Made by a program: the position numbers and the translations under genes | Notes under the pieces: generated by a model | Database searches by the model: none | The model's input: the letters and a program-made list of their open reading frames with translations, nothing else | What the model was told of the DNA's origin: nothing | Assembly (NCBI GenBank): GCA_001001485.1 | Contig: LCKO01000005.1 | Span: 3,552-67,551 of the forward strand | Origin: Candidatus Collierbacteria bacterium GW2011_GWB2_45_17 | GTDB lineage: Bacteria; Patescibacteriota; Microgenomatia; UBA1400; MFAQ01 | Reading direction: 5' to 3' | Length of the DNA: 64,000 nt | Shown: positions 1 to 64,000 of the stretch, in pieces | How the letters are laid out: each line of letters opens with the position of its first letter | Position numbering within the stretch: the first letter of the stretch is position 1

Positions 1-888
1 TATTACGAGCAAGTAGATGAAAATAAATTTCGAAGTGGCGTAGTAATCACTTGTTTTATTGCCTTTATAGCCTCCTCCGCGTACGCCATAACTTATGCCA
101 TGGGGTTTGACTACAGTTTCATCGGCATCGCTTTTATTCTTTCGGGGATCCTAAGCTTTGCCAGTTTCTATTTTTCCGACAGTATTATTCTTTCTATTTC
201 CGGTGCCCTACCGGCTACCAAGAAAGACCATTTTGACTTTTTCACCGTCACCGAGAATCTCGTCCGTGTGGCTCACGTCCCTATGCCCAAACTCTACGTC
301 ATCGAAGACACCGCTATGAACGCCTTCGCCACCGGCAGGGATCCGGAACACGCCGTAGTCTGCGCCACCACTGGGCTACTTTCCAGATTAAACCGAACCG
401 AGATTGAGGGTGTTATCGCTCACGAACTTAGTCATGTCCGAAATTACGACACTCGTCTAATGGGTATCGTTACCATCTTGGTTGGTCTCATCACTCTTCT
501 AGCCGACATTCTTCTTCGGACTCGTATTCGCGGACGTGGTCGTGACAACGAAGGAAATGTGGGAGTTGTACTCTTTGTCGCTGGTCTTATCCTAGCCCTC
601 CTTTCTCCGATCATAGCTAAATTAATTCAGTTAGCTATATCTCGCCGGCGTGAGTTTTTAGCCGACGCCTCTGGAGTCTCTCTAACAAAATACCCTGAAG
701 GTTTGGCCAATGCCCTTGAGAAAATCTCGGCCGACAAGGAACCGCTTGAGGCCGCAAACAAAGCCACCTCTCATCTCTACATTTCCAATCCCCTAAAAAA
801 CCACCACGACTCCGTTGCTTGGTTTGCCGGTCTTTTCAACACCCATCCACCAGTTCAGGAACGTCTCAAAGCCCTCAGAGGTGAATAG
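1..888 (+). CDS. htpX: Zn-metalloprotease HtpX (M48), 5' end cut by window edge
   Basis: Track ORF 100..888 continues in-frame with no stop back to base 1; HEXXH motif 'HELSHV' plus TM segments typical of HtpX. Confidence 0.8.
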   Translation, partial: YYEQVDENKFRSGVVITCFIAFIASSAYAITYAMGFDYSFIGIAFILSGILSFASFYFSDSIILSISGALPATKKDHFDFFTVTENLVRVAHVPMPKLYVIEDTAMNAFATGRDPEHAVVCATTGLLSRLNRTEIEGVIAHELSHVRNYDTRLMGIVTILVGLITLLADILLRTRIRGRGRDNEGNVGVVLFVAGLILALLSPIIAKLIQLAISRRREFLADASGVSLTKYPEGLANALEKISADKEPLEAANKATSHLYISNPLKNHHDSVAWFAGLFNTHPPVQERLKALRGE

Positions 889-1015
889 CATTAACTCTTA
901 CCGGTTCAAAACCCTAAGGCGCAATAAATTTTTGCTATTTTGGTGCCGGTTTTTTATCGAGCTTAATGCACTTCAAGCCATAATCCAGCTTTTTTATCTG
1001 CACCGGGGGGTCTCC

Positions 1016-2098
1016 ATGTCACAAATCTTCTACTTAGGAATTGCCTGGTCGATTGCTACGATTATCTTTGATATTCCCACTAGCATGATCGCAGATAAAT
1101 GGGGGAGGAAGAAGACGATAGTTCTCGGTGTGGTTATTAATATTTTCGCCAATCTGAGCATGTTTTTTGGTTACGGGTTCATTCCTTTCTTTATTAATAC
1201 TTTTCTCCTTTCGGTCTCCTTCTCTTTTTTCTCCGGGATTGAAGATGCATTCCTGTTTGATACTTTAAAAGAGATGAAACAAGAGGGCGTAGTTTTGAAG
1301 ACCTCCGGCAAATATGGCATTGCCGCCAAAGCCTCAAAGATTGTTACACCGCTTTTTGGTGTTTTGATTGCTGGTGGCCTAACCGCCTTACAGTTTAATC
1401 TTTTATTGGGTATCAATCTAATAAGTTCTGGCGTTGCTTTGGTCTTCGGCATTCTTCTAGTCGAACCCAAAAGACACATCGGGCGCAAACTCACTCACCT
1501 CAGGCTATTGAAGGAGACCTTCTCATTGCTACAAAAATCTCCGCTTCTCAGAACTTTTGCTTTTAACAAGACCTTTATTTTTATTGCCAGCTTTGTTTTT
1601 TGGAAATATTATCAAAAACCGTTGACTGATATGGGTATCTCGGTCTTATTGTTGGGTTTTCTCTATCCGATCTTTAATAGCGTGATTATTCTGATATATT
1701 CCAAAGCCGAATACATCTTCAATAGGTTTGATAAGAGATTAATTTTTGAATTTCCGATCTGGGTTACTCTCATTTGTAGTTTAATATTCGCTTTTTCGAC
1801 CAATAAATGGCTTTCCTATTTTGTTTCTATCTTCTTAATATTTACAGGGATTATCAGAGACCCTTTTTTCAATCAACAGGTACAATGGAGATTAAAATCA
1901 CAGAATAGATCTACAACAGGATCCGTAATGGGTCTGTTCAAAAGTTTCTTTGACATACCCATATTATTACTTTCTGGTTATCTAGCGTCATTTGGATCCT
2001 TGGCCATTATGTCAGTTCCGGCTTTGTTAAGCATCGTCACCCTAATTTTTTTCAGGATAAATAGTCGAGATATACTCCTGCATCCAATCGAGAAATAG
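1016..2098 (+). CDS. MFS-type transporter (multi-TM membrane protein)
   Basis: About 12 hydrophobic segments; MFS motif-A-like 'ADKWGRKK' after TM1; the track ORF start at 815 overlaps htpX, so the ATG at 1016 (MSQIFYLG) is chosen. Confidence 0.55.
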   Translation: MSQIFYLGIAWSIATIIFDIPTSMIADKWGRKKTIVLGVVINIFANLSMFFGYGFIPFFINTFLLSVSFSFFSGIEDAFLFDTLKEMKQEGVVLKTSGKYGIAAKASKIVTPLFGVLIAGGLTALQFNLLLGINLISSGVALVFGILLVEPKRHIGRKLTHLRLLKETFSLLQKSPLLRTFAFNKTFIFIASFVFWKYYQKPLTDMGISVLLLGFLYPIFNSVIILIYSKAEYIFNRFDKRLIFEFPIWVTLICSLIFAFSTNKWLSYFVSIFLIFTGIIRDPFFNQQVQWRLKSQNRSTTGSVMGLFKSFFDIPILLLSGYLASFGSLAIMSVPALLSIVTLIFFRINSRDILLHPIEK

Positions 2099-2213
2099 TA
2101 CCTACAAGGACTCTCCCCGAAGGCCCAACCGCAAACATCGCGAGACAAAAAAGGCCCTTCGTACTTAAACTCTACCTTCGTTTGACTGTATAATCTTTGA
2201 GGCTAGCCAATCT

Positions 2214-3578
2214 ATGATCAATCTTAAAATTACCAAACTCGAAAAGAGCTATAGCCAGCCCTTACTCGAAAATGTCACCCTGAATCATACAAGCAACGGC
2301 ATTGTGGCCTTGATTGGGGATAATGGCTCTGGCAAGACAACACTCCTAAAAATAATTGCCGATCTGGAAGAACAAGAAAGTGGCCGCATTGAGTGGACCG
2401 GGGAACCCAGAATTGGCTATCTTCAGCAAGAAATTGACTTTCTCCCGACTCTCTCCGGTGGCCAAAAGAAAATTGCTCTCCTGGCCGATCTAATATATTC
2501 CGGTCTTTACGATGTACTTCTTCTGGACGAACCCGATAATCATCTCGACATCGAAAATAAACAGTGGTTGGCTAGTGCTATGCAAGCTTTTGATGGTCTG
2601 ATTATTATGATTTCTCACGACCGGCATTTATTAAAGCAAATTACTACACATACTTGGCTGGTCGAAGACGGCAGTATCCGTACTTACCCATTTGGCTATG
2701 AAAAATTTGTCTTGGAATATCAAAAAGAACGCGATGATCTAGAGCACCTCTTCCATGTCCAAGATCGTGAGCATAAAAGATTAAAAGAATTGGTCGAAAG
2801 ATTCAGACAAAAAGCCGCCAGCGGGACCAAAGCGGCACGATACTACCACGCCCTGGAAAAACGTCTGGCTCGTTTTGAAACCGAAATGGTCAAAGATCCC
2901 AAGAAAAGGGATTCTCACATCGAGCTCAGTACCTCAGTTTCCGGTAAACAGATCAAGCACAAAATCGCCATCATGGTCAAAGATTTAAGTTTTTCTTACC
3001 CAGATAACCCAATTTTTGAAAAAGCCTCTCTATATATTGAGGTGGGGGAGAAAGTTGCTCTGATTTCTCCGAATGGTACCGGCAAGTCAACCTTAATCAA
3101 ATTAATCCTTAGCCAGCTGGAGCCCTCCGAGGGTGTTGCCAAAATAGGGGAGAATCTCAAGGTTGGCTATTATTCCCAGGAACATCTCGAAACCTTGGAC
3201 AAGGATGCCACTCCCATTGACTGTTTTACCAAACGTTTTCCTATTGCCGATTATCAGGCCGCCGCGGTTCTTCGCAAGTTCTATTTTGACAAGCACACTA
3301 TCAAATCCAAAATCTGGACTCTCTCCGGTGGCCAAAAAGCCCGTCTTCAATTGGCGCTCTTTCTCTACACCAATCCGGACATTCTGATACTCGATGAGCC
3401 AACAAATCACCTGGATCTTAAATCTGTCTCCGCCTTGGAAGAGTTTTTGGTGGATTACGAAGGTACGGTTCTCCTCATATCCCACGACCACGATCTACTA
3501 AATAACGTCTGTGATGTCGCCTACGATGTCAAAAACAAAAAAATTTCCCTCAGCCCCAACTTTCTAAATGAGGACTAA
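2214..3578 (+). CDS. ABC-F family ATPase (two tandem ABC domains, no TMD)
   Basis: Two Walker A sites (GDNGSGKTT, SPNGTGKST), two LSGGQ signatures (LSGGQKKIAL, LSGGQKARL), and the inter-domain linker typical of ABC-F; extended -10 TGTATAAT at about 2188. Confidence 0.8.
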   Translation: MINLKITKLEKSYSQPLLENVTLNHTSNGIVALIGDNGSGKTTLLKIIADLEEQESGRIEWTGEPRIGYLQQEIDFLPTLSGGQKKIALLADLIYSGLYDVLLLDEPDNHLDIENKQWLASAMQAFDGLIIMISHDRHLLKQITTHTWLVEDGSIRTYPFGYEKFVLEYQKERDDLEHLFHVQDREHKRLKELVERFRQKAASGTKAARYYHALEKRLARFETEMVKDPKKRDSHIELSTSVSGKQIKHKIAIMVKDLSFSYPDNPIFEKASLYIEVGEKVALISPNGTGKSTLIKLILSQLEPSEGVAKIGENLKVGYYSQEHLETLDKDATPIDCFTKRFPIADYQAAAVLRKFYFDKHTIKSKIWTLSGGQKARLQLALFLYTNPDILILDEPTNHLDLKSVSALEEFLVDYEGTVLLISHDHDLLNNVCDVAYDVKNKKISLSPNFLNED

Positions 3579-3596
3579 TACTGCTAAAATTGGATT

Positions 3597-3896
3597 GTGC
3601 ATAAAGTCATAGTTACACCGGAAGAGGTCAAAAAGATTGCCAAGTTGGCTCATCTCAAACTTCAAGATAGCGAAGTAGAGCTCTTTGCTGGTCAATTTAC
3701 CGAAACGGTCGACGTCATTAATCAGTTAAACGAGATCGACACCTCAGAAGTGGCGGCCACCTACCAAGTCACAGGCCTCAGCAATATTACCCGCGAAGAC
3801 ATCGTCGATACAACTAGAATTCTTCCCCAAGAAACCGCATTGCGAGAGGTTATTCGAACTCACGAAGGTTTTTTTGTTGTTCCCCGCATCATATGA
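3597..3896 (+). CDS. gatC: Asp/Glu-tRNA amidotransferase subunit C
   Basis: About 99 aa, GTG start, typical GatC N-terminus (PEEVKKIAKLAHLKL...); overlaps the gatA start (ATGA). Confidence 0.75.
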   Translation: MHKVIVTPEEVKKIAKLAHLKLQDSEVELFAGQFTETVDVINQLNEIDTSEVAATYQVTGLSNITREDIVDTTRILPQETALREVIRTHEGFFVVPRII

Positions 3897-5317
3897 AACA
3901 ATTACACGAACTAACTATAGCCGAAGTCCACGAAGGGTACCGAAAGGGAGATTTTACCTGTGTCGATTTGGTCCGCCATTTTCTAAATCGCATTGAAAAA
4001 TATAATCCCAAATTAAATATTTTTTTGGCTCTTAACGATCAGGCCTTAATTCAAGCCGTTGCCGTCGATAGGGAAATCGCGGAGAAGGGGATTACGAGAG
4101 ATCTCCTGGGAATCCCCATGGCCATTAAAGATAATTTTTTAACTTTAGGCCTCTCCACTACCGCCAGCTCAAACATTCTTAAGGGATATTTACCTCAGTA
4201 CGAATCTACCACTACAAGGAGACTCCTTGAAGCAGGCGCCATCTTTCTCGGTAAAACCAACCTGGACTCTTTTGCCCATGGTAGTAGTACCGAGACCTCT
4301 GACTTTGGACCCACACTCAATCCCTGGAACACTAAAAGACTCCCCGGAGGCTCTTCCGGTGGCTCGGCGGCTGCTATCTCCGCTCAGCTCGCCACCGCCG
4401 CTCTGGGCAGTGAAACTGCCGGCTCCATCCGTCAGCCAGCCGCGTGGTGCGGTGTCACCGGCTTCAAACCATCTTATGGGAGGGCTAGCCGGTACGGTGT
4501 AATTGCGATGGCGAGCTCAACGGACTCCCCTGGTCCTCTGGCTCGCACTATCGTCGACACCGCTCTCATTACTAATGTTATCTCCGGTAAAGATCCACTG
4601 GACGCCACCACTAGCCCAAAAGAAGTCGAAAACTATCCGCAGTTTTTGGGTAAAAAAGATTTGTCTGGAGTCAAAATTGGTTTGGTCAAAGAATACCTGT
4701 TACCCACCATGCGCGAAGATGTAAAACAGCTCATCTTAGACGCCGCCGACAGACTTCGCTCCTTGGGAGCTACGGTTACAGAGGTATCTCTCATGGATCC
4801 AAAGTACGCGATCGGTACTTACGCTGTTATCTCTCGTTCGGAAATCAGCTCCAATCTCGCTCGATTTGATGGCATTCGTTTCGGACATTCAAGGGAGGCT
4901 TTTTGTCCGGAATCCAAGAGACGTATTCTTTTGGGAACCTACACACTTTCTGCCGGTTACTACGATGCCTATTACAAAAAAGCTGAAGCTGTACGTACCA
5001 AAATGATAGATCAATTCACCAAGATTTTTAAAACCTATGATGCCCTCATTGGCGCCGTTTCTCCCGGTCCGGCTCTTCCGGTCGGGGCCACTAAAGGTCA
5101 ACCGATGTTTGGTGAGATGGAAGATGTACTTTTGGAGCAGAGTTCCGTCGCAGGTCTCACTGGAGCCAGCGTACCCTGTGGCTTCGTAGACGATTTACCT
5201 ATTGGCTTACAAATTACCTGTGATCAGTTTCAAGAGAAAAAAGCTCTGATGATCACCGATTGTTATCAGCGAAACACTTCTTATAATTTGTTCCCCGATC
5301 TAGAAAAAACCTCATGA
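3893..5317 (+). CDS. gatA: Asp/Glu-tRNA amidotransferase subunit A (amidase signature)
   Basis: Amidase signature GGSSGGSAAA with Ser-cisSer-Lys context; 474 aa. Confidence 0.9.
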   Translation: MKQLHELTIAEVHEGYRKGDFTCVDLVRHFLNRIEKYNPKLNIFLALNDQALIQAVAVDREIAEKGITRDLLGIPMAIKDNFLTLGLSTTASSNILKGYLPQYESTTTRRLLEAGAIFLGKTNLDSFAHGSSTETSDFGPTLNPWNTKRLPGGSSGGSAAAISAQLATAALGSETAGSIRQPAAWCGVTGFKPSYGRASRYGVIAMASSTDSPGPLARTIVDTALITNVISGKDPLDATTSPKEVENYPQFLGKKDLSGVKIGLVKEYLLPTMREDVKQLILDAADRLRSLGATVTEVSLMDPKYAIGTYAVISRSEISSNLARFDGIRFGHSREAFCPESKRRILLGTYTLSAGYYDAYYKKAEAVRTKMIDQFTKIFKTYDALIGAVSPGPALPVGATKGQPMFGEMEDVLLEQSSVAGLTGASVPCGFVDDLPIGLQITCDQFQEKKALMITDCYQRNTSYNLFPDLEKTS

Positions 5318-6615
5318 AAACTACTCCCATAATTGGTCTTGAAGTTCACGTCGAGCTGGAAACCAAGTCCAAAATGTTCTGCGGTTGCCCCGCCAATCAC
5401 TTTGGTAAAAAACCAAATACTCAAACCTGCCCTGTCTGCCTTGGTCTCCCCGGAGCCCTTCCGGTACCAAATAATAAAGCCATTGAATCCTGCATCAAAA
5501 TTGGTCTAGCTCTCAATTGTTCCGTCAATCGACTTTCCAAGTTTGATCGTAAGCAGTATTTTTATCCGGACCTGACCAAAGGTTATCAAATTAGTCAGTA
5601 CGACCAGCCATTTTGTTCCGATGGATCTGTATTGTTAGATTCAGGCAAAAAAATTGGCATCGAAAGAGTTCATCTGGAAGAAGATACCGGTAAACTTCAG
5701 CACACCGAGTTAAACGGAGAGAGGGTCACCTTGATCGATTTCAATCGTGGTGGAGTTCCTTTGGTGGAGATAGTATCTCGCCCGGATATGGAGAGCAGTG
5801 CCGAAGCCAAAGAGTATCTCAAGAAAATTCACGAAATTATCCGCGTCTTAGGTGTATCCAACGCCGACATGGAAAAAGGCCAGATGCGTCTCGAACCCAC
5901 GATCAATTTGAACATCGGTGGCAAATATACTCCCATAGTTGAGATTAAAAATATCAACTCCTTTAACTACGCCTCCCAAGCGATCGAGTACGAAATCAAA
6001 AGACAAGTCGAAGAATTCGAAAAAACAGGTGTCGAAAAATCGACCACCAACAAAACTACCCGCGGTTACGACCCGATCAAGAAAGTTACCTTTCTCCAGC
6101 GCGCCAAAGAAGAAGCCAAAGATTATCGCTACTTCCCCGAGCCGGACATTCCCCCCTTTATTATCGAAGAAGATTTGGTGGAAAAATTAAGACTGGAGAT
6201 TCCTCTGTTACCTGAGCAGGCAATTGAGAATCTCGTCTCTCTTGGAGTCGAAAAAAAAGACGCCAAAATTCTGATTAGCAATCAAAATCGCGTGGCAATT
6301 GAACGCCTCAAAAGTCTGGCCGATGATCCAGAAGTCAACCTCAAAAAAATGGCCAGTTTAATCGTGAACGGTAAATTAAGCACGACCGGTGATGTCAAAG
6401 CCGAGTATCTGAGTCTCACCAAAGTCGGCACTACCGATAGGGGAGAGCTGGAAAAAGTCATTCGTGAAATAATGGCCAGTAATCCGGCACTGGTGGATCA
6501 ATACCGACAGGGCAAAGTTAATTTAGCCGGTTTTTTTGTTGGCCAAGCGATGAAAGCTACCCATGGCTCCGCCAACCCCCAAACTCTGACCAAACTCATC
6601 ACCGAGCTCTTGTAA
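5314..6615 (+). CDS. gatB: Asp/Glu-tRNA amidotransferase subunit B
   Basis: N-terminus MKTTPIIGLEVHVELETKSKMFCGC is canonical GatB; operon overlap with gatA. Confidence 0.9.
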   Translation: MKTTPIIGLEVHVELETKSKMFCGCPANHFGKKPNTQTCPVCLGLPGALPVPNNKAIESCIKIGLALNCSVNRLSKFDRKQYFYPDLTKGYQISQYDQPFCSDGSVLLDSGKKIGIERVHLEEDTGKLQHTELNGERVTLIDFNRGGVPLVEIVSRPDMESSAEAKEYLKKIHEIIRVLGVSNADMEKGQMRLEPTINLNIGGKYTPIVEIKNINSFNYASQAIEYEIKRQVEEFEKTGVEKSTTNKTTRGYDPIKKVTFLQRAKEEAKDYRYFPEPDIPPFIIEEDLVEKLRLEIPLLPEQAIENLVSLGVEKKDAKILISNQNRVAIERLKSLADDPEVNLKKMASLIVNGKLSTTGDVKAEYLSLTKVGTTDRGELEKVIREIMASNPALVDQYRQGKVNLAGFFVGQAMKATHGSANPQTLTKLITELL

Positions 6616-6647
6616 AAATGAGCGCTATCATCCAAGATTAGAGAGTT

Positions 6648-9600
6648 ATGCCAAAGTTTACCCATCTACACGTACACACCGAGTTCTCCCTTTTAGATGG
6701 ACTCAGTAAAATTAGCAAACTGGTCGCCAAAACCAAAGAATTCGGGCAAACTCACGTCGCTATCACCGACCACGGTTCGCTATACGGAGCCATCGAGTTC
6801 TACAAAAAAGCCACCAAGGAAGAAATTAAACCGATCATTGGCTGTGAAATCTATCTAGCTAAAGAATCCAGATTCGACAGAACCAAATCCGACGCCAATC
6901 ATCTGATTCTCTTAGCCGAAAATTTTGAGGGCTATCAAAACTTGATGAAAATTGTGACCCTCGGCTACACCGAAGGTTTTTATTATAAACCGCGTGTCGA
7001 CAAAGAGACTTTGGCAAAGTACTCCAAAGGTCTCATTTGTACTACAGCCTGCCCAGCCGGTAGAATCCAAAAACTTCTTTTGGAGGAAAGTTACAATTCA
7101 GCCAAAAAAGAACTCCAGGAATATGAGCAGATCTTTGGTTCCAAAAATATTTTTATCGAACTCCAGCGTCACCACTACGATAAGTACGCCATCGCCCCGG
7201 AAGTTCCTTCGGAAATAAAACCCAAACTTCTGGAGCTTCACCAAAACGAAATAAAAAATGGCGAAAGTTTAGTAAAGCTCTCTCGGGATCTGGGCATCCC
7301 GCTTATTGCCACCAATGACTCACATTATATAAATCAGGAAGATGCCGCCGCTCAAGACGCTCTTGTTTGTATTCAAACCGGAAAAATGCTCGACGATATT
7401 CACCGTATGCGCTATGTCGACACCCCCGATTTTTATCTCAAAAGTCCGGAGGAAATGTCTGCTGATTTTACCGACCTATCCGAAGCCATCGAAAACACCC
7501 AAGTAATTGCCGACCGTTGTGACGTTCAAATTAAACTGGGAGAGTGGTATTTTCCCAAACTAGGCTTACCCAAAGGCAAGTCCGCCGGTGAAGTACTGCG
7601 CGAAAAAGCCTACCAAGGTTGCCAGGAAATATTCGGCTCAGTTACCGAAGAACAAACCGTCAGATTAAACTACGAGCTGGAAATTATCGAAAAAAAGGGT
7701 TACTCACCATACTTTCTCCTTGAGTCCGGTATAATTAACTTTGCGAATGACAGGGGAATTTATACCAACACCAGAGGTTCTGCCGCCGGCTCTCTGGTTT
7801 CCTACTGCATCGGCATAACCACCGTTGATCCTCTCTATTTTCGCCTTCCCTTTGAGCGTTTCCTAAATCCATTTCGACCTTCACCCCCCGATATTGACCT
7901 AGATGTGGCCGATATTCACCGAGACGCTCTCATCAAATACCTTTCCGATACTTATGGTGCCGAAAAAGTTGGACAAATATGTACCTTTGGTACTATGAAG
8001 GCTCGAGCCGCCGTTCGCGATATTGGTCGTGTCATGGGTCTGCCTTACTCAAAAGTCGATAAAATAGCCAAAATGATTCCCGAGGGTAGTCAGGGTTTTC
8101 CGATGACTCTAAAAAAAGCCTTAGAAACCACACCGGAACTAGCCAAGTCGAGGGACAGCGATCCGGAAATCAAAAAACTGCTTAGTCTGGCTCAAAAGGT
8201 TGAAGGCAATGCCCGTCACATCTCCGTTCATGCCGCCGCTGTCATTGTTGGTCCAGACGATCTGGTCAAATTTACCCCGCTTCAAACGGAAACCGGTGGA
8301 GGGGACAGGGTCATTACTCAGTACGAAATGCATGCCTGCGAAGATATTGGGCTAATCAAGCTGGATATCTTGGGAATTTCAAACCTAACTATTTTAGCTA
8401 ATTCCGTTAAGCTGGTAGAAAAATTACATGACGTTAAGATTAATATCAAAAAGTTACCACTGGATGACAAAGAAACCTTCGCTATGTTATCCAGAGGAGA
8501 AACCTTTGGAGTTTTTCAAATGGCCGGCGGTGGAATGACAAAGTACTTAATTGATCTGAAGCCGGAAAGAATTGAAGACGTCATGGCTATGGTGGCCCTT
8601 TATCGCCCTGGTCCCATGGGTAGTATTCCGGATTATATAGCCAGAAAACATGACCCAAGTAAGATCACATATTTTGTTCCCGGGTTGGAAAAAATTTTAG
8701 ATCGCTCCTACGGTATTATCACCTATCAAGATGATGTTTTGCTCATGGCTATCGAACTAGCGGGCTACAACTGGGAAGAAGTCGATAAATTCCGAAAAGC
8801 TATTGGGAAAAAAATTGTTTCAGAAATGGAAGCTCAGCACATTAAGTTTGTCGATGGTTGTGTCACTCACTCACATATTCCTCATGAAAAGGCTGAAAAT
8901 TTATTCAAGCAAATAGAAACTTTTGCTGCTTACGGCTTCAACAAAGCCCACGCCGCTTCTTATGGCATTGTCGCCTATTGGACAGCCTATATCAAAACAC
9001 ACTATCCAGTTGAATATATGACCGCTCTGATGTCTGTCGAGGCGGGGGATACCGACAAGATTGTCTTAGCCATCGCCGAATGTGAAAAATTGGGAATTAA
9101 AGTTCTTCCTCCGGATGTGAATGAATCCCTGACGGACTTTACCATTATTGACCTCCTAGAATCTGAATGGCTACCGGAAGGCCGAGCTAGGAATACCGGA
9201 AAGGCTATTCGTTTTGGTCTTTCAGCCATAAAGAATGTGGGAATCTCGGCTATTACAGCTATTTTGGAAGCCAGAAAAAACGTACCTTTCAATTCATTTA
9301 CCGGCTTTTTAAAGAAGGTAGATTTACAAAAAGTAAACAAAAGAGTCGCCGAGTCTCTTATCAAGGCCGGGGCGCTAGACCGCTTTGGCAATCGTGCTCA
9401 ACTACTTTCAGCTCTCCCTGTAATTCGGGAAAACTCAGTTAAACTTCAAAAAGGAAAGGATGAAAATCAAGTCAGTCTTTTTAATACCGACCAGACAGAC
9501 AGTGATACCACCGATCATCTTCCCAACATACCAGAAATGACTCTGGAAGATAAGCTAAAATTGGAAAAAGAACTCCTAGGCTTCTATCTTTCAGACAATC

Positions 9601-10154
9601 CGGTCAAGAAGATTGTCCGTCAGGCGTCGGACATTATTAGCCATAAAATATCCACTCTAGATGCTACTCTTCATCTAAACCAGACAGTGGCTCTTGCCGG
9701 CATCCTTTCTCGAGTAAAGCTGGTAAACACCAAAAAAAACAATTCCAAGATGGCCTTTGCTACCCTGCAAGACGACACCGGCACTATCGACTGTATTATC
9801 TTCCCTAAGTTATTTGCCGAAAACCCCCAAATCTGGATCGAAGACTCACCTCTAGTTGTCAAGGGGAAGGTTGACAACCGAGAGGACAAACTTCAAATTG
9901 TGGCTGAATCTGTTACCCTTATCGATTTAAAACGGACACCCCCGGAACTGCAACATGAAATATTCATCAAGTCAGGAACCCCCAAGGAAGTGATGCAGAC
10001 AGTCTCGGATTTGCTCAAAAGACACCCCGGGGAACACGAAATGGTCATCGTTATCCAGTCTGCCAACAATATTAAAAAAATTACTCTTCCTCACAGGGTT
10101 GACTTCACCGATGACCTGGCTAAACAGGTGGAAAAAATCCTCCACGACTGGTAG
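6648..10154 (+). CDS. dnaE: DNA polymerase III alpha subunit
   Basis: PHP domain (HLHVHTEFSLLDG), polymerase core and OB-fold; 1168 aa. Confidence 0.9.
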   Translation: MPKFTHLHVHTEFSLLDGLSKISKLVAKTKEFGQTHVAITDHGSLYGAIEFYKKATKEEIKPIIGCEIYLAKESRFDRTKSDANHLILLAENFEGYQNLMKIVTLGYTEGFYYKPRVDKETLAKYSKGLICTTACPAGRIQKLLLEESYNSAKKELQEYEQIFGSKNIFIELQRHHYDKYAIAPEVPSEIKPKLLELHQNEIKNGESLVKLSRDLGIPLIATNDSHYINQEDAAAQDALVCIQTGKMLDDIHRMRYVDTPDFYLKSPEEMSADFTDLSEAIENTQVIADRCDVQIKLGEWYFPKLGLPKGKSAGEVLREKAYQGCQEIFGSVTEEQTVRLNYELEIIEKKGYSPYFLLESGIINFANDRGIYTNTRGSAAGSLVSYCIGITTVDPLYFRLPFERFLNPFRPSPPDIDLDVADIHRDALIKYLSDTYGAEKVGQICTFGTMKARAAVRDIGRVMGLPYSKVDKIAKMIPEGSQGFPMTLKKALETTPELAKSRDSDPEIKKLLSLAQKVEGNARHISVHAAAVIVGPDDLVKFTPLQTETGGGDRVITQYEMHACEDIGLIKLDILGISNLTILANSVKLVEKLHDVKINIKKLPLDDKETFAMLSRGETFGVFQMAGGGMTKYLIDLKPERIEDVMAMVALYRPGPMGSIPDYIARKHDPSKITYFVPGLEKILDRSYGIITYQDDVLLMAIELAGYNWEEVDKFRKAIGKKIVSEMEAQHIKFVDGCVTHSHIPHEKAENLFKQIETFAAYGFNKAHAASYGIVAYWTAYIKTHYPVEYMTALMSVEAGDTDKIVLAIAECEKLGIKVLPPDVNESLTDFTIIDLLESEWLPEGRARNTGKAIRFGLSAIKNVGISAITAILEARKNVPFNSFTGFLKKVDLQKVNKRVAESLIKAGALDRFGNRAQLLSALPVIRENSVKLQKGKDENQVSLFNTDQTDSDTTDHLPNIPEMTLEDKLKLEKELLGFYLSDNPVKKIVRQASDIISHKISTLDATLHLNQTVALAGILSRVKLVNTKKNNSKMAFATLQDDTGTIDCIIFPKLFAENPQIWIEDSPLVVKGKVDNREDKLQIVAESVTLIDLKRTPPELQHEIFIKSGTPKEVMQTVSDLLKRHPGEHEMVIVIQSANNIKKITLPHRVDFTDDLAKQVEKILHDW

Positions 10155-10163
10155 AATGTGCCA

Positions 10164-10694
10164 ATGGCAAATCAAATCACCTGGCAGGACAAGATTCAAT
10201 TTGGTGTCGGTGACACCATTAAAGTGTCGTTGGCTGTAAAAGAAGGTGAAAAAACCCGAATTCAAATATTTCAAGGTATTGTTATTGCTATCCGTGGTAA
10301 AGGAACCGGAAAAAACATTATCGTGCGTAAAATTGCTACCGGCAGTGTGGGTGTCGAAAAAATCCTACCCATCAATACTCCCACCATCACCGGCATCGAA
10401 ATCGTTAAAAAAGGCAAGGTCCGTCGAGCCAAACTCTACTTCTTAAGAACTCTCTTAGGTAAAAAGGCTACCAAAGTTAAAGATGTCTTCGTCAAAAAAG
10501 GCCAAAAGGCCGAAATAGAGGTTCCTGTCGAGGCTACGATCGAAACTCCTGAATCGGGAGAAACAAAAGCCGAAAAGACTCGTCCAGAGCCGATCAAGGT
10601 CAAAAATGCTCCAAAAGTAGAAGTAGTCAAAGTCAAAAAGATCAAAAAGGGTCCCAAAAAGATTGTCCGCAAGGAAAAGATCTTCGTCCGCTAG
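10164..10694 (+). CDS. rplS: 50S ribosomal protein L19 with Lys/Glu-rich C-terminal extension
   Basis: Core L19 sequence (GDTIKV...IFQGIVIAIRG...RRAKLYFLR), then an extra tail of about 60 aa rich in K and E; ATG at 10164 preferred over the track GTG at 10158. Confidence 0.85.
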   Translation: MANQITWQDKIQFGVGDTIKVSLAVKEGEKTRIQIFQGIVIAIRGKGTGKNIIVRKIATGSVGVEKILPINTPTITGIEIVKKGKVRRAKLYFLRTLLGKKATKVKDVFVKKGQKAEIEVPVEATIETPESGETKAEKTRPEPIKVKNAPKVEVVKVKKIKKGPKKIVRKEKIFVR

Positions 10695-10696
10695 CA

Positions 10697-12706
10697 ATGT
10701 CACCTGAAAAAAGAAACCCCGAAAAAGTACTTGGTGAACTGGAACATATCCCTGTGGCAAGACTTCGAAAAATAATTCGAGAACAAATACGAGAGCATCC
10801 AAACTTTGTTCTCATTGGAGAAACCGGCTCCGGAAAGACGACCTGTCTACCACCTCTACTTCTCGAACTGAGGGACGAACTGGGACTCACCGGCAAGATT
10901 GGCGTCACTCAACCCAGACGAGTAGCCACCAGAAGCGTGACTACTAGAGTTTCAGACATGATGGGCTGTGATGTGGGGGGATCAGTCGGCTATCATGTGC
11001 GATTTGAAGATTTTACCTCTGACAGTACCGACATTACTTTTATGACCGATGGTATTCTCCTGAGAAAAATTCAATTTGATCCTTTTCTTTCCGAGTTCTC
11101 TATTATCATGATCGATGAAGCGCACGAACGCAGTTTAAACATCGATCTTTGCCTCGGGTTATTAATCGATGTCAACAATACTCGTATCGGCACAGGCATG
11201 GAACCTCTTAGACTGGTCATCACCTCCGCCACCATCGAGAGAAATAAGTTCGCCGAATACATCGGTTTAGAAGATAAAGATAACTCGACTGAAATACCCG
11301 GGAAAATGTTTCCCGTAAAAGTATTTTACGAACCAGAAATCCCGTGGAGATATGACTATATGAAGGCCGCCGCCGATAAGGTGGAGTACCTATTAGAAAA
11401 TCATCTGGACGGAGATGTTCTCATCTTTATGCCTGGAAAAAAGGAAATTAACACCACCGTCGAATATTTAAAAGCTCTGACCAATAGAACTAAGCTGGAT
11501 ATTCTTCCTCTTCACGCGGAGTTGTCACCGGAAGAACAAGACAGGATTTTTTTACCCTCAAAAAATCGAAAGGTCATCGTCTCAACCAACATCGCTGAAA
11601 CATCGGTCACCATTGACGGTATCGTTCACGTTATCGACTCCGGCTTGATCAAACAAACCAGTTTTGATCCCAAAACAGGCATCGAGCAACTAATTTTGGT
11701 AGAACACGCTCTCAGTGGTCTAGACCAAAGAAAAGGTCGAGCGGGAAGAACCGCCCCCGGATATTGTTATCGATTGTTTACCGAGGACAGTTTGAGGCGT
11801 CGAAAAAAATTTCCATCCCCGGAAATAGAACGTTCTAATTTAAGTCAGGTAGTTCTAGCTATGAAAAAGGTTGGTATAGAAGATATTGAAAAGTTTAACT
11901 TTATCGATCCTCCCAATCGCGGAGCCATTCATCAAGCCATCAAAAATCTCACTTTATTAGGTGCTCTGGACGGAAGGGGGAAGATAACCAAAATAGGTGA
12001 GTTTATGGTCGATCTGGGGATTGATCCAAGGCTGGGACGGATGGTTATCGAAGCCACTAGACCGGATAGCTATTGTCTCAACAAGATCTGCACTATCGCT
12101 TCTTTTTTGGATGGAAAAAATATCTTCATTCGTCCGGAAGAAATCACTCAGGAAAGAGAAGCTAAGCGTCTCCATGAGAGATATAAAAAGGAAAAGGATT
12201 CGGACTTTATGGTTATTCTTAATATCTGGAACGCGTATGTCAAAAGCGGTTATGATAGTGACTGGGCCAAAGCCAATTATTTAAACGAGAAAACTCTGGA
12301 AGAAGCCAGAAAAGTTCGCTTGGAACTGCTGGATGTCTTGAAAAATCACCACTTATCGGTAGATGACAGTTTAAAACACAAGGTAAATGAAGACTCACTG
12401 GGGAAAGCCATTACTGCTGGCTTAATTACCAACCTCATGAAATACTCCGGCCGATCATGCTATCGAAAGCTGGATAATACCAAGGAAGATATTCATATTC
12501 ACCCTGGATCAATCTATTTTAGACAAAATCTTGGACCGCAGGCTATTTTGGTCTCCGACGAAATATTTATTAACACTCATGGCAAGGCCTATGCCAGCAA
12601 CTGTCTTCTGGTCAAGCCCGAGTGGATCCGTGAGCTCGCTCCACATTTAATGGGACAGATACTCAGCCGTCCCTCACGTAAAAACGTCTTCCGCCGCCAC
12701 CGCTAA
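10697..12706 (+). CDS. DEAH-box ATP-dependent helicase (HrpA/HrpB-like)
   Basis: Walker A GETGSGKTT, 'IDEAHERS' DEAH box, HA2/OB C-terminal region. Confidence 0.8.
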   Translation: MSPEKRNPEKVLGELEHIPVARLRKIIREQIREHPNFVLIGETGSGKTTCLPPLLLELRDELGLTGKIGVTQPRRVATRSVTTRVSDMMGCDVGGSVGYHVRFEDFTSDSTDITFMTDGILLRKIQFDPFLSEFSIIMIDEAHERSLNIDLCLGLLIDVNNTRIGTGMEPLRLVITSATIERNKFAEYIGLEDKDNSTEIPGKMFPVKVFYEPEIPWRYDYMKAAADKVEYLLENHLDGDVLIFMPGKKEINTTVEYLKALTNRTKLDILPLHAELSPEEQDRIFLPSKNRKVIVSTNIAETSVTIDGIVHVIDSGLIKQTSFDPKTGIEQLILVEHALSGLDQRKGRAGRTAPGYCYRLFTEDSLRRRKKFPSPEIERSNLSQVVLAMKKVGIEDIEKFNFIDPPNRGAIHQAIKNLTLLGALDGRGKITKIGEFMVDLGIDPRLGRMVIEATRPDSYCLNKICTIASFLDGKNIFIRPEEITQEREAKRLHERYKKEKDSDFMVILNIWNAYVKSGYDSDWAKANYLNEKTLEEARKVRLELLDVLKNHHLSVDDSLKHKVNEDSLGKAITAGLITNLMKYSGRSCYRKLDNTKEDIHIHPGSIYFRQNLGPQAILVSDEIFINTHGKAYASNCLLVKPEWIRELAPHLMGQILSRPSRKNVFRRHR

Positions 12707-12715
12707 CTTTCTTAG

Positions 12716-12757
12716 GGCCAGGCCTTAGAGGGTCCCAGATCTGCAAGGCCTGGCCCT
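12716..12757. terminator. Bidirectional hairpin between convergent genes
   Basis: GGGCCAGGCCTT ... AAGGCCTGGCCC is a perfect 12-bp inverted repeat between the helicase and Nudix gene ends. Confidence 0.45.
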
Positions 12758-12771
12758 GTTGAACTCCATCA

Positions 12772-13461
12772 TCAATCCGTATACACGATCTCCTTCTTCT
12801 TAAACCGATACAGCTCCGCCGGTCGGTGAGCTCCGCCTGAGGACTTTACCCCCACCGGTAGCAGTAAATCAATCGAAAGCATTTTTTTACGAAAGTTTCT
12901 TTTATCAAGCGATTTATTAAGGATAACTTCATAAACATTCTGCAAATCAGTCAAGGTAAAATGATCGGGTAACAAACCAAAGCTGATATTGGTGTACCCC
13001 AGCTTACTTCGAAGTCTCTCCAAGCCGTAAAGGAAAATATCTTGGTGGTCAAAGGCCAGTTTGGGAAGATCGGCAATGGGAAAAAATTCTGCCTGGTAAA
13101 CATCACCAGAAGCTCGCAAAGACCAATGTGACTTGGTTACCAGAGCCATATAGGTTACCGAAATTACTCTAGTCCTTGGGTCGCGTTTTGGACTGCCAAA
13201 GGTATAGAGCTGTTCCAGGTAGACATTTTTTACTCCGCTTTCCTCTTCCAGCTCTCTCACAGCCGCTTCGTCCAGAGACTCGTTCATCTTCACAAATCCA
13301 CCTGGAAGTGACCAAGAGTCCTTAAAGGGCTCGTCTTTTCTACGAACCAATAAGATCTTAAGGTGGTCGGAATCAATTGTAAATAACAACACATCTACGG
13401 CCAAAGACGGTCTGTCATATTTAGTCACATCATATCCTTTTACCATGTGTCCATTATACAC
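12772..13461 (-). CDS. nrtR: NrtR-like Nudix-related transcriptional regulator (Nudix + C-terminal winged helix)
   Basis: Nudix box GGFVKMNESLDEAAVRELEEESG; C-terminal 'FTLTDLQNVYEVILNKSLDKRNFRKK', which resembles the NrtR wHTH signature. Confidence 0.55.
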   Translation of the reverse strand: MYNGHMVKGYDVTKYDRPSLAVDVLLFTIDSDHLKILLVRRKDEPFKDSWSLPGGFVKMNESLDEAAVRELEEESGVKNVYLEQLYTFGSPKRDPRTRVISVTYMALVTKSHWSLRASGDVYQAEFFPIADLPKLAFDHQDIFLYGLERLRSKLGYTNISFGLLPDHFTLTDLQNVYEVILNKSLDKRNFRKKMLSIDLLLPVGVKSSGGAHRPAELYRFKKKEIVYTD

Positions 13462-13471
13462 TAAGAACTAG

Positions 13472-15049
13472 CTACTTTCCAGACGCCTCAATCTCAGTTA
13501 GCATTGCTTTTGATTGCCACAGTTTTGGGTTCAGTCGCAACGCTTCGGTAAAACCTTGTTTAGCTTTTTCCACGTCACCTAGCTTCAGATAGGAGTTTGC
13601 TCGATTGTGAACAGCGTCAGCGTAGAGTGGATTAAGTTCGATTGCTTTGGTAAATTCCTCAATTGATTTCACCAAGTTCCCCTGATTGGCATAGGCGTCT
13701 CCCAAATTATTATGATTTTGCGAGCTACTTGGAGAAATAAATTCCGCCGAAAACCAGAGGGTGTCGGCCGTTCTCCAGTCTCGAATTCGGTCCAGACTTC
13801 TCAAAGACATCGCCAAAACTACCACCCCGACAAAAACATAAAGTGTTTTATTCCATCTTTTATTTGAAAACAAACTATCAAGACAGATAGCTAAAATCAC
13901 CGCCAAACCTGCAAACATCAAATAGGCATATCTTTCAGCTACGAGCGACCCTACTCGAATGGGCAAGAGTAACAACAGTAGAGACGAAATCGAAAATACC
14001 ATCCAAAACCATACGTCTCGATTCCTTTTACTCACCATCATTAGGCACCAACCGACAATTACTGTCAGACTGCCATATTTAAGTAAGTTAGGAAGACTCA
14101 AGTCCAGTTCCGAGTGATACAATGTCAATCCAGCCGGCCACAAATATAACCAAATATAATAACCAATGGTGATCAAAAATTTAGAAATTGGATTGTCCCA
14201 TGATCCAATAGTGGTGTAGTTCTCAATTTTTAAAACCTCAATCCGTTCTCCCAGTACCGACAACATTTCCAACCCTCTCACCAAAGCCAGTCCGAACCAG
14301 GCGATAAGAAGCCACCGTTTTGTTACAAGTTTGCCTCTATACCAGTCCCACCAGAGTAACAACAGTGGTAGAAAAACGTATTTTTCGTTTGACATCAACG
14401 TCATCGTCCACAAGCCGATTTCTGTAAAATTTTTAAGTGGAGTGCGCTTGTCGTCTAGATGAAGATACAAACTCCCCATGGCCAGCATTCCCCCTAACGC
14501 ATAAGGCATACCCGAAATCCACACCACGGACTCCAGAATGGGTGGGGCTACGATAAAAAAAAGACAAGCCATCATGGCTGTTCGAAATGGGTTTGATCTT
14601 CGAACGATCAAAAAAAGCAACGTCGATGTTACCAGATGAAAAACAATATTTGCCAAACGGAAAGCCCAAGGCATCACTCCAAAGGTATTTGCTATCAGAA
14701 AGTGAACCATATTTGCCCAAAATCCGAGAATGGCGTGTGTGGCAAGGCTCCATGTTCCTAATTGGGGGTTGTTCAGAATCGCCGGAATATCATCGGAGAC
14801 AAAGGCGTTTCCCAGGCTGGTAGAAAGTACCAAAAAAGCCATCACCAAAACTACCCCTAAAATTTGTACTTCGTAACTCTGAGGAACAAACATTTCCTCT
14901 TTTATACCCAGTAAATCTCTTGCCTCACTTACCGAAATCTCTAAATGATCGGCAATTTCTACCGCACCAAGCTTATACTTGTGTTTTTTAAACCACTTTT
15001 TCTGTTTAGTACTTAGTTGAATCTCCATTTGCCTCACACCTTCAATCAT
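13472..15049 (-). CDS. GT-C fold PMT/ArnT-like membrane glycosyltransferase with C-terminal TPR repeats
   Basis: More than 10 TM helices, DD loop motif (VSDDIPAIL), three C-terminal TPRs; the N-terminal 50 aa look like a fused HTH and the true start may be the internal MFVPQ. Confidence 0.5.
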   Translation of the reverse strand: MIEGVRQMEIQLSTKQKKWFKKHKYKLGAVEIADHLEISVSEARDLLGIKEEMFVPQSYEVQILGVVLVMAFLVLSTSLGNAFVSDDIPAILNNPQLGTWSLATHAILGFWANMVHFLIANTFGVMPWAFRLANIVFHLVTSTLLFLIVRRSNPFRTAMMACLFFIVAPPILESVVWISGMPYALGGMLAMGSLYLHLDDKRTPLKNFTEIGLWTMTLMSNEKYVFLPLLLLWWDWYRGKLVTKRWLLIAWFGLALVRGLEMLSVLGERIEVLKIENYTTIGSWDNPISKFLITIGYYIWLYLWPAGLTLYHSELDLSLPNLLKYGSLTVIVGWCLMMVSKRNRDVWFWMVFSISSLLLLLLPIRVGSLVAERYAYLMFAGLAVILAICLDSLFSNKRWNKTLYVFVGVVVLAMSLRSLDRIRDWRTADTLWFSAEFISPSSSQNHNNLGDAYANQGNLVKSIEEFTKAIELNPLYADAVHNRANSYLKLGDVEKAKQGFTEALRLNPKLWQSKAMLTEIEASGK

Positions 15050-15171
15050 ATACCAGCCACAAATTGATCTTCATCTTCGTCGCACCGGAATACATCGGAA
15101 CGTACGTGATCTACATTCCCTACGAGACACTACTTGATCTAACTCTCAGGTGTCCAATTATGGGCACCTTT

Positions 15172-15308
15172 TTATAACAAAACTTCTAGTTATTGGCCCT
15201 GCCTGCCGGTTTACCCGCCGGTAGGCGGGTTCTCTCAACACATGGTTCAAATTAACAATCTCGCCATAAAATACCCACTGATTAAGAGAATATTTTACCA
15301 GTGGGTAT
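15172..15308 (+). repeat. 5' GC-rich structured module, copy A (shortened)
   Basis: Shares blocks with the copies at 16327 and 48716 (ttataacaaaa, agttattggc, gcctgccgg, a hairpin CCCGCCggtaGGCGGG, ctctcaacacatgg, cgccataaaata, a hairpin ATACCCACTG/CAGTGGGTAT, ttgagacagcat); ends at the start codon of the downstream gene. Confidence 0.7.
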
Positions 15309-16222
15309 TTGGTACTTGAGACAGCATATGACCTTACGGTCAAAGTGCCTCATACAACAATTCGTGCAATTAATTATCGGTTTATAATTAACAAACATAT
15401 GACTAAAGGTGAAAAACTCAAACATTTGCAAATGTACTTCAATCCCAACACTGTGGAATCATTTTCAAAACTAGAACAAAACGAAAAGAACTACATGGTT
15501 GCGGAAGCAGTAGATAGAATTATTATTAATGAGATAAAAGATATACCCAATCCCTTGATGGTGGCCGAACTAGGGGGAGGAGCTCATCCTGATAGATATG
15601 AGGCTCTCTTTAAAAATTGCTTCAAGAACCTAACGGTCATATCGATTGGATTGATGTTTCAGAATTGATGTTGGAGCAAGCCAAACGGTATTTGCGAGAG
15701 ACAAATCTGGAAGAACGTAACAAAGTAATTTCCTTTATTGAAATGGAAATATTGGACTATCTGAGTACCTTGGGTGACAACAGTCTTGACTTGGTTATTA
15801 TGAAGTATACTTTTGAACACATTGAGAATATTGATCAACTATTTTCATTACTTAGTCACAAACTTAAAAAAAATGGTAGGTTTGTTGCCACTCTGAGCAG
15901 TCTTAGTCCTCAACTAAAAAGTTCATCTACAAATGCACGATTTCTTTACAATGGTCAAGAATTTCCTCTAGATGAAACTAGAGAAATGACAGATGGTGAC
16001 ACTTTTACGATTCGTTTCTATAAACAATCCGGAAACCCCAGTGCGGGACATTTGGAAGGCGCAGAGACAACAAAATATTATCATTCAGAAAATAAGATGA
16101 AAGATCTTTCTCGGAAATACAACCTTGATATTCAGGTTGGTGATTGGAAAGAGATCGAAGGTGTTAGTCAAGGCAATCTCGAACAACTAAGCTTGGGAGT
16201 CTTGGTACTTAGAAAAAGATAA
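15309..16222 (+). pseudogene. Class I SAM-dependent methyltransferase interrupted by a 1-nt frameshift
   Basis: ORF 15309..15668 carries motif I (VAELGGGAHP); a second ORF starting at the track's TTG at 15617, in another frame, carries the post-I 'IDWIDVSELMLEQAK', motif II LDLVIMKYTFEHI and motif III KKNGRFV; the frames switch near 15630-15650. Confidence 0.5.
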
Positions 16223-16304
16223 ACAACTTACGGGAGAGTTAAAAAAGCCCTTCGCATCGCTCCGTGCGTGGGCGGGCGCACGGGCGATATCCCAGAAATC
16301 TGGG
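16218..16304 (+). repeat. 3' module: conserved GC hairpin (copy 1)
   Basis: gataaacaacttacgggagagttaaaaaagcccttcgcatcgctccgtgcgtgggcgggcgcacgggcgat is near-identical to 19483..19553; stem ATCGCTCCGTGCG/CGCACGGGCGAT; followed by the hairpin CCCAGAaatTCTGGG. Confidence 0.75.
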
Positions 16305-16326
16305 CGAAACTTCTTTGAGGTGAGGT

Positions 16327-16846
16327 GTTACAACGAAATTCGAACTTATTTTCGGGACCATTACTAGTTATTGGCTCACCGCTCGGCAAAATTGCCTCGC
16401 GGTTCGCCAACCCCGCCTGCCGCGGGGTATACCGTCGCGCGACACCACTGCCTGCCGGCAGGTCACCTCCAACTGCGGTTGTCAGTGAGCCATACGAACT
16501 CGGTATCCCGCCCTCGTCGTCAATGTGAGTTTCGATACTTCGAACCAAAGCAATCTCACTCCACTGACTCTCGGTCGGAATGAATTTCTCTACGAGCTAG
16601 CGCCAGCTATCGCTGTCGCATCTTTATGTTCGTCCGCCTAGGCGGACGAAGCTCTCAACATATGGCTCGAATTTCAATCTCGCCATAAAATACCCACAGA
16701 TAGGAAACCTATTTTATCAGTGGGTATTAAATCCTTGAGACAGCATTGGCCTATGGGCCAAGTGCTTGCTTCGCAGGCACAGATTCAAGATAGCGACTGG
16801 TTTATAATGTGCGTAAACAATAATAACAAACCCTTTCATTCTAACT
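16327..16846 (+). repeat. 5' GC-rich structured module, copy B (full length)
   Basis: About 520 nt, GC-rich, homologous to 48716..49239 in conserved blocks, with sequence-variable hairpins between them; abuts the ATG at 16847. Confidence 0.8.
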
Positions 16847-17518
16847 ATGAATATAGACGAATTAATAATTAAACTCTCAATAGGTGATAAGCAAGAAATA
16901 AAAGAGGCAATTTGTTATATTGAAAAATTACCCAAAATAAGCAAAGAGAGAGTTCCTTCTGAGTACAAAGAATTACTGTTTTGGGCATTTAGAAATTATA
17001 GTTGTGTAAAAAGCTCGGTGCACAAGGTTGCTATTCTCAAGGGACTCAAATCACCATTTATGTACCTAGGGGCAAGGTATTATGAAGAATGTTCGGAATT
17101 TTTACTTCAAACCATACAAAGTTCGGACGGCAATATCAGAGAGCAAACCTATCATGCAGTCAATTGGTTTCTGACAGATATTACACCAAATGAGTTGTCC
17201 AGAAGAAAGAAAGATTATGAAAGACAGAAGGGTTGGTTGGTTGACTTTGTCATCAGATTAAACCAAGTTGCCAAAGAACACAAAGTCGAAGCAAAGGGGC
17301 TGCTTTATCTGAACGAAATGAGACCTTGTCCGTACAAATCGATCCAAAAAATACTAAGAAGAATTCTTACTAGCGAATGGTATCTGGAGATTATTCACCT
17401 GGCAGGATACGTTGAGCACCCTCACACACTGAGATTTTTGAAGATGAAAGATATGATTTTTGGGAAATTACTCCGCTTCAACTCGAACTTCACGAAACGC
17501 AATTCACCATGGAGATAA
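16847..17518 (+). CDS. Hypothetical protein (all-alpha, 223 aa)
   Basis: Long ORF directly after module B; no recognisable motif. Confidence 0.5.
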   Translation: MNIDELIIKLSIGDKQEIKEAICYIEKLPKISKERVPSEYKELLFWAFRNYSCVKSSVHKVAILKGLKSPFMYLGARYYEECSEFLLQTIQSSDGNIREQTYHAVNWFLTDITPNELSRRKKDYERQKGWLVDFVIRLNQVAKEHKVEAKGLLYLNEMRPCPYKSIQKILRRILTSEWYLEIIHLAGYVEHPHTLRFLKMKDMIFGKLLRFNSNFTKRNSPWR

Positions 17519-17540
17519 GAAAGGGTATAAAATAATCCTG

Positions 17541-17729
17541 ATGGACGAGAAGAAAACTAAATTTTACCAGTCTTACGCGAACCTTCCTCTAGAACTGCGT
17601 TCAGAGATATGCATCGTCATTGACGGTGAGCCGATAACATGGAATATAGCAAAGTTCGAGCTAGATAATGGTACAACCAAAGGACTTGAGATTCTTCAAA
17701 AATTATTTGATCTAAACATTCTAAAATGA
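17541..17729 (+). CDS. Hypothetical small protein (about 62 aa)
   Basis: Track ORF 17460..17729 overlaps the upstream gene; the internal ATG at 17541 (MDEKKTKF) is the more likely start. Confidence 0.35.
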   Translation: MDEKKTKFYQSYANLPLELRSEICIVIDGEPITWNIAKFELDNGTTKGLEILQKLFDLNILK

Positions 17730-17959
17730 CGCAAAAAATAACTGATGATGAAATAAGGAGCTTGGTTATCGAAAGACTCAAGTCTATCTCGGATGAATCA
17801 AGCTTGATGATTGGTGGCGATAAAAAACTTTCAAAGTCAGACATGATAAAAAGTGTCCAAAATGGTGACGATACGGGAAAAAAAATCATCGATATGCAAA
17901 TGACATATCTGAGAGATCTGGCGAGTGGAAAATTGATGGAAAATATAATGTCACTTTAA
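17726..17959 (+). CDS. Hypothetical small protein (77 aa)
   Basis: ATGA overlap with the upstream ORF; co-oriented, tightly packed operon. Confidence 0.4.
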   Translation: MTQKITDDEIRSLVIERLKSISDESSLMIGGDKKLSKSDMIKSVQNGDDTGKKIIDMQMTYLRDLASGKLMENIMSL

Positions 17960-17963
17960 AATT

Positions 17964-18605
17964 ATGGCCGGAATTATTATCACTCGGCCAAACCACGATC
18001 AAATTACCACCTATATTTCTTTATGGTCAGAGGCAGTGATTTTGTTCGCCAAAACAAAAGGGCACTCCATATTCGATTTGTTTAGCAAGAAAGCAGATCG
18101 AAAGTCGTTAGAACAATATCTTACAACCAACAATCTAAGTTTTTTATTTCTGAACGGACACGGATCTTCAGATGAAATTTGTGGGTACAACGATGAAGTC
18201 TTACTCGACGATGAAACCCAACCCACTCTCATTCTAGGTTTAATAATATACGCCAGAAGTTGTAATGCCGGTGAAAATCTAGGTCAGATATTAGTTACCA
18301 AGGGAGTCAAAGCTTTTATCGGTTACACAAAGTCTTTTTCTTTTGCTACTAGTAATAAATTTGTCTTCAGACCCAAAGAAGACCCACTAGCTAGATTATT
18401 TCTAGAACCCTCAAATCTTGTGGCAACCACTATCATCAAAGGGAACACTGTCCAAGAAGCCCACCAAAGGTCAGTATTGGAGATGAGAAAGACGCTTTCC
18501 GAAATGATTCTGTCCAATATTCCAAATAAAAAGGATTACGCATTTGCGCTTTACAACAACATGCTTGGTCAGACTGTAATTGGGGACGGGCAGGCCAAGA
18601 TATAA
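17964..18605 (+). CDS. Caspase-like clan CD cysteine peptidase (C14/CHAT-like core)
   Basis: His block 'FLFLNGHGSSDE' and Cys block 'LIIYARSCNAGE' lie 48 residues apart, each after a hydrophobic beta-strand; an N-terminal hydrophobic strand precedes them. Confidence 0.5.
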   Translation: MAGIIITRPNHDQITTYISLWSEAVILFAKTKGHSIFDLFSKKADRKSLEQYLTTNNLSFLFLNGHGSSDEICGYNDEVLLDDETQPTLILGLIIYARSCNAGENLGQILVTKGVKAFIGYTKSFSFATSNKFVFRPKEDPLARLFLEPSNLVATTIIKGNTVQEAHQRSVLEMRKTLSEMILSNIPNKKDYAFALYNNMLGQTVIGDGQAKI

Positions 18606-18611
18606 GACAGT

Positions 18612-19397
18612 ATGGATTTAATTGCAGATATTAAAGATGTAGTATTTTTCCAAGATTTCTTGGCATTTTTAAGGTATCTTGAAAGACAACCAATTTCCAA
18701 AACAGTGAAGGGTAACATATCCAGAAAAGACATTGTTTCTTTGGCTGACACAATGAAGTGTATTAAAGATAGAATTGCTGAATATTCTAAATATGACTGG
18801 AAAATAGTCGGCGAATGGCAGTTAAAGGATATCGACAAAATCAAGAAAATAGCCGAGGTAATGTTTTTGACCTACAACAGAAAGGAAAAATTGCTTTTAT
18901 CAAAAAACGGCAGAGGTTACATTAACCATAATGATAGGTTGATTCAGTACAAAGAGATGGTCCTTCACTATTTTGAGAGATTGAGTTGGGACTATTTTCA
19001 TCCAAGCATGGATACAAGGAACAGTATTCCATTTTTGGATGTTCTCCAAGCAAGTCAAAATATTTTGTGGCGAATATTTTTATCAAACGGAACAAAATGG
19101 ATTGAGTTCAAACAATTTCAAGAATCGCTAATAAACAACTTTTGTATAGATGATTGTATCGATTCAGAGGATACTTACAATGGAGCATATCAGGCGGATA
19201 TAGAACACGGATTTCTTCGTCCTCTACTTGAGTTTGGCTGTATTGATACTGAGACTGAAGTAATTTCGCAACGTTTAGAATTTACTAGAATAACAAAATT
19301 TCGACCTACAAATCTTGGTTTGTATATTTTTAGAGAAGAAGTAGAGAATTCTCTCTACACAGGTACTTGTCCCATCAGAGATTTGTGGAAAAAATAA
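18612..19397 (+). CDS. Hypothetical protein (261 aa)
   Basis: Last gene of the 5-gene island; no recognisable motif. Confidence 0.5.
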   Translation: MDLIADIKDVVFFQDFLAFLRYLERQPISKTVKGNISRKDIVSLADTMKCIKDRIAEYSKYDWKIVGEWQLKDIDKIKKIAEVMFLTYNRKEKLLLSKNGRGYINHNDRLIQYKEMVLHYFERLSWDYFHPSMDTRNSIPFLDVLQASQNILWRIFLSNGTKWIEFKQFQESLINNFCIDDCIDSEDTYNGAYQADIEHGFLRPLLEFGCIDTETEVISQRLEFTRITKFRPTNLGLYIFREEVENSLYTGTCPIRDLWKK

Positions 19398-19482
19398 GGC
19401 GCAAAAAGTCGCGCGACCGGATACCACTGGCGAAGATTTGTGAATCTTCGCTAAAAACATCGGCTCGAACTACTTTTTGAAA

Positions 19483-19569
19483 GATAAACAACTTACTGGA
19501 GAATTAAAAAAGCCCTTCGCATCGCTCCGTGCGTGAGCGGGCGCACGGGCGATGGGTCAGAGTACTGAC
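19483..19569 (+). repeat. 3' module: conserved GC hairpin (copy 2)
   Basis: gataaacaacttactggagaattaaaaaagcccttcgcatcgctccgtgcgtgagcgggcgcacgggcgat, then the hairpin GTCAGagtaCTGAC and a T-run; lies between the island and the convergent tRNA-Glu. Confidence 0.75.
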
Positions 19570-19585
19570 GATTTTTTCTTAAAGG

Positions 19586-19658
19586 TGACCCCGGGCGGAT
19601 TCGAACCGCCGATATTCAGGATGAAAACCTGACGTCCTAACCACTAGACGACGGGGCC
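19586..19658 (-). tRNA. tRNA-Glu(TTC)
   Basis: Manual fold: acceptor GGCCCCG/CGGGGTC, anticodon loop TTTTCAT, T-loop TTCGAAT; coordinates +/-2. Confidence 0.85.
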
Positions 19659-19663
19659 GTGAG

Positions 19664-19737
19664 TGGGTCAGCCGGGACTCGAACCCGGGACACCCTGCTT
19701 AAAAGGCAGGTGCTCTAACCGACTGAGCTACTGACCC
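19664..19737 (-). tRNA. tRNA-Lys(TTT)
   Basis: Acceptor GGGTCAG/CTGACCC, anticodon loop CTTTTAA, T-loop TTCGAGT. Confidence 0.85.
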
Positions 19738-19943
19738 ATCTTAATATTTTAATCGAACTCGCGACACTTCCGCAAAGCGGAATGCTCTAACCTCCGCCAG
19801 AGGCGGATCAGCCTTTGGCTAAGACTGAAGCTATCCTGTCCCGATCTATCGGGATGACCCAACAAACCACGCTCATATTTTATCATTTTCTCTGGCTAAA
19901 ATAAAACCTCAATCGAACAGTTCTGGTTGTGTAGAATGTAGAT

Positions 19944-20414
19944 ATGAAGATTTTAGGCATCGATCCTGGAATAGGTAGGTTGGGGTGGGGGATAGTCAGC
20001 CATGATAAAGGGGTTGACAGCTATATTGATTCCGGTTGTTTTGAAACACAGGCTAACTCGGATCTGCCGGAAAGGCTCCTCAAAATCCACGACTTTATTC
20101 AAAACTTGATCAATCTTCATACTCCAGACGCTCTTGCCGTTGAATCCCTCTTCTTCGAAAAAAATGTCAAAACAGCTATCGATGTGGCCGCGGCCAGAGG
20201 TGTAATCTTACTGGTGGGTCAGCAATCAGGCTTGGCGATCTCCCAGTACACCCCCCTTCAAGTCAAGTCTTCTCTTACCGGCTATGGTCAAGCCGAAAAA
20301 AGCCAGGTGGAGTTTATGGTGGGCAAGATTCTTCATCTAAAAGAGAAAATTAAACCGGACGACGCCGCCGATGCAGTGGCCATTGCTCTCACCCACGCCT
20401 TTCGGGTTAGATAA
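19944..20414 (+). CDS. ruvC: Holliday junction resolvase RuvC
   Basis: N-terminus MKILGIDPGIGRLGWGIV, catalytic Asp/Glu pattern, 156 aa. Confidence 0.85.
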   Translation: MKILGIDPGIGRLGWGIVSHDKGVDSYIDSGCFETQANSDLPERLLKIHDFIQNLINLHTPDALAVESLFFEKNVKTAIDVAAARGVILLVGQQSGLAISQYTPLQVKSSLTGYGQAEKSQVEFMVGKILHLKEKIKPDDAADAVAIALTHAFRVR

Positions 20415-20430
20415 TCAGATACCAGAAATA

Positions 20431-20460
20431 AAAAGACCCCGTCAAACGACAGGGTCAGGC
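20431..20460. terminator. Hairpin between convergent ruvC and a membrane-protein gene
   Basis: GACCCcGTC aaac GACaGGGTC stem-loop after an A-run. Confidence 0.4.
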
Positions 20461-20469
20461 GAAGATCTT

Positions 20470-20865
20470 TTAATTTGAGGATGAGGAGGACGATCGTGGC
20501 GCACAGACAACACCAATTACGGCGAAAACAAAACCAATTATGAGCGCCTGCCACCATAAAGCTCCTAAAATCCATGGTAGGACAAACAAACCGGATAAGT
20601 ACGACGTAACATACAAGCCTGTGTATTTGAAGATACCATCAATTACAAAGACAAGTACGCCACCGGTCAGAATAGATAGAGGTAGGGCAACCACTTGCAA
20701 CAAAAGGTTTACCAATATCAAGACCAGATCAACCAGGGCCATAATCAGAATCGCCCAGAAAGCAGCCCAGAGCAGAGATGCTCCAGGTACAATCGTGATC
20801 CAACCTAGTGCGCTAAAGCCTAACAAGGCTAGTACCGTGAAAATATACTTAGCAATACATCCCAT
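20470..20865 (-). CDS. Small integral membrane protein (4 TM), hypothetical
   Basis: Strongly hydrophobic 131-aa ORF with a poly-Ser C-terminus. Confidence 0.45.
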   Translation of the reverse strand: MGCIAKYIFTVLALLGFSALGWITIVPGASLLWAAFWAILIMALVDLVLILVNLLLQVVALPLSILTGGVLVFVIDGIFKYTGLYVTSYLSGLFVLPWILGALWWQALIIGFVFAVIGVVCAPRSSSSSSN

Positions 20866-20996
20866 TTGTGCCTCCAGTATTTTATGGTGCGATTTATCTT
20901 ACAGGCCATATTGTACCAGAAAACAATTTGGAGTCAAATAAATGGTACCAGTAAAAAGCCCGAATAGTCAGCATGGGACCGTGTTAGAATGAAACC

Positions 20997-21554
20997 ATGA
21001 TCGGCTATCTTGAAGGCAAAATAAAGTATGCCAGCCAAGGCAAAGTAATTCTCTTTGTGAGCGGCATTGGCTTCACCGTTTTTATTCCCGGCAATTTATC
21101 CTTTTTGGAAAAAGATTCAGCCAAACTTTTTATTCACACTCATCTTCGGGAAGACAATCTTTCTCTCTTTGGTTTTACCGCTGTCACAGACCTAGATTTG
21201 TTTGAGCTTCTTATTTCGGTTTTCGGAGTCGGACCTAAAATTGGTTTGGCCATTTTAACCGCCACCGGATCGGAAAATGTAATTAAAGCTATTGAAACCA
21301 GCAATCTTGGCTTCTTTACCTCTATCACCGGCGTCGGCAAAAAAACCGCTCAAAAAATAATTCTCGATCTTAAATCAAAAGTCGGTCGAGGAGAGATCAA
21401 TCTAAAGAATCTTGAAGGATCATCCGAGATCATCGATTCTCTAATATCTCTTGGTTTCCAAAAACAAGAAATTGCTCCGATTATGGGAGAGATCGACAAC
21501 TCGCTTCCACTAGAATCTCAAATTAAATCTGCTCTAAAGTTACTTCACAAATGA
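20997..21554 (+). CDS. ruvA: Holliday junction helicase subunit RuvA
   Basis: MIGYLEGK N-terminus, HhH motifs (GVGPKIGLAIL, GVGKKTAQKI). Confidence 0.85.
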   Translation: MIGYLEGKIKYASQGKVILFVSGIGFTVFIPGNLSFLEKDSAKLFIHTHLREDNLSLFGFTAVTDLDLFELLISVFGVGPKIGLAILTATGSENVIKAIETSNLGFFTSITGVGKKTAQKIILDLKSKVGRGEINLKNLEGSSEIIDSLISLGFQKQEIAPIMGEIDNSLPLESQIKSALKLLHK

Positions 21555-22507
21555 TCAATCCTTCCGAATCCATCAGACCGTCCAACTGGCTTGATTTTGC
21601 CGGCCAACCGCAAGTCGTAAAGTCGCTCAAGATCGCCATTTCGGCGGCTAAGTCCCGAGAGGAACCCATGGAACATACCCTTCTTTATGGTCCACCGGGT
21701 TTAGGTAAAACCACACTGGCTCACATTATTGCTAATGAAATGGGAGTTAATTTGAAAATTACCTCCGGTCCGGCTCTTACTCGAGCCGGAGATCTAGCCT
21801 CGATACTGACGGCCCTGGAACCAGGCGACGTCCTTTTTATTGATGAAATCCACCGCTTAAACAAAACCGTCGAGGAAGCTCTTTATCCAGCCATGGAAGA
21901 TTACGCTATCGATATCATTTTAGGTAAGGGACCGGCGGCCAAAAACCTTCGTCTCGATCTCAATCCCTTTACCTTGGTGGGGGCCACCACTCAAGCCGGA
22001 AAAATAAGCTCTCCACTCAGAGATCGCTTTGGTATCGTGCATCGGCTTCGTTTTTACATTCCTGAAGAACTTCAAGGTATCATTCAAAACGCGGCTAAAA
22101 AATTGTCCTTAAAACTAAACGATGAATCGGCGCTGGAAATTGCCAAACGTTCCCGTGGTACTGCTCGCATTGCTTTGAAGCTTTTACGACGAGTGCGTGA
22201 CTACACCTTCGTCGAACACAACTCGGTTACTTCACCGAACAATATCAAAACCGCCCTCGATTTTTATCAAGTCGATCACGAAGGTTTGGATGAAACAGAC
22301 CGCAGACTTCTAAAGGCCATTATTGAGCAACATCAGGGAGGACCGGTCGGACTGGAAACTCTGACCGCCTTGATTTCCGAATCTCTTGAGACCATTACCG
22401 ATCTGTACGAACCGTATTTGCTTCAGTCAGGCTTTCTCGCCAAAACCAGTAAGGGTCGGGTCGCTACACCCAAGGCCTATGACCACCTAAAGATTTCTCA
22501 CGTATAA
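21551..22507 (+). CDS. ruvB: Holliday junction helicase subunit RuvB
   Basis: AAA+ Walker A GPPGLGKTT, sensor motifs, RuvB winged-helix C-terminus; overlaps ruvA. Confidence 0.9.
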   Translation: MINPSESIRPSNWLDFAGQPQVVKSLKIAISAAKSREEPMEHTLLYGPPGLGKTTLAHIIANEMGVNLKITSGPALTRAGDLASILTALEPGDVLFIDEIHRLNKTVEEALYPAMEDYAIDIILGKGPAAKNLRLDLNPFTLVGATTQAGKISSPLRDRFGIVHRLRFYIPEELQGIIQNAAKKLSLKLNDESALEIAKRSRGTARIALKLLRRVRDYTFVEHNSVTSPNNIKTALDFYQVDHEGLDETDRRLLKAIIEQHQGGPVGLETLTALISESLETITDLYEPYLLQSGFLAKTSKGRVATPKAYDHLKISHV

Positions 22508-22514
22508 TCGTTTT

Positions 22515-23648
22515 GTGCGCATTTTATCTATAATTATCAATCTATTTTTGTCCCTATCCCTGACGGGTAAAGTTCTGGCGATCTACGATCCTCTATCTGT
22601 CCCCAATAATAAAATTGGTATTCACCTGCTTTTTCCTGAAGAGCTGTCTCAGGCCGCCAAAATTATCAATCGACAGGGTGAAGCCGCCTGGGGTTATGTC
22701 ACCATTCCCATTCAAGCTAATGATCGAAATCTTCAAAAATGGCAAACCTTTCTCGATGAATGCGTCAAACAAAAAGTCATTCCGATTATCCGTATTGCTA
22801 CCGTCCCCGAGGGATCGAACTGGATCAAGCCAAACGACTACGACCTGATCGATTTTGCCAACTTCCTCAATGATCTAATTTGGCCGGTTCAGAATAGATA
22901 TCTCATTTTCTTTAACGAAGTCAATCATTCCAATGAATATGGCGGAACTCTTAGTCCCGAAAACTATGCCGATATTCTGGATAACGCCATCAATATCTTT
23001 AAAACAAGATCGGAAGACTTTTTTATTCTTCCGGCCGGTCTGGACAACGCCGCCACCGATCGGAGAAATTCTATCGATTGGAAAACCTATCTCGCTCGTA
23101 TGTTTCAGCACAAACCAGATATTTTTAACCGACTGGATGGCTGGACTTCCCACGCTTACGCCAACCCAGACTTCACGGTAAGGCCTGACTTATCCGGCAG
23201 TAACAAAATCGACTCCTTCAAATACGATCTTCAGTATCTTAGAAATTTTACCCAGAAGAAATTACCGGTCTTCATCACCGAAACCGGTTGGTCGAACAAA
23301 TACCTCTCCGACCACCAGATAGCCCTTTACTATCAATATGCGTTCTCACAAGCCTGGTCAGATCCCTCTATTGTGGCCGTCACCCCTTTCCTCTTAAACG
23401 CTCAAGACGGTCCCTTCCAAAAGTTTAGTTTTTTAGACAACAATCAAAAAGAAAAAGAGTTTTCTGCCACTCTTTCCGTGCTGGCTCAAAAAGGAGAACC
23501 GCTACTGACTACCGAAATTCCTCAGTTTGATATGGCCAAATCATCGATCGGAACTACGCAGGAGCTGATCGGGGACCAGATAAATTTATTTATCAGTTTA
23601 GAAAAACTCTACCATAATCTTGTGCTATATATTAATCAGATTCAATGA
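22515..23648 (+). CDS. Secreted glycoside hydrolase, clan GH-A (GH5-like)
   Basis: GTG start, signal peptide; acid/base 'FFNEVNH' (NE) and nucleophile 'FITETGW' (TE) motifs in the GH-A spacing. Confidence 0.55.
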   Translation: MRILSIIINLFLSLSLTGKVLAIYDPLSVPNNKIGIHLLFPEELSQAAKIINRQGEAAWGYVTIPIQANDRNLQKWQTFLDECVKQKVIPIIRIATVPEGSNWIKPNDYDLIDFANFLNDLIWPVQNRYLIFFNEVNHSNEYGGTLSPENYADILDNAINIFKTRSEDFFILPAGLDNAATDRRNSIDWKTYLARMFQHKPDIFNRLDGWTSHAYANPDFTVRPDLSGSNKIDSFKYDLQYLRNFTQKKLPVFITETGWSNKYLSDHQIALYYQYAFSQAWSDPSIVAVTPFLLNAQDGPFQKFSFLDNNQKEKEFSATLSVLAQKGEPLLTTEIPQFDMAKSSIGTTQELIGDQINLFISLEKLYHNLVLYINQIQ

Positions 23649-24331
23649 TCACTCTCATTCACGGAGAAGACACTCTTAGTTCCTACAAACGGCTCACTGA
23701 GCTAATCGAAGTCTCCAAAACGGCTCAGCTAGAGATCGTGGTCAAAGACGCCTCCGAGCTTGATTTGGCTCAACTGCGTCAAGATACCAGCATCGTCAAT
23801 TTATTTGGCGTCAAAAATTGTTTGGTTATCAAGAATTTACTGGGAGGGACTAAGTCCAAAACCAAAGACGCTCTGATCCAATCTATCGTCACAGGTTCCG
23901 AGTCAGAGATTATTCTTTACGAATCCAAAAAACTCACCGAGGCCGTCTTAAAACCATTTTCCAAAGCCAAGATCGAAGCCTTCAATATCAATCCGGTCAT
24001 TTTCAAATTTTTGGACTCTCTTCTCCCCGAAAATACTCAGGTGATTCTCTCAGGTTGGAATAAATTAATCGAACTCGGTCATGAGCCCGAATACGTTTTT
24101 GCCATGCTCGTCCGTCAAGTTCGTCTACTGATCCAAGCCAAATCCGGCGCCTCGTATCTAAAACTTTCTCCTTACCCTAAAAAACTTATCACTTCCCAGG
24201 CAACCTTCTTTACTCTAAACCAACTACTTGATCTACATAACCGACTCTATCAGATCGACAAGAGGGTTAAGACCGGTCTCTCGTCCCTGCCTCTAGAACA
24301 GCTTCTCTTGCAATTCTTCTATAGCATTTAG
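23645..24331 (+). CDS. holA: DNA polymerase III delta subunit-like (HolA), short form
   Basis: N-terminal 'LIHGEDTL' and the helical pattern of delta subunits; 228 aa. Confidence 0.45.
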   Translation: MITLIHGEDTLSSYKRLTELIEVSKTAQLEIVVKDASELDLAQLRQDTSIVNLFGVKNCLVIKNLLGGTKSKTKDALIQSIVTGSESEIILYESKKLTEAVLKPFSKAKIEAFNINPVIFKFLDSLLPENTQVILSGWNKLIELGHEPEYVFAMLVRQVRLLIQAKSGASYLKLSPYPKKLITSQATFFTLNQLLDLHNRLYQIDKRVKTGLSSLPLEQLLLQFFYSI

Positions 24332-24369
24332 TACAATACGCAGGTACGTTCATATCTCAAGGAGGCATC

Positions 24370-24705
24370 ATGACGTCGGTTCTAAGTCAAAAAATTGCTC
24401 AATTACGGTCTGGGGATGAAATCATCATCTTAAAAGGTGAGGGTTATCTACCGGTTTTCGAAGAAACCGAAGCTATTATTGCCTTTGTGGATGGTGGATC
24501 CGCCATCTGTAATGACGGCACTTGTATCTCTGAGAATTGCATCAGCGACTTGATTCCTACCGGTCGGCGCTATGAAACCTACAAAGTGAATGGCGAGGCT
24601 ATGCGACTTTGGGGTTTAGTCCTTGCCGCTCGTAAAGAAGCTCTTGATCGCGACCTCGAACCGGATTGGAGTGTGCCTGTTTCTTTTCCTACCGAGCCTG
24701 AATAG
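24370..24705 (+). CDS. Hypothetical protein (111 aa, Cys-rich middle)
   Basis: RBS-like AAGGAGG at 24359 precedes the ATG. Confidence 0.45.
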   Translation: MTSVLSQKIAQLRSGDEIIILKGEGYLPVFEETEAIIAFVDGGSAICNDGTCISENCISDLIPTGRRYETYKVNGEAMRLWGLVLAARKEALDRDLEPDWSVPVSFPTEPE

Positions 24706-24714
24706 TCTCATTTT

Positions 24715-24742
24715 AGCCCCGATTAACACCCGGGGCTTTTTA
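24715..24742 (+). terminator. Rho-independent terminator
   Basis: AGCCCCG attaacac CCGGGGCT followed by TTTTT. Confidence 0.7.
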
Positions 24743-24744
24743 TA

Positions 24745-24753
24745 TGCTATAAT
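24745..24753 (+). promoter_or_regulatory. Extended -10 element TGCTATAAT upstream of the DEAD-box helicase
   Basis: TGn-TATAAT match; a hairpin GGGCTgttAGCCC in the 5' leader. Confidence 0.4.
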
Positions 24754-24859
24754 AAACCCATCATTGTTCTTAGGTAGGGCTGTTAGCCCTGAGGTAGACT
24801 CGATCTCGATTGTCTAGCTTTTATTTTCCAGAGGACAATCGGGGAATTCCCCAACAAAT

Positions 24860-26065
24860 ATGTTTAATTCACGCCCGTCCTATGGCCGGAGGCCCGTTAA
24901 TCGTGGTTTCAGACCTGCCGGCAACAGTTTTCAACGTCCTGCCCGCCGTGGCGGGAATCGGTTTATGCCCAAAGCCCTCGATCAGAGATTCTTTATTTGC
25001 GCCGCTACCCCGCCAACCGAGTCAGAATCGGTTATCAATCATACTTTTGCTGACTTCGATCTTCATACTCAGGTTCACGTCAACATTGCCAACAAGGGGA
25101 TGATCACCCCCACACAGATCCAAGATCAAGCCTTGGAGCACGCCCTTAACGGTAAAGATATTATTGGTCTGGCCGACACTGGTACCGGTAAAACAGCCGC
25201 ATTCGCTCTACCTATAATTCAAAAACTACTGGCCAACCCTCACGAAACTTGTCTAATTGTGGCTCCCACTCGTGAGTTGGCCATTCAGATTCGAGATGAA
25301 ATTCGGGCTCTTGCCACCAACCTACCGATTTATTCCTGTGTCCTCATTGGCGGTTCCGATATTCGTCGACAATTGGAGGATCTCAAACGCCGCCCACATG
25401 TTTATATTGGCACTCCGGGTAGGCTCAGAGATCTTTATAATCGGCGTGCCTTAAATCTTCAAAATACTCGTACCGTCGTTCTGGACGAGGTCGATCGCAT
25501 GCTCGATATGGGTTTTATCAAAGAAATCACTGAACTAATGTCTTTTCTACCCAAAGAAAGACAAACTTTGCTATTTTCAGCTACTTTGGATCAAAAGGTC
25601 GAAGACATTGCTCGTAGATTTCTAACGAATCCCCTAAAGATCTCCGTCAAAAACGGTCCTACCTCTCACAACGTCGACCAAAATATCATCCGCACTCACG
25701 GTAATAAGATGGAGGTTTTAAGTGATCTGCTTCGAAAACAAGAGTTCAAAAAGGTCTTGATCTTTGGTCGAACCAAGTTTGGGGTCGAAAAAATTTCAAT
25801 CGCTTTGCAAAAAGCCGGTTTTCCGGCCGATGCTATCCATGGAGACAAGCGTCAAAACCAGCGAGAAAATGTCCTTCGAAGGTTTCGAGCCGATCAAATT
25901 CGGATATTAATTGCCACTGACGTCGCCGCCAGAGGCATCGATGTTAAAGACATCTCTCACGTCATCAACTACGACGCTCCGGCCACCCTAGACGACTACA
26001 CCCACCGTATCGGGCGTACCGGCCGTGCCGGCAAAATGGGGACTGCCCTCACCTTCGTCGAATAA
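24860..26065 (+). CDS. DEAD-box ATP-dependent RNA helicase with N-terminal RGG/Arg-rich tail
   Basis: Q-motif TPTQIQ, Walker A DTGTGKTAAF, DEVD box, SAT, HRIGRTGR. Confidence 0.85.
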   Translation: MFNSRPSYGRRPVNRGFRPAGNSFQRPARRGGNRFMPKALDQRFFICAATPPTESESVINHTFADFDLHTQVHVNIANKGMITPTQIQDQALEHALNGKDIIGLADTGTGKTAAFALPIIQKLLANPHETCLIVAPTRELAIQIRDEIRALATNLPIYSCVLIGGSDIRRQLEDLKRRPHVYIGTPGRLRDLYNRRALNLQNTRTVVLDEVDRMLDMGFIKEITELMSFLPKERQTLLFSATLDQKVEDIARRFLTNPLKISVKNGPTSHNVDQNIIRTHGNKMEVLSDLLRKQEFKKVLIFGRTKFGVEKISIALQKAGFPADAIHGDKRQNQRENVLRRFRADQIRILIATDVAARGIDVKDISHVINYDAPATLDDYTHRIGRTGRAGKMGTALTFVE

Positions 26066-26076
26066 GCTTACATACA

Positions 26077-26094
26077 AGTGTTTTATATACACTA
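26077..26094 (+). promoter_or_regulatory. Candidate NrtR operator (AGTGT-N7-ACACTA) overlapping the pncB promoter
   Basis: Inverted repeat AGTGT...ACACT and the shared 8-mer ATACACTA just upstream of the extended -10 TGGTATAAT (26097..26105). Confidence 0.3.
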
Positions 26095-26166
26095 TGTGGT
26101 ATAATACCCCCTAGTAATAGTACGCACCCTAAAAATCTGAGAACAGTCCCACAATCGGAGGCACAA

Positions 26167-27366
26167 ATGACGTTGAAAAAAACACGTTACACCACTGATG
26201 GCTACAAGTTATCGGTAGGATATATTCTTTGGTGGCTGAACATGGTAATGGGAATGAAAATTCAAGGCCGATATATGTTTGTAGATCGCAACGGAACCCA
26301 TTATCCCGATGGATTTGCAGATCGACTTAAAGATAAATTTGTCGAGAACGAAGAGTTACCTGCTCGTCCAGAAATTGCGTCATATCTTGCCGAAAAATAT
26401 CCCTTTTTACCAGATGAATACATTAAATGGTACGACAGAGTCTTCTATTTCGATAGCAGTCAAATAGACCTCAGTCAAAAGGGTGGAGACCTTCGAATTT
26501 TTTACGAAGGTCCAATTCACACCGTCAAACATCACGAAATTATTTCACTATTTGATATTTCGAACTTGACTACTAAGGTGTTTGGTTACAAGCCGGAATC
26601 AAATTGGCAAGATCGAATTCATCACGACGCCAAAGCTCTCAAAGAAAAAGGCGTGACCCACTCTCACGGCGGAGGCCGAAGAGCCTTGTCTCGAGATCAC
26701 CACGATGAAGTTCTTGGTATCCTTCAAAAGTATAAAAAGGGAGTGGGGGATAAAGGTGGATTTTTTGGCGAGTCTTTCATTGACATGGCCTGGGCACACG
26801 GTCTCCCCATCATGGGTACCATGGGGCACGAATACCCCATGACTTGCGCAGGTGTCTGGGGTGTAGAAAATGCGAATAAAAAAGCTAGAGAAATTTGGCT
26901 CAATATGTATGGCAAGAACTTGGGCTATTGGTTAGACGATACCTGGGGGACAGAATGGTCAGATATGGACATGACCAAAGACGAAGCTCGGAAATTCAAA
27001 GGATCTCGTCATGACTCATGGCCGTTTGAATGGTATGTTGACCAAAAGTTAGGTATGTATAAGCGATTGGGTATTGATAGCCGTGAAAAGGAAATAATTA
27101 CCAGCGAAGGTATGAAAACCTTGAAAGACATAATTCATACAGTCGAGTACCGAGCCGGTGAATTTAAATCAGCTGCGTTACTTGGCAAGTATTGGTCAAA
27201 TCCTTTCGCATACAACATTGTCAACAAGTTGGTCGCTGTAAAAGTTGGTGACGGACCATGGAAAGACGTTTGTAAGATCTCCAACGATATGTCCAAAGCC
27301 ATTGGTAAACCAGAAGTCATTAAGGAAGTTCTGGAGATAAGAGCCAAGGCAATGGCAAATAAATAA
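26167..27366 (+). CDS. pncB: Nicotinate phosphoribosyltransferase family
   Basis: N-terminal 'TTDGYKLSVGY' resembles E. coli PncB 'DTDAYKLHM'; 'MGTMGHEYPM' resembles 'MGTQAHEW'. Confidence 0.55.
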   Translation: MTLKKTRYTTDGYKLSVGYILWWLNMVMGMKIQGRYMFVDRNGTHYPDGFADRLKDKFVENEELPARPEIASYLAEKYPFLPDEYIKWYDRVFYFDSSQIDLSQKGGDLRIFYEGPIHTVKHHEIISLFDISNLTTKVFGYKPESNWQDRIHHDAKALKEKGVTHSHGGGRRALSRDHHDEVLGILQKYKKGVGDKGGFFGESFIDMAWAHGLPIMGTMGHEYPMTCAGVWGVENANKKAREIWLNMYGKNLGYWLDDTWGTEWSDMDMTKDEARKFKGSRHDSWPFEWYVDQKLGMYKRLGIDSREKEIITSEGMKTLKDIIHTVEYRAGEFKSAALLGKYWSNPFAYNIVNKLVAVKVGDGPWKDVCKISNDMSKAIGKPEVIKEVLEIRAKAMANK

Positions 27367-27378
27367 ATACTAAACACA

Positions 27379-27400
27379 CCCTCTTAATCGAGGGTGTTTT
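27379..27400 (+). terminator. Rho-independent terminator after pncB
   Basis: CCCTCttaatcGAGGG followed by TGTTTT. Confidence 0.55.
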
Positions 27401-27418
27401 ATTATTGCTATACTGAAT
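27401..27418 (+). promoter_or_regulatory. Promoter -10 (TGCTATACT) within an 18-nt motif identical to 39036..39053; transcript is likely leaderless
   Basis: attattgctatactgaat is identical at both loci; the ATG begins 7 nt after the -10. Confidence 0.45.
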
Positions 27419-27420
27419 TA

Positions 27421-28827
27421 ATGCAGTTAAATCCGTATATTTTTCGTGGCTATGACATACGTGGTTTGGTCGGGAAAGATCTAAACAAGGAAATTTATTA
27501 CCTACTTGGTAGGGGATACGCTACTTTTCTGGTCGAAAGGAAAATAAAATTATGCCCGGTCGGTCGGGACAATCGAGCCACCAGCAAGTCTTATTCCAAA
27601 TACTTCATTAAGGGTCTAAACGATGGCGGCATCGATACGATAGACCTCGGGCTTTCTCTCAGTCAAATCGTCTACTTCTCCTCATACCACTACCTCACCA
27701 AGGCCTGTGCTATCATCACCGCTTCTCACAACACCAAAGAGTTTAATGGTCTAAAACTGGGTAAGAGCTACTCTGAAACTCTGGCTTTGAATGAAATCCA
27801 GGAAATAAAACAAATTATTGACGCGAAAAGATTTTCGGTAGGCCATGGTATAAACTCCAAGAAAAATGTTTTTCCCGGTTATCTGAAACACATAGAAGGT
27901 TACTTCAAACTTGGACGAAAATGGAAGATCGTCATTGACACTCTCAATAATACGTCTGGGAAATTTTATCCAAAACTTTTTCGTCGAGCTGGCTGTCGAG
28001 TCACTCACCAAAATCCTTGGTTATTCAGCTCCTTCCCCAACGGCACCGACCCTACCGATATCCACGTTTTGAATAACTTGTCTAAAAGAGTAGTTCAGGA
28101 AAAAGCCGACTTGGGTTTTGCTTTTGATGCCGATGGCGATCGGATGTCTGTCGTCGACGGTACCGGCAAAATTCATTGGATGGACACGATCACCGCCATT
28201 TTTGCCGTCGATGTCCTTGAAAACATTCCCGGCGCTACCATCATCTTCAACAATCTCTGTTCTCGAGCAGTTCCGGATACCATTCAAAAACTTGGTGGAC
28301 ATCCGTTGATGTGGAAAACCGGACACTCATATATCAAAGCCAAAATCAGACAAACCGGTGCCTTGCTTGGAGGAGAACTTTCCGGACACGTTTTCTTTAT
28401 GGACAATTTTTTTGGTCACGACGACGCCGCTTACGCCTGCTTAAGACTACTATCATTTTTAGAAAAACACCACGAAACCTTAGCCGACGCCTGTTCGTCG
28501 ATTGAAACCCATATTAGTAGTCCTGAAATAAAACTGGGAGTACCGGACAATCTCAAGTTTGACCTGGTGGAGAATCGGATTAGGCACGACTTGGTCGCTA
28601 CCTGGCCAGAAGCCAAGGCTATTGATATTGACGGCATTAGGCTTGATACAGAGAAAGTCATGGTGGTGGTTCGAGCCTCTCAAAACGGTCCTTATATCAC
28701 CGTTAGATTTGAAGGAACCGATCAAAAGCTTTACAATGAAACCAAAGATAAATTAAATAATTTACTCAGGCAACACCTCGAAATTGATTGGACAGACACC
28801 ATCAACGGTTACGCCCTAACATCATGA
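27421..28827 (+). CDS. Phosphoglucomutase/phosphomannomutase (alpha-D-phosphohexomutase)
   Basis: Active-site 'TASHNTKEFNGLK', Mg loop 'FDADGDR', sugar-binding 'GGELSGH'. Confidence 0.85.
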   Translation: MQLNPYIFRGYDIRGLVGKDLNKEIYYLLGRGYATFLVERKIKLCPVGRDNRATSKSYSKYFIKGLNDGGIDTIDLGLSLSQIVYFSSYHYLTKACAIITASHNTKEFNGLKLGKSYSETLALNEIQEIKQIIDAKRFSVGHGINSKKNVFPGYLKHIEGYFKLGRKWKIVIDTLNNTSGKFYPKLFRRAGCRVTHQNPWLFSSFPNGTDPTDIHVLNNLSKRVVQEKADLGFAFDADGDRMSVVDGTGKIHWMDTITAIFAVDVLENIPGATIIFNNLCSRAVPDTIQKLGGHPLMWKTGHSYIKAKIRQTGALLGGELSGHVFFMDNFFGHDDAAYACLRLLSFLEKHHETLADACSSIETHISSPEIKLGVPDNLKFDLVENRIRHDLVATWPEAKAIDIDGIRLDTEKVMVVVRASQNGPYITVRFEGTDQKLYNETKDKLNNLLRQHLEIDWTDTINGYALTS

Positions 28828-29882
28828 ACATTCTGGACAATTCAAAAAACTACCGGCAAATCGACGATAGTGATCTCTACGGATCCTTAACCAAAGTTGG
28901 TCGTCAATTTGAGTCCGGCTGGACGGTAGCTCAGTTTGTCAGTCTAAACTTTGAAACGAGCAAAATCAAAAATATTGTTTTTGTTGGCATGGGTGCCAGC
29001 AATCTTTCTGCTTACATCGCCCACTCTCTCGCCCCATTTCTTCTCAATGTCCCCTTTGAAATCGTCAGTAACTATAGACTTCCTGCCTACTCCGACAAAA
29101 GCACCTTAGTCATTCTTTCCAGTTATTCAGGCAATATCGAAGAAGTTCTGTCCTGCGCCTCGGACGCCAAAATGAGGAGCTGTTACATAGTCGTCATCAC
29201 CTCCGGAGGTAAGATGGCTAGTTTAGCCGAGACCGAACACTACCCCCTGATACGATTGGATGAAAAATTTAATCCTTCGCACTGTCCCAGAGCCGGTCTG
29301 GGCCTATCTTTAGGAGGAGTTATTGGTTTATTACTCCGGCTAAATCCACCATCTCAAAAACACTTTGACGTCAAAGAAATTATTCGTACCATCGAACGTG
29401 TTCTAGACATGGTGAGCATCTACAAAGACATCGCCGAAAATCCGGCCAAGACCCTCGCCGCCAAACACAAAGGACAGGGTATTATTATTTTTAGTGCCAA
29501 CCATCTCGAAGGAGTCGGTCGGTCAACAGCCAACTTTCTTAACGAATCGGCTAAAACGATGGCGGAAAACTTCAGCTTTCCGGACTTAAATCATCATCTC
29601 TTGGAAGGATTTTTATACCCTCAGGGGTTGAAAGATCAATCCAGCATCATCATCCTCAACTCTTCTCTCTATCCGGAAGTCCTTCAAAAGAAAATAGTCT
29701 TAACTAAGGATATTCTTCTTCAACAAAAGTATCGGGTCACTGTCATCAAGCCGGAAACTTCGGATCCGGTTCTCCAAGTTTTTGAGTCACTGGTCTTTTT
29801 GATTTCTTTTAGTTATTATTTAAGTATCGTTAACAAAGTAAACCCAGCCACCAATCTCTGGGTAGACTACTTTAAAACATGA
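28824..29882 (+). CDS. Bifunctional phosphoglucose/phosphomannose isomerase (SIS domain)
   Basis: SIS fold pattern (VFVGMGASN..., ILSSYSGN); ATGA overlap with pgm. Confidence 0.7.
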   Translation: MNILDNSKNYRQIDDSDLYGSLTKVGRQFESGWTVAQFVSLNFETSKIKNIVFVGMGASNLSAYIAHSLAPFLLNVPFEIVSNYRLPAYSDKSTLVILSSYSGNIEEVLSCASDAKMRSCYIVVITSGGKMASLAETEHYPLIRLDEKFNPSHCPRAGLGLSLGGVIGLLLRLNPPSQKHFDVKEIIRTIERVLDMVSIYKDIAENPAKTLAAKHKGQGIIIFSANHLEGVGRSTANFLNESAKTMAENFSFPDLNHHLLEGFLYPQGLKDQSSIIILNSSLYPEVLQKKIVLTKDILLQQKYRVTVIKPETSDPVLQVFESLVFLISFSYYLSIVNKVNPATNLWVDYFKT

Positions 29883-32155
29883 ACACCACGCCTGCCCTGG
29901 TACTTCCATTTTCCAAAATTAGCAAAGAAGACATCTCCTTAGTTGGAGGCAAGGGTGCCAACCTGGGAGAAATGTACTGTCTTGGCCTACCTGTACCCAA
30001 TGGTTTTGTGGTCACCGCTCAAGCATATCAGTCTGTCATCGACCACAACGCTCTTCAGCCGGTAATCCGAGAAATTATTAGACAAACAGACGTCAACCAT
30101 CAAAAAGAGTTACAAAAAGCCTCGATCAAAATTCAACGCCTCATCAACACGGCCGATATCCCTCAAAATCTCATTGACGAAATCTTCGAAAGCTATCAAG
30201 ATCTGAAACCGGGTGACCAGAGACCCTTGGTCGCGGTTCGTTCATCGGCCACCGCCGAAGACCTTCCCGACGCCTCCTTTGCCGGCCAACAAGAGTCATA
30301 TCTCGACATCCAGGGAGAATCAAATCTGATTCAGGCCATCCGACAGGCTTGGGCCTCACTTTGGGGAGCCAGAGCCATCTTTTATCGCGCCACCAAGGGT
30401 TTTGATCACTTTAAAGTTTTGCTGGCGGCTCCCGTTCAGCTTATGATCCAGTCCGAGGTTTCCGGTGTCGTTTTCTCAGTCAATCCGGTCAGTCGAAACA
30501 AAAATCAAGTAGTCGTGGAAACTGTCTGGGGACTAGGTGATTACATCGTTCAAGGAGTCGTCAACCCCGATCATTACATCGTCAACAAAGATAGCTTAAC
30601 CATTCATTCCAGACAATCGGTTCCGCAAACAATCATGGAGGTCAGACAAATTCCCAATGGGGTCAAAAAAATCAATGTGCCTAAAGAAAAAGTTTTTGCC
30701 AGAAAACTTACCGATGAGCAAGTGATCGAAGTGGCTAAGTTGTCGCTCAAAGTTCATCAGCATTATTTTTTCCCTCAAGATAGCGAATTCGCCGTCGAAA
30801 ATAACAAAATATTTCTGGTTCAAACCAGACCCATTACTACTCTTAACTTAGAAAAGAGCCAGCAAAAAATTTCGGAAGGCCAACTAATCAAATTAAAACA
30901 AATACTTCAAGGTCAGCCGGCCTCCTTCGGCATCGGAGTGGGTAAAGTGGTCAAGATAAAAAAGGCCAGCGAAATAAACCGTGTCAAAGAAGGCGACGTC
31001 CTGGTCACCGAGATGACCTCACCGGACTTCGTCCCGGCTATGAAGCGGGCTTCAGCCATCGTCACCGATAAGGGAGGTCAGACCTCTCACGCCGCCATTG
31101 TCTCTCGTGAACTAGGCATTCCGGCCGTGGTGGGAACCAAGATCTCCACCAGGATTCTCAAAGACCATCAGCTGATCTCTGTCAATGGCTCAACCGGCAC
31201 CATTTATAACGGCGTTCCGGAAAAAGTCAAAGTAGTCGAAACCAAAGAATTCAAAGAAGAAGAATTTCCCAAAACCGCTACCAAAGTTTACGTTAATCTC
31301 GGAGAGCCGGATCTGGCCTCCTTGGTGGCTCAAGGAAACGCTGATGGCGTCGGACTTCTTCGGGCTGAATTTATGATGGCTCAGATCGGGGTCCACCCAA
31401 AAAAAATGATTCGAGACGGCAAATCTCAAGTGTTCATTCACAACCTGGCCGAAAACTTAGCTAAGTTTACCGATAGTTTTGGAGATCGGCCAGTCGTTTA
31501 CCGAGCTTCGGATTTTAAAACCAACGAGTATCGCAATCTAATCGGTGGTCAAGATTATGAGCCAATTGAACCCAATCCCATGCTCGGCTTTAGGGGTGCT
31601 TACCGGTATCTGAGTGATGAGTCTGTTTTTAATCTCGAGTTGGAAGCTATTAAAACTGTCCGGAACAAAATGGGTTACAAAAATCTGCACCTCATGGTGC
31701 CATTTTGCCGGACAGTCGAAGAGCTTGTCAAAGTTAAAAGAATTATTTCTGCCAGCGGACTGACCAGATCAAACTCTTTTAAGCTTTGGATGATGGTCGA
31801 GATTCCTTCAAATGTAATTCTACTTGAAGACTTCATTCAAGTTGGCATCGATGGCATTTCCATCGGCAGTAACGATCTCACCATGCTGATTTTGGGAACG
31901 GATCGCGACAACGAAACTGTCGCTTCCGAATTCGACGAAAGAAATCCCGCCGTTACCTGGGCCTTGGAGCGGGTTGTAAAAACTGCCGCCAAACATCACA
32001 TAACCAGCTCTCTCTGCGGTCAGGCCGCTAGCCTATATCCGGATTTAGTAGAACAATTGGTCGGTTGGGGTATTACATCGGTTTCGGTTAGCCCGGACGC
32101 TGTCGACAATACTCGCCGTGTCATCTCCCAAATAGAGAAACGTCTACTAAAATGA
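29879..32155 (+). CDS. ppsA: Phosphoenolpyruvate synthase / pyruvate, water dikinase
   Basis: PEP-utilising His domain 'GGQTSHAAIVSRELGIPAVVG', N-terminal ATP-grasp region, C-terminal TIM barrel. Confidence 0.85.
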   Translation: MNTTPALVLPFSKISKEDISLVGGKGANLGEMYCLGLPVPNGFVVTAQAYQSVIDHNALQPVIREIIRQTDVNHQKELQKASIKIQRLINTADIPQNLIDEIFESYQDLKPGDQRPLVAVRSSATAEDLPDASFAGQQESYLDIQGESNLIQAIRQAWASLWGARAIFYRATKGFDHFKVLLAAPVQLMIQSEVSGVVFSVNPVSRNKNQVVVETVWGLGDYIVQGVVNPDHYIVNKDSLTIHSRQSVPQTIMEVRQIPNGVKKINVPKEKVFARKLTDEQVIEVAKLSLKVHQHYFFPQDSEFAVENNKIFLVQTRPITTLNLEKSQQKISEGQLIKLKQILQGQPASFGIGVGKVVKIKKASEINRVKEGDVLVTEMTSPDFVPAMKRASAIVTDKGGQTSHAAIVSRELGIPAVVGTKISTRILKDHQLISVNGSTGTIYNGVPEKVKVVETKEFKEEEFPKTATKVYVNLGEPDLASLVAQGNADGVGLLRAEFMMAQIGVHPKKMIRDGKSQVFIHNLAENLAKFTDSFGDRPVVYRASDFKTNEYRNLIGGQDYEPIEPNPMLGFRGAYRYLSDESVFNLELEAIKTVRNKMGYKNLHLMVPFCRTVEELVKVKRIISASGLTRSNSFKLWMMVEIPSNVILLEDFIQVGIDGISIGSNDLTMLILGTDRDNETVASEFDERNPAVTWALERVVKTAAKHHITSSLCGQAASLYPDLVEQLVGWGITSVSVSPDAVDNTRRVISQIEKRLLK

Positions 32156-33426
32156 GTAAAATAAAATCAGTCTACGCTCGAGAAATTCTCGACTCGCGCG
32201 GCAATCCCACCATCGAGACCACCGTCTGGTCAGACAACGCCCATGGTGCCGTCGCTTCCATACCTAGCGGCGCCTCAACCGGACGTTTAGAAGCCTACGA
32301 AATGAGAGATAGTGATCCCAACCGGTTTGGTGGTCTAGGTGTTCTAAAAGCTTGTGCCAATGTTAATCAAATCATCAGTAAATACATTGTTGGCCAAGAT
32401 CCTCTAAAACAAAACGATATCGATCAAATCCTCTTAAATACCGATGGTTCAGCCAACAAATCAAAACTAGGGGCCAACGCCATTCTATCGGTTTCCCAAG
32501 CCTGTTTTGAGCTGGGAGCCGCCTGCGCTGAAATACCTACTTTCGAGTACGCAGCTCAAAAATATGGTTTTCCACCTGCTTCACCTACTCATCTACCTTC
32601 CCCAATTTTTAATCTCATTAATGGCGGCAAGCACGGAGCCGGTAATCTTGATTTTCAAGAGTTTCATGTTATTCCGTCCAGCCGAAAGACTTTCTCTGCC
32701 TCACTGGAGATGGGTAGCGAACTATATCATTTACTCAAGAAAGTTCTCATCGAAAAAAAGGCTACTTCCTCTGTTGGAGATGAGGGTGGCTACGCTCCCA
32801 ATTTAGTTTCCAACACCGATGCCATCGAACTTTTGGTCGAAACTATCGAAGCCAGTCCATACAAATTAAACGAAGACCTTTATCTGGGACTGGATATCGC
32901 CGCTTCCACTTTTTTTCAGGGTGGAAAATATAAAATAAGCGATGTCAAAGACCCCATGACCGGTATTCAAATGGGGGATTTTTTAATCGATTTAAACCGA
33001 AAATACAGTCTCTTGTCCATTGAAGACCCCTTTGATCAGGAAGCTTGGACTGACTGGGAAAATCTCTTCGCTAATATAGGCAAACAACTGATGATCGTTG
33101 GTGACGATCTTTTAGTCACTAACAAAGCCAGACTCGAAGAAGCCATCAAACGAAGTGCCTGCAACGCGGTCCTCATCAAACCAAATCAAATTGGCACTAT
33201 TTCGGAGACTGTTGCCGTGATCAAATTAGCTAAAAAAAATAATTTCTCCGTTATCATTTCACACCGCTCAGGCGATACCGATGAAGACTTTTTGGCAGAC
33301 TTTGCCGTCGGAGTTGGAGCTGACTTTGTCAAGTTCGGCGCTCCCGGTAGGGGAGAGCGAGTCGCCAAATACAACCGCCTACTCTTTATTCAAGAATACC
33401 TAGAAAGCCTCCACCCCACCTCATGA
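32152..33426 (+). CDS. eno: Enolase
   Basis: N-terminus 'SKIKSVYAREILDSRGNPTIET' and the enolase signature region. Confidence 0.95.
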   Translation: MSKIKSVYAREILDSRGNPTIETTVWSDNAHGAVASIPSGASTGRLEAYEMRDSDPNRFGGLGVLKACANVNQIISKYIVGQDPLKQNDIDQILLNTDGSANKSKLGANAILSVSQACFELGAACAEIPTFEYAAQKYGFPPASPTHLPSPIFNLINGGKHGAGNLDFQEFHVIPSSRKTFSASLEMGSELYHLLKKVLIEKKATSSVGDEGGYAPNLVSNTDAIELLVETIEASPYKLNEDLYLGLDIAASTFFQGGKYKISDVKDPMTGIQMGDFLIDLNRKYSLLSIEDPFDQEAWTDWENLFANIGKQLMIVGDDLLVTNKARLEEAIKRSACNAVLIKPNQIGTISETVAVIKLAKKNNFSVIISHRSGDTDEDFLADFAVGVGADFVKFGAPGRGERVAKYNRLLFIQEYLESLHPTS

Positions 33427-34925
33427 AAAAGGTTATCCTCTGTATTCTCGATGGCTGGGGAATCGCGCCTGACTCACCAGGCAACGCTATCACCAGAGCC
33501 AAGCCACAGACTTTCAATTATTTACTCCAAAATTTTCCCCAAACCCAACTATTAGCCGCCGGTCCGGCTGTTGGCCTACCGGAAGGTCAAGATGGCAATA
33601 GTGAAACCGGTCACCTAAACATCGGCGCCGGCAGAATCGTCTACCAAGATCTCTCGCTTATAAACATGGCCATCGCCGACGGCAGTTTTTTTACCAATCG
33701 AGCTCTCCTTGATACCGTTAAACATCTCTCTTCTTTTGATTCTCGCCTTCATCTTTTAGGCCTCATCGGCTCATCCGGAGTTCATGCTTTCAATGAACAT
33801 CTCTACGCCCTCATGTTATCTGCCAAAAACCATAATCTTCAACACGTCTACTTGCATCTCATCACCGACGGTCGCGATAGTGATCCTCATAATGCCCTGG
33901 AACAAATCAAGGCTGTCCAAAAAAAGGTTGTCGAGCTGGGAACTGGTCAAATTGCTTCACTCATGGGTCGTTACTTTGCTATGGATCGTGACAATCATAT
34001 TGAAAGAACCCAAAAGGCGTTTGATTGTTTAATCGGATCCGATAATGTTCCCCAGAAAGAGGCTGGCTCATATTTAGAAAAACTATATTCTCAAGGAGTT
34101 ACTGATGAGTTTATTTCTCCCGCCTCTATTGGCGACGACTCAGAGACGACTCGAATCAAAGCTGGTGATGCCGTCGTATTTTTCAACTTCAGAACTGACC
34201 GTCCAAAACAGTTGACCGAAATGTTTCTTAACTCGGGTCTTCCCAATCTACGATTCGTCACCATGACCAACTATCGAGAATCTTTTTCCAATCCGGTTAT
34301 GTTTCCCCTAACTACTATCACTAACACTCTTGGAGAAATCGTTTCCAACTCAAAACAGCTTCAACTTAGAGCGGCCGAAACCGAAAAAATTGCCATGGTT
34401 ACTTACTACTTCAATGGCCAAAGCGAGGATGCCTTTCTCGGAGAGGCGCGTTTATTTATCAATTCACCCAATATTTCCACCAGCGATCTTCAGCCACGTA
34501 TGTCTACCGACAGGTTAATCGGCGAGTTTACCAAACACTTTAAAGAAACCGATTTTTCTCTTGGTATTCTCAATATTGCTTGTCCGGACATGGTGGCGCA
34601 TACCGGTAAAATCGACAAGACCATCGAAGCAGTTCAAGCGGCCGACGAAGCTCTGGGGAATCTCATAAATCTCGCCAAAGAAACTGATTCCTATCTTCTC
34701 ATCACCGCTGATCACGGTAATGCGGAAGAACTTCTAAATTCAGCCGGCGAAGTGGACACCAAACACTCGCTTCATCCGGTACCGTTCATAATTTACCATC
34801 TCAATGATTATCATTTTCAGCTACAATCCGGCAAACTTGGCGATGTCGCCCCCACCATTCTCAACCTCCTGGATCTCCCCCAACCCGCCGAAATGAACGG
34901 CAAAAACCTAATCCTCCGCTCATAG
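33423..34925 (+). CDS. gpmI: 2,3-bisphosphoglycerate-independent phosphoglycerate mutase
   Basis: N-terminus 'ILCILDGWGIAPDS' and 'ITADHGNAE' metal site. Confidence 0.9.
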   Translation: MKKVILCILDGWGIAPDSPGNAITRAKPQTFNYLLQNFPQTQLLAAGPAVGLPEGQDGNSETGHLNIGAGRIVYQDLSLINMAIADGSFFTNRALLDTVKHLSSFDSRLHLLGLIGSSGVHAFNEHLYALMLSAKNHNLQHVYLHLITDGRDSDPHNALEQIKAVQKKVVELGTGQIASLMGRYFAMDRDNHIERTQKAFDCLIGSDNVPQKEAGSYLEKLYSQGVTDEFISPASIGDDSETTRIKAGDAVVFFNFRTDRPKQLTEMFLNSGLPNLRFVTMTNYRESFSNPVMFPLTTITNTLGEIVSNSKQLQLRAAETEKIAMVTYYFNGQSEDAFLGEARLFINSPNISTSDLQPRMSTDRLIGEFTKHFKETDFSLGILNIACPDMVAHTGKIDKTIEAVQAADEALGNLINLAKETDSYLLITADHGNAEELLNSAGEVDTKHSLHPVPFIIYHLNDYHFQLQSGKLGDVAPTILNLLDLPQPAEMNGKNLILRS

Positions 34926-34975
34926 CGTCATTGCGAGGTCGCCTAGGCGACCGCAGTAATATCTCTTCCTGAAAG
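34926..34975. repeat. Small dispersed repeat unit (CGTCATTGCGAG + hairpin GTCGCCtaGGCGAC)
   Basis: 12-mer CGTCATTGCGAG is shared with five other loci; the hairpin is analogous to GTCCGCCtaGGCGGAC in modules B and C. Confidence 0.7.
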
Positions 34976-34996
34976 GTGTCTTCCTTGTAGGTAGTC

Positions 34997-35722
34997 CTAC
35001 GAGGAGACTCCTTGCAGGACATCCACCAACGATAATATCAATGTTGCCTCTCCTTTAAGCTTTCTTGTTCTTACAATCTCTAAAATTTCTAAAATACTTC
35101 CCCGAAAAATCTTTTCCGATATTTTGGTCATATCCAAAGCCAAACAAACTCTTGTCTCACCACCAAACACCACTACCATCTCTGCCAAGATCTTTTCTAA
35201 TCTCACGGTGGACTCGTAAAATACCGCCGAGAACTTCATTATTTCTGCCATCTGCTTCACATATTTGAGCATTTCACTTCTTTTTCCTGGTTTTTTGGGT
35301 AAAAATCCCAAAAACATATATTTATCGGTTGGCAGTCCCGATACGGCCAGCGCCGCACTCTCGGCCGTGGGCCCAGGCACAACCGTAACATCCCATCCTA
35401 AGGCAAGACCTTCGCTTACTAGTTTGTATCCTGGATCTGAAATTAGAGGCATTCCGGCATCGCTTACCAGCACTGCCTCTTCCAACAAGTTCATCTCAGC
35501 TAGCAAGGAGGGGAGTACTCGATGTTCATTAAAGTCATTAACAAACTTGAGTTTGGCCTTCTTTTCTTGAACTTTACCCAGACTTGTCAACTTACTCCAT
35601 AAATTACCAAACATGCGGGTATCCTCGCAAACTATGAATTTAGCCTCTGACAACACCCTCAAGACTCTCTCCGAGATATCTTCTACATTCCCAATCGGCA
35701 ACCCCACTATAGTTAGTTTCAT
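34997..35722 (-). CDS. rsmI: 16S rRNA (cytidine1402-2'-O)-methyltransferase
   Basis: Tetrapyrrole-methylase fold with 'LTIVGLPIGNVEDIS' N-terminus. Confidence 0.8.
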   Translation of the reverse strand: MKLTIVGLPIGNVEDISERVLRVLSEAKFIVCEDTRMFGNLWSKLTSLGKVQEKKAKLKFVNDFNEHRVLPSLLAEMNLLEEAVLVSDAGMPLISDPGYKLVSEGLALGWDVTVVPGPTAESAALAVSGLPTDKYMFLGFLPKKPGKRSEMLKYVKQMAEIMKFSAVFYESTVRLEKILAEMVVVFGGETRVCLALDMTKISEKIFRGSILEILEIVRTRKLKGEATLILSLVDVLQGVSS

Positions 35723-35750
35723 TAGCCTATTTTACTTCAAATACAGATCT

Positions 35751-35810
35751 CGTCATTGCGAGGTGCTCAGTGGCTCTCCTGGATACCCCTTGCGGGTAAA
35801 TCTCACTCCA
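35751..35810. repeat. Small dispersed repeat unit (CGTCATTGCGAG ... AATCTCACTCCA)
   Basis: Both terminal motifs are present, flanking a variable internal hairpin; lies between rsmI and lexA. Confidence 0.7.
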
Positions 35811-35811
35811 C

Positions 35812-36432
35812 CTATATATACTTCCTAATCACACCGACACATTTACCTTGCACCTTGACATTGATCGCGAAAATAGGGGACATGGACGAGTTCGCCGGTT
35901 CCAGACGAACTCGGGTTCTTTCTCTGAAAAATCTCTTTAGAGTAGCCAGACCGTTTTCCAAAAGTGCTACCACAATATCTCCATCCTTCACAGCACCAAT
36001 CTCGCACTCCTCGATCAGGACATAGTCACGGTCAAAAATCCCCTCTTCAATCATCGAATCACCTTTAACCTGGAGAACAAAGGCTCGTTTTTTGCCCGAT
36101 ACCATCGAGGCGGACACTTTCATAGTCGCGTTTGGATCGGTATAAGGCTCGATTGGCCGGCCAGCGGCGATAAAACCCAAAATCGGTAACTCTAAACCGG
36201 CATTTTCCACACTCGGTCTATCTATCACTTCGATTCCCCGAATAACCCCATCAAACTTGCGAATGACTCCCTTTTTTTCCAAAGCCTGAAGATGCTCATG
36301 CACAGTGGCCAGAGAAGAAACTCCGATTGCCTGAGCAATTTCCGAAAGAGTAGGGGAGTAGCCACTCTTTTGAATGAACTGAGAAATAAACTCCACGATC
36401 TGTCTTTGTCTTTTGTATAGTGTTACGGCCAT
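35812..36432 (-). CDS. lexA: LexA repressor (S24 peptidase + wHTH)
   Basis: C-terminal 'GDSMIEEGIFDRDYVLIE' Ser-Lys dyad region; N-terminal wHTH; the ATG at 36432 (MAVTLYKRQ) is preferred over the track start at 36474. Confidence 0.85.
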   Translation of the reverse strand: MAVTLYKRQRQIVEFISQFIQKSGYSPTLSEIAQAIGVSSLATVHEHLQALEKKGVIRKFDGVIRGIEVIDRPSVENAGLELPILGFIAAGRPIEPYTDPNATMKVSASMVSGKKRAFVLQVKGDSMIEEGIFDRDYVLIEECEIGAVKDGDIVVALLENGLATLKRFFRERTRVRLEPANSSMSPIFAINVKVQGKCVGVIRKYI

Positions 36433-36481
36433 ATAATCATTATTACCAAACATTACCCAAATGTCAAGTAGCACAAAATGA

Positions 36482-36522
36482 CGTCATTGCGAGAAGGTAC
36501 TCCGACGTGGCAATCTCACTCC
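36482..36522. repeat. Small dispersed repeat unit (CGTCATTGCGAG-aaggtactccgacgtg-GCAATCTCACTCCA)
   Basis: Near-identical flanks to 48884..48918 with a different central hairpin; sits in the divergent lexA/uvrB promoter region. Confidence 0.7.
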
Positions 36523-36544
36523 ATCCAAAGTAAAATACCTGTAA

Positions 36545-38593
36545 ATGAAATTTAAACTAGAGTCTTCCTTCCAGCCAACTGGGGATCAACCCAGCGCTAT
36601 TGAGAAACTATCAACTGCGATTGATCAGCAAAATCCTCATCAAACCCTAGTGGGAGTCACCGGATCTGGAAAAACCTACACCATTGCGAATATCATCCAA
36701 AAAACTCAGCTACCCACTCTGGTTATGTGTCACAACAAAACACTAGCTTCTCAGCTCTATCAAGAATTCCGTGATTTTTTCCCCCACAATGCTGTTTCTT
36801 ACTTTGTTTCTTACTACGACTACTACCAGCCGGAAGCCTACATTCCTCAAACCGATACCTATATCGAAAAAGAAGCCGATATCAATCCGGAAATAGATAA
36901 ATTTCGTCTTTCCACCACTGCCAATTTACTTACCCGTCCCGATACTATCGTCGTCGCCTCTGTTTCCTGTATCTACAACATTGGTTCACCAGTTGACCAG
37001 GAGAAAAACCTTTTACCATTAGCCAAGGGTCAAATAATCTCTCGCGATACCGTTCTGATGCGCTTATCTGATCTTCAGTACACTCGCACAAACTCTGAAC
37101 TAACTCGGGGAATGTTTCGTGCCGTCGGGAATACCGTCCAGCTCTATCCATCCTACAAAGACCTGGTTATCTCCATGACCTTCGATGGCACGACATTGAG
37201 CAATATTGAAATTCTCGATCCGTACAACTTCACCAAAATTGAAGACGAAGGTCCGGATAGTACTGGCTTTATCACTATTCACCCAGCCAAACTGTTTTTA
37301 ACAAATCCCAAAACTCAAGGAGAAGCCATTGTCAATATTCGCCGTGATCTGGAGCTTCAAATAAAAAATTTCAAAGACGCTGGCAAAATCATTGAAGCTC
37401 ATCGTCTAGAACAAAAAGTCAATTACGATCTATCCATGCTGGAAGAAGTCGGCTATGTCAGTGGCATCGAAAACTACTCACGCTACTTTGACGGTCGCCA
37501 ACCGGGATCGGCACCTTACTCTCTTCTTGAATACTTCCACCACAACGCCAAAAAATTTAACAAGCCAGGATTCCTAACAGTTATAGACGAATCTCACATC
37601 AGTCTTCCACAAGTCAGAGGTATGTATAATGGTGACCAAGCCAGAAAAGATAATCTAATTAATTTTGGCTTTCGTCTTCCCAGTGCCAAAGATAATCGAC
37701 CTCTAACCTATACCGAGTGGCAATCTCGCACTCCCATCAAGCTTTATTGCTCCGCCACACCTAGCGAACATGAGTTATCTCTTTCATACGGGAGTAAAAT
37801 TCCCACCGTGGCCGAACAAATGATTCGTCCGACTGGTCTTCTCGATCCCGCTGTCACCGTTTTCCCAGCCATTGGTCAGATCGATCACCTCACTCAGGAA
37901 GTCATCAAGAGGACAGCAAAAGGGGAACGTACTCTCATTTTGACTATGACCAAAAGAATGGCCGAAGATCTCTCAGACCACCTCAAAGAAAAATTTCATT
38001 TAAAAGTCGAGTATCTTCACTCAGATATTCATACCCTTGACAGAGCCGACATCCTCGACAAACTTCGTCTGGGTGACTTTGACTGTTTAGTGGGAATCAA
38101 TCTGCTTCGTGAAGGTCTCGATCTACCCGAAGTTTCCCTGGTTGCTATACTCGACGCCGACAAAGAAGGCTTTCTTCGCACACCTACCGCACTCATTCAA
38201 ACCATGGGTCGTGCCGCCCGCCATGTAAATGGAGAAGTCTATCTCTATGCCGACAAGACCTCAAAATCCATGAACATCGCCATCGACGAAACCCTCCGCC
38301 GCCGCAAAATCCAAATGGACTATAACGTAGCCCACGGTATCACCCCCACTGGAATTAATAAACCCATCCGTGAGAGACTCATGAAACGAGATATGAGTGC
38401 CCCAACTCCACGAATTAAAGAACTGGCCGAACACGGCTGGTCAGAGATAGACGATATCAATCCCGAGGCTCTCACTCCTCAAAAGAAAAAACTCTTAGTC
38501 ATCAAACTCAAAAAAATGATGAACCAAGCCGCCAACTCCTGGAACTTTGAGCTCGCCGTCCGCTACCGCGACACCATCAAAAAACTCCAATAG
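36545..38593 (+). CDS. uvrB: Excinuclease ABC subunit B
   Basis: Helicase motifs (GVTGSGKT, DESH), beta-hairpin region, C-terminal UvrB/UvrC interaction helix. Confidence 0.95.
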   Translation: MKFKLESSFQPTGDQPSAIEKLSTAIDQQNPHQTLVGVTGSGKTYTIANIIQKTQLPTLVMCHNKTLASQLYQEFRDFFPHNAVSYFVSYYDYYQPEAYIPQTDTYIEKEADINPEIDKFRLSTTANLLTRPDTIVVASVSCIYNIGSPVDQEKNLLPLAKGQIISRDTVLMRLSDLQYTRTNSELTRGMFRAVGNTVQLYPSYKDLVISMTFDGTTLSNIEILDPYNFTKIEDEGPDSTGFITIHPAKLFLTNPKTQGEAIVNIRRDLELQIKNFKDAGKIIEAHRLEQKVNYDLSMLEEVGYVSGIENYSRYFDGRQPGSAPYSLLEYFHHNAKKFNKPGFLTVIDESHISLPQVRGMYNGDQARKDNLINFGFRLPSAKDNRPLTYTEWQSRTPIKLYCSATPSEHELSLSYGSKIPTVAEQMIRPTGLLDPAVTVFPAIGQIDHLTQEVIKRTAKGERTLILTMTKRMAEDLSDHLKEKFHLKVEYLHSDIHTLDRADILDKLRLGDFDCLVGINLLREGLDLPEVSLVAILDADKEGFLRTPTALIQTMGRAARHVNGEVYLYADKTSKSMNIAIDETLRRRKIQMDYNVAHGITPTGINKPIRERLMKRDMSAPTPRIKELAEHGWSEIDDINPEALTPQKKKLLVIKLKKMMNQAANSWNFELAVRYRDTIKKLQ

Positions 38594-38636
38594 TCTTCAG
38601 GGTGCAAACAACCTCTGTTTAATATAATATATAAAC

Positions 38637-39014
38637 GTGGAACATGCCCAACTTGAATCAGACCATTTTGTAGAGCATTATGACTTTGACGATGAAATGC
38701 GCGAGCACTATACTAAGCAAGCCGAGATTTTGGACGATGAAATTAGAAAAGAAAGAAGTGAATCTAAAAAAGCAAGACTGGTAAAAACCGCCGACACATA
38801 TTATGAAGCTATTTCTGAAGTAGAAGGTCTCGACAAAGGCGAAGCCGTGGACTGGATACAGAATCATGCTGGAGGCAAAAAAAGTTCTGAGATGGCAGAC
38901 GCTGTCGAGGTGGGAGGGTTTGTCTGGTCCAGACAAACGGCTTGTGATCGGTTATCGTCCTGGGAAGATATTCTTGGTACAGTATCTTACCTAATTAGCA
39001 AAAAAAGAGGATAG
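38637..39014 (+). CDS. Hypothetical acidic protein
   Basis: ORF with GTG start; the internal ATG at about 38697 is also possible. Confidence 0.35.
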   Translation: MEHAQLESDHFVEHYDFDDEMREHYTKQAEILDDEIRKERSESKKARLVKTADTYYEAISEVEGLDKGEAVDWIQNHAGGKKSSEMADAVEVGGFVWSRQTACDRLSSWEDILGTVSYLISKKRG

Positions 39015-39034
39015 ATATTCACCTAGCGATATAA

Positions 39035-39370
<336 letters not shown>

Positions 39371-39432
39371 GTAGTGTAAATCCATTTTCATATTCGGGTA
39401 ATCTGTGGAAAAACAGTGTAGAATAGACTGTT

Positions 39433-42357
39433 ATGTCTGTCATCTCACCATCAACTCATCTGATCATCAAAGGTGCTCGTCAGCATAATCTTAAAAACGT
39501 CAATCTGACCCTTCCGAAAAATAAACTCGTCGTCTTTACCGGTGTCTCCGGTAGCGGCAAGTCCAGCATGGCTCACGACACCATCTATGCCGAAGGCCAA
39601 CGCCGCTATGTAGAATCCCTCTCCTCATACGCCCGCCAGTTTTTAGGTGTCATGGACAAGCCAGATGTGGACCAAATCGAGGGTCTTTCCCCAGCTATTC
39701 TCATCGACCAAAAGCAGGGGAGTCACAACCCCCGCAGTACCGTCGGAACCGTCACCGAGATCTATGACTATCTCCGTCTTCTCTTCGCCCGTATAGGGCA
39801 CCCCCACTGCCCTAAATGTAGTCGGGAAATCCTTCCCCAGGACATCAATCAGATCTACAAAGCAGTCGTCGAACTGGCAGTTTCACATCCTAGCTACCTC
39901 AAGCAAAAAGGCGTCCGTCTTCTCATACTCGCTCCCATCGTCAAAGGTCAAAAAGGCGAGTTTAAGGAACTCTTCCCGGGGCTATCTAAACAGGGAATCC
40001 AAGAAGTTCGGGTAGACAATAAGATTCTTTCTACTCAAACAACACTCTCACTCTTTAAAAATAATCGCCACAACATCGAAGCCGTCATCGATAAACTGGT
40101 CATCGGTCAAGTAAGTGGTAGTCCAGAGTATGAAAAACAACGCCTGGTTGATTCTCTCGAGCAGGCCCTAAAAATTTCCGATGGAGAAGTATTTGTCAGT
40201 CTTGTCACCGATCCCTCTTTGTCCTTTCCGGAAAATCCTGAAGAAATGGAAGACCATCTTTTTTCTCAAAAATTAGCCTGTCCGGTAGATAACATTTCTA
40301 TTCCGGAAATCGAGCCCCGATATTTTTCCTTCAACGCCCCCGAAGGCGCTTGTCCCGAATGTACCGGTCTGGGAACCAAAATGGTCCTTGATACAGAATC
40401 GGTAGTTTCTCCCTCACTCAGTTTACTGGAAGGCGCTATTATTCCCTTAGCCTCACAGTTCGAATCCAGAACTTGGTTAGCCAAACTGGTTCTTGAGGCC
40501 ATGGAATCGCTCGGCTTCCCAGGCAACAAACCTCTTTTAGATCTGACAACTGATCAAAAACAAGCCCTCTTTACTGGTACAGGATCAAAAATATATTCGA
40601 TCAAAGGAATTAATCGACACGGAAAACGCGTCATTCGTAAAATGACTTTTGATGGCTTATCTAAAGAGTTCGAAAGACGTTATGAAGAATCCAACTCAGT
40701 TACTTTCAAAGAAGAAATTTCCAAGTATTTAATTCGAAAAACCTGTCCTGTTTGTCTTGGTACGCGACTAAAGCCAGAAGTGCTGGCTGTTCATGTTAAT
40801 AATCATTCCATCAGCGAACTTACTTCATGGTCTACCTCCAAATCAGCTGACTTCTTTCAAACTCTTTCAAAAAAACTAACTTCTACCGAGCAACAAATCA
40901 GTGAACCTATCTTGAAAGAAATAGGGGATAGGCTAAGTTTCCTCATGTCCGTCGGTCTCGACTACATCACTCTAGCGCGCGAGTCCGGTACTCTTTCCGG
41001 TGGAGAACTTCAAAGAATTCGTTTGGCCAGTCAAATCGGTTCTCGTCTAACAGGCATACTTTACGTCTTGGATGAACCCACCATTGGTCTGCATCAAAGA
41101 GACAATGCCAAACTAATCAAAACACTTAAAGACCTGGTGACGCTGGGAAATTCTTTAGTTGTCGTCGAGCATGATCAACAAACCATGGAAAGCGCCGATC
41201 ATTTGGTGGAGTTTGGTCCCAAAGCGGGGTATCTCGGAGGCAGAATTACTTTTGAGGGGAGCATCGATGAAATGAAAAACTCCGACTGTCTTACCGGTCA
41301 ATATCTTTCGGGTAAAAAATCTATTACAGCTATCAAACCCCAAAATCCAACCGAGAGTCCGGCTTCCATTCGCTTAACCGGCTGTACCCATCACAATCTC
41401 AAAGACGTCGATGTCGAGTTTCCTTTGAATAAATTCATTACCGTTACCGGCGTTTCCGGATCCGGCAAATCTTCCTTGGTTGTCGACACTCTCTACGAAG
41501 CTCTTTCCCAAAAACTTAACCCCACGCACCGCAAAGAAGACATTAAGTTTGGCACCATTACCATACCCGATATAGTCAAAAGAGTCTCTTTAATTGATCA
41601 AAGTCCCATTGGTAAAACACCCAGAAGCAATCCGGCAACCTACACAAAAGTTTTTGACTATGTCCGTCAACTTTTTGCCAATACCCAAGAGGCCAGATAC
41701 CGAGGATACGGACCAGGACGATTTAGTTTTAATGTCAAAGGTGGACGCTGTGAAACCTGCGAAGGCGATGGTCAACTCAAAATTGAAATGCAATTTCTAG
41801 GAGATATTTATATCACTTGTGAAACCTGTAAGGGTAGTCGCTTTAACGATCCCACGCTGGAAATCGAGTACAAAGATAAAAGTATCGCTCAAATTCTGGA
41901 CATGACCATGGATCAAGCCGGAGAATTTTTTAGGAACATTCCCGCCATCAGTAAAAAAATAGAGACAATCAAAAAGGTGGGCCTTGGCTATATTAAAATG
42001 GGACAAAGTGCGCCCACTCTTTCCGGTGGAGAAGCCCAAAGAGTTAAGCTGGCCACCGAACTGGCCAAGACGGGTAGTGGACACACAATTTATATTCTCG
42101 ACGAACCTACCACCGGACTGCACTTCGATGACTTAAGCAAGCTTGTTCAAACCTTAGTTGATCTCGTCAATCAAAACAACACCGTTATCGTCATCGAACA
42201 CAATCTAGACGTCATCAAGAATGCCGACTATATTATTGACATCGGCCCTGAAGGTGGTGACGCTGGTGGAGAGTTAATCGCCTCCGGTTCTCCAACAAAA
42301 GTAACCACCAAGTACGATACTCCGACTGCCCAAGAATTAAAAAAGATCATCCATTAA
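39433..42357 (+). CDS. uvrA: Excinuclease ABC subunit A
   Basis: Two ABC ATPase modules (GVSGSGKSS twice), zinc-finger CxxC pairs, 974 aa. Confidence 0.95.
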   Translation: MSVISPSTHLIIKGARQHNLKNVNLTLPKNKLVVFTGVSGSGKSSMAHDTIYAEGQRRYVESLSSYARQFLGVMDKPDVDQIEGLSPAILIDQKQGSHNPRSTVGTVTEIYDYLRLLFARIGHPHCPKCSREILPQDINQIYKAVVELAVSHPSYLKQKGVRLLILAPIVKGQKGEFKELFPGLSKQGIQEVRVDNKILSTQTTLSLFKNNRHNIEAVIDKLVIGQVSGSPEYEKQRLVDSLEQALKISDGEVFVSLVTDPSLSFPENPEEMEDHLFSQKLACPVDNISIPEIEPRYFSFNAPEGACPECTGLGTKMVLDTESVVSPSLSLLEGAIIPLASQFESRTWLAKLVLEAMESLGFPGNKPLLDLTTDQKQALFTGTGSKIYSIKGINRHGKRVIRKMTFDGLSKEFERRYEESNSVTFKEEISKYLIRKTCPVCLGTRLKPEVLAVHVNNHSISELTSWSTSKSADFFQTLSKKLTSTEQQISEPILKEIGDRLSFLMSVGLDYITLARESGTLSGGELQRIRLASQIGSRLTGILYVLDEPTIGLHQRDNAKLIKTLKDLVTLGNSLVVVEHDQQTMESADHLVEFGPKAGYLGGRITFEGSIDEMKNSDCLTGQYLSGKKSITAIKPQNPTESPASIRLTGCTHHNLKDVDVEFPLNKFITVTGVSGSGKSSLVVDTLYEALSQKLNPTHRKEDIKFGTITIPDIVKRVSLIDQSPIGKTPRSNPATYTKVFDYVRQLFANTQEARYRGYGPGRFSFNVKGGRCETCEGDGQLKIEMQFLGDIYITCETCKGSRFNDPTLEIEYKDKSIAQILDMTMDQAGEFFRNIPAISKKIETIKKVGLGYIKMGQSAPTLSGGEAQRVKLATELAKTGSGHTIYILDEPTTGLHFDDLSKLVQTLVDLVNQNNTVIVIEHNLDVIKNADYIIDIGPEGGDAGGELIASGSPTKVTTKYDTPTAQELKKIIH

Positions 42358-42358
42358 A

Positions 42359-44167
42359 TTGACGAAAAAACTAACTGCCTTTTCTCTGATGCTTGTTACC
42401 GGTATATTGCTATTTTTTCCGAAGCAGATAAACGCTCTGGCCAAGTTCAACACCACTTATCAGATTAACTACCGGGTTGAAGATGATGGAATAACTCACG
42501 TTAATTTTGTCATCAATCAAAAAAACAATCTCTCGGTAGTCTACGCCACCGACTTCGGCATCAGCGTTAACGAAACTAAACTTGAAAACATTAAAGTAAA
42601 AGACGAAGGGATGTATGTCACCCCAGAAGTCATTAAAAGTCTTAATCAAACTTCCATCTCCTTTCCTTTTGTCAATAAAGTAGTCGGCAAAGATAAAAAC
42701 CACACCTTTACCATTGAGTATGACACTAGAGATATTGCCCAAAAACACGGTAATACCTGGCAAATTGATATTCCCAGATTGGAACCGGACGAAAACGTCT
42801 CGAACCAAACCGTGATTCTCACCGTACCCAAAGGTTTTTCAACACCGGCCTATATCGATCCAAAACCAGACATCGTCAGCGATAATATTTACTATTTTAG
42901 CGGCAGTAAAATCAGTCACAAATCCATCAGCGCAATTTTTGGTAAAACCCAGTTTTATCAGGGTACCATTAACTATCGTTTATCCAATCCGGATCGAGAT
43001 AGGATCAAAACGGAGATTGCACTTCCTCCCGACACTTCGTATCAAACGGTTTTTTACCAAAAACTAAGTCCCAAACCAAGCAGTGTCTACACCGATAAAG
43101 ACCGTAATGTTCTGGCAGTTTACTTTCTAAATCCCAAAGAAAATCTCGATATCACCTTGGACTTTACCGTCAAACTGGACTTCACTCCCAAACCATCTTT
43201 AACCCAACCATCCGACTCCTACCTAACCAAAAATGCCATTTGGAACTATGACAACAATGTCTTTACCACTCCGGAAATCAAAAGTTTAACCACCGCCAAA
43301 TCAATTTACGGTTTTGTCGTCGATAAATTGAAGTATGACTACACCAAAATTAACCGCCAAAAACCAACGCGAACTCCAGCCGCCGAGTCTCTAATCAATA
43401 ACCTTAGTGCCATCTGTACCGACTTTACCGATGTCTTCGTTGCCTTAGCTCGAAAGGCGGGTATTCATGCCAGAGAGCTGGAAGGTTTCGCTATTTCCGA
43501 AAACCCCGATCTAAAGCCATTATCTCTGACTCAAGACGTACTTCACGCCTGGCCGGAATACTTCGACAAGACAAAAGCCAGCTGGATCCAAATCGACCCA
43601 ACCTGGGCTAACACGACAAGGGGTATTGATTACTTTAACAAACTGGACTTTAACCATATTGTTTTTGCCATTCACGGAATGGATCCTGAGTACCCAGTAC
43701 CCGCGGGTGGATACAAAAATGGAGACAAAACTCTCAAAAGTATTGCTATCAAATCTATCGATGAAATTCTTTTTCCGAAACCCACCTTTAGCGTAGAGTT
43801 TGTAAAACAAGAAGGAAACGATCTGGAATTTAAAATTGTCAACCAGTCGGGAGTTTCCTACTACGGTAACGCTAAGATCTCAGGTAACGAATTTATAGAG
43901 GTCGGCGAACAGTTTATGGACATAGCCCCGTTTTCGGATGGGATATTTAGGATCAAAACCCAAAAACAGCCCTTTGTCAGTAAAGATGACTTGAAAGTTA
44001 TAATCTACCTAGATGGAAAACCATATCCAGCCACTGTTATCGTCGGCTCAGCCTCCACTCAGGCTTACGTTCTCGCCGGAATTGGCCTCTTTTTGGCATT
44101 CGCTTTTATCATTGCCTGGAGTCTACATCTTCGAAGACAAAAACAAAAAACCTCTCTATATCGGTAA
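42359..44167 (+). CDS. Secreted/membrane-anchored transglutaminase-like cysteine protease domain protein
   Basis: Signal peptide; Cys-His-Asp triad context (AICTDFTDVFVALAR / LHAWPEYF / IQIDPTW); C-terminal TM anchor; TTG start, alternative ATG at 42389. Confidence 0.55.
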   Translation: MTKKLTAFSLMLVTGILLFFPKQINALAKFNTTYQINYRVEDDGITHVNFVINQKNNLSVVYATDFGISVNETKLENIKVKDEGMYVTPEVIKSLNQTSISFPFVNKVVGKDKNHTFTIEYDTRDIAQKHGNTWQIDIPRLEPDENVSNQTVILTVPKGFSTPAYIDPKPDIVSDNIYYFSGSKISHKSISAIFGKTQFYQGTINYRLSNPDRDRIKTEIALPPDTSYQTVFYQKLSPKPSSVYTDKDRNVLAVYFLNPKENLDITLDFTVKLDFTPKPSLTQPSDSYLTKNAIWNYDNNVFTTPEIKSLTTAKSIYGFVVDKLKYDYTKINRQKPTRTPAAESLINNLSAICTDFTDVFVALARKAGIHARELEGFAISENPDLKPLSLTQDVLHAWPEYFDKTKASWIQIDPTWANTTRGIDYFNKLDFNHIVFAIHGMDPEYPVPAGGYKNGDKTLKSIAIKSIDEILFPKPTFSVEFVKQEGNDLEFKIVNQSGVSYYGNAKISGNEFIEVGEQFMDIAPFSDGIFRIKTQKQPFVSKDDLKVIIYLDGKPYPATVIVGSASTQAYVLAGIGLFLAFAFIIAWSLHLRRQKQKTSLYR

Positions 44168-45350
44168 ATCGATTAATCTAAAGAGCCGGATCAGACAACA
44201 TTACGAAGGATTTAGAGAGGGTACTTCTAAAGCTCTCCAATTCTTTCCCCAAACCAAAACACTTTACCTTAAGCCGGTAAAAAACGATATCGAGGCCGTT
44301 ATTATCGAAGCCAATTACATTAAACAGTATCAACCGCGTTATAACAGCATCGTCAAAGATGATCGTTCAAATCTTTACCTTATATTTACCAACACGCCGA
44401 GTACCAAGATTTCCATTGTTCACGCCACCGATATCCAAGATCTAAACCTGGATAACCTTAAAGGTCAAGTATTTGGACCTTACGCTTCCGGAGCAGTAGC
44501 CAAAACTTTATACAAACAGCTAAGAAACATCTTTGGTTTTTGTCTAGCTCCCTTTAACTCCCAAAACCGAATGTGCTTTAACTACCACTTGGGGCACTGC
44601 CCCGGTGCTTGTGTAGGAGAAATAACCTCCTCAAAATACTCTGCTCACTTAGGTAGACTAAAAAAATTCCTTTCCGGGCAATTCATTATTCTTGATAAAT
44701 CTCTTAACCAGGAAATAAAAACCGCCATTAAAAAACAGGCTTACGAACAGGCAAATGAAATTAAGTCTCAAATAAACGGTCTTCACTACATTCTCAGTAC
44801 CAAAGATTCCAGCCTGCTTCTCAAACTTTCGGACGCTACCGACGCTCTTCAGTATAAAATCGTCCAGAAACTTAAACACCCACTACTTAAAAAACCTCCG
44901 ATTCGAATCGAGTGTTACGATCTGGCCCATCTCCAGGGAGAAAACTATGTCGGCTCATTAGCTGTCTTTATTAAAGGAGCTCCATCAACTCAAGACTATC
45001 GACATTTTAATATTCGCTTGCCTGATCGTTCCGACCCCTTTGCCATGAGGCAAATAATCGAAAGACGGTTTAATCATAAAGAGTGGGGTACTCCAGATTT
45101 AATCGTCCTCGATGGTGGTATACCCCAGCTATCCATTGCCACACCGGCAATTCCACCACACATTCCCGTAATCGCCTTAGCCAAAAAGAAAGAAACCATC
45201 TATTTTTACGACTCTGAGTACAAAATTGTCACCCTTAATTTGCCCATCGAAGATCCGGTTCTAAATCTATTTCGAAACCTAAGAGACGAAGCCCATCGTT
45301 TTGCCAACTCCTTCCACATAAAACAACGCCGAAAAAGCCTAATATCGTAA
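44013..45350 (+). CDS. uvrC: Excinuclease ABC subunit C, short form (GIY-YIG + RNase H-like endonuclease, no HhH)
   Basis: GIY-YIG 'PGVYIFEDKNKKPLYIGKS...EANYIKQYQPRYN' and C-terminal 'IECYDLAHLQGE...LIVLDGGIPQL'; start ambiguous (ATG 44013 or TTG 44082); overlaps the upstream gene by at least 85 nt. Confidence 0.75.
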   Translation: MENHIQPLLSSAQPPLRLTFSPELASFWHSLLSLPGVYIFEDKNKKPLYIGKSINLKSRIRQHYEGFREGTSKALQFFPQTKTLYLKPVKNDIEAVIIEANYIKQYQPRYNSIVKDDRSNLYLIFTNTPSTKISIVHATDIQDLNLDNLKGQVFGPYASGAVAKTLYKQLRNIFGFCLAPFNSQNRMCFNYHLGHCPGACVGEITSSKYSAHLGRLKKFLSGQFIILDKSLNQEIKTAIKKQAYEQANEIKSQINGLHYILSTKDSSLLLKLSDATDALQYKIVQKLKHPLLKKPPIRIECYDLAHLQGENYVGSLAVFIKGAPSTQDYRHFNIRLPDRSDPFAMRQIIERRFNHKEWGTPDLIVLDGGIPQLSIATPAIPPHIPVIALAKKKETIYFYDSEYKIVTLNLPIEDPVLNLFRNLRDEAHRFANSFHIKQRRKSLIS

Positions 45351-45365
45351 TATACTTAAATAACG

Positions 45366-45779
45366 ATGAAAATTTTCTTTCGCCATATCCTCATCAATCT
45401 TCTCGTTATTTACCTGACAGATCTTATCTACCCCGGTTTCTCCATACTGCATGACACCAAAACTCTTCTTTCGGCAGCCGTCATCTGGCTACTACTAAAC
45501 AAGATCGTCAAACCCATCATCAAGTTACTTCTTCTACCCATAAACCTTATCACTCTCAATCTCTTTTCATGGGTAATCAGTCTCATTACTTTATTTTTAC
45601 TTCAATCTATCGTCGGCGGTATTACCGTCTCGGCATACAGTTTCCCCGGACTAAGTACGGGGGGATTCGTTTTTCCGGCTTTCTATGTCGGAATATTTCT
45701 CTCCTATCTCATTGCCTCCTGTATCCTCAATCTCATCCACAACTTTATTATCTGGCTTATTCGTAAGGACTCTGAATAG
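45366..45779 (+). CDS. DUF360 / phage-holin-4_2 family membrane protein
   Basis: About 137 aa, 4 TM, 'LINLLVIYLTDLIYPGF...LLLNKIVKPIIKLLLLPINLITLNLF' resembles the PF04020 pattern. Confidence 0.55.
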   Translation: MKIFFRHILINLLVIYLTDLIYPGFSILHDTKTLLSAAVIWLLLNKIVKPIIKLLLLPINLITLNLFSWVISLITLFLLQSIVGGITVSAYSFPGLSTGGFVFPAFYVGIFLSYLIASCILNLIHNFIIWLIRKDSE

Positions 45780-45797
45780 GGGATATAATTAGACACT

Positions 45798-46019
45798 ATG
45801 CAAGTCACCCTCATCATTCAAATAATCGTTTCGCTGATTCTGATCGTTTTGGTCACTCTTCAATCAAAAGATAGCTCCCTTGGTGCCGGGTTTTCGTCTG
45901 CCACTCAATCGGGTTTCCATACCAAAAGAGGTCCGGAAAAAATAATTTATCTGGCCACTATCGTCTGCTCAATTCTATTTTTAATTCTTTCTTTTCTAAA
46001 TATCGCCGTTTGGAAATGA
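45798..46019 (+). CDS. secG: Preprotein translocase subunit SecG
   Basis: 73 aa, two TM, 'LQSKDSSLGAGFSS' loop typical of SecG. Confidence 0.7.
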   Translation: MQVTLIIQIIVSLILIVLVTLQSKDSSLGAGFSSATQSGFHTKRGPEKIIYLATIVCSILFLILSFLNIAVWK

Positions 46020-47350
46020 TTAATCCTTTTCGAGAAAGAATTTGGTTTATTAGAGGATTCATTAAAAAATATTCCATACAGATCATCCTTAGTCTTGTGG
46101 TAACCGTCACGATAGCTCTTTTGGGTACCTTTTTTCTATCAAAAATTCCCGAGAAAAGGTCAATCTATCGGATTGGAATTGTCGGCCAATTTGGCTCCGG
46201 TCAGCTACCTCCGTACATTATCAATTTTCTTAAAGCCGGACTTGTTACCTTAGATAGCAAGCACGAACCTCAACCAGGATTAGCCGAAAAATGGGATATT
46301 AGCGATGACGGAAAAACCTATACTTTTTATCTCCGTTCGGGTCTAAAGTGGAACGACAGCAAGGCGGTAAATGCTACCGATATTAAGATTTCTATTCCCA
46401 ATATTGTGGTCGAAACCGTTGACCCCAACATCATTCGTTTTAAAATTCCCACCAAATTCTCACCCTTTCTGTCACTGTTAAATATTCCTCTTTTGAGCTC
46501 AAGTGGAAAAATCATCGGCGACTACGATATCCGTCTCAAGCAAAAAAGCTCCGGCGTCATCTCCCAAATTACTGTCAATACATCAAACAAGGTGTTAAAC
46601 TTCAACGTTTTTCAGACTCCCAAACAAGCCATCACCGCCTTCAAACTGGGTCAAGTTGACATGGCTCTCGCTCTCCCTTCCGAATACGAATCGGACGTCG
46701 TCAAATATGGAAAAATTCAAAAGCAAATTGATTTAAACCGAGTGGTAACTCTGATCTTTAATCAGCAAGATCCCAATCTGAAGGATAAAAATGTTAGGCA
46801 AGGTATCGCCTACAGCCTAAAGGATAAAACCCTTGGTCAGACAGAGGCTTTAACCACTATTAGTCCGGTTTCTTGGGGCTTCAATCCTCTGGTAAAAACC
46901 TACCCTTATAATCTTCCGAGAACCAAGGAACTAATTAAAACTGCGGTGATCTTGGAACTCGCTACCACCCCAGAACTTCTCTCGGTTGCCGAAAATATTC
47001 GAACACAGCTAAACTCAGATAAAATTTCCATCAGTACCAAGGTTGTTTCGTCTACCCCTGAACAATTTCAACTATTCTTGACTCCCTACAATATCCCTTC
47101 CGACCCGGATCAATATCGCGACTGGCACTCAACCCAGGCAACCAACATCGGTCGGGGGTCGGACGAAAAAATCGATAAACTTTTAGAAGACGGCCGTATA
47201 ATATTAGATCAAAAAGAAAGAAAGCGAATTTACTTTGATTTCCAAAAAACCTTCTCCGAAGAACTTCCCGCTTTAGTGCTTTATCATCCCTCAACCTTCG
47301 ATCTGGCCAGAAGAGAATCTCTTTTTCAAATCATCAATAGCGGTAATTAG
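46010..47350 (+). CDS. ABC transporter substrate-binding protein, family 5 (peptide/nickel type) with N-terminal TM anchor
   Basis: 'GLAEKWDISDDGKTYTFYLRSGLKWNDSKAVNATDI' matches the SBP_bac_5 signature region. Confidence 0.65.
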   Translation: MEMINPFRERIWFIRGFIKKYSIQIILSLVVTVTIALLGTFFLSKIPEKRSIYRIGIVGQFGSGQLPPYIINFLKAGLVTLDSKHEPQPGLAEKWDISDDGKTYTFYLRSGLKWNDSKAVNATDIKISIPNIVVETVDPNIIRFKIPTKFSPFLSLLNIPLLSSSGKIIGDYDIRLKQKSSGVISQITVNTSNKVLNFNVFQTPKQAITAFKLGQVDMALALPSEYESDVVKYGKIQKQIDLNRVVTLIFNQQDPNLKDKNVRQGIAYSLKDKTLGQTEALTTISPVSWGFNPLVKTYPYNLPRTKELIKTAVILELATTPELLSVAENIRTQLNSDKISISTKVVSSTPEQFQLFLTPYNIPSDPDQYRDWHSTQATNIGRGSDEKIDKLLEDGRIILDQKERKRIYFDFQKTFSEELPALVLYHPSTFDLARRESLFQIINSGN

Positions 47351-47431
47351 TGGGCGGGGAGGGACTCGAACCCTCATGAGTTGCCTCGCAGCGTTCTGAA
47401 CACTGTGCGTCTACCATTTCGCCACCCGCCC
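47351..47431 (-). tRNA. tRNA-Leu(CAG), class II
   Basis: Acceptor GGGCGGG/CCCGCCC, anticodon loop TTCAGAA, 13-nt variable arm, T-loop TTCGAGT; abuts the stop codon of the upstream gene. Confidence 0.85.
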
Positions 47432-47476
47432 AACCACACATATTATCTCATTATTCTTGGTATAATTAACAGGCAT

Positions 47477-47549
47477 GCCGAGGTAGCCAAGGTAGTCACG
47501 GCGGGAGTCTGAAAAACTTCAGATAAGTGTGCAATTCACTTCCTCGGCA
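47477..47549 (+). tRNA. tRNA-Phe(GAA)-like, non-canonical T-loop (TGCAATT, G55)
   Basis: Perfect 7-bp acceptor GCCGAGG/CCTCGGC followed by ACC; anticodon stem GGAGT/ACTTC, loop CTGAAAA; 4-nt variable loop; T-stem AAGTG/CACTT. Confidence 0.5.
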
Positions 47550-47574
47550 CCGTTCTTGTTAAAATATTACGTAT

Positions 47575-47648
47575 GCGGGAATAGCTCAGTTGGCTAGAGC
47601 GTCTCCTTGCCAAGGAGAAGGTCGAGGGTTCGAATCCCTTTTCCCGCT
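47575..47648 (+). tRNA. tRNA-Gly(GCC)
   Basis: Acceptor GCGGGAA/TTCCCGC, discriminator U, anticodon loop TTGCCAA, T-loop TTCGAAT. Confidence 0.9.
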
Positions 47649-47678
47649 CACTTTGATTCTAAATCAGTTCATTATTAT

Positions 47679-47762
47679 GCGCGGGTGCTGTAATGGTAGC
47701 CAGGCTAGCTTGAGGTGCTAGTGCCCGTAAGGGCGTGGAGGTTCAAGTCCTCTCCCGCGCAC
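47679..47762 (+). tRNA. tRNA-Leu(GAG), class II
   Basis: Acceptor GCGCGGG/CCCGCGC, anticodon loop TTGAGGT, long variable arm, T-loop TTCAAGT. Confidence 0.85.
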
Positions 47763-47773
47763 AAATAGAAATG

Positions 47774-47846
47774 GACTCTTAGCTCAGTTGGTTAGAGCGC
47801 CTCGTTTACATCGAGGAGGTCGAAGGTTCGAATCCCTCAGGGTCCA
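47774..47846 (+). tRNA. tRNA-Val(TAC)
   Basis: Acceptor GGACTCT/AGGGTCC, anticodon loop TTTACAT, T-loop TTCGAAT, one T-stem mismatch. Confidence 0.85.
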
Positions 47847-47866
47847 CTTGATATAATTAACCATCC

Positions 47867-48694
47867 ATGAGCACATCTCCGACCGAGTTCGAAAAATTTC
47901 TCCTTAAGGAATATTTCAGGCTTGGCTCCATCAACAAAGTTTTTACCGCCCACCATTTAGATCTTCCCATTTCCTTCGCCGGTTACGCCCGCTTACTCAC
48001 CAAATTTAGCATCATCAAATCTGCTGGACCAAATAGTCGATTTTCAGAGTCATTAGACATCTTAACCAAACTCAGCAGTTACAAAATTCCTCTTGAAAAA
48101 GTCTATCACCGTTTCGCACCTCGTAGGATCCAAGTTTCCGTCAATACCTTACACCGCATTCTTCACTACACTAGGCTTGGCCTTACTAGGCGTCAGGGGA
48201 CTGCATTATTGATTACTTCAAGTCAGGACTCCCAAAGTTTCTTGACTGGTAGAGAACAAAATACGCCCAATTCCCAATTGGGTAAGAGGGGAGATCTCGC
48301 ACTACCCATGGGACACTCTAGAACCGGAGAAAACCCCAGAGATGCCATCGTCCGTGTGCTACAGCAAGAAGTCTTCACCGATCAAACCATTGAAGGACAT
48401 TTCCCTTGGAAAATTGTTCCCGATCATCCTCAACCGGTCATGTATATCAGTATTGCCGACATTAAGGTCACTGTTTATCATCTTATCTTTGACCACGATT
48501 TTCAATTCTCCAGTTTCAAGCTAAATACTCTCAAATATCGCAACCTAAATCGTCTCCTAACAGATAATCTCCGCCCGGGAATCGAGGATATTCTTAAACA
48601 ACATGCCGGTCTCCTCAAAAATACCAAGAGAATTACGGTTCCTGAATTTAGTTCCAAGTTGAACTTGGCCTTGCTGAAAGTCAAAGATTCATAA
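47867..48694 (+). CDS. Hypothetical protein (275 aa), possible degenerate Nudix-like box
   Basis: 'GHSRTGENPRDAIVRVLQQEV' loosely fits GX5EX7R...E, but the catalytic Glu residues are replaced. Confidence 0.4.
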   Translation: MSTSPTEFEKFLLKEYFRLGSINKVFTAHHLDLPISFAGYARLLTKFSIIKSAGPNSRFSESLDILTKLSSYKIPLEKVYHRFAPRRIQVSVNTLHRILHYTRLGLTRRQGTALLITSSQDSQSFLTGREQNTPNSQLGKRGDLALPMGHSRTGENPRDAIVRVLQQEVFTDQTIEGHFPWKIVPDHPQPVMYISIADIKVTVYHLIFDHDFQFSSFKLNTLKYRNLNRLLTDNLRPGIEDILKQHAGLLKNTKRITVPEFSSKLNLALLKVKDS

Positions 48695-48715
48695 AAAAAT
48701 ATGATTCTGTTGTCT

Positions 48716-49239
48716 GTTATAACGAAATTCGAACTTATTTTCGGGACCATTACTAACTTATTGGCTCACCGCTCAACACTTCGTGTCTCGCGGTTCGCCA
48801 CCGCCTGCCCTGCCGGTCCGCCTTTGGCGGAGGCGGAACCACTTGCGCGCGAGAAGCGGTATCCCGCCCTCATCGTCATTGCGAGGTTCGGTACCCCAAA
48901 CCGTGGCAATCTCACTCCATTCGGATTCGGTCGGGATGATTGCTCTTACGAGCAAGCGCCAGCATTCGCTGTCGCATCTATATGTTCGTCCGCCTGAGGC
49001 GGACGAAGCTGTTCTCAACATATGGCTCAGAACATCGTCATTGCGAGGAATGAAATGACGAAGCAATCTATATAGATTGCATTTCCTCGCCATAAAATAT
49101 CAGATAGTTAGGAGTGTATTTTACTATCTGATATTTAGTGATTGAGACAGCATTGGCCTAGCGACCAATGTGCCTGCTTTGCAGGCACAAGAAATATATT
49201 TTGAACTTGTATAATTACAATTATGTTGAAAAAAATAAT
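48716..49239 (+). repeat. 5' GC-rich structured module, copy C (full length)
   Basis: Homologous to 16327..16846 (first 55 nt nearly identical; blocks ctcgcggttcgcca, cggtatcccgccctc, gcaatctcactcca, cgctgtcgcatct, GTCCGCCtgaGGCGGAC, ctcaacatatggctc, cgccataaaata, ttgagacagcattggcc, GTGCCTGCtttGCAGGCAC); the internal hairpins change sequence while keeping their pairing. Confidence 0.8.
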
Positions 49240-49854
49240 ATGATTAAATTCGTTTATTTTGATGTTGGTGGAGTAGTTGTTAAGGACTTTAGTGGCACAA
49301 ACAAATGGAATGAGTTGAAAAATGGTATGGGGATAAAGCCCAATCAAGAGGTAGTATTCGATGAGATATTTGATATTTATGAACCAGAGGTTTGTATTGG
49401 CAGAGATGTGGAAACTTTAATTCCATTATTAAACACAAAACTATATTTGAGTTTGCCAGAAAACTATTCATTTCTTTTGGATTTTGTTAATCGCTTTGAA
49501 AGAAACGAATCAATCTGGCCAATTATCAAAAGAATCAAAGAGAGATATAAAGTTGGACTTTTGACCAATATGTACCCAAACATGTTGAATCAGATTTATA
49601 AGGCTGATCTTATGCCAGATACAAAGTGGGATGTGATTATAGATTCCAGTATCGAGAAAGTCAGGAAACCTCAAATCGAAATGTTTAAGTTGGCTGAAGA
49701 CAGATCAGGGTTCAAGGGGGAAGAAATACTTTTTATAGAAAATGGCAAAAAACACATTGAGGCCGCAAACGAATTCGGATGGCAAACTTTTCTTTACGAT
49801 CCGTCATTTACTGTAGAGTCAAATAAGAGCTTGGAAGAAACGCTTCTCAAATAG
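49240..49854 (+). CDS. HAD-superfamily hydrolase (atypical motif I DVGG)
   Basis: 'KFVYFDVGGVVV' motif I-like, motif II 'VGLLTN', Lys and FIENG motifs III/IV; the ATG at 49240 is chosen because the track start at 49168 lies inside a module hairpin. Confidence 0.55.
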   Translation: MIKFVYFDVGGVVVKDFSGTNKWNELKNGMGIKPNQEVVFDEIFDIYEPEVCIGRDVETLIPLLNTKLYLSLPENYSFLLDFVNRFERNESIWPIIKRIKERYKVGLLTNMYPNMLNQIYKADLMPDTKWDVIIDSSIEKVRKPQIEMFKLAEDRSGFKGEEILFIENGKKHIEAANEFGWQTFLYDPSFTVESNKSLEETLLK

Positions 49855-49877
49855 AAAATAGCCAAATTTCCACCTTT

Positions 49878-49935
49878 TGAGCTCTGGTGGGCGGGCGCGC
49901 GGGCGACTACCCCGAAAACGGGCGGGGAATCCCTT
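49878..49935 (+). repeat. 3' module: degenerate GC hairpin (copy 3)
   Basis: ggtgggcgggcgcgcgggcgac shares the GTGGGCGGGCGC(A)CGGGCGA core; then the hairpin CCCCGaaaaCGGGCGGGG; lies between the HAD gene and the convergent tRNA-Gln. Confidence 0.55.
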
Positions 49936-49939
49936 TCTG

Positions 49940-50011
49940 TTGCCGAGCTAGGATTCGAACCTAGGATATCCTCCTTCAAAGGGAGGCGTCCTACCACTAG
50001 ACGACTCGGCA
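49940..50011 (-). tRNA. tRNA-Gln(TTG)
   Basis: U1:A72 acceptor TGCCGAG/CTCGGCA, anticodon loop CTTTGAA, T-loop TTCGAAT. Confidence 0.85.
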
Positions 50012-50145
50012 ATACTGCCTATATTTTACAACGTACTTGGCTTTAGTTGGGGATTTTGACACAAACAACTGACTGTACAGAGCAAAGTTTCAATAGGCGG
50101 GACATCCACTAAAAACCGCCCATGTAATCACAGGCGGTCGTAAGC

Positions 50146-51222
50146 TTAGTTAAGGAACAAAATGTCATAGTTGAAAAATGAATCCTTATTTTCAAGAACT
50201 GGGGTTTCCTGTCCGCTCGACAGGTCGTACTTATACAAATTGGTGTGCCCAAAGATTTGAGCATCAGTCCGGAATTGTTTCTCAAAGAGAATGAAGGTCC
50301 CGTCCAAAGACCACGCAGGGGAGCTCCCTTCGGCGACTATTTTCGGATCGGAGCCGTCGGAGTTCGCCATATAAACAGAACCAACTCCCTCAGGTGTATA
50401 ACCGGTATAAGCGAACCTACTACCATCCTGGGACCAGACAATATCACGAGCCTCCTGGTTGATGAGAACTTTCCGACCGGATCCATCGAAGTTAATTTGA
50501 ACAATGGTGTCATTCAAGTAGCTGGCGAAAATCAGGGTACCGCTGGGGCTAATTGCTTGGGAAACGGCCTTGTCGGCGATCAGATTCATATATAACAGTG
50601 AGCCCTCGTCCAGTACCATGTGGTATAGCTTGTTTCCTTCGCCTTCCCAGTTTGAATTAAAAACGATATCGTATATTCCGTTTTTGACTACCGGGCTCCA
50701 GACAAAAGACATGACATTGAACCGATCACTGCAAGAACCGGTGGGGGGCAAGTCATACTCTGAGCAATTTATGGTATAAACCCAATTCATAGTGTCCAGG
50801 CACCAGTTGTCAGAACCGTCTGAATTCATGATGCAGAAGCCACCCTTATTGGTTCCAGTGAAGTAGGCAATATATTTGCCGTCAGGGGAAACGGTTGGAT
50901 TGAACTCGTTGACCATATGGGTATTTGTAAGGTTGGTCTTTTTACCAGATTTGAGATCTAGTACCCAGATGTCGCCATTTCCCTGGTTGTTTTCCTCGTC
51001 TTCGGAAGCCACATAAGCCAGCCTCCTATCAGGAAAAAGTGAGGGATTCCAGCCATTTACTACTAGTTTAACTGTTTGGCTGGAGTCGTGCTGAACAATA
51101 GTTTGGTCGGTGAAATCGCCGGTAGCGTCATAGGACACCGACAGGAACCTGTAACTCGGTGCCTGAGAACAGGAAAACAGAGCAATAATCACCAACAAAA
51201 GACTTGATATGCGTTGTTTCAA
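50146..51222 (-). CDS. Lipoprotein with TolB-like beta-propeller (PD40 repeats)
   Basis: Lipobox LFSC, repeated 'Y...SPDG..I.F' WD40-like PD40 motifs. Confidence 0.6.
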   Translation of the reverse strand: MKQRISSLLLVIIALFSCSQAPSYRFLSVSYDATGDFTDQTIVQHDSSQTVKLVVNGWNPSLFPDRRLAYVASEDEENNQGNGDIWVLDLKSGKKTNLTNTHMVNEFNPTVSPDGKYIAYFTGTNKGGFCIMNSDGSDNWCLDTMNWVYTINCSEYDLPPTGSCSDRFNVMSFVWSPVVKNGIYDIVFNSNWEGEGNKLYHMVLDEGSLLYMNLIADKAVSQAISPSGTLIFASYLNDTIVQINFDGSGRKVLINQEARDIVWSQDGSRFAYTGYTPEGVGSVYMANSDGSDPKIVAEGSSPAWSLDGTFILFEKQFRTDAQIFGHTNLYKYDLSSGQETPVLENKDSFFNYDILFLN

Positions 51223-51289
51223 GTTGATCCTCCATGAATCTTTGATTTGACAATTTTAGAGAACAGTCAGGTGAATAATAACACGGCCG

Positions 51290-51650
51290 AAGCCAAATGT
51301 CAAGGTTATAGGACGAGAGCGCCGAATAACATTTTCTACACGTCATTTCGACCAACCTGCCCGCAGGCGCTAAAGCGCAGCTTTTGCAGGCGGGAGTGGA
51401 GAAATCCCATTCCACGAGTATGAGATCCTTCGACTTCGCTCAGGATGACGTTGGTGGAGGGAGATCTCCCACTTCTGGGATCAACGACCCCGACTACGCT
51501 CGGGATGGCGAGGCCGCGTCACCGCCTCTACGGGATCTCGCCAAGGGCGATGACCAAAGGCGCTGGTCGGCAATAACCCCTATATTTTATAACACCGGAG
51601 TAAACATTCCCCGCTACCAGCGCCAACTCAGGTGTTGAAAACAAAGGCCC
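51290..51650. repeat. GC-rich non-coding-looking region with internal direct repeats
   Basis: ccttcgacttcgctcaggatgacg and ccccgactacgctcgggatggcg are similar direct repeats; cacgtcatttcgacc resembles the CGTCATTGCGAG family; GC content is far above that of flanking genes. Confidence 0.5.
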
Positions 51651-52337
51651 GATCTGGAAACTGGAACCAAAGAGCACTCCCACTAATAAACCATAAAATA
51701 TTTGTGCCGACCTCCTCGGCGGGGTTGTCAGCGGTTCTGTGAGCATAATTGTTCCAAAAAAGAAGATCGGCCAAGAAATAAATATTTGAGAATACAGTTC
51801 CACCACATCTACTCCCTTAATCATTCCTAACACAGACACGGTCGTTACCGCCCCCATAAAAAAAGTTAAAAACAAATTAAGCCGCCTTAATTTTCGAAGG
51901 ACAAGTATTCCAATCACCATTACCGCCGGTAGCATCAGTCCACTTCCCACCCACCAAACAACCGACCCAAATTTCAATAAACTCAAAATTAAAAGAGAGA
52001 TGGCCGCTGGATTTAAAATATGTTTCTTCTTGATTACAAAGACATATTTTGATGAAATAGCTATCAAGCCTGCCAGCGCGACGACTGATAGATCGACGGG
52101 GGAAAGCACTAAAGTTAAAATAAAAGCTGTAATCAAAGTCGATTCAATGTTTGTCTTTATTTTAAGCAAAAACGAAAGAATTATATTCGTCGTCACACAG
52201 GTAAGACACAAGACAGCTGAAGATAACAGTATCTCCCAGCCTGTATAAGGCAGACTTCCCAAAAATCCCAAAACTGTAGCGTAGCCCAGGGTAGTCAATA
52301 GGCCATAAAGCATCAATTTTCTTAGCATAAAATACAT
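51528..52337 (-). CDS. RnfD/NqrB-family-like polytopic membrane protein
   Basis: Multi-TM; 'FGTIMLTEPLTTPP' resembles the RnfD/NqrB 'FFMxTDPxTSP' motif; start taken at MYFMLRK (52337); 3' end uncertain because the ORF runs into the GC-rich repeat. Confidence 0.4.
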   Translation of the reverse strand: MYFMLRKLMLYGLLTTLGYATVLGFLGSLPYTGWEILLSSAVLCLTCVTTNIILSFLLKIKTNIESTLITAFILTLVLSPVDLSVVALAGLIAISSKYVFVIKKKHILNPAAISLLILSLLKFGSVVWWVGSGLMLPAVMVIGILVLRKLRRLNLFLTFFMGAVTTVSVLGMIKGVDVVELYSQIFISWPIFFFGTIMLTEPLTTPPRRSAQIFYGLLVGVLFGSSFQIGPLFSTPELALVAGNVYSGVIKYRGYCRPAPLVIALGEIP

Positions 52338-52386
52338 TTTATACTCCTCACTTGCTTTACCCATACCAAAATGTATATAGTTACCC

Positions 52387-53157
52387 ATGCCTGACTTTTC
52401 ACCAGAGTCAACCAAGTCACTGTTTACAGAGAAATATAAAAATGATGTTCTCGGTAACTCGTATTCAGAAATTACCCAAAAACTAGATTCAATCTCGCCA
52501 AAAATTTATGGAGACTATCGAAAAATACTTGTTTTTGGCACCGTTTTCGAGACTTTAGCAGTTCAAGAACAATTAGCCAATACTCCCGAGACCCTATCGC
52601 AAAAAGGCATGAGAAGGTTGGTTGAAGATTTATATCAACAATCTCAGCTAGCATTGGGTGAACTTACACCGATTAGTACCCCTGACTTTGTTAGCGTTAT
52701 CTTTGACAAAAATGGGGAACTTATTGTTGATCAAATTGTGGAAATGAAGACGTCAGGTAAGGCACTTGAAGTCGGTATCGGAAAAGAACAACCAAAAAAA
52801 TCGGTCGAAACTATCGAAAGAGTTGTTAGCTTAATAAATTCCATTATTGAGAACAAAAGCGTTTCACACTTGTCTTCAAAAGATAAAATTTCAAACAAAA
52901 AAGAGGAGAAGAGACAAGTGTTTCTAAATAAAATTCTTAAGAAAATCGCTGAGTTAGATATTAATGAAACAATAACCCTTTCTCCAAGCCTGGAATACGT
53001 GATTATTTTGCCGCAAGGAGAAAATAGAGACATCTCGGATTTAAAATTACATAGTAAAGATGGGACGGCTATAGAGGCCAAGATCATAAATAGTCAATTT
53101 TCCAAAAAAGATATCCATCATGTCATTGACCATTATGCTGAAAACGATATAGAATAA
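52387..53157 (+). CDS. Hypothetical protein (256 aa)
   Basis: Long ORF, no motif recognised. Confidence 0.45.
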   Translation: MPDFSPESTKSLFTEKYKNDVLGNSYSEITQKLDSISPKIYGDYRKILVFGTVFETLAVQEQLANTPETLSQKGMRRLVEDLYQQSQLALGELTPISTPDFVSVIFDKNGELIVDQIVEMKTSGKALEVGIGKEQPKKSVETIERVVSLINSIIENKSVSHLSSKDKISNKKEEKRQVFLNKILKKIAELDINETITLSPSLEYVIILPQGENRDISDLKLHSKDGTAIEAKIINSQFSKKDIHHVIDHYAENDIE

Positions 53158-53165
53158 ACCCTGCT

Positions 53166-53582
53166 ATGGACAACACCAATGAAGCCGTTACCAGCCTTTT
53201 TGCCATCGAGAATCTGATCAAAACACACATCTCTCACATCGACACGGTCAAGATCGAGCTGGCCAAGCAAGCCGAGATGTTTAATGACATTTTGAACAAC
53301 GACGCCGGCTATAAAAAAGCGGCCGATGAGAGCAAGGAGATAAACAAGAAAAAAGCCGAAGCTAAACAAAATATTCTCAAATCTCCGTCCAACGCCTCCT
53401 TAAATCAAAAAATAAAAGACATGCGCCAGGAAATCAAGGAACTTAAAAATGCTCTCAGTAACTATCTCCAACAATATCAAAAAATTGCCGACACCGATCA
53501 GATCGAAAGTGAGGATGGTGAAGTCCGCCAAATCGTCTTCAATGCCCACCTGGTGAAGCTCTCAGGCCGATTCTCAAAGTAG
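53166..53582 (+). CDS. Hypothetical coiled-coil protein (138 aa)
   Basis: Heptad-rich, K/E-rich. Confidence 0.45.
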   Translation: MDNTNEAVTSLFAIENLIKTHISHIDTVKIELAKQAEMFNDILNNDAGYKKAADESKEINKKKAEAKQNILKSPSNASLNQKIKDMRQEIKELKNALSNYLQQYQKIADTDQIESEDGEVRQIVFNAHLVKLSGRFSK

Positions 53583-53616
53583 CTTTTAGTGCGATTATAG
53601 GGTATAATTACTCAGT

Positions 53617-55443
53617 ATGCTAAACATCAGAAACATTGCCGTCATTGCTCACGTCGATCATGGCAAAACCACTCTCATCGACGCTTTCATCAAACAGTCA
53701 CATATTTTCCGTGACAATCAAGACGAAATGAGTCAAACCACCCTTCTCGACAGCAATGTACTGGAAAGAGAGCGGGGAATCACTATTTTGGCCAAGAATA
53801 TCTCAGTTAATTACAAAGGCACCAAGATCAATATCATCGATACTCCTGGCCACTCCGACTTCTCTGGCGAGGTCGAAAGAACTCTGGGTATGGCCGATGG
53901 AGCTCTCCTTATCGTCGACGCCCAAGAAGGTCCCATGCCTCAGACTCGTTTTGTGCTCAAAAAAGCCTTCGAACTTGATCTCAAAGTCATTGTGGTCATC
54001 AACAAGATTGACAAGCCAAATGCCGATATTTCCAAAACCGAAAGCAGAATTTCCAACCTTTTCCTTGAACTAGCCACCGAAGATCATCATATCGACTATC
54101 CCATTCTTTACGCTGTGAGTAAATCAGGTAAAGTTTTTGATACTTTACCGGAAAATTTTGAAGCACCGGGAAATGTCATTCCTTTACTGGATAAAATTTT
54201 GGAATTTATTCCCAATCCCACTAACGACCAAAAAGGTAGCTTTAAAATGCTCATTTCTTCTTTAAATCATGACTCTCACCTGGGTCGCATTATCGTCGGT
54301 AAAATTTTTCGCGGATCCATAAAACCAGGCCAAAAGGTACTTCTTCTTGGAGAAACTCCCAAGTCACACCAAATTAACAAAGTTTTTACCTCCGAAGGAC
54401 TGGGCCGCTTAGCCGTTGAAGAGGCCTACGCCGGTGACATCGTTTCTCTTACCGGAATCACCAACTGTAAAATAGGTCAAACCATATCAACCTTAGGAGA
54501 TACCGAACCTTTAGCCTCAGCCATCATCACCGAACCCACTCTTCACATCACCGTCGGACCAAACACCTCACCCTTATCCGGCAGGGAAGGGGAGTTTACC
54601 ACCGCTCGTCAAATAGAAGAGCGCTTAGCCAAAGAGCTAGAGATCAATCTATCTCTAAAACTTGAAAAATTGGAGAGTGGCAAATATAAAGTCTCAGGAA
54701 AGGGTGAACTTCACCTGGCGGTACTGTTGGAAACTTTGCGTCGTGAGGGATATGAGGTTGAGGTGGGTAAGCCCGAAGTAATTTACAAAATCATTGATGG
54801 TCAAAAGTGTGAACCCTACGAAGATGTCAATATCGTGGCTCCTCAGGAATATTTAGGCACTATTACTCAAGAAGTCGGCAAACGACTGGGAGTCCTGTCT
54901 CACATGGACCCTGTCAGTGATAAGGAAGTCGAGTTTGTGTATAAAATGCCTACTCGAGCCATCCTTGGACTCCGCTCTCTTCTACTGACCGCCACCAAAG
55001 GCACCGTCATCTTTAACAGTCAATTTTTGGACTTTGAGCCGGTAGGGGAGAATCTGCCCAAAATGCGCCGAGGTGTTCTGATAGCCACCAACTCCGGCGA
55101 AGCCCTCTCGTATGGCCTTCAAGCCGCTCAGGAGCGTGGTAGCACCTTCGTGGAGCCGGCCGACGCTATTTATGAAGGTCAAATCGTCGGTGCCAACGCC
55201 AAAGCTGAAGATATCGAGATCAACGCCTGCAAAGGCAAGCAACTTACCAACATGCGCTCTAAGTCCTCAGACGGCGTTATCCAGCTCGTTCCCGCCATCA
55301 AATTCTCCTTAGAACAGTGTCTGGACTTCTTGGAAAGCGACGAGCTTTTGGAAATCACTCCCAAGAACCTGCGACTACGCAAAAAATACCTCACTCAAGT
55401 TGAACGTCGTCGTCACCGTGACGAAATCAAAAACACCTACTAA
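53617..55443 (+). CDS. typA: Translational GTPase TypA/BipA
   Basis: G1 AHVDHGKTTL, G3 DTPGHSDF, G4 NKID, EF-G-like domains, 608 aa. Confidence 0.9.
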   Translation: MLNIRNIAVIAHVDHGKTTLIDAFIKQSHIFRDNQDEMSQTTLLDSNVLERERGITILAKNISVNYKGTKINIIDTPGHSDFSGEVERTLGMADGALLIVDAQEGPMPQTRFVLKKAFELDLKVIVVINKIDKPNADISKTESRISNLFLELATEDHHIDYPILYAVSKSGKVFDTLPENFEAPGNVIPLLDKILEFIPNPTNDQKGSFKMLISSLNHDSHLGRIIVGKIFRGSIKPGQKVLLLGETPKSHQINKVFTSEGLGRLAVEEAYAGDIVSLTGITNCKIGQTISTLGDTEPLASAIITEPTLHITVGPNTSPLSGREGEFTTARQIEERLAKELEINLSLKLEKLESGKYKVSGKGELHLAVLLETLRREGYEVEVGKPEVIYKIIDGQKCEPYEDVNIVAPQEYLGTITQEVGKRLGVLSHMDPVSDKEVEFVYKMPTRAILGLRSLLLTATKGTVIFNSQFLDFEPVGENLPKMRRGVLIATNSGEALSYGLQAAQERGSTFVEPADAIYEGQIVGANAKAEDIEINACKGKQLTNMRSKSSDGVIQLVPAIKFSLEQCLDFLESDELLEITPKNLRLRKKYLTQVERRRHRDEIKNTY

Positions 55444-55462
55444 CATTTTCCACTCAGGGGTG

Positions 55463-55479
55463 ATACACTACTAGTGTAT
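55463..55479 (+). promoter_or_regulatory. Candidate NrtR operator: perfect palindrome ATACACTA-C-TAGTGTAT upstream of nadE
   Basis: 17-bp perfect inverted repeat 34 nt upstream of the nadE start; shares ATACACTA with the pncB upstream region. Confidence 0.35.
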
Positions 55480-55512
55480 TAGCGACACTTTGTACTTTTA
55501 CAGGAGGTCACT

Positions 55513-56463
55513 TTGAAAATCTTAAACTATAGGCAGGCTCGCAAAATCGAGGATATGGCCGTTACCGATTTGGCCAAATATATCAAGACAGCCGGACTCA
55601 AAACTATTGTTTTGGGAATTTCCGGCGGACTCGACTCAGCCGTCATGGCCATACTTGGTCTCAAAACCATCAACAAACTTCAGAAAGAGGGTTATCAATG
55701 CGCCCACATCTACGATTTTATCGGAGTAGAAAGCCACTCGGACGATCTAAAGAAAGCTCGAGTCCTGTCTCACGAATTTGGCTTTGATCTTAGCGAATAC
55801 GATTATACCGAGTGGTATCGTCAATCTCCCATTCGTCTTAATTCACACGCCGACCAATGGAAAATTCGCGTAGCCAACGGTAATCTCAAATGTCGTCTTC
55901 GTATGCTCCATTTATATGATCGTTCTCAGCTTTTTGGCGGCATCGTTCTCGACACAGATGATTTCTCGGAACTTCTCATGGGTTTCTGGACTCGTCATGG
56001 AGATGAGGGAGATGTAAAAATAATCCAACATCTTACCAAAGACGAAGTTCGAGATTTGGGAGAGTATTTAGGTATTTCCAAACTGATTCTTGAAGCGGCT
56101 CCAGGCGATGGTTTGGGAATCACCGATACCAACATGGCCAAAGATCAGCTCAAAATGGACTACATGAAAACAGATTACATCGTCAGTCATCTTTATCAAA
56201 GCGGTCTGAACTATAACAGTGACATCTCCTTACTCCAAACCCAAAGGTGTCTCAGAATTATCAAAGAAATTGCCGAAGAAATTTCAGAGTCGGTCGAAAA
56301 TGTCACCCATGTAGTCAAACAAGCTCTCAAGACGGCCTTCAAAAGAAAGTACGGTGATAATGTGGCCATCTTATTATCCTCCCGTACCAAATTGGGTCTA
56401 CCGGAACTCGGAACTCCAATATTTAACAAACTATATCTGGAGGCCATCAAAAAATCTCAATAA
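55513..56463 (+). CDS. nadE: NH3-dependent NAD+ synthetase
   Basis: PP-loop 'GISGGLDSAV'; TTG start preceded by the RBS GGAGGT. Confidence 0.8.
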   Translation: MKILNYRQARKIEDMAVTDLAKYIKTAGLKTIVLGISGGLDSAVMAILGLKTINKLQKEGYQCAHIYDFIGVESHSDDLKKARVLSHEFGFDLSEYDYTEWYRQSPIRLNSHADQWKIRVANGNLKCRLRMLHLYDRSQLFGGIVLDTDDFSELLMGFWTRHGDEGDVKIIQHLTKDEVRDLGEYLGISKLILEAAPGDGLGITDTNMAKDQLKMDYMKTDYIVSHLYQSGLNYNSDISLLQTQRCLRIIKEIAEEISESVENVTHVVKQALKTAFKRKYGDNVAILLSSRTKLGLPELGTPIFNKLYLEAIKKSQ

Positions 56464-56470
56464 TACCCCG

Positions 56471-56495
56471 AAACCCCGCCAATGCGGGGTTTTTA
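56471..56495 (+). terminator. Rho-independent terminator after nadE
   Basis: CCCCGCcaatGCGGGG followed by TTTTT. Confidence 0.7.
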
Positions 56496-56499
56496 ATTG

Positions 56500-56573
<74 letters not shown>

Positions 56574-56578
56574 ATGAG

Positions 56579-56662
56579 TGCCGGGGGCGGGAATCGGACC
56601 CGCACTCCTTTAGAGGGAACGGGATTTTAAGTCCCGCGTGGCTACCATTTCACCACCCCGGC
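56579..56662 (-). tRNA. tRNA-Leu(TAA), class II, T-loop TCCGATT (C55)
   Basis: Acceptor GCCGGGG/CCCCGGC, anticodon loop CTTAAAA, long variable arm. Confidence 0.8.
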
Positions 56663-56746
56663 CCAAACATATCTATTTTAACCCAAAATACATCACTGTC
56701 ATTCCGGACTTGATCCAGAATCCAGAAAACTTGATATGATTATGAT

Positions 56747-57079
56747 ATGAAATTCAATCTTCGCCTCTCGTATTTGTATCTATTCTCCTTCGTCGGGCTC
56801 CTAATTACCATTATTGGTAGTATCCAAATACTCGATCTGGGGCTCAAAACCTACGTTTTTAAAGTCTCCGAGTATACCTACTATGCTGAGCCGATAAAGT
56901 CCCCTGATGGTATATCCACCGACCTCTCCGTCGAAGAACAAAAACAACGCAATCAACTAGAACAAGCCAACCAGCGCAAACGCCAGCTTTCTACCTCTCT
57001 TTCCATGATTCTCGTCGGCGTGCCTGTATATCTGTATCACTGGAAAACCATCAAGAAAGAAAATCGGCCAGAAAATTGA
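56747..57079 (+). CDS. Hypothetical 2-TM membrane protein (110 aa)
   Basis: Two hydrophobic helices flank a Q/E-rich loop. Confidence 0.45.
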   Translation: MKFNLRLSYLYLFSFVGLLITIIGSIQILDLGLKTYVFKVSEYTYYAEPIKSPDGISTDLSVEEQKQRNQLEQANQRKRQLSTSLSMILVGVPVYLYHWKTIKKENRPEN

Positions 57080-57232
57080 GCTGGAGATGGGATATGGCTC
57101 GGACGGAATTGAGACAAATTGTGGTGCAAATTGAGGCTCTCGAATCATTAAATACAGGCTCAACTTAGACCCATAATTTGACTTATGCAAGCTTGGCAAT
57201 TATAATAAGTAACATTCATCTTGGAGGTCCAC

Positions 57233-57619
57233 TTGAACATTTCAAAATTAGTAAGAGAAAACGAATCTGTTTTTCGAGAGATTCTTCATGACTTAAAAGT
57301 CAGGTTTCCACTTTTTGTACCCGAAACGTTAGATGCTGACGGAGACATTGACTCACTCCTAAGTTTATTTACACCAACATTTGCGAGTAGTGGTTTTGGA
57401 ATCGGAGAATTTGAAGTAGGTCCAGAGAATCTCGACCAAACAGAAGGTCAGCAAAAATTTAAACTTCACAGTAATGAATTAAAAATAAATGAAGCTGTAA
57501 TTGAAATTCACAATTTTCAGACCTTGTCAGGATACAACATGATTCTTCTATACGACATTACCCCCAACCAGCCACTGCAATTTAAGAGGCATGCTCCAGG
57601 AATGATAACGCGGTCCTGA
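57233..57619 (+). CDS. Hypothetical protein
   Basis: RBS GGAGG at 57223; TTG start at 57233 is in-frame with the track ORF. Confidence 0.35.
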   Translation: MNISKLVRENESVFREILHDLKVRFPLFVPETLDADGDIDSLLSLFTPTFASSGFGIGEFEVGPENLDQTEGQQKFKLHSNELKINEAVIEIHNFQTLSGYNMILLYDITPNQPLQFKRHAPGMITRS

Positions 57620-57733
57620 GTCGCCATAAACCCAGACTCTTAAGATGTTACTGAAAATAACTCTCTACCTAAGCACCTAGAAATGGGTGCTTTTTATATG
57701 AGAAACAGTGTGGAGAATTCTATACTCCAAGTG

Positions 57734-57804
57734 AGCGGGTGAGGGGAGTCGGACCCCTTTCATCAGCTTGGAAAGCTGAGGTATTACCGGTATACGACAC
57801 CCGC
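57734..57804 (-). tRNA. tRNA-Gly(TCC), T-loop TCCGACT (C55)
   Basis: Acceptor GCGGGTG/CACCCGC, discriminator U, anticodon loop TTTCCAA. Confidence 0.8.
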
Positions 57805-57861
57805 TAGCAGAGAAATTTTATCATAACAACCTTTTCCTTAGGATCAAACATCATCTCAAAT

Positions 57862-58317
57862 CTACTTGGGCTTTACTAAGTTCTCAAAAAACCCATTTTC
57901 TTCTAGCTCTTTAATGTATTTGAAGAGCTTATTGTAAACTTCGAGAGCTAGCTCCGGTCGATAAAACATTCCTGCGCTAGTACGAGTGACCAGCCCGACA
58001 GCTTTCATGTCTTCATCAAAAAGTTTGTCCTGACAAAGCATTACCTCTCTAAAACGTTGTCCTTCGGATCTAGATCCTGGTATAGCTCCCAAGGTAATTC
58101 TGACACCACGTTCGTCGGAATACTTGCTATTTTGAACCTTGAAAGTCTGCGTAATCCCACTCTTAACCAACTTTCTATATTCCCAAAGGACATCGCCCTT
58201 TTCCTTTGGCAATTTTACATACCCTAGAGCCAGCGCCAGCTTCTCTGGCGTGTTTATCTCCTTGTGTCTTTTACTCTCAACGACTGATTGATCAATATCT
58301 ACTTCTGGTCTGTTCAT
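57862..58317 (-). CDS. Hypothetical protein (about 151 aa) between two tRNAs
   Basis: The track ORF's 5' extension overlaps tRNA-Pro, so the ATG at 58317 (MNRPEVD) is chosen. Confidence 0.45.
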   Translation of the reverse strand: MNRPEVDIDQSVVESKRHKEINTPEKLALALGYVKLPKEKGDVLWEYRKLVKSGITQTFKVQNSKYSDERGVRITLGAIPGSRSEGQRFREVMLCQDKLFDEDMKAVGLVTRTSAGMFYRPELALEVYNKLFKYIKELEENGFFENLVKPK

Positions 58318-58326
58318 ATATTCAAT

Positions 58327-58400
58327 GCTACTAATGTCGGGGTGAGAGGACTCGAACCTCCGGCCTCTGCGTCCCAAACGCAGCGCTCTAGCCATCTGAG
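58327..58400 (-). tRNA. tRNA-Pro(TGG)
   Basis: Acceptor CGGGGTG/CACCCCG, anticodon loop TTTGGGA, T-loop TTCGAGT. Confidence 0.85.
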
Positions 58401-58509
58401 CTACACCCCGATATCATCATTTTACCATTCAAGCTTGTTTTTGAGGTAAAATACCTATGGCTCGTCATATGTGGAAGAATGTGGTTTACCGCGTGACGAA
58501 GCTTTACGT

Positions 58510-58585
58510 GGTGGCTGTAGCTTAGTTGGTTCAAAGCGCCTCCCTGTGGAGGAGGAGATCGGGAGTTCAAATCTCCTCAGCCACC
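58510..58585 (+). tRNA. tRNA-His(GTG) with genome-encoded G-1
   Basis: G-1 pairs with discriminator C73; acceptor GTGGCTG/CAGCCAC; anticodon loop CTGTGGA; T-loop TTCAAAT; followed by the hairpin ACCGTTccaaaAACGGT. Confidence 0.85.
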
Positions 58586-58599
58586 CAATAGATACCGTT

Positions 58600-59700
58600 C
58601 CAAAACGGTCACGTTTCGTCTAAAAAAAGATTGGTATATCAATACCTGGTTTTTTAGAGATCTGAAGGGGTATTTTACCGTTCAGAGGTTTGAATTTACC
58701 CTCACAATCAGTCAGTTTCTTAGTTCTTCTTCGCAGGAAGTAGCCATTAAGCCAAGTATCGGCGTGAGACATTGACTCAAAACCCTTAATGGTTTTGAGT
58801 CTTCCTTGTAAGTGAGAGTTAAAACACTCGATGAGATTGGTGGTGATTGGTAATCCTTTAAAGTTTCTCCAACCAAGGAGTAAGTCAGAGGACTTCGCTA
58901 AGTCAGTTAAGATAGCCAGACAGATTGGGTCATATTTCCACTTGTCAAACAAATACCTCGCCCTCTGGTTGTGATCTTCCAACGATCTCTTGCGGGAGAG
59001 TAGGTCTTCAATCAGGTGGACGAACTCAAGATGGAGAAAATCAGTCTTTAGATCAAAACAGTTTCTGACGTTTTGTTTGTAGTGGTTCTGGCAGAGCTGA
59101 ACCACCGCTCTCGGAAAGATATTCAGACAGGCGTCTCTGATGACTTGATTGTCGTCGCAGACCATGGCCTGGAGTGGGTAGTTAGCCAGCTTAAGCGAAG
59201 AGAAGAACTTAAGGAGAGTCAAATACCCCTCGTTGACTCCAAGTCTGTAAGAGGGAATATCGTGGCTCTGGTAGTCAACACCGTAGACGACCGGTAGTTT
59301 CCGGTCGTAGCCTTTGACCTTGACATATTTTCCGTCAACCAAAAGAATACCGGTATATTTAGAAGCGAAGTTACGAGTAATATCGGCACAATGAGGAAGC
59401 TTAGAAAGAACCTCGTTTACTCTCCGGAAGACAGTCCCCACTCCCAGGCCAGATTGATCAGCCAGAGAGCGAAAGGGTACTCCATCGAGATGAAGTAGCG
59501 CTAACTTGCCGTCGTCAACCGACGATCTACTTCTGTTGATTTGAAACCAATGGCTACACGATGAACAAGAATATTTAACCTTACCTCGACGCGAGCCTCT
59601 TTTCTGAGTGATTAACCAGCCGCAAGACGGACACTTGGGGTTTTTTCATACCTTAATCATACATTTGACTAGTCAAAACAGATGTTTTGTTGGATGCAGA
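58600..59700 (-). mobile_element. IS1595-family insertion sequence (boundaries approximate)
   Basis: Single transposase with an N-terminal zinc ribbon and a DDE domain; located between tRNA-His and a hypothetical gene; no clear terminal inverted repeats identified. Confidence 0.55.
58620..59649 (-). CDS. IS1595-family DDE transposase, frameshifted near the start (A6C4 run)
   Basis: N-terminal 'KCPSCG...KYSCSSCSHWFQ' zinc ribbon; 'LLVDGKYV', 'VCDDNQ', 'TNLIECFNSHLQGRLK' DDE/N-x3-E-x2-N-x2-LK motifs; the ATG MKKPQ is in a different frame, separated by the aaaaaacccc homopolymer. Confidence 0.65.
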
Positions 59701-59862
59701 CGTGATATATTTAAGAAAAACGAGACCGAAATGGAACGGTCTCCACCCCAAATAAAATCTCTCGCTTGTCGGGAGATTTGTGTCAACGAGACCGAAGACT
59801 TCGAGTCAATTTAGAAATAACCACAGAAAAGTATCATTATTCAATCATGGTAAGCTAAATAT

Positions 59863-60261
59863 ATGACCGAGCCAGACGAAACATCACGAAAGGCAGAAAA
59901 ACAAACAAGACTAAAGATTGAACAATATATTACACTGGCCGAAAAATTATCTCTCTATCTAGAACCAATCCCTTTCTCGGGAATAGATGAAGAATCACTT
60001 GTAAGACTGAGGTTTACAGATTCCCAATATCCTGGATTCTCAACACCAATAGACAAAATAATAACCAGAATGGAACAAGAGGGGATAAAGATAACCTTTG
60101 GAACACATCCAGGTAGCGGAAACGTTTACGTATTGCCCTACTTAAGTAACGATATCGAAAACGATAGTATAAGCCCGCGCCATTTGAAACTATCCGTCGA
60201 CATGGACGAGGTACTAAAATCTTTAATATTAGCCAATAAAGCATCACAAAAAGTCCCCTAA
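59863..60261 (+). CDS. Hypothetical protein (132 aa)
   Basis: ORF with ATG start; no motif recognised. Confidence 0.45.
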   Translation: MTEPDETSRKAEKQTRLKIEQYITLAEKLSLYLEPIPFSGIDEESLVRLRFTDSQYPGFSTPIDKIITRMEQEGIKITFGTHPGSGNVYVLPYLSNDIENDSISPRHLKLSVDMDEVLKSLILANKASQKVP

Positions 60262-60596
60262 TGGCAACCATAGACGATTTTAATCAAGTTGACATCAGAA
60301 TAGGAAAAATAATAGAAGTCTTAGACTTTCCGGAGGCAAGGAAGCCCTCATACAAGCTCACTATAGATTTTGGTGAAGAGATTGGGATAAAACACTCCAG
60401 TGCTCAACTAGTCAAACATTACATCAAAGAAGGGTTACTTGGCAAATTGGTTCTGGGAGTCGTGAATTTACCACCTAGACAAATTGGGCCTTTTATCTCC
60501 GAGTCACTCACTTTGGGAGTACCGGATGAAAACCACGACTGTATTCTAATTGTTCCAGACAAAGACCAGGCCGTGATTGGCGGAAAACTATATTAA
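60261..60596 (+). CDS. tRNA-binding domain protein (CsaA/Trbp111/EMAP-like OB fold)
   Basis: 'FNQVDIRIGKIIEV...KHSSAQLVKHY...GKLVLGVVNLPPRQIG' resembles the CsaA/MetRS-C 'F.K.DLRVGKI.E...SG.....E.LVGK.V.VV.NL.P'. Confidence 0.6.
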   Translation: MATIDDFNQVDIRIGKIIEVLDFPEARKPSYKLTIDFGEEIGIKHSSAQLVKHYIKEGLLGKLVLGVVNLPPRQIGPFISESLTLGVPDENHDCILIVPDKDQAVIGGKLY

Positions 60597-60767
60597 TTAC
60601 TGACAACGGGAACAAATAACGCTATCAAAGCGCAATATGTACACAAACCGATTCCAAGAACTTATCAGAACCCCAATTTCCACATTAACCGCCTAAATAA
60701 TGGTAAAATCAACAGGCTATGTCGATAGAGTAGCCATTATTCAAAAATTTCTATCAAAAAAAATATT

Positions 60768-60977
60768 ATGACAGGAACTATCAAAACAAAAACAGATCGG
60801 GGTTTTGGATTCATTTCTCGAGATGGGGAGACCAAAGATCTATTTTTTCACTCAAATGATCTAAAAGACGTTACTTTTGAAGAACTTCAAGTTGGTGCCG
60901 CTGTGACCTTTGATGTCGAAGTCGGTGATAAAGGCCCCAGTGCTAAAAACGTCCAGTTAGAGGCTAAAGCCGTCTAA
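60768..60977 (+). CDS. cspA: Cold-shock protein (CspA family)
   Basis: RNP1 'RGFGFI' and RNP2-like 'FFHSN', 69 aa. Confidence 0.9.
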   Translation: MTGTIKTKTDRGFGFISRDGETKDLFFHSNDLKDVTFEELQVGAAVTFDVEVGDKGPSAKNVQLEAKAV

Positions 60978-61033
60978 TTCGCCGGAAATTTAAGCCAAGA
61001 AAAAAGACCTCGCGATTTGCGGGGTCTTTTGTT

Positions 61034-61936
61034 TTACGGCGAGATTCCGAAAATGGTCAGATTGTCGATCACTTGCCCAAAAATCGTAATGAAGTAGATT
61101 TCCATTCTGTCACTATTGGCCTCAATCAAGATCGCCCCATGGCTATCCAGGTAACGCACCAAACTGTCCGGGCGAACTTGATCAAAACTACTTATATCAT
61201 TTGCTCCACCTAATCCATTAATTATGTATGGAAATCCATTAATCTCTAGCCTTTCGTAGTTATGACAATGACCGGCGATGACAACATCGGCACCCCACTC
61301 TTTAAATGGCCAAGCCAAAGTTTGGTTGCTTCCAAATATGCATGAGCTATATGGCGGTTCGTGCATAAAAACGATGTTGTACTCGGCCGTCGAACCCTCA
61401 ATCTGTTTCTTGAACCACCTCCCTTGTATGGAGTCGGTCGACCGTCCGTCCGGCTCGCGGGCATCGCTATCCAAAATAAAAGCGTGAATCAAATTGTCTC
61501 CAAAAACAACATCGTAGTACCTACCTTGAGCCGGGGGATAATCTTCAAGATAGGTAATAAAATCAAACTGAGGAATTTCATCGGCTTCCCAGCCGGCATC
61601 CCATGGATATCCCCAATCATGATTACCTAAAGCGGGAAAATATTTTTCTTGACGTATCCATTTACCATAAGGAAGTATGACGTTTCTCCAATAAGTATCT
61701 GCTCCACCCACCGGATAATTGTTGTCTCCAACAGTTATAACCGCCTCAACTTCCCAAGAATTTACCAATCTGGCTACCGACGCGGCGGAAAGATTTGGTC
61801 TGCCAAAGTCACCAATTACACCCAACATAACAGCATTAGGAGGCATTGGCAATGGGATCGAGTAGATCTCAATTGCTCCTAAAACAAAAAATACCAAAAT
61901 AAATGAGATCAGAAATACAATCAGACGATTTTTCAA
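61034..61936 (-). CDS. Calcineurin-like metallophosphoesterase with N-terminal TM/signal
   Basis: Motifs GDFG (I), GDNNY (II), GNHD (III), MHEPP, GHCHNYE. Confidence 0.7.
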   Translation of the reverse strand: MKNRLIVFLISFILVFFVLGAIEIYSIPLPMPPNAVMLGVIGDFGRPNLSAASVARLVNSWEVEAVITVGDNNYPVGGADTYWRNVILPYGKWIRQEKYFPALGNHDWGYPWDAGWEADEIPQFDFITYLEDYPPAQGRYYDVVFGDNLIHAFILDSDAREPDGRSTDSIQGRWFKKQIEGSTAEYNIVFMHEPPYSSCIFGSNQTLAWPFKEWGADVVIAGHCHNYERLEINGFPYIINGLGGANDISSFDQVRPDSLVRYLDSHGAILIEANSDRMEIYFITIFGQVIDNLTIFGISP

Positions 61937-61984
61937 CGGAACCTCCTCTCAACATTTAAAAGAACGTTGAGAGAAGAATAGCAC

Positions 61985-62476
61985 CTATTCTTTCTTTTTG
62001 GTAGTTTTCTTGGGCTTCTTAACAATCTCCTCCAGAATCTTTTCGGTTATCACGTTTTTAGCTATCATTTCATCTTTAGGAGTGAGAAGTTTAATTATTT
62101 TATCGAGCTTGGAATTTATAACCTCAAGGTTAGAGCCATCACCTCTACTAGACCTACCGCCTTCGGTCTTGCCGGCAAAGCAGTTACTGCACAAAACGGG
62201 CTTACCACTCGTGGGTCTAAAGGGAACCTGACAACTACTGCCACACTGATCACAGGTAGCGCTAAACATCTGTCTATCATCTCTCTTATCAAACATTCTT
62301 GGAGCTCTTGAACCTCCATTGATTTCCTCAAAACATTTACTGCAAAAAACTTCTTTCCTACCGTTAGGCATGAAAGGAACCTGGCAGGATGCTCCACACT
62401 TGGCGCAGATAGCGTCATGCATCGTGGGTCTCTCAGTGCTTCGGAACCGCTCGTTACCTCTGTTTGAATATGTCAT
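61985..62476 (-). CDS. Duplicated zinc-ribbon protein (2x CxxC-x3-C...CxxC) with Lys-rich C-terminus
   Basis: Two near-identical modules 'ICAKCGASCQVPFMPNGRKEVFCSKCF' and 'TCDQCGSSCQVPFRPTSGKPVLCSNCF'; KKPKKTTKKKE tail. Confidence 0.5.
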   Translation of the reverse strand: MTYSNRGNERFRSTERPTMHDAICAKCGASCQVPFMPNGRKEVFCSKCFEEINGGSRAPRMFDKRDDRQMFSATCDQCGSSCQVPFRPTSGKPVLCSNCFAGKTEGGRSSRGDGSNLEVINSKLDKIIKLLTPKDEMIAKNVITEKILEEIVKKPKKTTKKKE

Positions 62477-62502
62477 AACCTATATCTTACCATCAAAACC
62501 CA

Positions 62503-63738
62503 CTACACCCCAAACTTTCTCGCCGCTTTTTTCCAAAACTGCCTGGCTCCGTCAGCCCCAATTTCCCCTGATTTCAGGGATTTGTTTGAAAACCGGAAAT
62601 TTTTGGCCGTCATCATGGCAAACAATCCCGACTGCACCCCCCAAAAAATAAAATCTGCGGCTTTCATCGGCTCATTCGGTAATCTGACGGCTCTCAGATG
62701 AGTTAGCGATCCCGTCCTCGACAGCAATTGATGTCTTTCCAAAAACTCCATATTTTCAACTTCCTGTCTGCCCACCGCCGAGGTAAAAAGCAGTAAACTT
62801 CCTCCCACCCGCTTAGGATCCAGTATGGCTTTAAACGCTTGTTCGCTGGGTTTGGTAACTTCAAGGTGGATTAGGTTATTTTTATACAAGAACTCATAAA
62901 GAGAAATCATCTCGGTATCATTTTTACCTACTAGCACCTTCACTCTATCCAACCTCCTCATCAAAGAAATAAACATTTTAGTAAAGGGAGATTTTTTCAC
63001 CAAGATCAAGAATTCAAACCGCTTAGAAAGACCGTTTAGAGCTTTTACTAACTTAATGATGTATCCCAAACCCACTGCCGCACCGGAAATTGGGATCGCC
63101 ACCCTGATAGTCCCCGAATCTTTAGTGAGCGACTTATGTCGGTTACCAAGTCTCTTTGGCAGTTTCCTGGTCAACACGGAACAGAGTGGATAGGGGATTA
63201 CTTTGCCTACAAAGTCGATTCCCTTCATCTTTGCGTAAGTTTCAAATTTATCTCTGACATGTTTACTGGGAACAAAAGTAAGATCTGCTCCACGGACACA
63301 CCAAATATGTTGTGATGTGTCGTCCGTCACTTGAACAATTAATCTCACTACCCTTCCGGTTTCCCGCATCAGCCTCTCTTTTACCGCCCCGATTTGATGT
63401 GCCATACCAAAATGAGTGGCAATTATCCAAACCTCATCTTTACCGGTACTTCTCACCACAATATCTTTCAGTTGTTTAAACAACGCACCAGAACTCAGAA
63501 CTAGGAATTTTCGGTAAAGAGCGGTAAATATATCTTCGGCTAATCCATACTGTGACCGTAAAAAAATAAACTTACCAATCGGATTGATACTGGTAAAGCG
63601 ATGAATCCAGGTCATAAATCTATCAACTGATCCCAAAAGAACGTAGTCGGTTTTTTCGGGACGAGTCTCCACCAAGGCCTCGGTCACCCTAAGATGTCCC
63701 AGCCCGGCCGGGGCGTAAGTAAAAATCATCAACTTCAT
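62503..63738 (-). CDS. GT28-family-like glycosyltransferase (MurG/MGDG-synthase-like)
   Basis: N-terminal 'YAPAGLGHLRVTEAL' resembles the GT28 G-loop 'GGTGGH'; two Rossmann-like halves. Confidence 0.45.
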   Translation of the reverse strand: MKLMIFTYAPAGLGHLRVTEALVETRPEKTDYVLLGSVDRFMTWIHRFTSINPIGKFIFLRSQYGLAEDIFTALYRKFLVLSSGALFKQLKDIVVRSTGKDEVWIIATHFGMAHQIGAVKERLMRETGRVVRLIVQVTDDTSQHIWCVRGADLTFVPSKHVRDKFETYAKMKGIDFVGKVIPYPLCSVLTRKLPKRLGNRHKSLTKDSGTIRVAIPISGAAVGLGYIIKLVKALNGLSKRFEFLILVKKSPFTKMFISLMRRLDRVKVLVGKNDTEMISLYEFLYKNNLIHLEVTKPSEQAFKAILDPKRVGGSLLLFTSAVGRQEVENMEFLERHQLLSRTGSLTHLRAVRLPNEPMKAADFIFWGVQSGLFAMMTAKNFRFSNKSLKSGEIGADGARQFWKKAARKFGV

Positions 63739-63814
63739 GGTGCACCAAGAGGGATTTGAACCCCCAACCTACGGTTCCGAAGACCGGCGCTCTATCCAGT
63801 TGAGCTATTGGTGC
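63738..63814 (-). tRNA. tRNA-Arg(TCG) with encoded CCA
   Basis: Acceptor GCACCAA/TTGGTGC, then A-CCA; anticodon loop CTTCGGA (one 27:43 mismatch); T-loop TTCAAAT; the CCA overlaps the start codon of the downstream gene by 1 nt. Confidence 0.75.
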
Positions 63815-63857
63815 ATAGGGATATTTTACCCTGAAATGAGGTAAAATAGGCAAGTTC

Positions 63858-63931
63858 GGGTCAGTAGCTCAGTTGGTTAGAGCACCTGCCTCTTAAGTAG
63901 GGTGTCGCGGGTTCGAGTCCCGCCTGACCCA
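63858..63931 (+). tRNA. tRNA-Lys(CTT)
   Basis: Paralog of the tRNA-Lys(TTT) at 19664; anticodon loop CTCTTAA, T-loop TTCGAGT. Confidence 0.85.
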
Positions 63932-64000
63932 CCCCCTTTCTTGACTTATGCTTTAGTTTCTGCCAAGCTAATTTAGCTTATGGCGAAAAAAATTTTATAC

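Follow-up and report, generated by a model that had tools for sequence, protein, structure and literature searches.

Gene cassettes probably stacked by a large serine recombinase at tRNA 3′ ends in a candidate-phyla-radiation bacterium

The staphylococcal cassette chromosome (SCC/SCCmec) elements resemble the locus described here in using a large serine recombinase (LSR), in inserting at the 3′ end of a conserved housekeeping gene, in forming tandem cassettes, many without a recombinase of their own, and in carrying cargo rich in defence and accessory genes. The SCC recombinase, Ccr, mobilises adjacent recombinase-less cassettes (PMC11470126). Whereas SCC targets rlmH, the target here is the 3′ end of a tRNA gene via its T-loop motif, and the recombinase frame ends inside the antisense tRNA. 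Also different from SCC are a conserved hairpin array of 130-480 nt beside the P′ arm of each cassette, an LSR gene that lies between inverted att-like repeats and can flip, and a host from the candidate phyla radiation. Islander-type and tandem SGI1 islands likewise integrate at tRNA 3′ ends, where the incoming element rebuilds the final nucleotides of the gene. In their tandem arrays, the newest island is found next to the tRNA and older, decayed ones further off (PMC4383910, PMC2297512). This order is shared by the units in the window, as we call the whole 64,000-nt stretch that was analysed. Those islands, however, use tyrosine integrases and have a displaced tRNA fragment as direct repeat, whereas the present locus relies on a serine recombinase, has a repeat made up of a 6-8-bp core plus the recombinase tail, and shows attP-like internal junctions.

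Integron cassettes, too, form arrays of unrelated single- or few-gene units with the newest beside a fixed site, and attC is, like the boundary described here, a structured, recombination-associated sequence in which pairing rather than sequence is kept. The folded strand of attC is the lagging-strand template, as is the folded strand in this window, judged by GC skew. Unlike integrons, the locus has no IntI tyrosine integrase and no attI, crossover takes place outside the hairpins, in half-sites of the ordinary duplex type, the structured region has 4-8 times the length of attC, and the cassettes bring their own promoters. Frpo/ssi are promoters of plasmid leading regions, and sso sequences belong to rolling-circle plasmids; these single-stranded DNA signals and the filamentous-phage intergenic region share with the module a non-coding, orientation-specific, hairpin-rich stretch of a few hundred nt in a mobile element. 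Frpo folds on the strand that templates the genes behind it (PMC11541004). The folded strand here also templates the following genes, and its loops are of the stable DNA type. In contrast to these signals, no long stem with −35/−10 hexamers was found, a single-stranded stage is putative, no conjugation, Rep or phage gene is present (roughly 340 cargo clusters hold no Rep, relaxase or phage gene), and phage, plasmid and viral collections gave no matches to the element. GOLLD and ROOL, which likewise occur near tRNAs in prophages, are comparable in size (about 450-500 nt), in their many helices and in their location in mobile DNA near tRNA genes; the module differs from them and other Rfam families in lacking an Rfam match, G.U enrichment and conserved transcription signals.

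Most probably, small integrative cassettes have been stacked at this locus by an LSR that targets tRNA 3′ ends in this candidate-phyla-radiation bacterium. Such a system is a variant of serine-integrase islands and SCC-like cassette arrays and has precedent. What repeats are the two ends of small mobile cassettes of genes, which an LSR inserts successively at tRNA 3′ ends. The same architecture with an intact LSR lies beside tRNA genes in many genomes, in the order host flank, core, P′ arm plus hairpin module, variable cargo, LSR gene, core and convergent tRNA, with the last LSR codons continuing into the antisense tRNA. The LSR genes of these relatives read, antisense, into the 3′ end of a tRNA gene for Glu, Gln, Lys or Leu, and LSRs at 55-61% identity likewise terminate within tRNA-Glu, Lys or Leu and come with a P′ arm and a shorter hairpin module. 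Resolvase, Recombinase and Zn_ribbon_recom domains were found in four LSRs (loci L057, L021, L039 and L045), and similarity to CcrB/XisF and SPbeta SprA is distant; the best NCBIfam similarity, to CcrB, is far under that family's cut-off. Recombinase sequence in the window is confined to C-terminal relics of the last 17-78 codons, and all three units, A, B and C, have lost the recombinase gene.

The first-pass annotation had seen a conserved GC-hairpin module behind each cargo. This 3′ module is neither RNA nor a free-standing hairpin module; tblastn with LSR sequences shows it to be the C-terminal coding relic of an LSR gene together with the left att arm (P). The same LSR tail is joined either to tRNA-Glu or to the module, and the P′ arm, the opening ~25-40 nt of the 5′ module, has the T-loop motif ATTCGAAC in common with the tRNA target. 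In the B′ arm, 10 nt separate the core from ATTCGAAC, compared with 14 nt in the P′ arm, which places the P′ motif 4 bp further from the crossover for tRNA-Glu and tRNA-Gln alike. Because att arms and LSR relics lie at the unit ends, we read the units as LSR-driven cassettes. Since the window holds no intact LSR, mobilisation in trans is something that we only infer: with a full pair of att half-sites, each cassette could be inserted and excised by a recombinase supplied from elsewhere. Recombination of a P/P′ site with a P/tRNA site would regenerate both site types, and the regenerated sites could let cassettes pile up beside the tRNA, as in SCC arrays. Serine integrases canonically recombine attP with attB, and a P/P′ by P/B′ exchange departs from that reaction.

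At the core AGGTGA, unit B (16324-19588) forms a discrete insertion. Module B (16324-16782, + strand), delimited by alignment, covariance models and the P′ motif, begins with a P′ arm at about 16324-16350 (ATTCGAAC at 16338-16345) and continues as an array of a long 5′ hairpin, central hairpins, a three-way junction and two terminal hairpins, with covariance-model matches at 16652-16782 (R1) and 16585-16653 (R2). Outside the conserved module lies an AT-rich, cargo-specific spacer (16783-16846, + strand, GC 0.31) with the promoter-like sequence TGGTTTATAAT. The cargo (16847-19397, + strand) comprises five ORFs of 223, 62, 77, 213 and 261 aa, none of which falls in a Pfam or PHROG family. The LSR relic behind it (19396-19588, + strand) covers LSR codons of about 407-470, forms the P arm, contains two in-frame stops (tblastn 78% over 78 aa) and ends in the core at 19583-19588, from which its reading frame runs on as antisense tRNA-Glu. 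The integration target, tRNA-Glu(UUC) (19584-19658, − strand; ARAGORN and Rfam), has its final nucleotides TCACC within the core and its T-loop motif as the B′ arm, and it is followed by tRNA-Lys (19663-19737). Sister strains precisely lack unit B, with the junction at the 6-bp core: the syntenic loci L067 and L069 are without it exactly at the core, and L068 has a different cargo at the site. Between the repeats flanking the unit, the ~30 nt to the left of the core differ, so the crossover falls within the 6-bp core rather than the 83-nt homology. The same map would also result if unit B had been inserted through homologous recombination or if its absence were simply ancestral.

Unit A, now decayed and displaced from the tRNA, is an older cassette. 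Its left junction (15148-15153, + strand), read from the sequence and compared with the attL junctions of L004, L010, L011, L017 and L057, joins host flank to a degenerate P′ arm at a core, AGGTG, that matches those at 16318-16323 and 19583-19588. By alignment, module A (15150-15357, + strand) is a decayed copy with an internal deletion; its 5′ end has diverged, the central domain is missing and the 3′ domain is retained (R1 match at 15232-15357, 103 bits; no match to the R2 model). The cargo (15399-16222, + strand) is a frameshifted SAM-dependent methyltransferase in two overlapping ORF pieces with Pfam matches to Methyltransf_11/12/25/31. The LSR relic (16158-16323, + strand), the last ~49 codons serving as P arm, matches aa 422-470 of the L057 LSR in tblastn (71%) and ends in the core AGGTGA at 16318-16323, a junction that agrees with the strain without unit B.

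Unit C sits at tRNA-Gln(UUG) (49939-50011, − strand), its integration target, and is bracketed by two copies of the core TTCTGTTG, one at the left junction (48705-48712, + strand) and one at 49935-49942. The same junction type occurs in L001, L007, L014, L018, L022, L029 and L044. Module C (48713-49190, + strand) has a P′ arm with ATTCGAAC at 48727-48734 and a hairpin array with an extra insert of ~45 nt at about 49035-49080 (R1 match 49012-49190, R2 match 48940-49010). The cargo (49240-49854, + strand) is a HAD-family hydrolase (Pfam Hydrolase/HAD_2, phrog_8468), and the relic (49888-49942, + strand), which serves as P arm, keeps ~17 C-terminal codons of a recombinase of the Gln type (WAGARATTPKTGGES..., 78% over 23 aa in tblastn with the L045 LSR). 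The cargo and tRNA genes are those named in the first-pass annotation, and its suggestion of a cassette-type mobile unit at tRNA-proximal sites is borne out by the att half-sites that bound the units and the base-precise junction of unit B. Its rule that every 3′ module is followed by tRNA genes fails for unit A, whose 3′ module precedes module B. The statement that the pattern is not an integron attC, a CRISPR array, a DGR or an IS end holds.

The three 5′ modules and three 3′ modules are real. Within the window, the R1 covariance model of the 3′ domain matches only the three sites given above, and the 3′ modules at 16206-16323 and 19471-19588 share 92% identity across 83 nt, the third copy (49887-49942) being short. 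The 5′ modules do not, as had been reported, extend exactly to the start codons. Conservation stops directly past the GTGCCTGC..GCAGGCAC hairpin, where the alignment of 55 copies diverges completely, and each ATG is preceded by 41-64 nt of AT-rich sequence that is specific to the cargo and carries a TGnTATAAT-like promoter. Nor is their GC content far above background; the rise is moderate (0.50-0.52, and 0.43 in copy A, against 0.436 for the window), and the contrast appears large because the cargo is GC-poor (0.35-0.36). Wider searches yielded more than 70 copies in related genomes, with unrelated cargo at 58 metagenome and 5 genome loci, and the module copy numbers were reached by none of the shuffles. 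The hairpins proposed in that annotation do covary: across 71 and 54 distinct copies taken from related loci, the paired share of cells is 94.7% and 94.4%, and 31/38 and 22/28 pairs show double changes, values reached by 0/500 shuffles.

Beyond the P′ arm, the remaining ~430 nt of the 5′ module form a conserved, hairpin-packed non-coding region that looks designed to fold as single-stranded DNA and not as RNA. Read on the tRNA-sense strand, its loops fit c(GNA)g and c(GNNA)g (GAA, GGA, GTA, GCA, GATA, GACA, GCAA and GTAA, all with C-G closure), and what the + strand shows as a conserved CxT mismatch and four internal TC/TC loops becomes G.A and tandem GA. The structural motifs are specific to the strand antisense to the cargo. 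GNRA/GNA loops and tandem G.A are found in RNA too. Together, c(GNA)g/c(GNNA)g loops and tandem G.A mismatches are signatures of stable DNA hairpins. In DNA, d(GNA) loops with C:G closure have exceptional stability (PMC3201870). Among closely related copies, retrieved via two invariant blocks and aligned by fitting to the model, G.U and A.C number 40 and 57 on the + strand in about 3,300 cells; neither strand has a G.U excess, and no G.U pair is conserved. The ~430 nt would then be neither a cargo leader nor an RNA gene, and may instead act in cis for the element, as DNA folded on the tRNA-sense strand. Recombination could be assisted or regulated by hairpins or cruciforms on the flank of the P′ arm; alternatively, the region could be a priming or establishment signal for a putative single-stranded stage.

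The first-pass annotation had also offered a structured leader or ncRNA. A + strand RNA, either a long 5′ leader or riboswitch-like control element for the cargo genes or, once the element is excised, the 3′ UTR of the recombinase mRNA, acting across attP like the lambda sib retroregulator, could explain the strong folding (z −6.5 to −6.8), the compensatory changes, the single U.G pair in copy B, the co-oriented downstream gene in 38/55 contexts and the module directly after the LSR stop in attP-like junctions. We think it improbable, since the cargo's own promoter lies in the non-conserved spacer, the downstream gene is convergent in 17/55, no promoter or terminator is conserved at the module, the loops would be UNC/UNNC and the internal loops pyrimidine-pyrimidine mismatches, and G.U is not enriched over A.C. 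Rfam, moreover, gave no matching family at any threshold tried, even at E<=10. A new large structured RNA of the GOLLD/ROOL kind, transcribed from the − (tRNA-sense) strand, is somewhat less improbable but still unlikely. The GNRA-type tetraloops, G.A mismatches and tandem GA lie on that strand, G.U equivalents are slightly commoner there (57 versus 40), folding is strong (z −6.0 to −8.9) and the architecture is multi-branched and covarying. However, G.U makes up only about 1.7% of pairs, the commonest loops are C-G-closed GAA triloops and non-GNRA GNNA loops (GATA, GACA), which DNA motifs fit better, conservation sets in suddenly with the first hairpin, next to a cargo-specific flank and without a conserved upstream promoter, no terminator is present at the att end, and the lack of an Rfam match applies here as well.

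The array could also be functionless, a REP/MITE-like pile-up of GC-rich palindromes in a tolerated spot beside the att site, with pairing kept by template-switch correction of quasi-palindromes and not by selection. Optional ~45-nt hairpin units are gained and lost inside loops, similar hairpin blocks lie at 19745-19854 and about 51300-51600 of the window, and wobble pairs and A.C mismatches are equally rare. We give this little credence, as the same hairpins in the same order with invariant linkers are common to more than 70 copies, a long-range helix closes the three-way junction, the non-Watson-Crick features (CxT, TC/TC) are conserved, the 5′ domain persists in LSR lineages of only 55-60% identity and the module is retained in cassettes without a recombinase. 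Least credible by far is an origin without a serine recombinase, by chromosomal tandem duplication and gene replacement or by an integron- or IS-like system with another enzyme. Unit B is indeed flanked by direct repeats of 83-115 nt, and the window has no recombinase gene. Such an origin is already contradicted, as the repeats are recombinase coding sequence and strains without unit B break at the 6-bp core, where the flanking 30 nt lack homology; in addition, intact-LSR versions exist in many genomes, and no tyrosine integrase or transposase occurs among the ORFs at 12.5-21.6 kb and 45.5-52 kb or in the Pfam-scanned cargo. A point against the reading that we favour is that the bias of module orientation relative to local GC skew is weak (32/49).

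The window, with a GC content of 0.436, holds three copies of a conserved 5' block and three of a 3' block, as seen by repeat comparison, and these delimit the three cassettes designated units A, B, and C. The 5' blocks lie on the + strand at 15150-15357 in unit A, where the copy is internally deleted and degenerate, at 16324-16782 in unit B, and at 48713-49190 in unit C, with extents set by comparison with many relatives; a covariance model of the 3' domain of this module finds exactly these three places in the 64-kb window. The 3' blocks, also on the + strand, occupy 16158-16323, 19396-19588, and 49888-49942. The second copy is followed by the tRNA-Glu and tRNA-Lys genes (19584-19737) and the third by a tRNA-Gln gene (49939-50011), all on the - strand. 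The first-pass annotation of this DNA was largely right in its observation, and the repeated modules, cargo, and tRNA genes that it described were re-found. The cargo identities it proposed are borne out by ORF, Pfam, and PHROG scans: a frameshifted SAM methyltransferase in unit A, an island of five ORFs in unit B (none of the five with a Pfam or PHROG family), and a HAD hydrolase in unit C. The modules are only moderately GC-rich (0.50-0.52), and the cargo is GC-poor (0.35-0.36).

Relatives were gathered by a pattern search with the two invariant module blocks, which yielded 5 genome loci and 58 metagenome loci, one from a Candidatus Collierbacteria genome; one relative, L024, is 99.3% identical to the window. 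On the related loci, mapping of modules, 3' blocks, tRNAs, and ORFs revealed a frequent overlap of the 3' block with the end of an ORF of ~500 aa with Resolvase, Recombinase, and zinc-ribbon domains, a combination that identifies the product as a large serine recombinase (LSR). The complete domain set, including the catalytic Resolvase domain, is present at the related loci L057, L021, L039, and L045 and in the homologues P0001-P0120, and the protein is distantly similar to CcrB, XisF, and SPbeta SprA. In L057, the LSR sequence ...GRNFFEV leads into codons read from the antisense strand of tRNA-Glu (TPAGLEPAIFRMKT, followed by the stop). In the window, tblastn maps LSR residues 422-470 to 16158-16322 and residues 407-484, with two in-frame stops, to 19396-19629, and a Gln-type LSR tail (WAGARATTPKTGGES) lies at 49888-49956. 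Judged by its sequence, the 3' module is a relic of an LSR gene. No intact LSR of this family is found in the 64-kb window, which has C-terminal relics only, and the window units are therefore recombinase-less derivatives. As a candidate intrinsic terminator of the tRNA operon (on the - strand, GCGAAGGGCTTTTTT comes after a GC hairpin), the 3' module received no call in a terminator scan, and such a function is kept only as a possible secondary role.

Crossover cores, AGGTGA at tRNA-Glu and TTCTGTTG at tRNA-Gln, are present where the LSR tail meets the tRNA, where the tail meets the module, and where the flank meets the module; the half-sites are imperfectly symmetric, with dyad symmetry CGAAAcTTCtTTG/CAAcGAAaTTCG about the core. 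The same LSR tail is joined to the tRNA at 19583-19598 (...TTAAAGGTGA–CCCCGGGCGG) and to the module at 16318-16335 (...TTTGAGGTGA–GGTGTTACAACG), and the partner of the module at a junction is either an LSR tail or unrelated host flank. Unit C has the 8-nt core TTCTGTTG at each end (48705-48712 and 49935-49942). The core includes the terminal nucleotides of the tRNA, and insertion of the element therefore leaves the tRNA end restored. A T-loop motif, ATTCGAAC, begins 10 nt past the core on the tRNA side (the B' arm) in both tRNAs, and the same octamer begins 14 nt past the core on the module side (the P' arm); such a 4-bp outward shift of a shared motif resembles the relation of serine-integrase attP half-sites to attB half-sites. 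Flanking the tail–module junction, the arms CGAAACTTCTTTG and CAACGAAATTCG form inverted repeats. From these features, we read the tail–module junction as attP-like, the tail–tRNA junction as a putative attR, and the flank–module junction as a putative attL. The 5' end of the module was also considered as a tRNA fragment and rejected, as ATTCGAAC is 4 nt out of register with the displaced tRNA end. Being both out of register and more conserved than the remainder of the module, it is read as a P' half-site. The att reading explains why the first ~40 nt are the most conserved part of the module and how one element family uses two different tRNAs.

Two smaller features accompany these sites. A small hairpin that separates the core from the GC hairpin of the LSR tail, inside both the P arm and the coding sequence (16290-16317 and 19555-19582 in the window; 5860-5895 in L067), keeps its pairing while its sequence differs (CCCAGAAATCTGGG, GTCAGAGTACTGAC, and TCCGAAAATTTCGGA). 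In L045, a ~1-kb segment with a 290-aa ORF separates the LSR stop (1780) from the module (684), precisely at the att core; it is flanked by inverted repeats of ~24 bp (AGACCGTTGCATTTTGGTCACCTG/CAGGTGACCGTTTTTGCAACGGT) as well as a direct repeat (CAGAGTGTTG) and looks like an insertion into the attachment site.

Among contigs encoding an identical RuvC, L064-L066 are window-like, L068 carries other cargo (DUF305 and DUF6448) before the same tail, and L067 and L069 lack unit B, the absent stretch being exactly 16324-19588. In L067, the unit A tail runs directly onto tRNA-Glu (AAGGTGA–CCCC). The tails diverge over the ~30 nt left of the core, which puts the breakpoint inside the 6-bp core and not in the 83-nt homology; unit B is therefore a discrete insertion of 3,265 bp (16324-19588). 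Together with the att half-sites, this base-precise absence supports the cassette interpretation in the first-pass annotation. Unit A is the older of the two units, as it lies further from the tRNA, its module has decayed, and its methyltransferase is broken; older units further out are the usual accretion pattern at integration sites. At tRNA-Gln, no presence/absence polymorphism of unit C was seen among the contigs read.

Units A and B form tandem, core-delimited cassettes at the 3' end of one conserved gene, tRNA-Glu, and similar arrays, of a type that includes recombinase-less cassettes, occur at L021, L036, L051, and L061. We infer that these arrays stack by exchange between P–P' and P–B' sites, a reaction that is not the canonical attP × attB. 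An incoming circle with a P–P' site would meet the chromosomal P–B' site beside the tRNA, and exchange in the core would land the new unit beside the tRNA, leave P–P' inside the array, and recreate P–B'; the circle junction of an excised unit B would read ...TTCTTAAAGGTGA–GGTGTTACAACGAA... The map expected from such an exchange is the map seen in the window and at the four similar loci. Arrays could also be built by homologous recombination in the LSR tails, and against this route it is only the core-level breakpoint in L067 that argues for site-specific exchange. In site-specific exchange, the LSR would catalyze both integration and excision between the predicted att sites. The recombinase-less cassettes keep both half-sites and therefore could be moved in trans; Ccr recombinases mobilize tandem SCC-like cassettes in trans (PMC11470126), and by analogy the window cassettes could be moved by an LSR.

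A search at E<=1e-20 gives at least 7,952 homologues of the LSR. Six of these, at 55-61% identity, were followed to their loci, and a tRNA scan of the first three loci (L076-L078) places the LSR stop codon inside a convergent tRNA in all three (Glu, Lys, and Leu). L078 holds two such LSRs at two tRNAs within 4 kb. At the far ends of these elements stand a P'-like arm and a hairpin module that is shorter, at 130-200 nt, but retains the 5' hairpin and its TC/TC loops, the GCGCGC stretch, and the ATCCCGAC hairpin. The covariance model of the module 3' domain has no match in them, and the 5' domain is therefore taken as the ancient core and the remainder as lineage-specific. The cargo of related elements is diverse: 461 ORFs fall into 338 clusters, with only the LSR recurring. 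Across the family, the cargo includes type I and III restriction-modification systems, Schlafen/AlbA_2 and HNH proteins, a reverse transcriptase with HTH, transporters, and hydrolases.

All intact LSR genes examined have, 100-200 nt upstream, an inverted copy of the tail, the core, P', and the first 100-190 nt of the module. This copy lies at 4816-4999 in L057, 8740-8990 in L077, 8760-8960 in L078, and about 9504 in L081, and is present in L012, L015, L019/L021, L020, L030, L039, L053, and L076; in L077, it barely differs from the direct copy at the far end of the element. The LSR gene thus sits between inverted tails and the cargo between inverted blocks of P' and hairpins. In two assemblies of one locus, L081 (1-898) and L082 (1-898), the LSR gene is found in opposite orientations, with the inversion boundary at the start of the tail repeat, where identity resumes exactly; the LSR gene is therefore an invertible segment. 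Retention of the 5' hairpin domain in both att-type copies points to a role in recombination or its control and not in cargo expression.

The module is built, on the + strand, from a long 5' hairpin (TTGGC-TC-ACCGC-TC, a variable hairpin, then TC-GCGGT-TC-GCCAA), the GCGCGC stretch, the hairpins ATCCCGAC/GTCGGGAT, TTGCTC/GAGCAA, GCGCCAGC/GCTGTCGC, and TTCGCCACAA/TTGTGGCGAA, a three-way junction in which TCTCAA/TTGAGA encloses TATGGC/GCCATA and a 13-bp hairpin (two alleles), and the terminal hairpins TTGGCC/GGCCAA and GTGCCTGC/GCAGGCAC. Because an automatic MAFFT alignment led RNAalifold to a poor structure, the helices were delineated manually, with covariance models for refinement. Two such models recovered 76 and 70 copies, with pairing of 94.7% and 94.4% as against 29-63% when partners are slid, and double changes in 31/38 and 22/28 pairs, values that no shuffle attains but that overstate independence, given related copies and alignments fitted to the model. 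Many transversion-type swaps are nonetheless clear despite the kinship of the copies, and these compensatory changes support the helices. Some copies carry optional hairpin units of ~45 nt (TCGTCATTGCGAGGAATGAAATGACGAAGCAATC... or TTTGTCATTCCGGGCTTGACCCGGAATC...) in module loops, one type at about 49035-49080 in the window and in L001, L013, L016, L027, L035, and L058, and another in L018, L020, L046, L051, and L052; they behave like small palindromic mobile repeats.

Compensatory changes fit structured RNA and folded DNA alike. The first-pass annotation offered a structured leader or ncRNA as one reading, and several results go against it. The module stops directly past the GTGCCTGC..GCAGGCAC hairpin, and the sequence beyond, unrelated between copies, holds a promoter-like sequence specific to each cargo. 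Of 55 distinct contexts, 38 have the first downstream ORF in the orientation of the module and 17 have it convergent, so the module is not a leader. Rfam 15 returned only tRNAs at the gathering threshold and nothing relevant at E<=10 (15000-20000) or E<=1 (48600-51800), and the module matches no family among GOLLD, ROOL, group I/II introns, ribozymes, or riboswitches. Consensus promoter and terminator scans, which made no call in or beside the modules, bear little on the choice. In structured RNAs, G.U is usually tolerated far more than A.C; of ~3,300 paired cells, 40 are G.U on the + strand and 57 are A.C, which is G.U on the - strand, and none of the 66 pairs has a conserved wobble. The G.U-over-A.C signature of structured RNA is thus missing on both strands.

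The loops, by comparison, are strand-specific. On the - strand, the tRNA-sense strand, hairpin loops read GAA, GGA, GTA, GCA, GATA, GACA, GCAA, GTAA, and GAAA, nearly always with C-G closure, and the commonest tetraloops, GATA and GACA, are non-GNRA. A conserved CxT mismatch becomes G.A on the - strand, and four conserved TC/TC internal loops become tandem GA/GA in 24 of the 27 matched copies. Stable DNA motifs include d(cGNNAg) tetraloops and, where the context is Py-GA-Pu, tandem sheared G.A. DNA triloops of the d(GNA) type have exceptional stability when a C:G pair closes them (PMC3201870). The loops, G.A, and tandem GA lead us to take the - strand as the folded strand. Folding of both strands with DNA parameters does not discriminate (-96.5 vs -88.4 kcal/mol, with similar z-scores), and module orientation has only a weak bias relative to local GC skew (32 vs 17). 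The longest module stems are 10-14 bp. By eye, the sequence shows no convincing DnaA boxes, ssoA CS-6 motifs, or -35/-10 hexamer pair within stems. No Rep, relaxase, or phage genes are among the cargo, and no relatives were found among viral contigs (by pattern and LSR protein), GenBank phages, or PLSDB plasmids, which gives no sign of a phage or plasmid nature for the element and weakens models that need a single-stranded transfer stage. On these sequence features, we consider folded DNA the more likely form of the module, at slightly better than even chances; RNA seems distinctly less probable, and a lack of function takes the small remaining share. For folded DNA, an accessory role in recombination ranks slightly above a priming or establishment signal, mainly because both att-type copies retain the 5' hairpin domain.

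Overall, the system is one of serine-recombinase integrative cassettes that belongs neither to the Ccr/SCC family nor to integrons nor to an Rfam family. Like SCC arrays, it has tandem core-delimited cassettes at the 3' end of one conserved gene, but its target is a tRNA and not rlmH, and its CcrB score is only 97 bits against a cut-off of 900. It also works in the way of tRNA-targeted island arrays. With integrons it shares stacked unrelated cassettes bounded by a structure-conserved element, but no tyrosine integrase is present in the ORFs around either site or in the scanned cargo ORFs, and its crossover, unlike that of attC, falls in the core, outside the hairpins. It differs from Frpo, ssi, and sso elements in having no relaxase, Rep, or ssDNA-phage genes and no plasmid or phage similarity. 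In the literature searched, no precedent was found for a one-strand DNA-type hairpin array beside a P' arm or for an invertible recombinase gene. In its fullest form, our model, which we hold tentatively and think rather unlikely to be correct in every part, is that a CPR LSR family of at least 7,952 members runs an integron-like tRNA cassette system by conservative exchange of P–P' with P–tRNA, with an invertible LSR gene and with the hairpin array on every cassette acting as folded ssDNA (a recombination accessory, priming site, or establishment signal). If true, it would add a new class of structured DNA element and give a first hint that gene exchange among CPR bacteria includes a single-stranded stage. 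As folded DNA, the array would join attC sites, IS200/IS605 ends, and plasmid ssi/Frpo among the few functional DNA structures; as RNA, it would be a new large structured RNA. CPR bacteria have tiny genomes, and their gene acquisition is little understood. The locus offers a concrete, apparently widespread route: LSR cassettes that read the universally conserved tRNA T-loop, stack by tRNA genes, shed their recombinase, and still vary between near-identical strains. The LSR is compact and its att sites are legible straight from genomes, which makes it of practical interest for genome engineering.

Other parts of the window and its relatives also vary or fold. A 110-nt block with three small GC hairpins lies just upstream of tRNA-Lys (19745-19854) and is missing from the otherwise identical L066 (NCBI LCJW01000018), an indel polymorphism. 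The intergenic region at about 51300-51600 is GC-rich (0.56) and has many hairpins; Rfam gives nothing for it at E<=1, and the region could be an unrecognized RNA gene or another hairpin cluster. Within it, 51567-51593 repeats the 5' end of tRNA-Gln and its upstream sequence (50006-50032). Finally, a LAGLIDADG-like ORF stands beside an SBP_bac_5 gene in L073 (3982-4827) and L079 (12848-13501), at the position of the window's five-tRNA cluster (47350-47847).

Follow-up and report, generated by a model that had tools for sequence, protein, structure and literature searches.

Five co-oriented genes are packed together on the plus strand of the window (the whole 64,000-nt stretch of DNA that was analysed), with intergenic gaps of 22, −4, 4 and 6 nt from the first gene to the last, and both tRNA-Glu and tRNA-Lys lie just 3′ of the cluster on the minus strand, an arrangement that agrees with the original prediction made for this region (Table 1). 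The second, third and fourth genes are referred to here as A, B and C. In the ORF listing gene A appeared as an 89-aa ORF with a TTG start (17460–17729), whereas its homologues set the true start at the ATG at position 17541, which gives a protein of 62 aa; the sequence AAGAAAGGG precedes this ATG. The GC content at 17–19 kb is 0.37–0.38 against ~0.44 in the flanking DNA, and a search of the GC-rich region upstream against Rfam gave no matching family. The five ORFs had been described as having no recognisable function and this still stands, as scans against Pfam, NCBIfam, PHROGs and PADLOC gave no usable match, the PADLOC-DB 2.0 defence models gave none at E ≤ 1, and profile and sequence searches of the PDB found no relatives for any of the five proteins. 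A, B and C are nevertheless real genes with hundreds of homologues each.

Table 1. Genes, repeats and tRNAs of the protease locus (window coordinates).
Feature	Coordinates	Strand	Description
Left copy of 83-nt direct repeat	16206..16288	+	Adjoins the stop codon of the methyltransferase gene upstream
223-aa protein gene	16847..17518	+	Basic, pI 9.5; outside the conserved triplet, family an occasional triplet neighbour
Gene A	17541..17729	+	62 aa, acidic, pI 4.9, soluble; opens the conserved triplet
Gene B	17726..17959	+	77 aa, acidic, pI 5.3, soluble; second in the triplet
Gene C	17964..18605	+	213 aa, predicted stand-alone clan CD (caspase-hemoglobinase fold) cysteine peptidase; third in the triplet
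261-aa protein gene	18612..19397	+	Orphan among the loci examined
Large serine recombinase 3′-end relic	19399..19553	+	~50 codons with two in-frame stops; holds the right repeat copy (19471–19553)
tRNA-Glu(TTC)	19584–19658	−	ARAGORN and Rfam
tRNA-Lys(TTT)	19663–19737	−	ARAGORN and Rfam

The order and strand of A, B and C were identical in every one of ~85 loci with upstream room, which came from both CPR bacteria and DPANN archaea, and in 83 of 90 loci a copy of A preceded B and C. The triplet measures ~1.06 kb and encodes 352 residues in all; A and B usually overlap by 4 nt where they meet, and stop and start codons mostly overlap within the triplet. In one Roizmanbacteria MAG there are two copies, 88.8% identical in DNA along 1058 bp; this stretch coincides exactly with the triplet, and no similarity extends beyond it. 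Likewise, the window shares 74–75% DNA identity with three other loci (L015, L001 and L010) from 17524 to ~18603, again the extent of the triplet. Between bacteria and archaea, A averages 41% identity, B 33% and C 35%, and the lengths of the proteins are uniform. Judging from their distance matrices, which correlate with one another (r 0.63–0.74, Mantel p ≤ 0.001), A, B and C co-diverge. The original prediction had counted all five genes as one module, and the survey of gene neighbourhoods did not uphold this: the 62-, 77- and 213-aa genes, and only these, are kept together elsewhere (~85 loci), while in the other loci examined the 261-aa gene never accompanies them and the 223-aa family rarely does. 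On this comparison of sequences the functional unit is the three genes A, B and C, not the five.

The two outer genes bear on a further possibility, that all five form a single system for defence or programmed cell death. The 223- or 261-aa protein would then be an effector, pore-forming or toxic in some other way, that is switched on by the protease much as gasdermins are. The gaps of 22 nt or less suggest that the five genes are probably co-transcribed in the window genome, which would agree with such a system. The 223-aa protein has one direct homologue among the 90 loci (E 9e-16), namely the N-terminal half of a 435-aa protein encoded just downstream of C in L047, the C-terminal half of which belongs to a ~140-aa family abutting the triplet in L001, L010, L015 and L002. 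These two families recur directly beside the triplet, which also speaks for a five-gene system, yet the 223-aa family is tied to the triplet neighbourhood in six loci only, via the L047 fusion protein, and is missing from >90% of loci. The 261-aa protein found no homologue among the 90 loci, even with the E-value relaxed to 50, and none among 26 related metagenome loci, and so is without a relative near any other triplet; its exact sequence matched only within the same organism, and its gene fills a slot held by a 138–141-aa gene in the nearest Collierbacteria relatives. Neither the 223-aa protein (Pfam, PDB and phage sequences) nor the 261-aa protein (Pfam, PADLOC, PDB and phage sequences) found a match, and both lack a hydrophobic segment and any gasdermin match in Pfam or PADLOC. 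With the DNA homology to the closest relatives also ending at the triplet borders, a five-gene system is very improbable and, as a general architecture, largely refuted; we infer that the genes for the 223- and 261-aa proteins travel with the triplet as passengers particular to this lineage. The ~140-aa neighbour family was also considered as an IS200-like HUH transposase and rejected, as its ‘HIH’ motif lacks conservation and Pfam gave only weak matches (Rep_N 0.04, Y1_Tnp 0.02).

The predicted structure of C is an alpha/beta/alpha sandwich with caspase-hemoglobinase topology, in which NGH66G comes after the strand at residues 58–64 and ARSC100 after the strand at residues 94–98, giving a dyad in the order His then Cys with each residue behind a hydrophobic strand. 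The blocks FLFLNGHG and LIIYARSCNAG, on which a caspase-like (clan CD) identity had been proposed, are both present, with NGHG and the Cys invariant across the family, and that identity is supported by the modelled fold together with the invariant His/Cys dyad. The distance of 48 residues given for the two blocks needs correction, the spacing of His66 and Cys100 being 34. Residues H66, C100, N64, G67 and D140 are invariant in 74/74 loci, bacterial and archaeal alike, and all 74 have either D or E at position 12 (D12 in the window protein). C begins straight at beta-strand 1, has a near-neutral pI and no hydrophobic segment (maximum 19-residue hydropathy 1.04), and is predicted to be cytoplasmic, as are A and B; among the 150 best representatives the length is 156–246 aa, mostly 205–220. 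By its sequence and predicted structure C is a putative clan CD cysteine peptidase, minimal, cytoplasmic and stand-alone, with an intact His/Cys dyad, and comparison of the model places it nearest to the folds of the gingipains and CHAT proteases.

The assignment to established families is less direct. The window C protein gave no Pfam match at E ≤ 1, and so fell short of the threshold of PF01364 (Peptidase_C25); this model matched 4 of 36 relatives (best E 7.2e-7) and was a precomputed match in 1 of 120 homologues among the matches listed. There was no match of C to the Pfam models for Peptidase_C14 and CHAT. The invariant acidic residues D12 and D140 suggest that C may cleave after Arg or Lys, an argument that draws on the presumed placement of S1 residues in the gingipains. 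An S1 pocket formed by R8 and R98, basic and specific for Asp, was considered and rejected, since these two residues are invariant only in Microgenomates (R8 in 63/74 loci, R98 in 52/74) while D12/E12 and D140 are universal. CPR-C4, a published cysteine protease from CPR, was also rejected as a relative of C, as it belongs to a different, vasohibin-like family with Cys61 before His93 (PMC9108980). A search of the literature found no description, for either CPR or DPANN, of a system resembling caspases or gingipains.

The gingipains RgpB and Kgp (MEROPS C25, clan CD) are virulence proteases of >400 aa that are secreted and built of several domains, among them a cis prodomain, Ig-like domains and, at the C-terminus, a T9SS domain. 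The CHAT proteases of prokaryotic immunity are fused to sensors (SAVED, TPR) and encoded with CBASS or CRISPR components. C differs from the gingipains, including the RgpB prodomain–enzyme complex (PDB 4ief), in being a cytoplasmic protein of 213 aa with 14–15% identity and no Pfam match, in which the gingipain-type secreted layout of signal peptide, prodomain, Ig-like domains and C-terminal sorting domain was not found; its putative regulators would be two separate small proteins with an unrelated fold. C also lacks both an additional domain and a match to the CHAT model of Pfam, in contrast to SAVED-CHAT (PDB 8tl0) and the Csx29/TPR-CHAT of type III-E Craspase, and no cyclase or cas gene was found to be conserved near the triplet. 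It is also distinct from the orthocaspases and metacaspases (C14), lacking a Peptidase_C14 match, the p20/p10 linker architecture and a fused effector or sensor domain, and it appears to differ from bacterial gasdermin–protease operons, no gasdermin gene having been found at its locus in Pfam or PADLOC.

Both small partners of C have invariant residues, R20, W34 and E40 in A and R17, G30 and G51 in B, so that each contains exactly one invariant Arg. When individual members were searched against Pfam, A gave only a sub-threshold match to DUF7713 (18/62 members, best E 0.0035), a family for which no mention was found in the literature searched, and B gave nothing consistent. No solved relative of A was found by sequence, and the model of B, a predicted folded mini-domain (pLDDT 88), did not match known folds. 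The mutual similarity of A and B is weak (hhalign P 0.004–0.006, a score reached by 2 of 150 column shuffles); MAFFT superposed the two families twice and did not keep their rows apart on the A-B fusion P0295. From these alignments it appears that A and B may be distant paralogues. P0295 is the sole A-B fusion and was rejected as Rosetta-stone evidence, as it comes from a single 2.86x long-read contig, its linker resembles a frameshift and it is not followed by an intact C; it is probably an indel artefact.

As a compact, translationally coupled operon of small upstream partners and a downstream enzyme that has moved as a unit, the triplet has the layout of tripartite toxin-antitoxin modules. 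In omega-epsilon-zeta and paaR-paaA-parE, as here, three translationally coupled genes place small acidic proteins upstream of a larger enzyme, and the likeness extends to patchy occurrence, variable position, occasional second copies and the presence of Fic, MNT and AbiEi among the neighbours. It differs from these operons in that no DNA-binding regulator domain of the RHH, HTH or AbrB type was detected in A or B at the sequence or fold level, and neither protein matched a known DNA-binding family. No toxin-antitoxin family is known to us in which the toxin is a clan CD protease.

The region of the window containing the triplet looks like DNA acquired beside tRNA genes, on account of its low GC content and the 83-nt repeat from the 3′ end of a serine recombinase gene which brackets it. 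The two repeat copies are 92% identical. The left copy is what remains of a large serine recombinase gene, namely its final ~27 codons, and translates to YLEKDKQLTGELKKPFASLRAWAGARAI, which matches the C-terminus of the recombinase in L115. The translation of the longer relic on the right also matches the C-terminus of this recombinase (L115:3595-5145; Pfam Resolvase, Recombinase and Zn_ribbon_recom). In related contigs an intact recombinase gene is located at the equivalent position, beside tRNA-Glu, tRNA-Lys and RuvC, and the triplet of L015 also adjoins a tRNA-Glu, with the anticodon CTC. The tRNA-Glu/tRNA-Lys pair marks an integration hot spot bordering the island, and from these sequence relics we infer that the window triplet is the cargo of a decayed integrative element at tRNA-Glu.

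Elsewhere the flanks of the triplet are unrelated to one another, with 149 Pfam families found among the 145 nearest neighbours. A minority of these neighbours are of mobile, toxin-antitoxin or defence type (Fic/SoFic, MNT-type nucleotidyltransferases, AbiEi and type ISP/IIG restriction-modification enzymes) and many are ordinary housekeeping genes. Searches of the viral contigs in IMG/VR and the plasmids in PLSDB did not find the canonical triplet, and INPHARED gave one distant match, an archaeal virus genome with a two-gene variant consisting of a small B-like gene and a protease. In a neighbour-joining tree archaeal and bacterial clades were interleaved, and the triplet is, as far as its sequences indicate, spreading horizontally among CPR bacteria and DPANN archaea. 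The presence of the cassette on both sides of the divide between bacteria and archaea is taken as direct evidence of gene exchange between these two groups.

A housekeeping module, in which C would serve CPR and DPANN cells as a dedicated intracellular protease for maturation or quality control, and A and B would be its adaptors, activators or substrate-presenting chaperones with no toxic or defensive role, would account for several of these features: the strong, uniform conservation of all three proteins across two domains with fixed lengths and order, the usual single copy per contig, the housekeeping genes among the neighbours, and the lack of both a defence model match and an occurrence on viral contigs or plasmids. 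Such a module is rather unlikely, however, given that the distribution appears patchy (the 346–1098 clusters at 50% identity for the triplet families seem few for the diversity of the lineages), that the genomic position varies, with a discrete duplicated triplet in one MAG, that bacterial and archaeal clades interleave, and that in the window the triplet is low-GC cargo within an island carrying integrase relics.

The reading preferred here, to which we would assign a probability of roughly 0.4, is that of a mobile conflict-type module in which A and B would keep C latent until a trigger. A and B would assemble with C and either hold it latent or direct it, acting as a prodomain or pseudosubstrate supplied in trans, comparable to the gingipain prodomain for RgpB or securin for separase, and the invariant Arg of A (R20) or of B (R17) could sit in the S1 pocket of C. 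A, B and C would then be likened to a two-subunit antitoxin and a protease toxin, with infection, stress or the loss of labile partners as the trigger that frees C, and the cassette would act as a selfish or conflict module in the style of toxin-antitoxin or abortive-infection systems, not in core metabolism. The separase–securin system differs in being eukaryotic, with a very large protease and a disordered securin, while B is modelled as a folded mini-domain, and the partners are not homologous. A role in defence or programmed cell death is hypothesised from the mobility and patchy distribution of the cassette, not from a match to a known system.

Several points were counted against the latent-protease reading. 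Strong conservation across domains is unusual for a conflict system and would also fit a conserved cellular function; PADLOC, Pfam and NCBIfam gave no link of A, B or C to a known toxin-antitoxin or defence system; the canonical triplet did not turn up in IMG/VR or PLSDB; and genes for defence and mobility are only a minority among the neighbours.

A different role for the small proteins would be that of substrates of C, which would be cleaved or transpeptidated to give mature peptides or a covalently joined functional product. In the second case C would be a transpeptidase in the way that legumain-type ligases, GPI transamidase and PorU are. That A and B are substrates and not regulators is improbable, however, as both appear folded and are conserved over their full length (B pLDDT 88), unlike peptide precursors, in which a leader is joined to a variable core; genes for export or modification do not accompany the triplet, and all three proteins are predicted to be cytoplasmic.

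Returning to A and B as regulators of C, the locus may represent an undescribed regulated-protease system, in which two paralogous mini-proteins of a new fold form a heterodimer that controls a minimal, 213-aa caspase-fold enzyme in trans, and which is swapped between CPR, DPANN and occasionally viruses. Whether as the first clan CD toxin-antitoxin or abortive-infection module or as a tool of episymbiosis, this fuller proposal is put forward tentatively and is to be regarded as possible but doubtful.

Caspase-fold proteases are central executioners of eukaryotic cell death and of several newly found bacterial immune systems, and the known prokaryotic examples are large, sensor-fused proteins. 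In C the catalytic domain stands alone, near the minimum size for the fold, and is always paired with two tiny proteins, in a cassette carried by both CPR and DPANN, two radiations of ultra-small and mostly episymbiotic microbes. If A and B are indeed trans-acting regulators, the triplet would provide a very simple and tractable model for how a caspase-like protease is kept latent and then set free, and would give a function to three families of ‘hypothetical protein’ that are common in groundwater metagenomes.

The window belongs to a genome of Candidatus Collierbacteria (CPR, Microgenomates). Five ORFs were listed on its plus strand at the positions of the original prediction (see the table), with intergenic gaps of 22, −4, 4 and 6 nt. 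The ATG at 17541 was taken as the start of gene A (62 aa) because the homologues agree with it and a purine-rich site lies upstream. The region has a GC content of 37-38%, compared with ~44% in its surroundings, and tRNA-Glu and tRNA-Lys genes lie downstream on the minus strand. No meaningful match was obtained for the five proteins in Pfam, NCBIfam, PHROGs or PADLOC.

Genes A, B and C form a discrete, horizontally mobile cassette. Analysis of the gene neighbourhoods of five distant homologues of C showed a gene for 61-67 aa and a gene for 77-85 aa directly upstream, with unrelated flanks. A scan in which each GTDB species was represented by one genome gave 80 loci, and all ORFs of 90 loci were searched with each window protein. 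A was present in 83 and B in 85 of the 90; the loci lacking either are contig edges, except for one (L071) in which C is truncated N-terminally. The order A-B-C on one strand was always kept, the overlap of A and B being usually 4 nt, and the pairwise distance matrices of the three proteins were correlated (r 0.63-0.74, Mantel p ≤ 0.001). A and B are small partners of C that are obligatorily co-encoded and co-evolve with it. In one Roizmanbacteria MAG, the DNA of two loci (L019 and L023) matches at 88.8% identity along 1058 bp, exactly from A to C, with similarity ending at the triplet borders and unrelated flanks; this represents either a genuine second copy or a bin of two organisms. The window and its nearest relatives (loci L015, L001 and L010) share 74-75% DNA identity from 17524 to ~18603, again exactly the triplet. 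A five-gene module had been proposed, but only A-B-C recur together and DNA similarity stops at the triplet borders; the accompanying gasdermin-like model of all five genes is regarded as highly improbable.

No relatives of the 261-aa protein were detected in the 90 loci even at E 50, or in 26 related metagenome contigs. The 223-aa protein had one direct relative among the loci: in L047, the gene immediately following C encodes a 435-aa protein whose N-terminal half is related to it. The C-terminal half of this fusion falls into an uncharacterised ~140-aa family which abuts the triplet in Collier- and Daviesbacteria loci (L001, L010, L015 and L002). As the 261-aa protein is without relatives in these loci and the 223-aa and ~140-aa families occur at few loci only, a few lineages have a facultative accessory slot next to the triplet, and there is no five-gene system. 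Alongside the triplet, the Collierbacteria region carries the 223- and 261-aa genes as variable cargo. A by-eye impression of the ~140-aa family as IS200/HUH-like was rejected (HUH motif not conserved, weak Pfam matches).

The region is bracketed by an 83-nt direct repeat (92% identical), with no further copies elsewhere in the 64 kb. Related Collierbacteria contigs have this sequence as the 3′ end of a gene encoding a large serine recombinase of 517 aa (Pfam Resolvase, Recombinase and Zn_ribbon_recom), and the intact gene adjoins tRNA-Glu, tRNA-Lys and RuvC, which is the slot of the five genes in the window. Translation around the downstream copy gave the C-terminal end of the recombinase, interrupted by two in-frame stops, and the upstream copy lies in a shorter remnant of that sequence. 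Both repeat copies are relics of the recombinase 3′ end, marking a hot spot of integration that retains decayed remnants of the integrase. The triplet in L015 is also flanked by a tRNA-Glu, of a different isoacceptor (CTC). Based on the recombinase relics and repeat, and on the tRNA-Glu flank in both the window and L015, the Collierbacteria triplet is a passenger of an integrative element, now decayed, at tRNA-Glu genes. The earlier wording of an island is apt for the region.

A GC-rich non-coding region of ~500 nt is kept at 72-81% in many related contigs, both directly upstream of the triplet (L015 and L001) and beside the recombinase without a triplet; no Rfam family was found for it. The homologue ahead of the L015 triplet corresponds to window positions 16316-16779. 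The last ~120 nt of the region resemble window positions 15231-15350, and 16321-16390 resembles by eye a degenerate tRNA 3′ half. It should also be noted that an 18-nt inverted repeat (89% complementary; GGTATACCGTCGCGCGAC / GTCGCGCGACCGGATACC) connects this region with the recombinase relic. Another assembly of the same organism (GCA_000997125.1, L091:4121-4133) is without ~110 nt between tRNA-Lys and ruvC, corresponding to window ~19745-19855.

Protein C (213 aa) is an intact, cytoplasmic, predicted clan CD protease, and is 100% identical to UX08_C0002G0012 of Collierbacteria GW2011_GWB1_45. The clan CD identity first proposed for it is upheld by its fold and by the invariant His66 and Cys100, preceded by strands 58-64 and 94-98, respectively; the spacing is 34 residues and not 48 as initially given. 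MALT1, GPI transamidase, caspases and clostripain appeared lower in its list of fold matches. C has no hydrophobic segment and starts directly at its first strand, and is therefore predicted to be cytoplasmic. A word-indexed search gave 308 homologues, nearly all of 205-220 aa, and an exhaustive profile search against 1.84 billion cluster representatives gave 346 matches at E ≤ 1e-30 and 1098 at E ≤ 1e-10. The 150 top-ranking matches were 156-246 aa long (mostly 205-220) and had no fused domains. Within 74 complete loci (49 bacterial and 25 archaeal), T7, P9, N64, H66, G67, G74, C100, G107, G120, Y121 and D140 were invariant, and position 12 was Asp or Glu in all 74. D12 and D140 sit at what we take to be the S1-aspartate positions of gingipains and metacaspases; this universal acidity suggests a P1 preference for Arg or Lys. 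By sequence, C falls outside Pfam Peptidase_C25, C14 and CHAT, and only four of 36 relatives touch Peptidase_C25; it was therefore filed as a new minimal family inside clan CD.

Carrier lineages, taken from record titles, include many of the CPR, in Microgenomates (Collier-, Davies-, Roizman-, Gottesman-, Levy- and Shapirobacteria), Parcubacteria (Uhr-, Nomura-, Magasanik-, Andersen-, Lipton- and Gribaldobacteria, Paceibacterota), as well as DPANN-type archaea (Woese-, Pace-, Nano-, Aenigm- and Altiarchaeota, Parvarchaeum, Nanohalarchaeota). Triplets from third-party co-assembly MAGs titled 'uncultured Gammaproteobacteria', 'Pseudomonadales' or 'Methanosarcinales' (L010, L013, L018, L021, L024, L030, L031, L064, L088 and others) nest among CPR/DPANN, and the L010 protein is 72% identical to the Collierbacteria one; these generic titles look like unreliable placeholders. 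A crude neighbour-joining tree of C interleaved at least three archaeal and at least two bacterial clusters, with one archaeal sequence inside a bacterial group, and therefore indicates inter-domain transfer. The nearest neighbours held 149 Pfam families in 145 proteins, none in more than three. A minority were Fic/SoFic, MNT-type nucleotidyltransferases, AbiEi, type ISP/IIG restriction enzymes, RadC, Bro-N and RhuM; Fic/SoFic-type genes lay within ~5 kb of the triplet, at variable positions, in 9 of ~85 loci (raw count). Searches of IMG/VR and PLSDB yielded no canonical triplet. BK063666.1, a circular 38.8-kb archaeal virus genome (listed host Methanofastidiosa), encodes a distant C homologue that shows the GHG and SC motifs and carries a C-terminal hydrophobic tail. 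A 66-aa gene, which matches the B profile and less strongly that of A, lies before the homologue and overlaps it by 4 nt. The pair is a two-gene form of the cassette.

A and B are acidic and soluble (pI 4.9 and 5.3), with invariant residues R20, W34 and E40 in A and R17, G30 and G51 in B. A had only weak sub-threshold Pfam matches (DUF7713) and B had none, and sequence searches gave no relatives of solved structure for either. MAFFT superposed the two families column by column, twice, on a common pattern of helix, 'LP', strand, G-x-x-[FY]-T-[WK] and a helix ending in G-K-K-I. An hhalign comparison gave P 0.004-0.006 over 32-33 columns, a score reached by 2 of 150 column-shuffled controls. Together these are suggestive that A and B may be old paralogues, which the single small gene of the archaeal-virus variant would fit. 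A concatenated A+B profile search gave 286 stand-alone small proteins and one 162-aa fusion (P0295). The fusion comes from a long-read contig of 2.86x coverage, its linker resembles a frameshift and no intact C follows it; given its coverage and linker it is probably an indel artefact. This contig also carries, ~5 kb from the fusion, a fragment of a Cas12a (Cpf1) gene.

Positions of the cassette, its surroundings and related features (window or compared locus)
Feature	Location	Position
223-aa protein	window	16847-17518 (+)
Gene A, 62 aa	window	17541-17729 (+)
Gene B, 77 aa	window	17726-17959 (+)
Gene C, 213 aa	window	17964-18605 (+)
261-aa protein	window	18612-19397 (+)
83-nt direct repeat	window	16206-16288 and 19471-19553
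Recombinase C-terminus	window	19399-19553
Shorter recombinase relic	window	16206-16290
GC-rich region	window	16289-16784
GC-rich region homologue	L015	7020-7526
GC-rich region homologue	L001	5234-5393
18-nt inverted repeat	window	16426-16443 / 19408-19425
Intact 517-aa large serine recombinase gene	L115	3595-5145
Triplets of one Roizmanbacteria MAG	L019; L023	4151-5208; 1650-2707
435-aa fusion (223-aa homologue + ~140-aa family)	L047	8769-10076
~140-aa family	L001	6663-7079
~140-aa family	L010	3986-4411
~140-aa family	L015	8662-9078
~140-aa family	L002	5015-5458
Small gene + C homologue, two-gene variant	L122 (BK063666.1)	3705-4648
A-B fusion P0295	L095	5001-5489
Cas12a (Cpf1) gene fragment	L095	10369-10489
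Fic/SoFic-type gene	L001	398-1468
Fic/SoFic-type genes	L025, L030, L047, L053, L058, L071, L073, L082	

The cassette is tentatively read as a conflict-type, toxin-antitoxin-like module (probability of roughly 0.4). A and B, perhaps as a heterodimer, would bind C and hold it latent or target it, a role like that of a gingipain prodomain or securin yet supplied in trans, and some trigger would free C to cleave cellular or invader proteins after basic residues. The main rival, in which C is a conserved processing protease with A and B as adaptor subunits, is favoured by the unusually high conservation and by the lack of a defence-system match, and is considered rather unlikely; a substrate or ligase reading is less probable still. 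No published description of the triplet was found in a literature search. The published CPR protease CPR-C4 (PMC9108980) is vasohibin-like, and is an enzyme unrelated to C. C has a fold and a chemistry that are already known; what is new is its minimal stand-alone format, its two partners without known fold and the CPR/DPANN-wide distribution.

Follow-up and report, generated by a model that had tools for sequence, protein, structure and literature searches.

We propose that a short sequence repeated across the 64-kb stretch of DNA analysed here (the window) is a non-autonomous hairpin repeat, a form of selfish DNA of the same kind as the CGTC-tagged REPs and the NTS-like 'Ssn-related motif' (SRM), and we put the probability of this reading at roughly 70%. 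The repeat has a recurrent anatomy with sharp boundaries, is widely distributed, belongs to a class that lies beside Ssn-like genes, and is present at the lexA locus in a lineage-specific manner. Against our reading stand the scarcity of Ssn-like genes in the window and in related sequence, the failure of the published SRM expression, an outer stem of 5 bp with an internal loop, and the folding of two copies (B and C), which resembles that of shuffled sequences.

Scanning the window, we found exact CGTCATTGCGAG at 34926 (copy A), 35751 (B), 36482 (C), 48874 (D) and 49036 (E), and the variant CGTCAATGTGAG, with two substitutions within the 12-mer, at 16518 (F), all on the + strand. A preliminary description had reported six or more loci, which these five exact copies and one variant bear out; its coordinates stand for A, B, C and E, and the two others move from 48884 to 48874 and from 16517 to 16518. 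By chance, around 0.008 exact 12-mers (2 × 64,000/4^12) would be expected in 64 kb, where five were found; allowing up to two mismatches gives 10 matches, against 3.3 ± 1.9 in shuffles. Exact copies of the 3′ partner AATCTCACTCCA lie at 16552, 35799, 36512 and 48908. The earlier picture of a 12-mer and partner flanking a locus-specific hairpin therefore holds for the core, which is another sequence at every one of the six loci, and for an exact partner in only four of the six copies. Because around 75% of genes lie on the + strand, the shared orientation of all six copies is not significant. The GC skew is negative along the entire + strand, even though most genes are on it. One further candidate, at 39130 (CGTCATTCCTAG), lies within an ORF without a proper 3′ arm and was set aside as a chance match.

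The layout of the class is CGTC tag, ATTGC, GAG, variable inner hairpin, CGWR, GCAAT and CTC; that is, a 5-bp outer stem followed by a GAG/CGWR internal loop and an inner hairpin of 8–38 nt. We defined a family set of 264 distinct elements matching CGTCATTGCGAG-N8-38-GCAATCTC; the corrected expression for the class is YCGTCATTGCGAG-N8-40-CGWRGCAATCTC. The outer stem appears in the minimum-free-energy fold of 183 of these 264 members, and the four bases preceding GCAAT are CGAA, CGTG or CGCG in 228. Their inner segments are differing self-complementary hairpins with modest folding z-scores (mean −0.7), because many are 9-nt mini-hairpins. Within the window, copy A folds as DNA at −7.8 kcal/mol (z −2.3) and copy E has a z-score of −5.2; shuffled sequences fold at least as well as copies B and C. 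CGTC opens each of the six copies, and in C and D this tag is not part of the predicted stem. In copies B–F, GTC sits directly 5′ and C directly 3′ of the ATTGC...GCAAT palindrome, flanking bases that are invariant by construction in the wider element sets. Four copies (B, C, D and F) carry the tail CTCACTCCA; copy A has lost it, and copy E has another tail.

Two related elements lie further along the + strand coordinates: a diverged CGTC-tagged element of a sister class at 51341–51414 (+; CGTCATTTCGAC ... GGAGAAATCCCATTCCA) and one of another sister class at 51421–51450 (−; CGTCATCCTGAGCGAAGTCGAAGGATCTCA), beyond which further degenerate units continue on the − strand up to around 51560. The latter element was uncovered by a generic finder for GTC plus a 5-bp stem, which is otherwise too noisy (82 matches versus 72 ± 9 in shuffles).

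Copies A, B and C fill the three intergenic spacers of the rsmI–lexA–uvrB cluster, as had been described. The genes are gpmI (33423–34925, +), rsmI (34997–35722, −), lexA (35812–36432, −) and uvrB (36545–38593, +); a GTG start for lexA gave no match in a LexA look-up, and the ATG start, used here, is correct. Copy A (34926–34969, +) lies in a convergent spacer: it follows directly on the gpmI stop codon, and 27 nt separate its end from the rsmI stop codon. It consists of the CGTC tag, ATTGC, GAG, the inner hairpin GTCGCCTAGGCGAC, which recurs in intact elements at two other loci (L227 and L273), and a decayed 3′ arm, CGCAGTAATATCTCTTCC. Copy B (35751–35810, +) has an inner segment of 35 nt and the 3′ arm AAATCTCACTCCA, its ...TGCGGGTAAATCTCACTCCA end being found also in L233; it lies 1 nt from the lexA stop codon and 28 nt from the rsmI start, antisense to both genes. 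Copy C (36482–36523, +) occupies the divergent lexA/uvrB spacer, with 14 nt between it and the lexA −35 hexamer and 21 nt between it and the uvrB ATG, and has near-identical relatives with a GAGGTACTCCGACGTG core in L243, L248 and L285.

These copies are polymorphic among relatives, a comparison that the preliminary description had proposed. A–C are identical in six contigs of one population, and all three are absent at eight orthologous lexA loci (L334–L338 and L380–L382; LexA identity 77–93%), so that they are younger than the split from relatives with 93% LexA identity. In one of these relatives (L336), the lexA–rsmI spacer is 3 nt long and the ends of rsmI and gpmI overlap; in another (L382), a canonical NTS-class element stands where copy A would be, with matching orientation. 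The repeat thus appears, from this comparison, to have entered the lexA–uvrB region in this lineage alone, and its copies in the window are probably recent passengers in a variable region, outside the conserved SOS control region.

The placement of copy C in the divergent spacer had raised the question of an operator or promoter function, and a reading in which copy C, and possibly copy B, belongs to the SOS control region as a LexA operator or as a promoter element of lexA, uvrB or rsmI has some points in its favour. A GTGGCA-18-TAAAAT match (9/12) has its −35 hexamer inside copy C, and an ATGACG-16-TAAAAT match has its −35 inside copy B. Moreover, uvrB lacks here the upstream gene of 111–161 aa that is present in relatives, and therefore needs a promoter within the 112-nt spacer. 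However, the weak uvrB −35-like hexamer in copy C is equalled in shuffles, a consensus scan gives three promoter-like matches versus 2.7 in shuffles, and the repeat sequence occurs at hundreds of unrelated loci. The strong predicted lexA promoter (36439–36467, −; TTGACA-17-AATAAT, 11 of 12 consensus matches; spacer TTTGGGTAATGTTTGG, at about 36445–36461) lies outside copy C. This promoter, with the spacer TTTGGGTAWTGTTTGG, is kept in seven of the eight relatives, those readable upstream of lexA, with spacer conservation seen in L336–L338 and L380–L382. On sequence grounds, the spacer motif TTTGGGTAATGTTTGG is a better candidate operator than copy C. Because the repeat is absent from the eight orthologous loci, and the seven readable ones keep the lexA promoter and putative operator, an operator or promoter role is unsupported; the comparison argues that LexA-operator function of copy C is largely refuted, and we regard membership of copies C or B in the SOS control region as very improbable.

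The three remaining copies lie, again as described, inside two homologous non-coding modules of ~450 nt that resemble structured RNAs, with strong covariation support for the structure. Module 1 (16327–16768, +) hosts copy F (16518–16563, +), and its paralogue, module 2 (48714–49187, +; 77% identity), hosts copies D (48874–48919, +) and E (49036–49083, +). At homologous, fixed positions in the two modules, copies D and F make up a conserved hairpin domain, enclosed by the stem GTATCCCG/CGGGATR and corresponding, in copy D, to helices 5 and 6 of the module consensus structure. Copy E, a CGTCATT...AATGACG hairpin followed by a GCAATCTATATAGATTGC hairpin, interrupts the terminal loop of one of the module's hairpins; module 1 has no counterpart. 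The same insertion is found in L307, and a different class occupies that site in L289 and L283; on this comparison, copy E is best described as a secondary insertion into a loop of module 2. The suggestion that the repeat is the building block of the modules accordingly survives for D and F as a fixed hairpin domain and fails for E, and the modules are not assembled from the repeat. Module variants without the hairpin domain exist (for example, L244b).

This fixed domain also bears on whether the hairpins act as RNA, either as stabilizers or terminators of mRNA 3′ ends or as a functional part of a 450-nt module RNA. Besides the place of D and F in a covariation-supported module, such a role would agree with copies A and B abutting stop codons (0 and 1 nt away) and with the argument of Di Nocera et al. 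that many REPs are transcribed (PMC3733652). By contrast, copy B is antisense to both of its flanking genes, no copy has a U-tract or terminator-like site, and relatives manage without the copies. Rfam gave no match at the gathering score over the whole window, and at E values up to 10 only chance-level matches around the copies and module 2. SsnA, for its part, does not bind RNA (PMC11893778), and around 40% of the copies of the local subtype lie within long open reading frames. We therefore consider an RNA function decidedly improbable as the explanation of the repeat.

Beyond the window, we found 98 stretches with the class in viral contigs and at least 120 in species genomes; its hosts span more than 15 phyla, and groundwater CPR metagenomes are rich in it. 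Among the matches listed are Patescibacteria, Bacteroidota, Chloroflexota, Pseudomonadota, Planctomycetota, Omnitrophota, Zixibacteria, Armatimonadota, Atribacterota, Negativicutes, Myxococcota and others. The local subtype, ending in ...AATCTCACTCCA, is found in at least 109 metagenome stretches with unrelated flanks. Its forward strand is stop-free in every frame, and 40 of its 96 unique copies fall within open frames 200 codons or longer; copies of the class are read through in both phage and host proteins. Inverted pairs of the class are common in other genomes, and no dimers of the ATTGCGAG class are present within the window, where A and B sit against stop codons and C between divergent genes. 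The 12-mer and its reverse complement, searched for in the literature, gave unrelated primer matches only, and the ATTGCGAG sequence was not found in the supplementary material searched for PMC11893778 and PMC3733652.

The link to Ssn enzymes comes from gene neighbourhoods. The sole recurrent neighbour among the 1,324 flanking ORFs of the 120 genome loci listed is a small GIY-YIG gene. The class flanks Ssn-like genes of this kind at five independent loci (L115, L195, L357, L359 and L237), where the ORFs encode single-domain GIY-YIG proteins (PF01541) of 86–98 aa; at L237, a copy of the CPR subtype lies around 25 nt upstream of an Ssn-like ORF starting ...CIYIMSNEYNTTIYIGVTSN. At viral Ssn-like loci, CGTCAT-tagged hairpins, canonical NTS included, are found within 350 nt in 22 of 41 cases, and on both sides in 14.

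The same survey weighs against mobilization by a different enzyme. Hairpin repeats with a conserved 5′ tag, frequent inverted pairs in other genomes and, as in IS200/IS605, no target duplications would be compatible with a GTAG-type REP or REPIN moved by a RAYT (an IS200/IS605-like tyrosine transposase), or with a classical MITE derived from an insertion sequence. But the tag is CGTC rather than GTAG, no cluster of RAYTs or other transposases was found among the 1,324 flanking ORFs, and CGTC REPs are reported to have no RAYT association (PMC3733652). The ends CGTCATTGCGAG and GCAATCTCACTCCA are complementary over ATTGC only and do not form terminal inverted repeats, and direct repeats of 2–8 nt at the flanks, sought as target-site duplications, are no commoner than in controls, as expected for an ssDNA-type mechanism and not for a cut-and-paste MITE. 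This alternative is effectively refuted, and we leave it a minimal probability. The initial 'MITE/REP-like' label can thus be split: REP-like is upheld by dispersal, sharp boundaries, a variable self-complementary core and hundreds of relatives, and the classical MITE falls with its missing terminal repeats and control-level duplications.

Near the copies themselves, the nuclease is scarce. The window contains no Ssn-like gene, its only GIY-YIG domain being that of uvrC, and around 930 kb of sequence (the window, its relatives and subtype-bearing metagenome loci) holds one complete (L281) and one truncated (L237, a 25-aa fragment) Ssn-like gene. In a search seeded with the L281 protein, that protein was closest to Pedobacter-type (Bacteroidota-type) proteins and not to those of CPR. 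The copies might therefore be fossils: repeats of the same kind in a genome without the cognate nuclease, inert relics that are decaying or being co-opted. The lost 3′ arm of copy A, the poor folding of copies B and C and the two substitutions in the 12-mer of copy F point the same way. Yet five 12-mers and four 12-nt tails are still exact, the subtype is abundant and well conserved across many contigs, the copies postdate the split from relatives with 93% LexA identity, and L237 carries a CPR-subtype copy directly upstream of an Ssn-like ORF. On balance, we judge the fossil origin unlikely, while granting it some weight.

For the hairpin repeat as we interpret it, both the action of an Ssn enzyme on the copies in this organism and the way in which they spread are drawn by analogy with NTS and SsnA. 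On the + strand as ssDNA, a copy would present a 5-bp ATTGC/GCAAT stem with the internal loop GAG/CGWR, topped by an inner hairpin whose sequence is free to vary, and with unpaired flanks: the CGTC tag on the 5′ side and the tail CTC(ACTCCA) on the 3′ side. Recognition of this hairpin would fall to a single-domain GIY-YIG ssDNA endonuclease of ~95 aa, binding it in a sequence- and structure-dependent, strand-specific manner and then nicking a few nucleotides upstream of the tag. Repeats flanking the nuclease gene would give an IS-like motif–ssn–motif arrangement, and solo copies would accumulate at gene ends, in tolerant protein loops and inside RNA genes.

A bolder extension, which we think distinctly unlikely, is that the ATTGCGAG/GCAATCTC class is a separate pan-bacterial, phage-borne specificity class of Ssn-type ssDNA hairpins with a replaceable inner hairpin. 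In CPR, it would be largely uncoupled from a resident nuclease and co-opted in two ways: a 450-nt structured RNA not described before would have taken it up as a fixed domain, and large proteins would carry it as peptides inserted in frame. The lexA/uvrB placement could then reflect a real link of ssDNA-nuclease sites with repair loci rather than chance, as is hinted at by Di Nocera et al., who noted REPs in or near uvrA and uvrB (PMC3733652).

Our reading would assign a puzzling CPR repeat to a system characterized biochemically only in 2025, and it removes a tempting but wrong regulatory interpretation of the lexA/uvrB spacer. A very widespread class, with composite stem and variable inner hairpin, escapes the published SRM expression, and because this class spans more than 15 phyla and viral contigs, surveys probably underestimate the number of Ssn sites. 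A variable inner hairpin fits the replaceable or extendable loop already published, which is relevant to Ssn enzymes as programmable cutters of ssDNA. Annotation gains an explanation for recurrent spurious or inserted peptides (RHCE.., VIAS.., SLRG..NLTP), and in Microgenomates genomes the class flags a hot spot of small insertions.

Among known systems, the elements of the GTAG REP/REPIN–RAYT and IS200/IS605 groups share with the repeat, by analogy, an ssDNA hairpin that would be recognized together with an adjacent short tag, the lack of target duplication and frequent inverted doublets; they differ in the tag and in the enzyme, for which our candidate is GIY-YIG and not HUH/Y1, and no RAYT was found. 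Rickettsia palindromic elements, which are in-frame selfish DNA, likewise have copies in open frames that are read through, whereas the elements here are much shorter (~30–60 nt) and not confined to one genus, and all copies in the window are intergenic or inside modules. The CGTC-tagged REPs, including Neisseria dRS3 and Rickettsia RPE-4 and RPE-6, have an unpaired CGTC tag (or TGTC or CCTC), a stem beginning with A–T, a CCA-type tail and no transposase; they are mostly intergenic, near ORF 3′ ends, and often form inverted dimers, with some copies within genes (Di Nocera 2013, PMC3733652). The repeat resembles them in its tag, its A–T stem start, its short CCA-ending tail and its lack of a transposase; copies A and B lie next to ORF 3′ ends, and some copies of the class are found within genes. 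The described families have stems of 8–9 bp and loops of 4–5 nt and come from five phyla (PMC3733652), whereas the stem here is composite, the tail is longer (CTCACTCCA) and the range is more than 15 phyla plus viral contigs; one of the families CGTC-1 to CGTC-4 may already contain the ATTGCGAG sequence.

A counterpart characterized biochemically is NTS, CGTCATTCCCGCGMAVGCGGGAATCYRG, which SsnA binds and cuts as ssDNA only (Chenal et al., Nat Commun 2025, PMC11893778). Its key bases are GTC before the palindrome and C after it, its loop is dispensable and extendable, and the published work demonstrates cleavage, not transposition (PMC11893778). NTS/SRM elements and the repeat share a 5′ (C)GTC tag abutting a palindrome that starts with ATT, a C immediately after that palindrome, an orientated structure with a variable loop, many copies per genome and a location on one or both sides of small single-domain GIY-YIG genes. 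NTS/SRM has a continuous ATTCCCGCG stem, whereas the repeat has ATTGC/GCAAT with the GAG/CGWR internal loop and an inner hairpin of 8–38 nt; and NTS/SRM is known biochemically, whereas the class here is known from its sequence, in a CPR host with no ssn gene near the copies in the window. The SRM expression, HGTCWYN(0-2)YYVSBRHN(0-5)WNVSBRGN(0-2)RNCYNB, picks up the NTS control but not the canonical short form or any of the six copies. Because this expression and the 8–9-bp stem geometry both fail, we file the repeat as a variant class of these CGTC-tagged, NTS-like hairpins.

Five exact occurrences of the 12-mer CGTCATTGCGAG are present in the window (34926, 35751, 36482, 48874 and 49036), against about 0.008 expected by chance by our own arithmetic, and a sixth copy at 16518, CGTCAATGTGAG, is a variant with two mismatches. 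All six copies lie on the + strand. Allowing up to two mismatches gave 10 matches, compared with 3.3 ± 1.9 in shuffles, and exact matches to the 3′ partner AATCTCACTCCA lie at 16552, 35799, 36512 and 48908. The dispersed small repeat that the preliminary description placed in the rsmI–lexA–uvrB cluster and in the large 5′ modules is thus confirmed, as five exact 12-mers and one variant; its coordinates stand for 34926, 35751, 36482 and 49036, with small slips at the other two (48884 for 48874, and 16517 for 16518). Along the entire + strand of the window (1–64000), GC skew is about −0.1 and AT skew is positive, though most genes are on this strand.

Three copies accompany the genes gpmI (33423–34925, +), rsmI (34997–35722, −), lexA (35812–36432, −, with an ATG start) and uvrB (36545–38593, +), all confirmed by Pfam. 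Copy A (34926, +), whose 3′ arm has decayed, starts at the base following the gpmI stop codon; copy B (35751, +) ends one base from the lexA stop; and copy C (36482–36523, +) lies within the 112-nt divergent lexA/uvrB spacer. Contigs of the Rifle groundwater assemblies GCA_001001715.1 and GCA_000997125.1 encode an identical LexA, and the nearest named relatives of this protein belong to Candidatus Collierbacteria (Microgenomates group, CPR/Patescibacteria). Copies A–C do not vary among members of the window's population (identity of 99.4% or more). By comparison with eight orthologous lexA loci (L334–L338 and L380–L382; LexA identity 77–93%), the 12-mer and tail are absent from the positions of copies A–C in all eight. 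The lexA–rsmI spacer measures 3 nt in L336, where the rsmI and gpmI ends overlap, and 10 nt in L382; such loci are in effect empty sites. L382 also carries, at the position and in the orientation of copy A, a canonical element (TGTCATTCCCGCGTAGGCGGGAATCCA) of the class of NTS, the Neisseria hairpin target of the nuclease SsnA, which indicates that another class inserted independently at this shared gene boundary.

The preliminary description had asked whether the repeat carries operator or promoter function at lexA/uvrB. This is unsupported, given its absence from the eight relatives and a conserved lexA promoter that lies outside copy C (36467–36439, −; TTGACA-17-AATAAT, 11 of 12 consensus positions, with TTTGGGTAWTGTTTGG in the spacer). 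In the six relatives with readable sequence upstream of lexA (L336–L338 and L380–L382), TTGAC(A/T)TTTGGGTAWTGTTTGG followed by a −10 box is kept. The TTTGGGTAWTGTTTGG motif is a better operator candidate than the repeat and a candidate LexA box of this CPR lineage, different from the known classical LexA boxes. A second copy of the motif is found just upstream in L337, L380 and L382. A consensus promoter scan returned 9/12 sites with −35 hexamers in copy C (for uvrB) and copy B (for rsmI), and three promoter-like sites in total, against 2.7 ± 1.4 in shuffles. A contribution of copy C to the uvrB promoter is unlikely; it keeps a small chance because a gene of 111–161 aa with no Pfam match, present between uvrB and lexA in L334–L336 and L381, is missing here (36433–36544). 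Relatives also have small opposite-strand ORFs (72–179 aa) in the lexA–rsmI and rsmI–gpmI spacers, none of which is present in the window genome. Small gains and losses are concentrated in the spacers of the gpmI–rsmI–lexA–uvrB cluster, a hot spot of such changes, and at lexA/uvrB the repeat is a lineage-specific passenger.

The other three copies reside in two non-coding modules (16327–16768 and 48714–49187, both +) that share 77% identity; the second is flanked by one tRNA cluster and tRNA-Gln, and the window has 15 tRNA genes in several small clusters (47350–47847, 49939–50011, 56499–58586 and 63738–63933). At least eight metagenome contigs hold full-length members of the module family, in some cases two apiece; beyond the window, the module is seen in L244, L266, L277, L278, L289, L307 and L325, and at least two sequence subtypes coexist within genomes. 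RNAalifold analysis of a ten-member alignment yielded 94 pairs, with 95.9% of cells paired in the consensus structure, in which a long-range helix encloses three hairpins. Compensatory double changes were seen in 21 pairs, compared with 8.6 ± 1.9 in shuffles and 1–5 with slid partners, the structure being derived from the same alignment. Invariant G–U pairs in this predicted fold point to the + strand, and no Rfam match was found for the modules, which make up a candidate new structured RNA of Microgenomates. Copies D (48874, +) and F (16518, +) form a hairpin domain at a fixed module position, enclosed by the stem GTATCCCG/CGGGATR, which nine of the ten members have and L244b has in shortened form. 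Copy E (49036, +), with its own terminal hairpin GCAATCTATATAGATTGC, occupies the terminal loop of the module hairpin TATGGC...GCCATA; L307 shares this insertion, a different class (TGTCATTCCGGGCTTGACCCGGAATC) sits at this site in L289 and L283, and six members are empty there. Because the D/F position is fixed and the copy E site is variably occupied, the repeat is both a fixed module domain and a recurrent invader of one module loop. The suggestion that it is the building block of the modules was half right: it holds for D and F, but copy E is a loop invader and the module itself is not assembled from the repeat.

A search of public collections for CGTCATTGCGAG-N8-38-GCAATCTC matched 98 stretches in viral contigs and at least 120 in species-representative genomes. 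Among the genome matches listed are Patescibacteria, Bacteroidota, Chloroflexota, alpha-, beta- and gamma-Proteobacteria, Planctomycetota, Omnitrophota and Zixibacteria, as well as Armatimonadota, Atribacterota, Negativicutes, Myxococcota, Margulisbacteria, Fibrobacterota and others. Of the 264 distinct elements, 228 have CGAA, CGTG or CGCG as the four bases preceding GCAAT, and 183 have the ATTGC/GCAAT stem in their minimum-free-energy fold. Between the arms, each lineage has its own self-complementary hairpin, such as GCGAAGC, CCCCGA-cttg-TCGGGG or TTTCGG-tacc-CCGAA. Because this pattern of arms, stem and inner hairpin recurs, the class has a common anatomy: CGTC tag, ATTGC, GAG, variable hairpin, CGWR, GCAAT and CTC tail. 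In other genomes, elements are often inverted pairs directly past stop codons, and some lie within phage and host genes that read through them in frame. In an Anaerolineales MAG (L177, 5915–6766, −), a purQ-like glutamine amidotransferase contains an inverted pair that is read in frame (…NSVIARRSEATTKQSSTHEEIASGYRPRNDGATL…); its homologues in L119 and L221 have no insert. Tandem arrays with a 41-nt period occur in the viral contigs L080 (691–844 and 3349–5620) and L022, as head-to-tail 31-nt units with a constant 10-nt spacer, TGCTTTAATC; they are unlike CRISPR because the spacers are identical.

The local CPR subtype (tail ...AATCTCACTCCA) is present in at least 109 metagenome stretches, and among the matches listed the element ends sharply (Y|CGTC ... 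CTCACTCCA|Y) between unrelated flanks. The sequence upstream is rich in C and poor in G, in part because clustered copies follow the tails of other elements. Forty of 96 unique metagenome copies (34 forward, 6 reverse) fall in open frames of 200 codons or more; frame openness alone would predict about 30:10, as the forward strand is stop-free in all frames and one of the three reverse frames is open. Several copies fall in Pro/Thr-rich linkers of predicted proteins of 770–1090 codons (open frames, putative genes), and are in frame (…TPTTTTPVIASFGTPNRGNLTPSTSPKPP…) in L258, L291, L302 and L327, and also in L242 and L313. The window has, in addition, a mixed cluster of hairpin repeats of two sister classes (51341–51560), one on the + strand (CGTCATTTCGAC...AATCCCATTCCA) and the other on the − strand (CGTCATCCTGAG...GGATCTCA), together with units that are more degenerate; the cluster is placed between the stop codon of a − strand gene (51528–52415) and the start of the gene at 50146–51222.

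SsnA is a 94-aa single-domain GIY-YIG nuclease that binds the NTS, CGTCATTCCCGCGMAVGCGGGAATCYRG, as a single-stranded DNA hairpin and cuts a few nucleotides upstream; it is inactive on double-stranded DNA, RNA and the opposite strand (Chenal et al., PMC11893778). In many phyla, ssn genes are bordered by Ssn-related motifs (SRMs) in an IS-like motif–ssn–motif layout (PMC11893778). Among the 120 genome loci listed, the sole gene family recurring beside our class is a GIY-YIG ORF of about 95 aa, at five loci. The ORF of a Planctomycetota MAG (L115) is preceded at 11 nt by a forward copy and followed by reverse copies; that of L195 is likewise followed by reverse copies. The L115 motif–GIY-YIG–motif cassette (~4800–5650) sits between two copies of one host segment of about 110 nt that resembles the 5′ end of pheT (MNVSYNWLKELVEFDLTPEELAQKL...), an arrangement that suggests either an insertion accompanied by a long target duplication or an event akin to homing. 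At 41 viral Ssn-like loci, CGTCAT-tagged hairpins lie within 350 nt in 22 and on both sides in 14. Several of these loci have the canonical NTS sequence, and two (L357 and L359) carry the ATTGCGAG class, the L357 copies being almost identical to copy E. These Ssn-like ORFs are single-domain PF01541 proteins of 86–98 aa with UPF0213 proteins as nearest solved relatives. The metagenome contig L237 has two CPR-subtype copies, one of them about 25 nt ahead of a truncated ORF beginning ...CIYIMSNEYNTTIYIGVTSN, the N-terminal GIY-YIG signature. Given L115, L195, L357, L359, L237 and the viral-locus counts, the repeat class is associated with Ssn-like genes.

Our main explanation, to which we assign a probability of roughly 0.7, is that an Ssn-type GIY-YIG nuclease recognizes the + strand hairpin in single-stranded DNA, and that copies would spread and decay as non-autonomous partners of motif–ssn–motif cassettes. 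The data directly show the anatomy, the distribution, the association with Ssn-like genes and the lineage-specific insertion, whereas enzyme action in this organism and the way the copies spread are inferences. The main weakness of the explanation is the scarcity of Ssn-like genes in related sequence. The window has none, its only GIY-YIG being the uvrC domain, and a profile search of the window, relatives and subtype-bearing metagenome loci, some 930 kb in all, recovered a single complete gene (L281), whose protein groups with Pedobacter-type rather than CPR proteins, and the truncated L237 ORF. This leaves room for the window copies being orphans without a cognate nuclease.

Among published elements, the CGTC-tagged REPs of Di Nocera et al. 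have an unpaired CGTC tag, a stem opening with A–T pairs and a short CCA-type tail; they mostly adjoin ORF 3′ ends, are sometimes intragenic, notably in uvrA, uvrB and other repair genes, have no associated transposase and include Neisseria dRS3 and Rickettsia RPE-4 and RPE-6 (PMC3733652). In the NTS, the three bases 5′ of the palindrome matter most for cleavage and the C 3′ of it for binding, and the loop is dispensable and extendable (PMC11893778). The preliminary description was right in suggesting that the repeat could be REP-like, as a dispersed CGTC-tagged hairpin class with sharp boundaries and a variable core. Its MITE picture fits poorly because the published motifs are orientated hairpins, not paired arms. 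Both a classical MITE and a REP driven by a REP-associated tyrosine transposase are opposed by two further results: the copies lack flanking target-site duplications, and the flanking ORFs of the 120 genome loci listed include no tyrosine transposase. The published degenerate SRM search expression recognizes the NTS but neither the canonical short form nor any of the six copies, and the stem is 5 bp plus an internal loop, unlike the 8–9 bp of the published definition. Because both the expression and the stem length fail, the repeat is best regarded as a variant class outside membership by current definitions; with its CGTC tag, ATT stem start, C past the stem and CCA-ending tail, it is like the NTS and the CGTC-tagged REPs and, by analogy, would work as they do.
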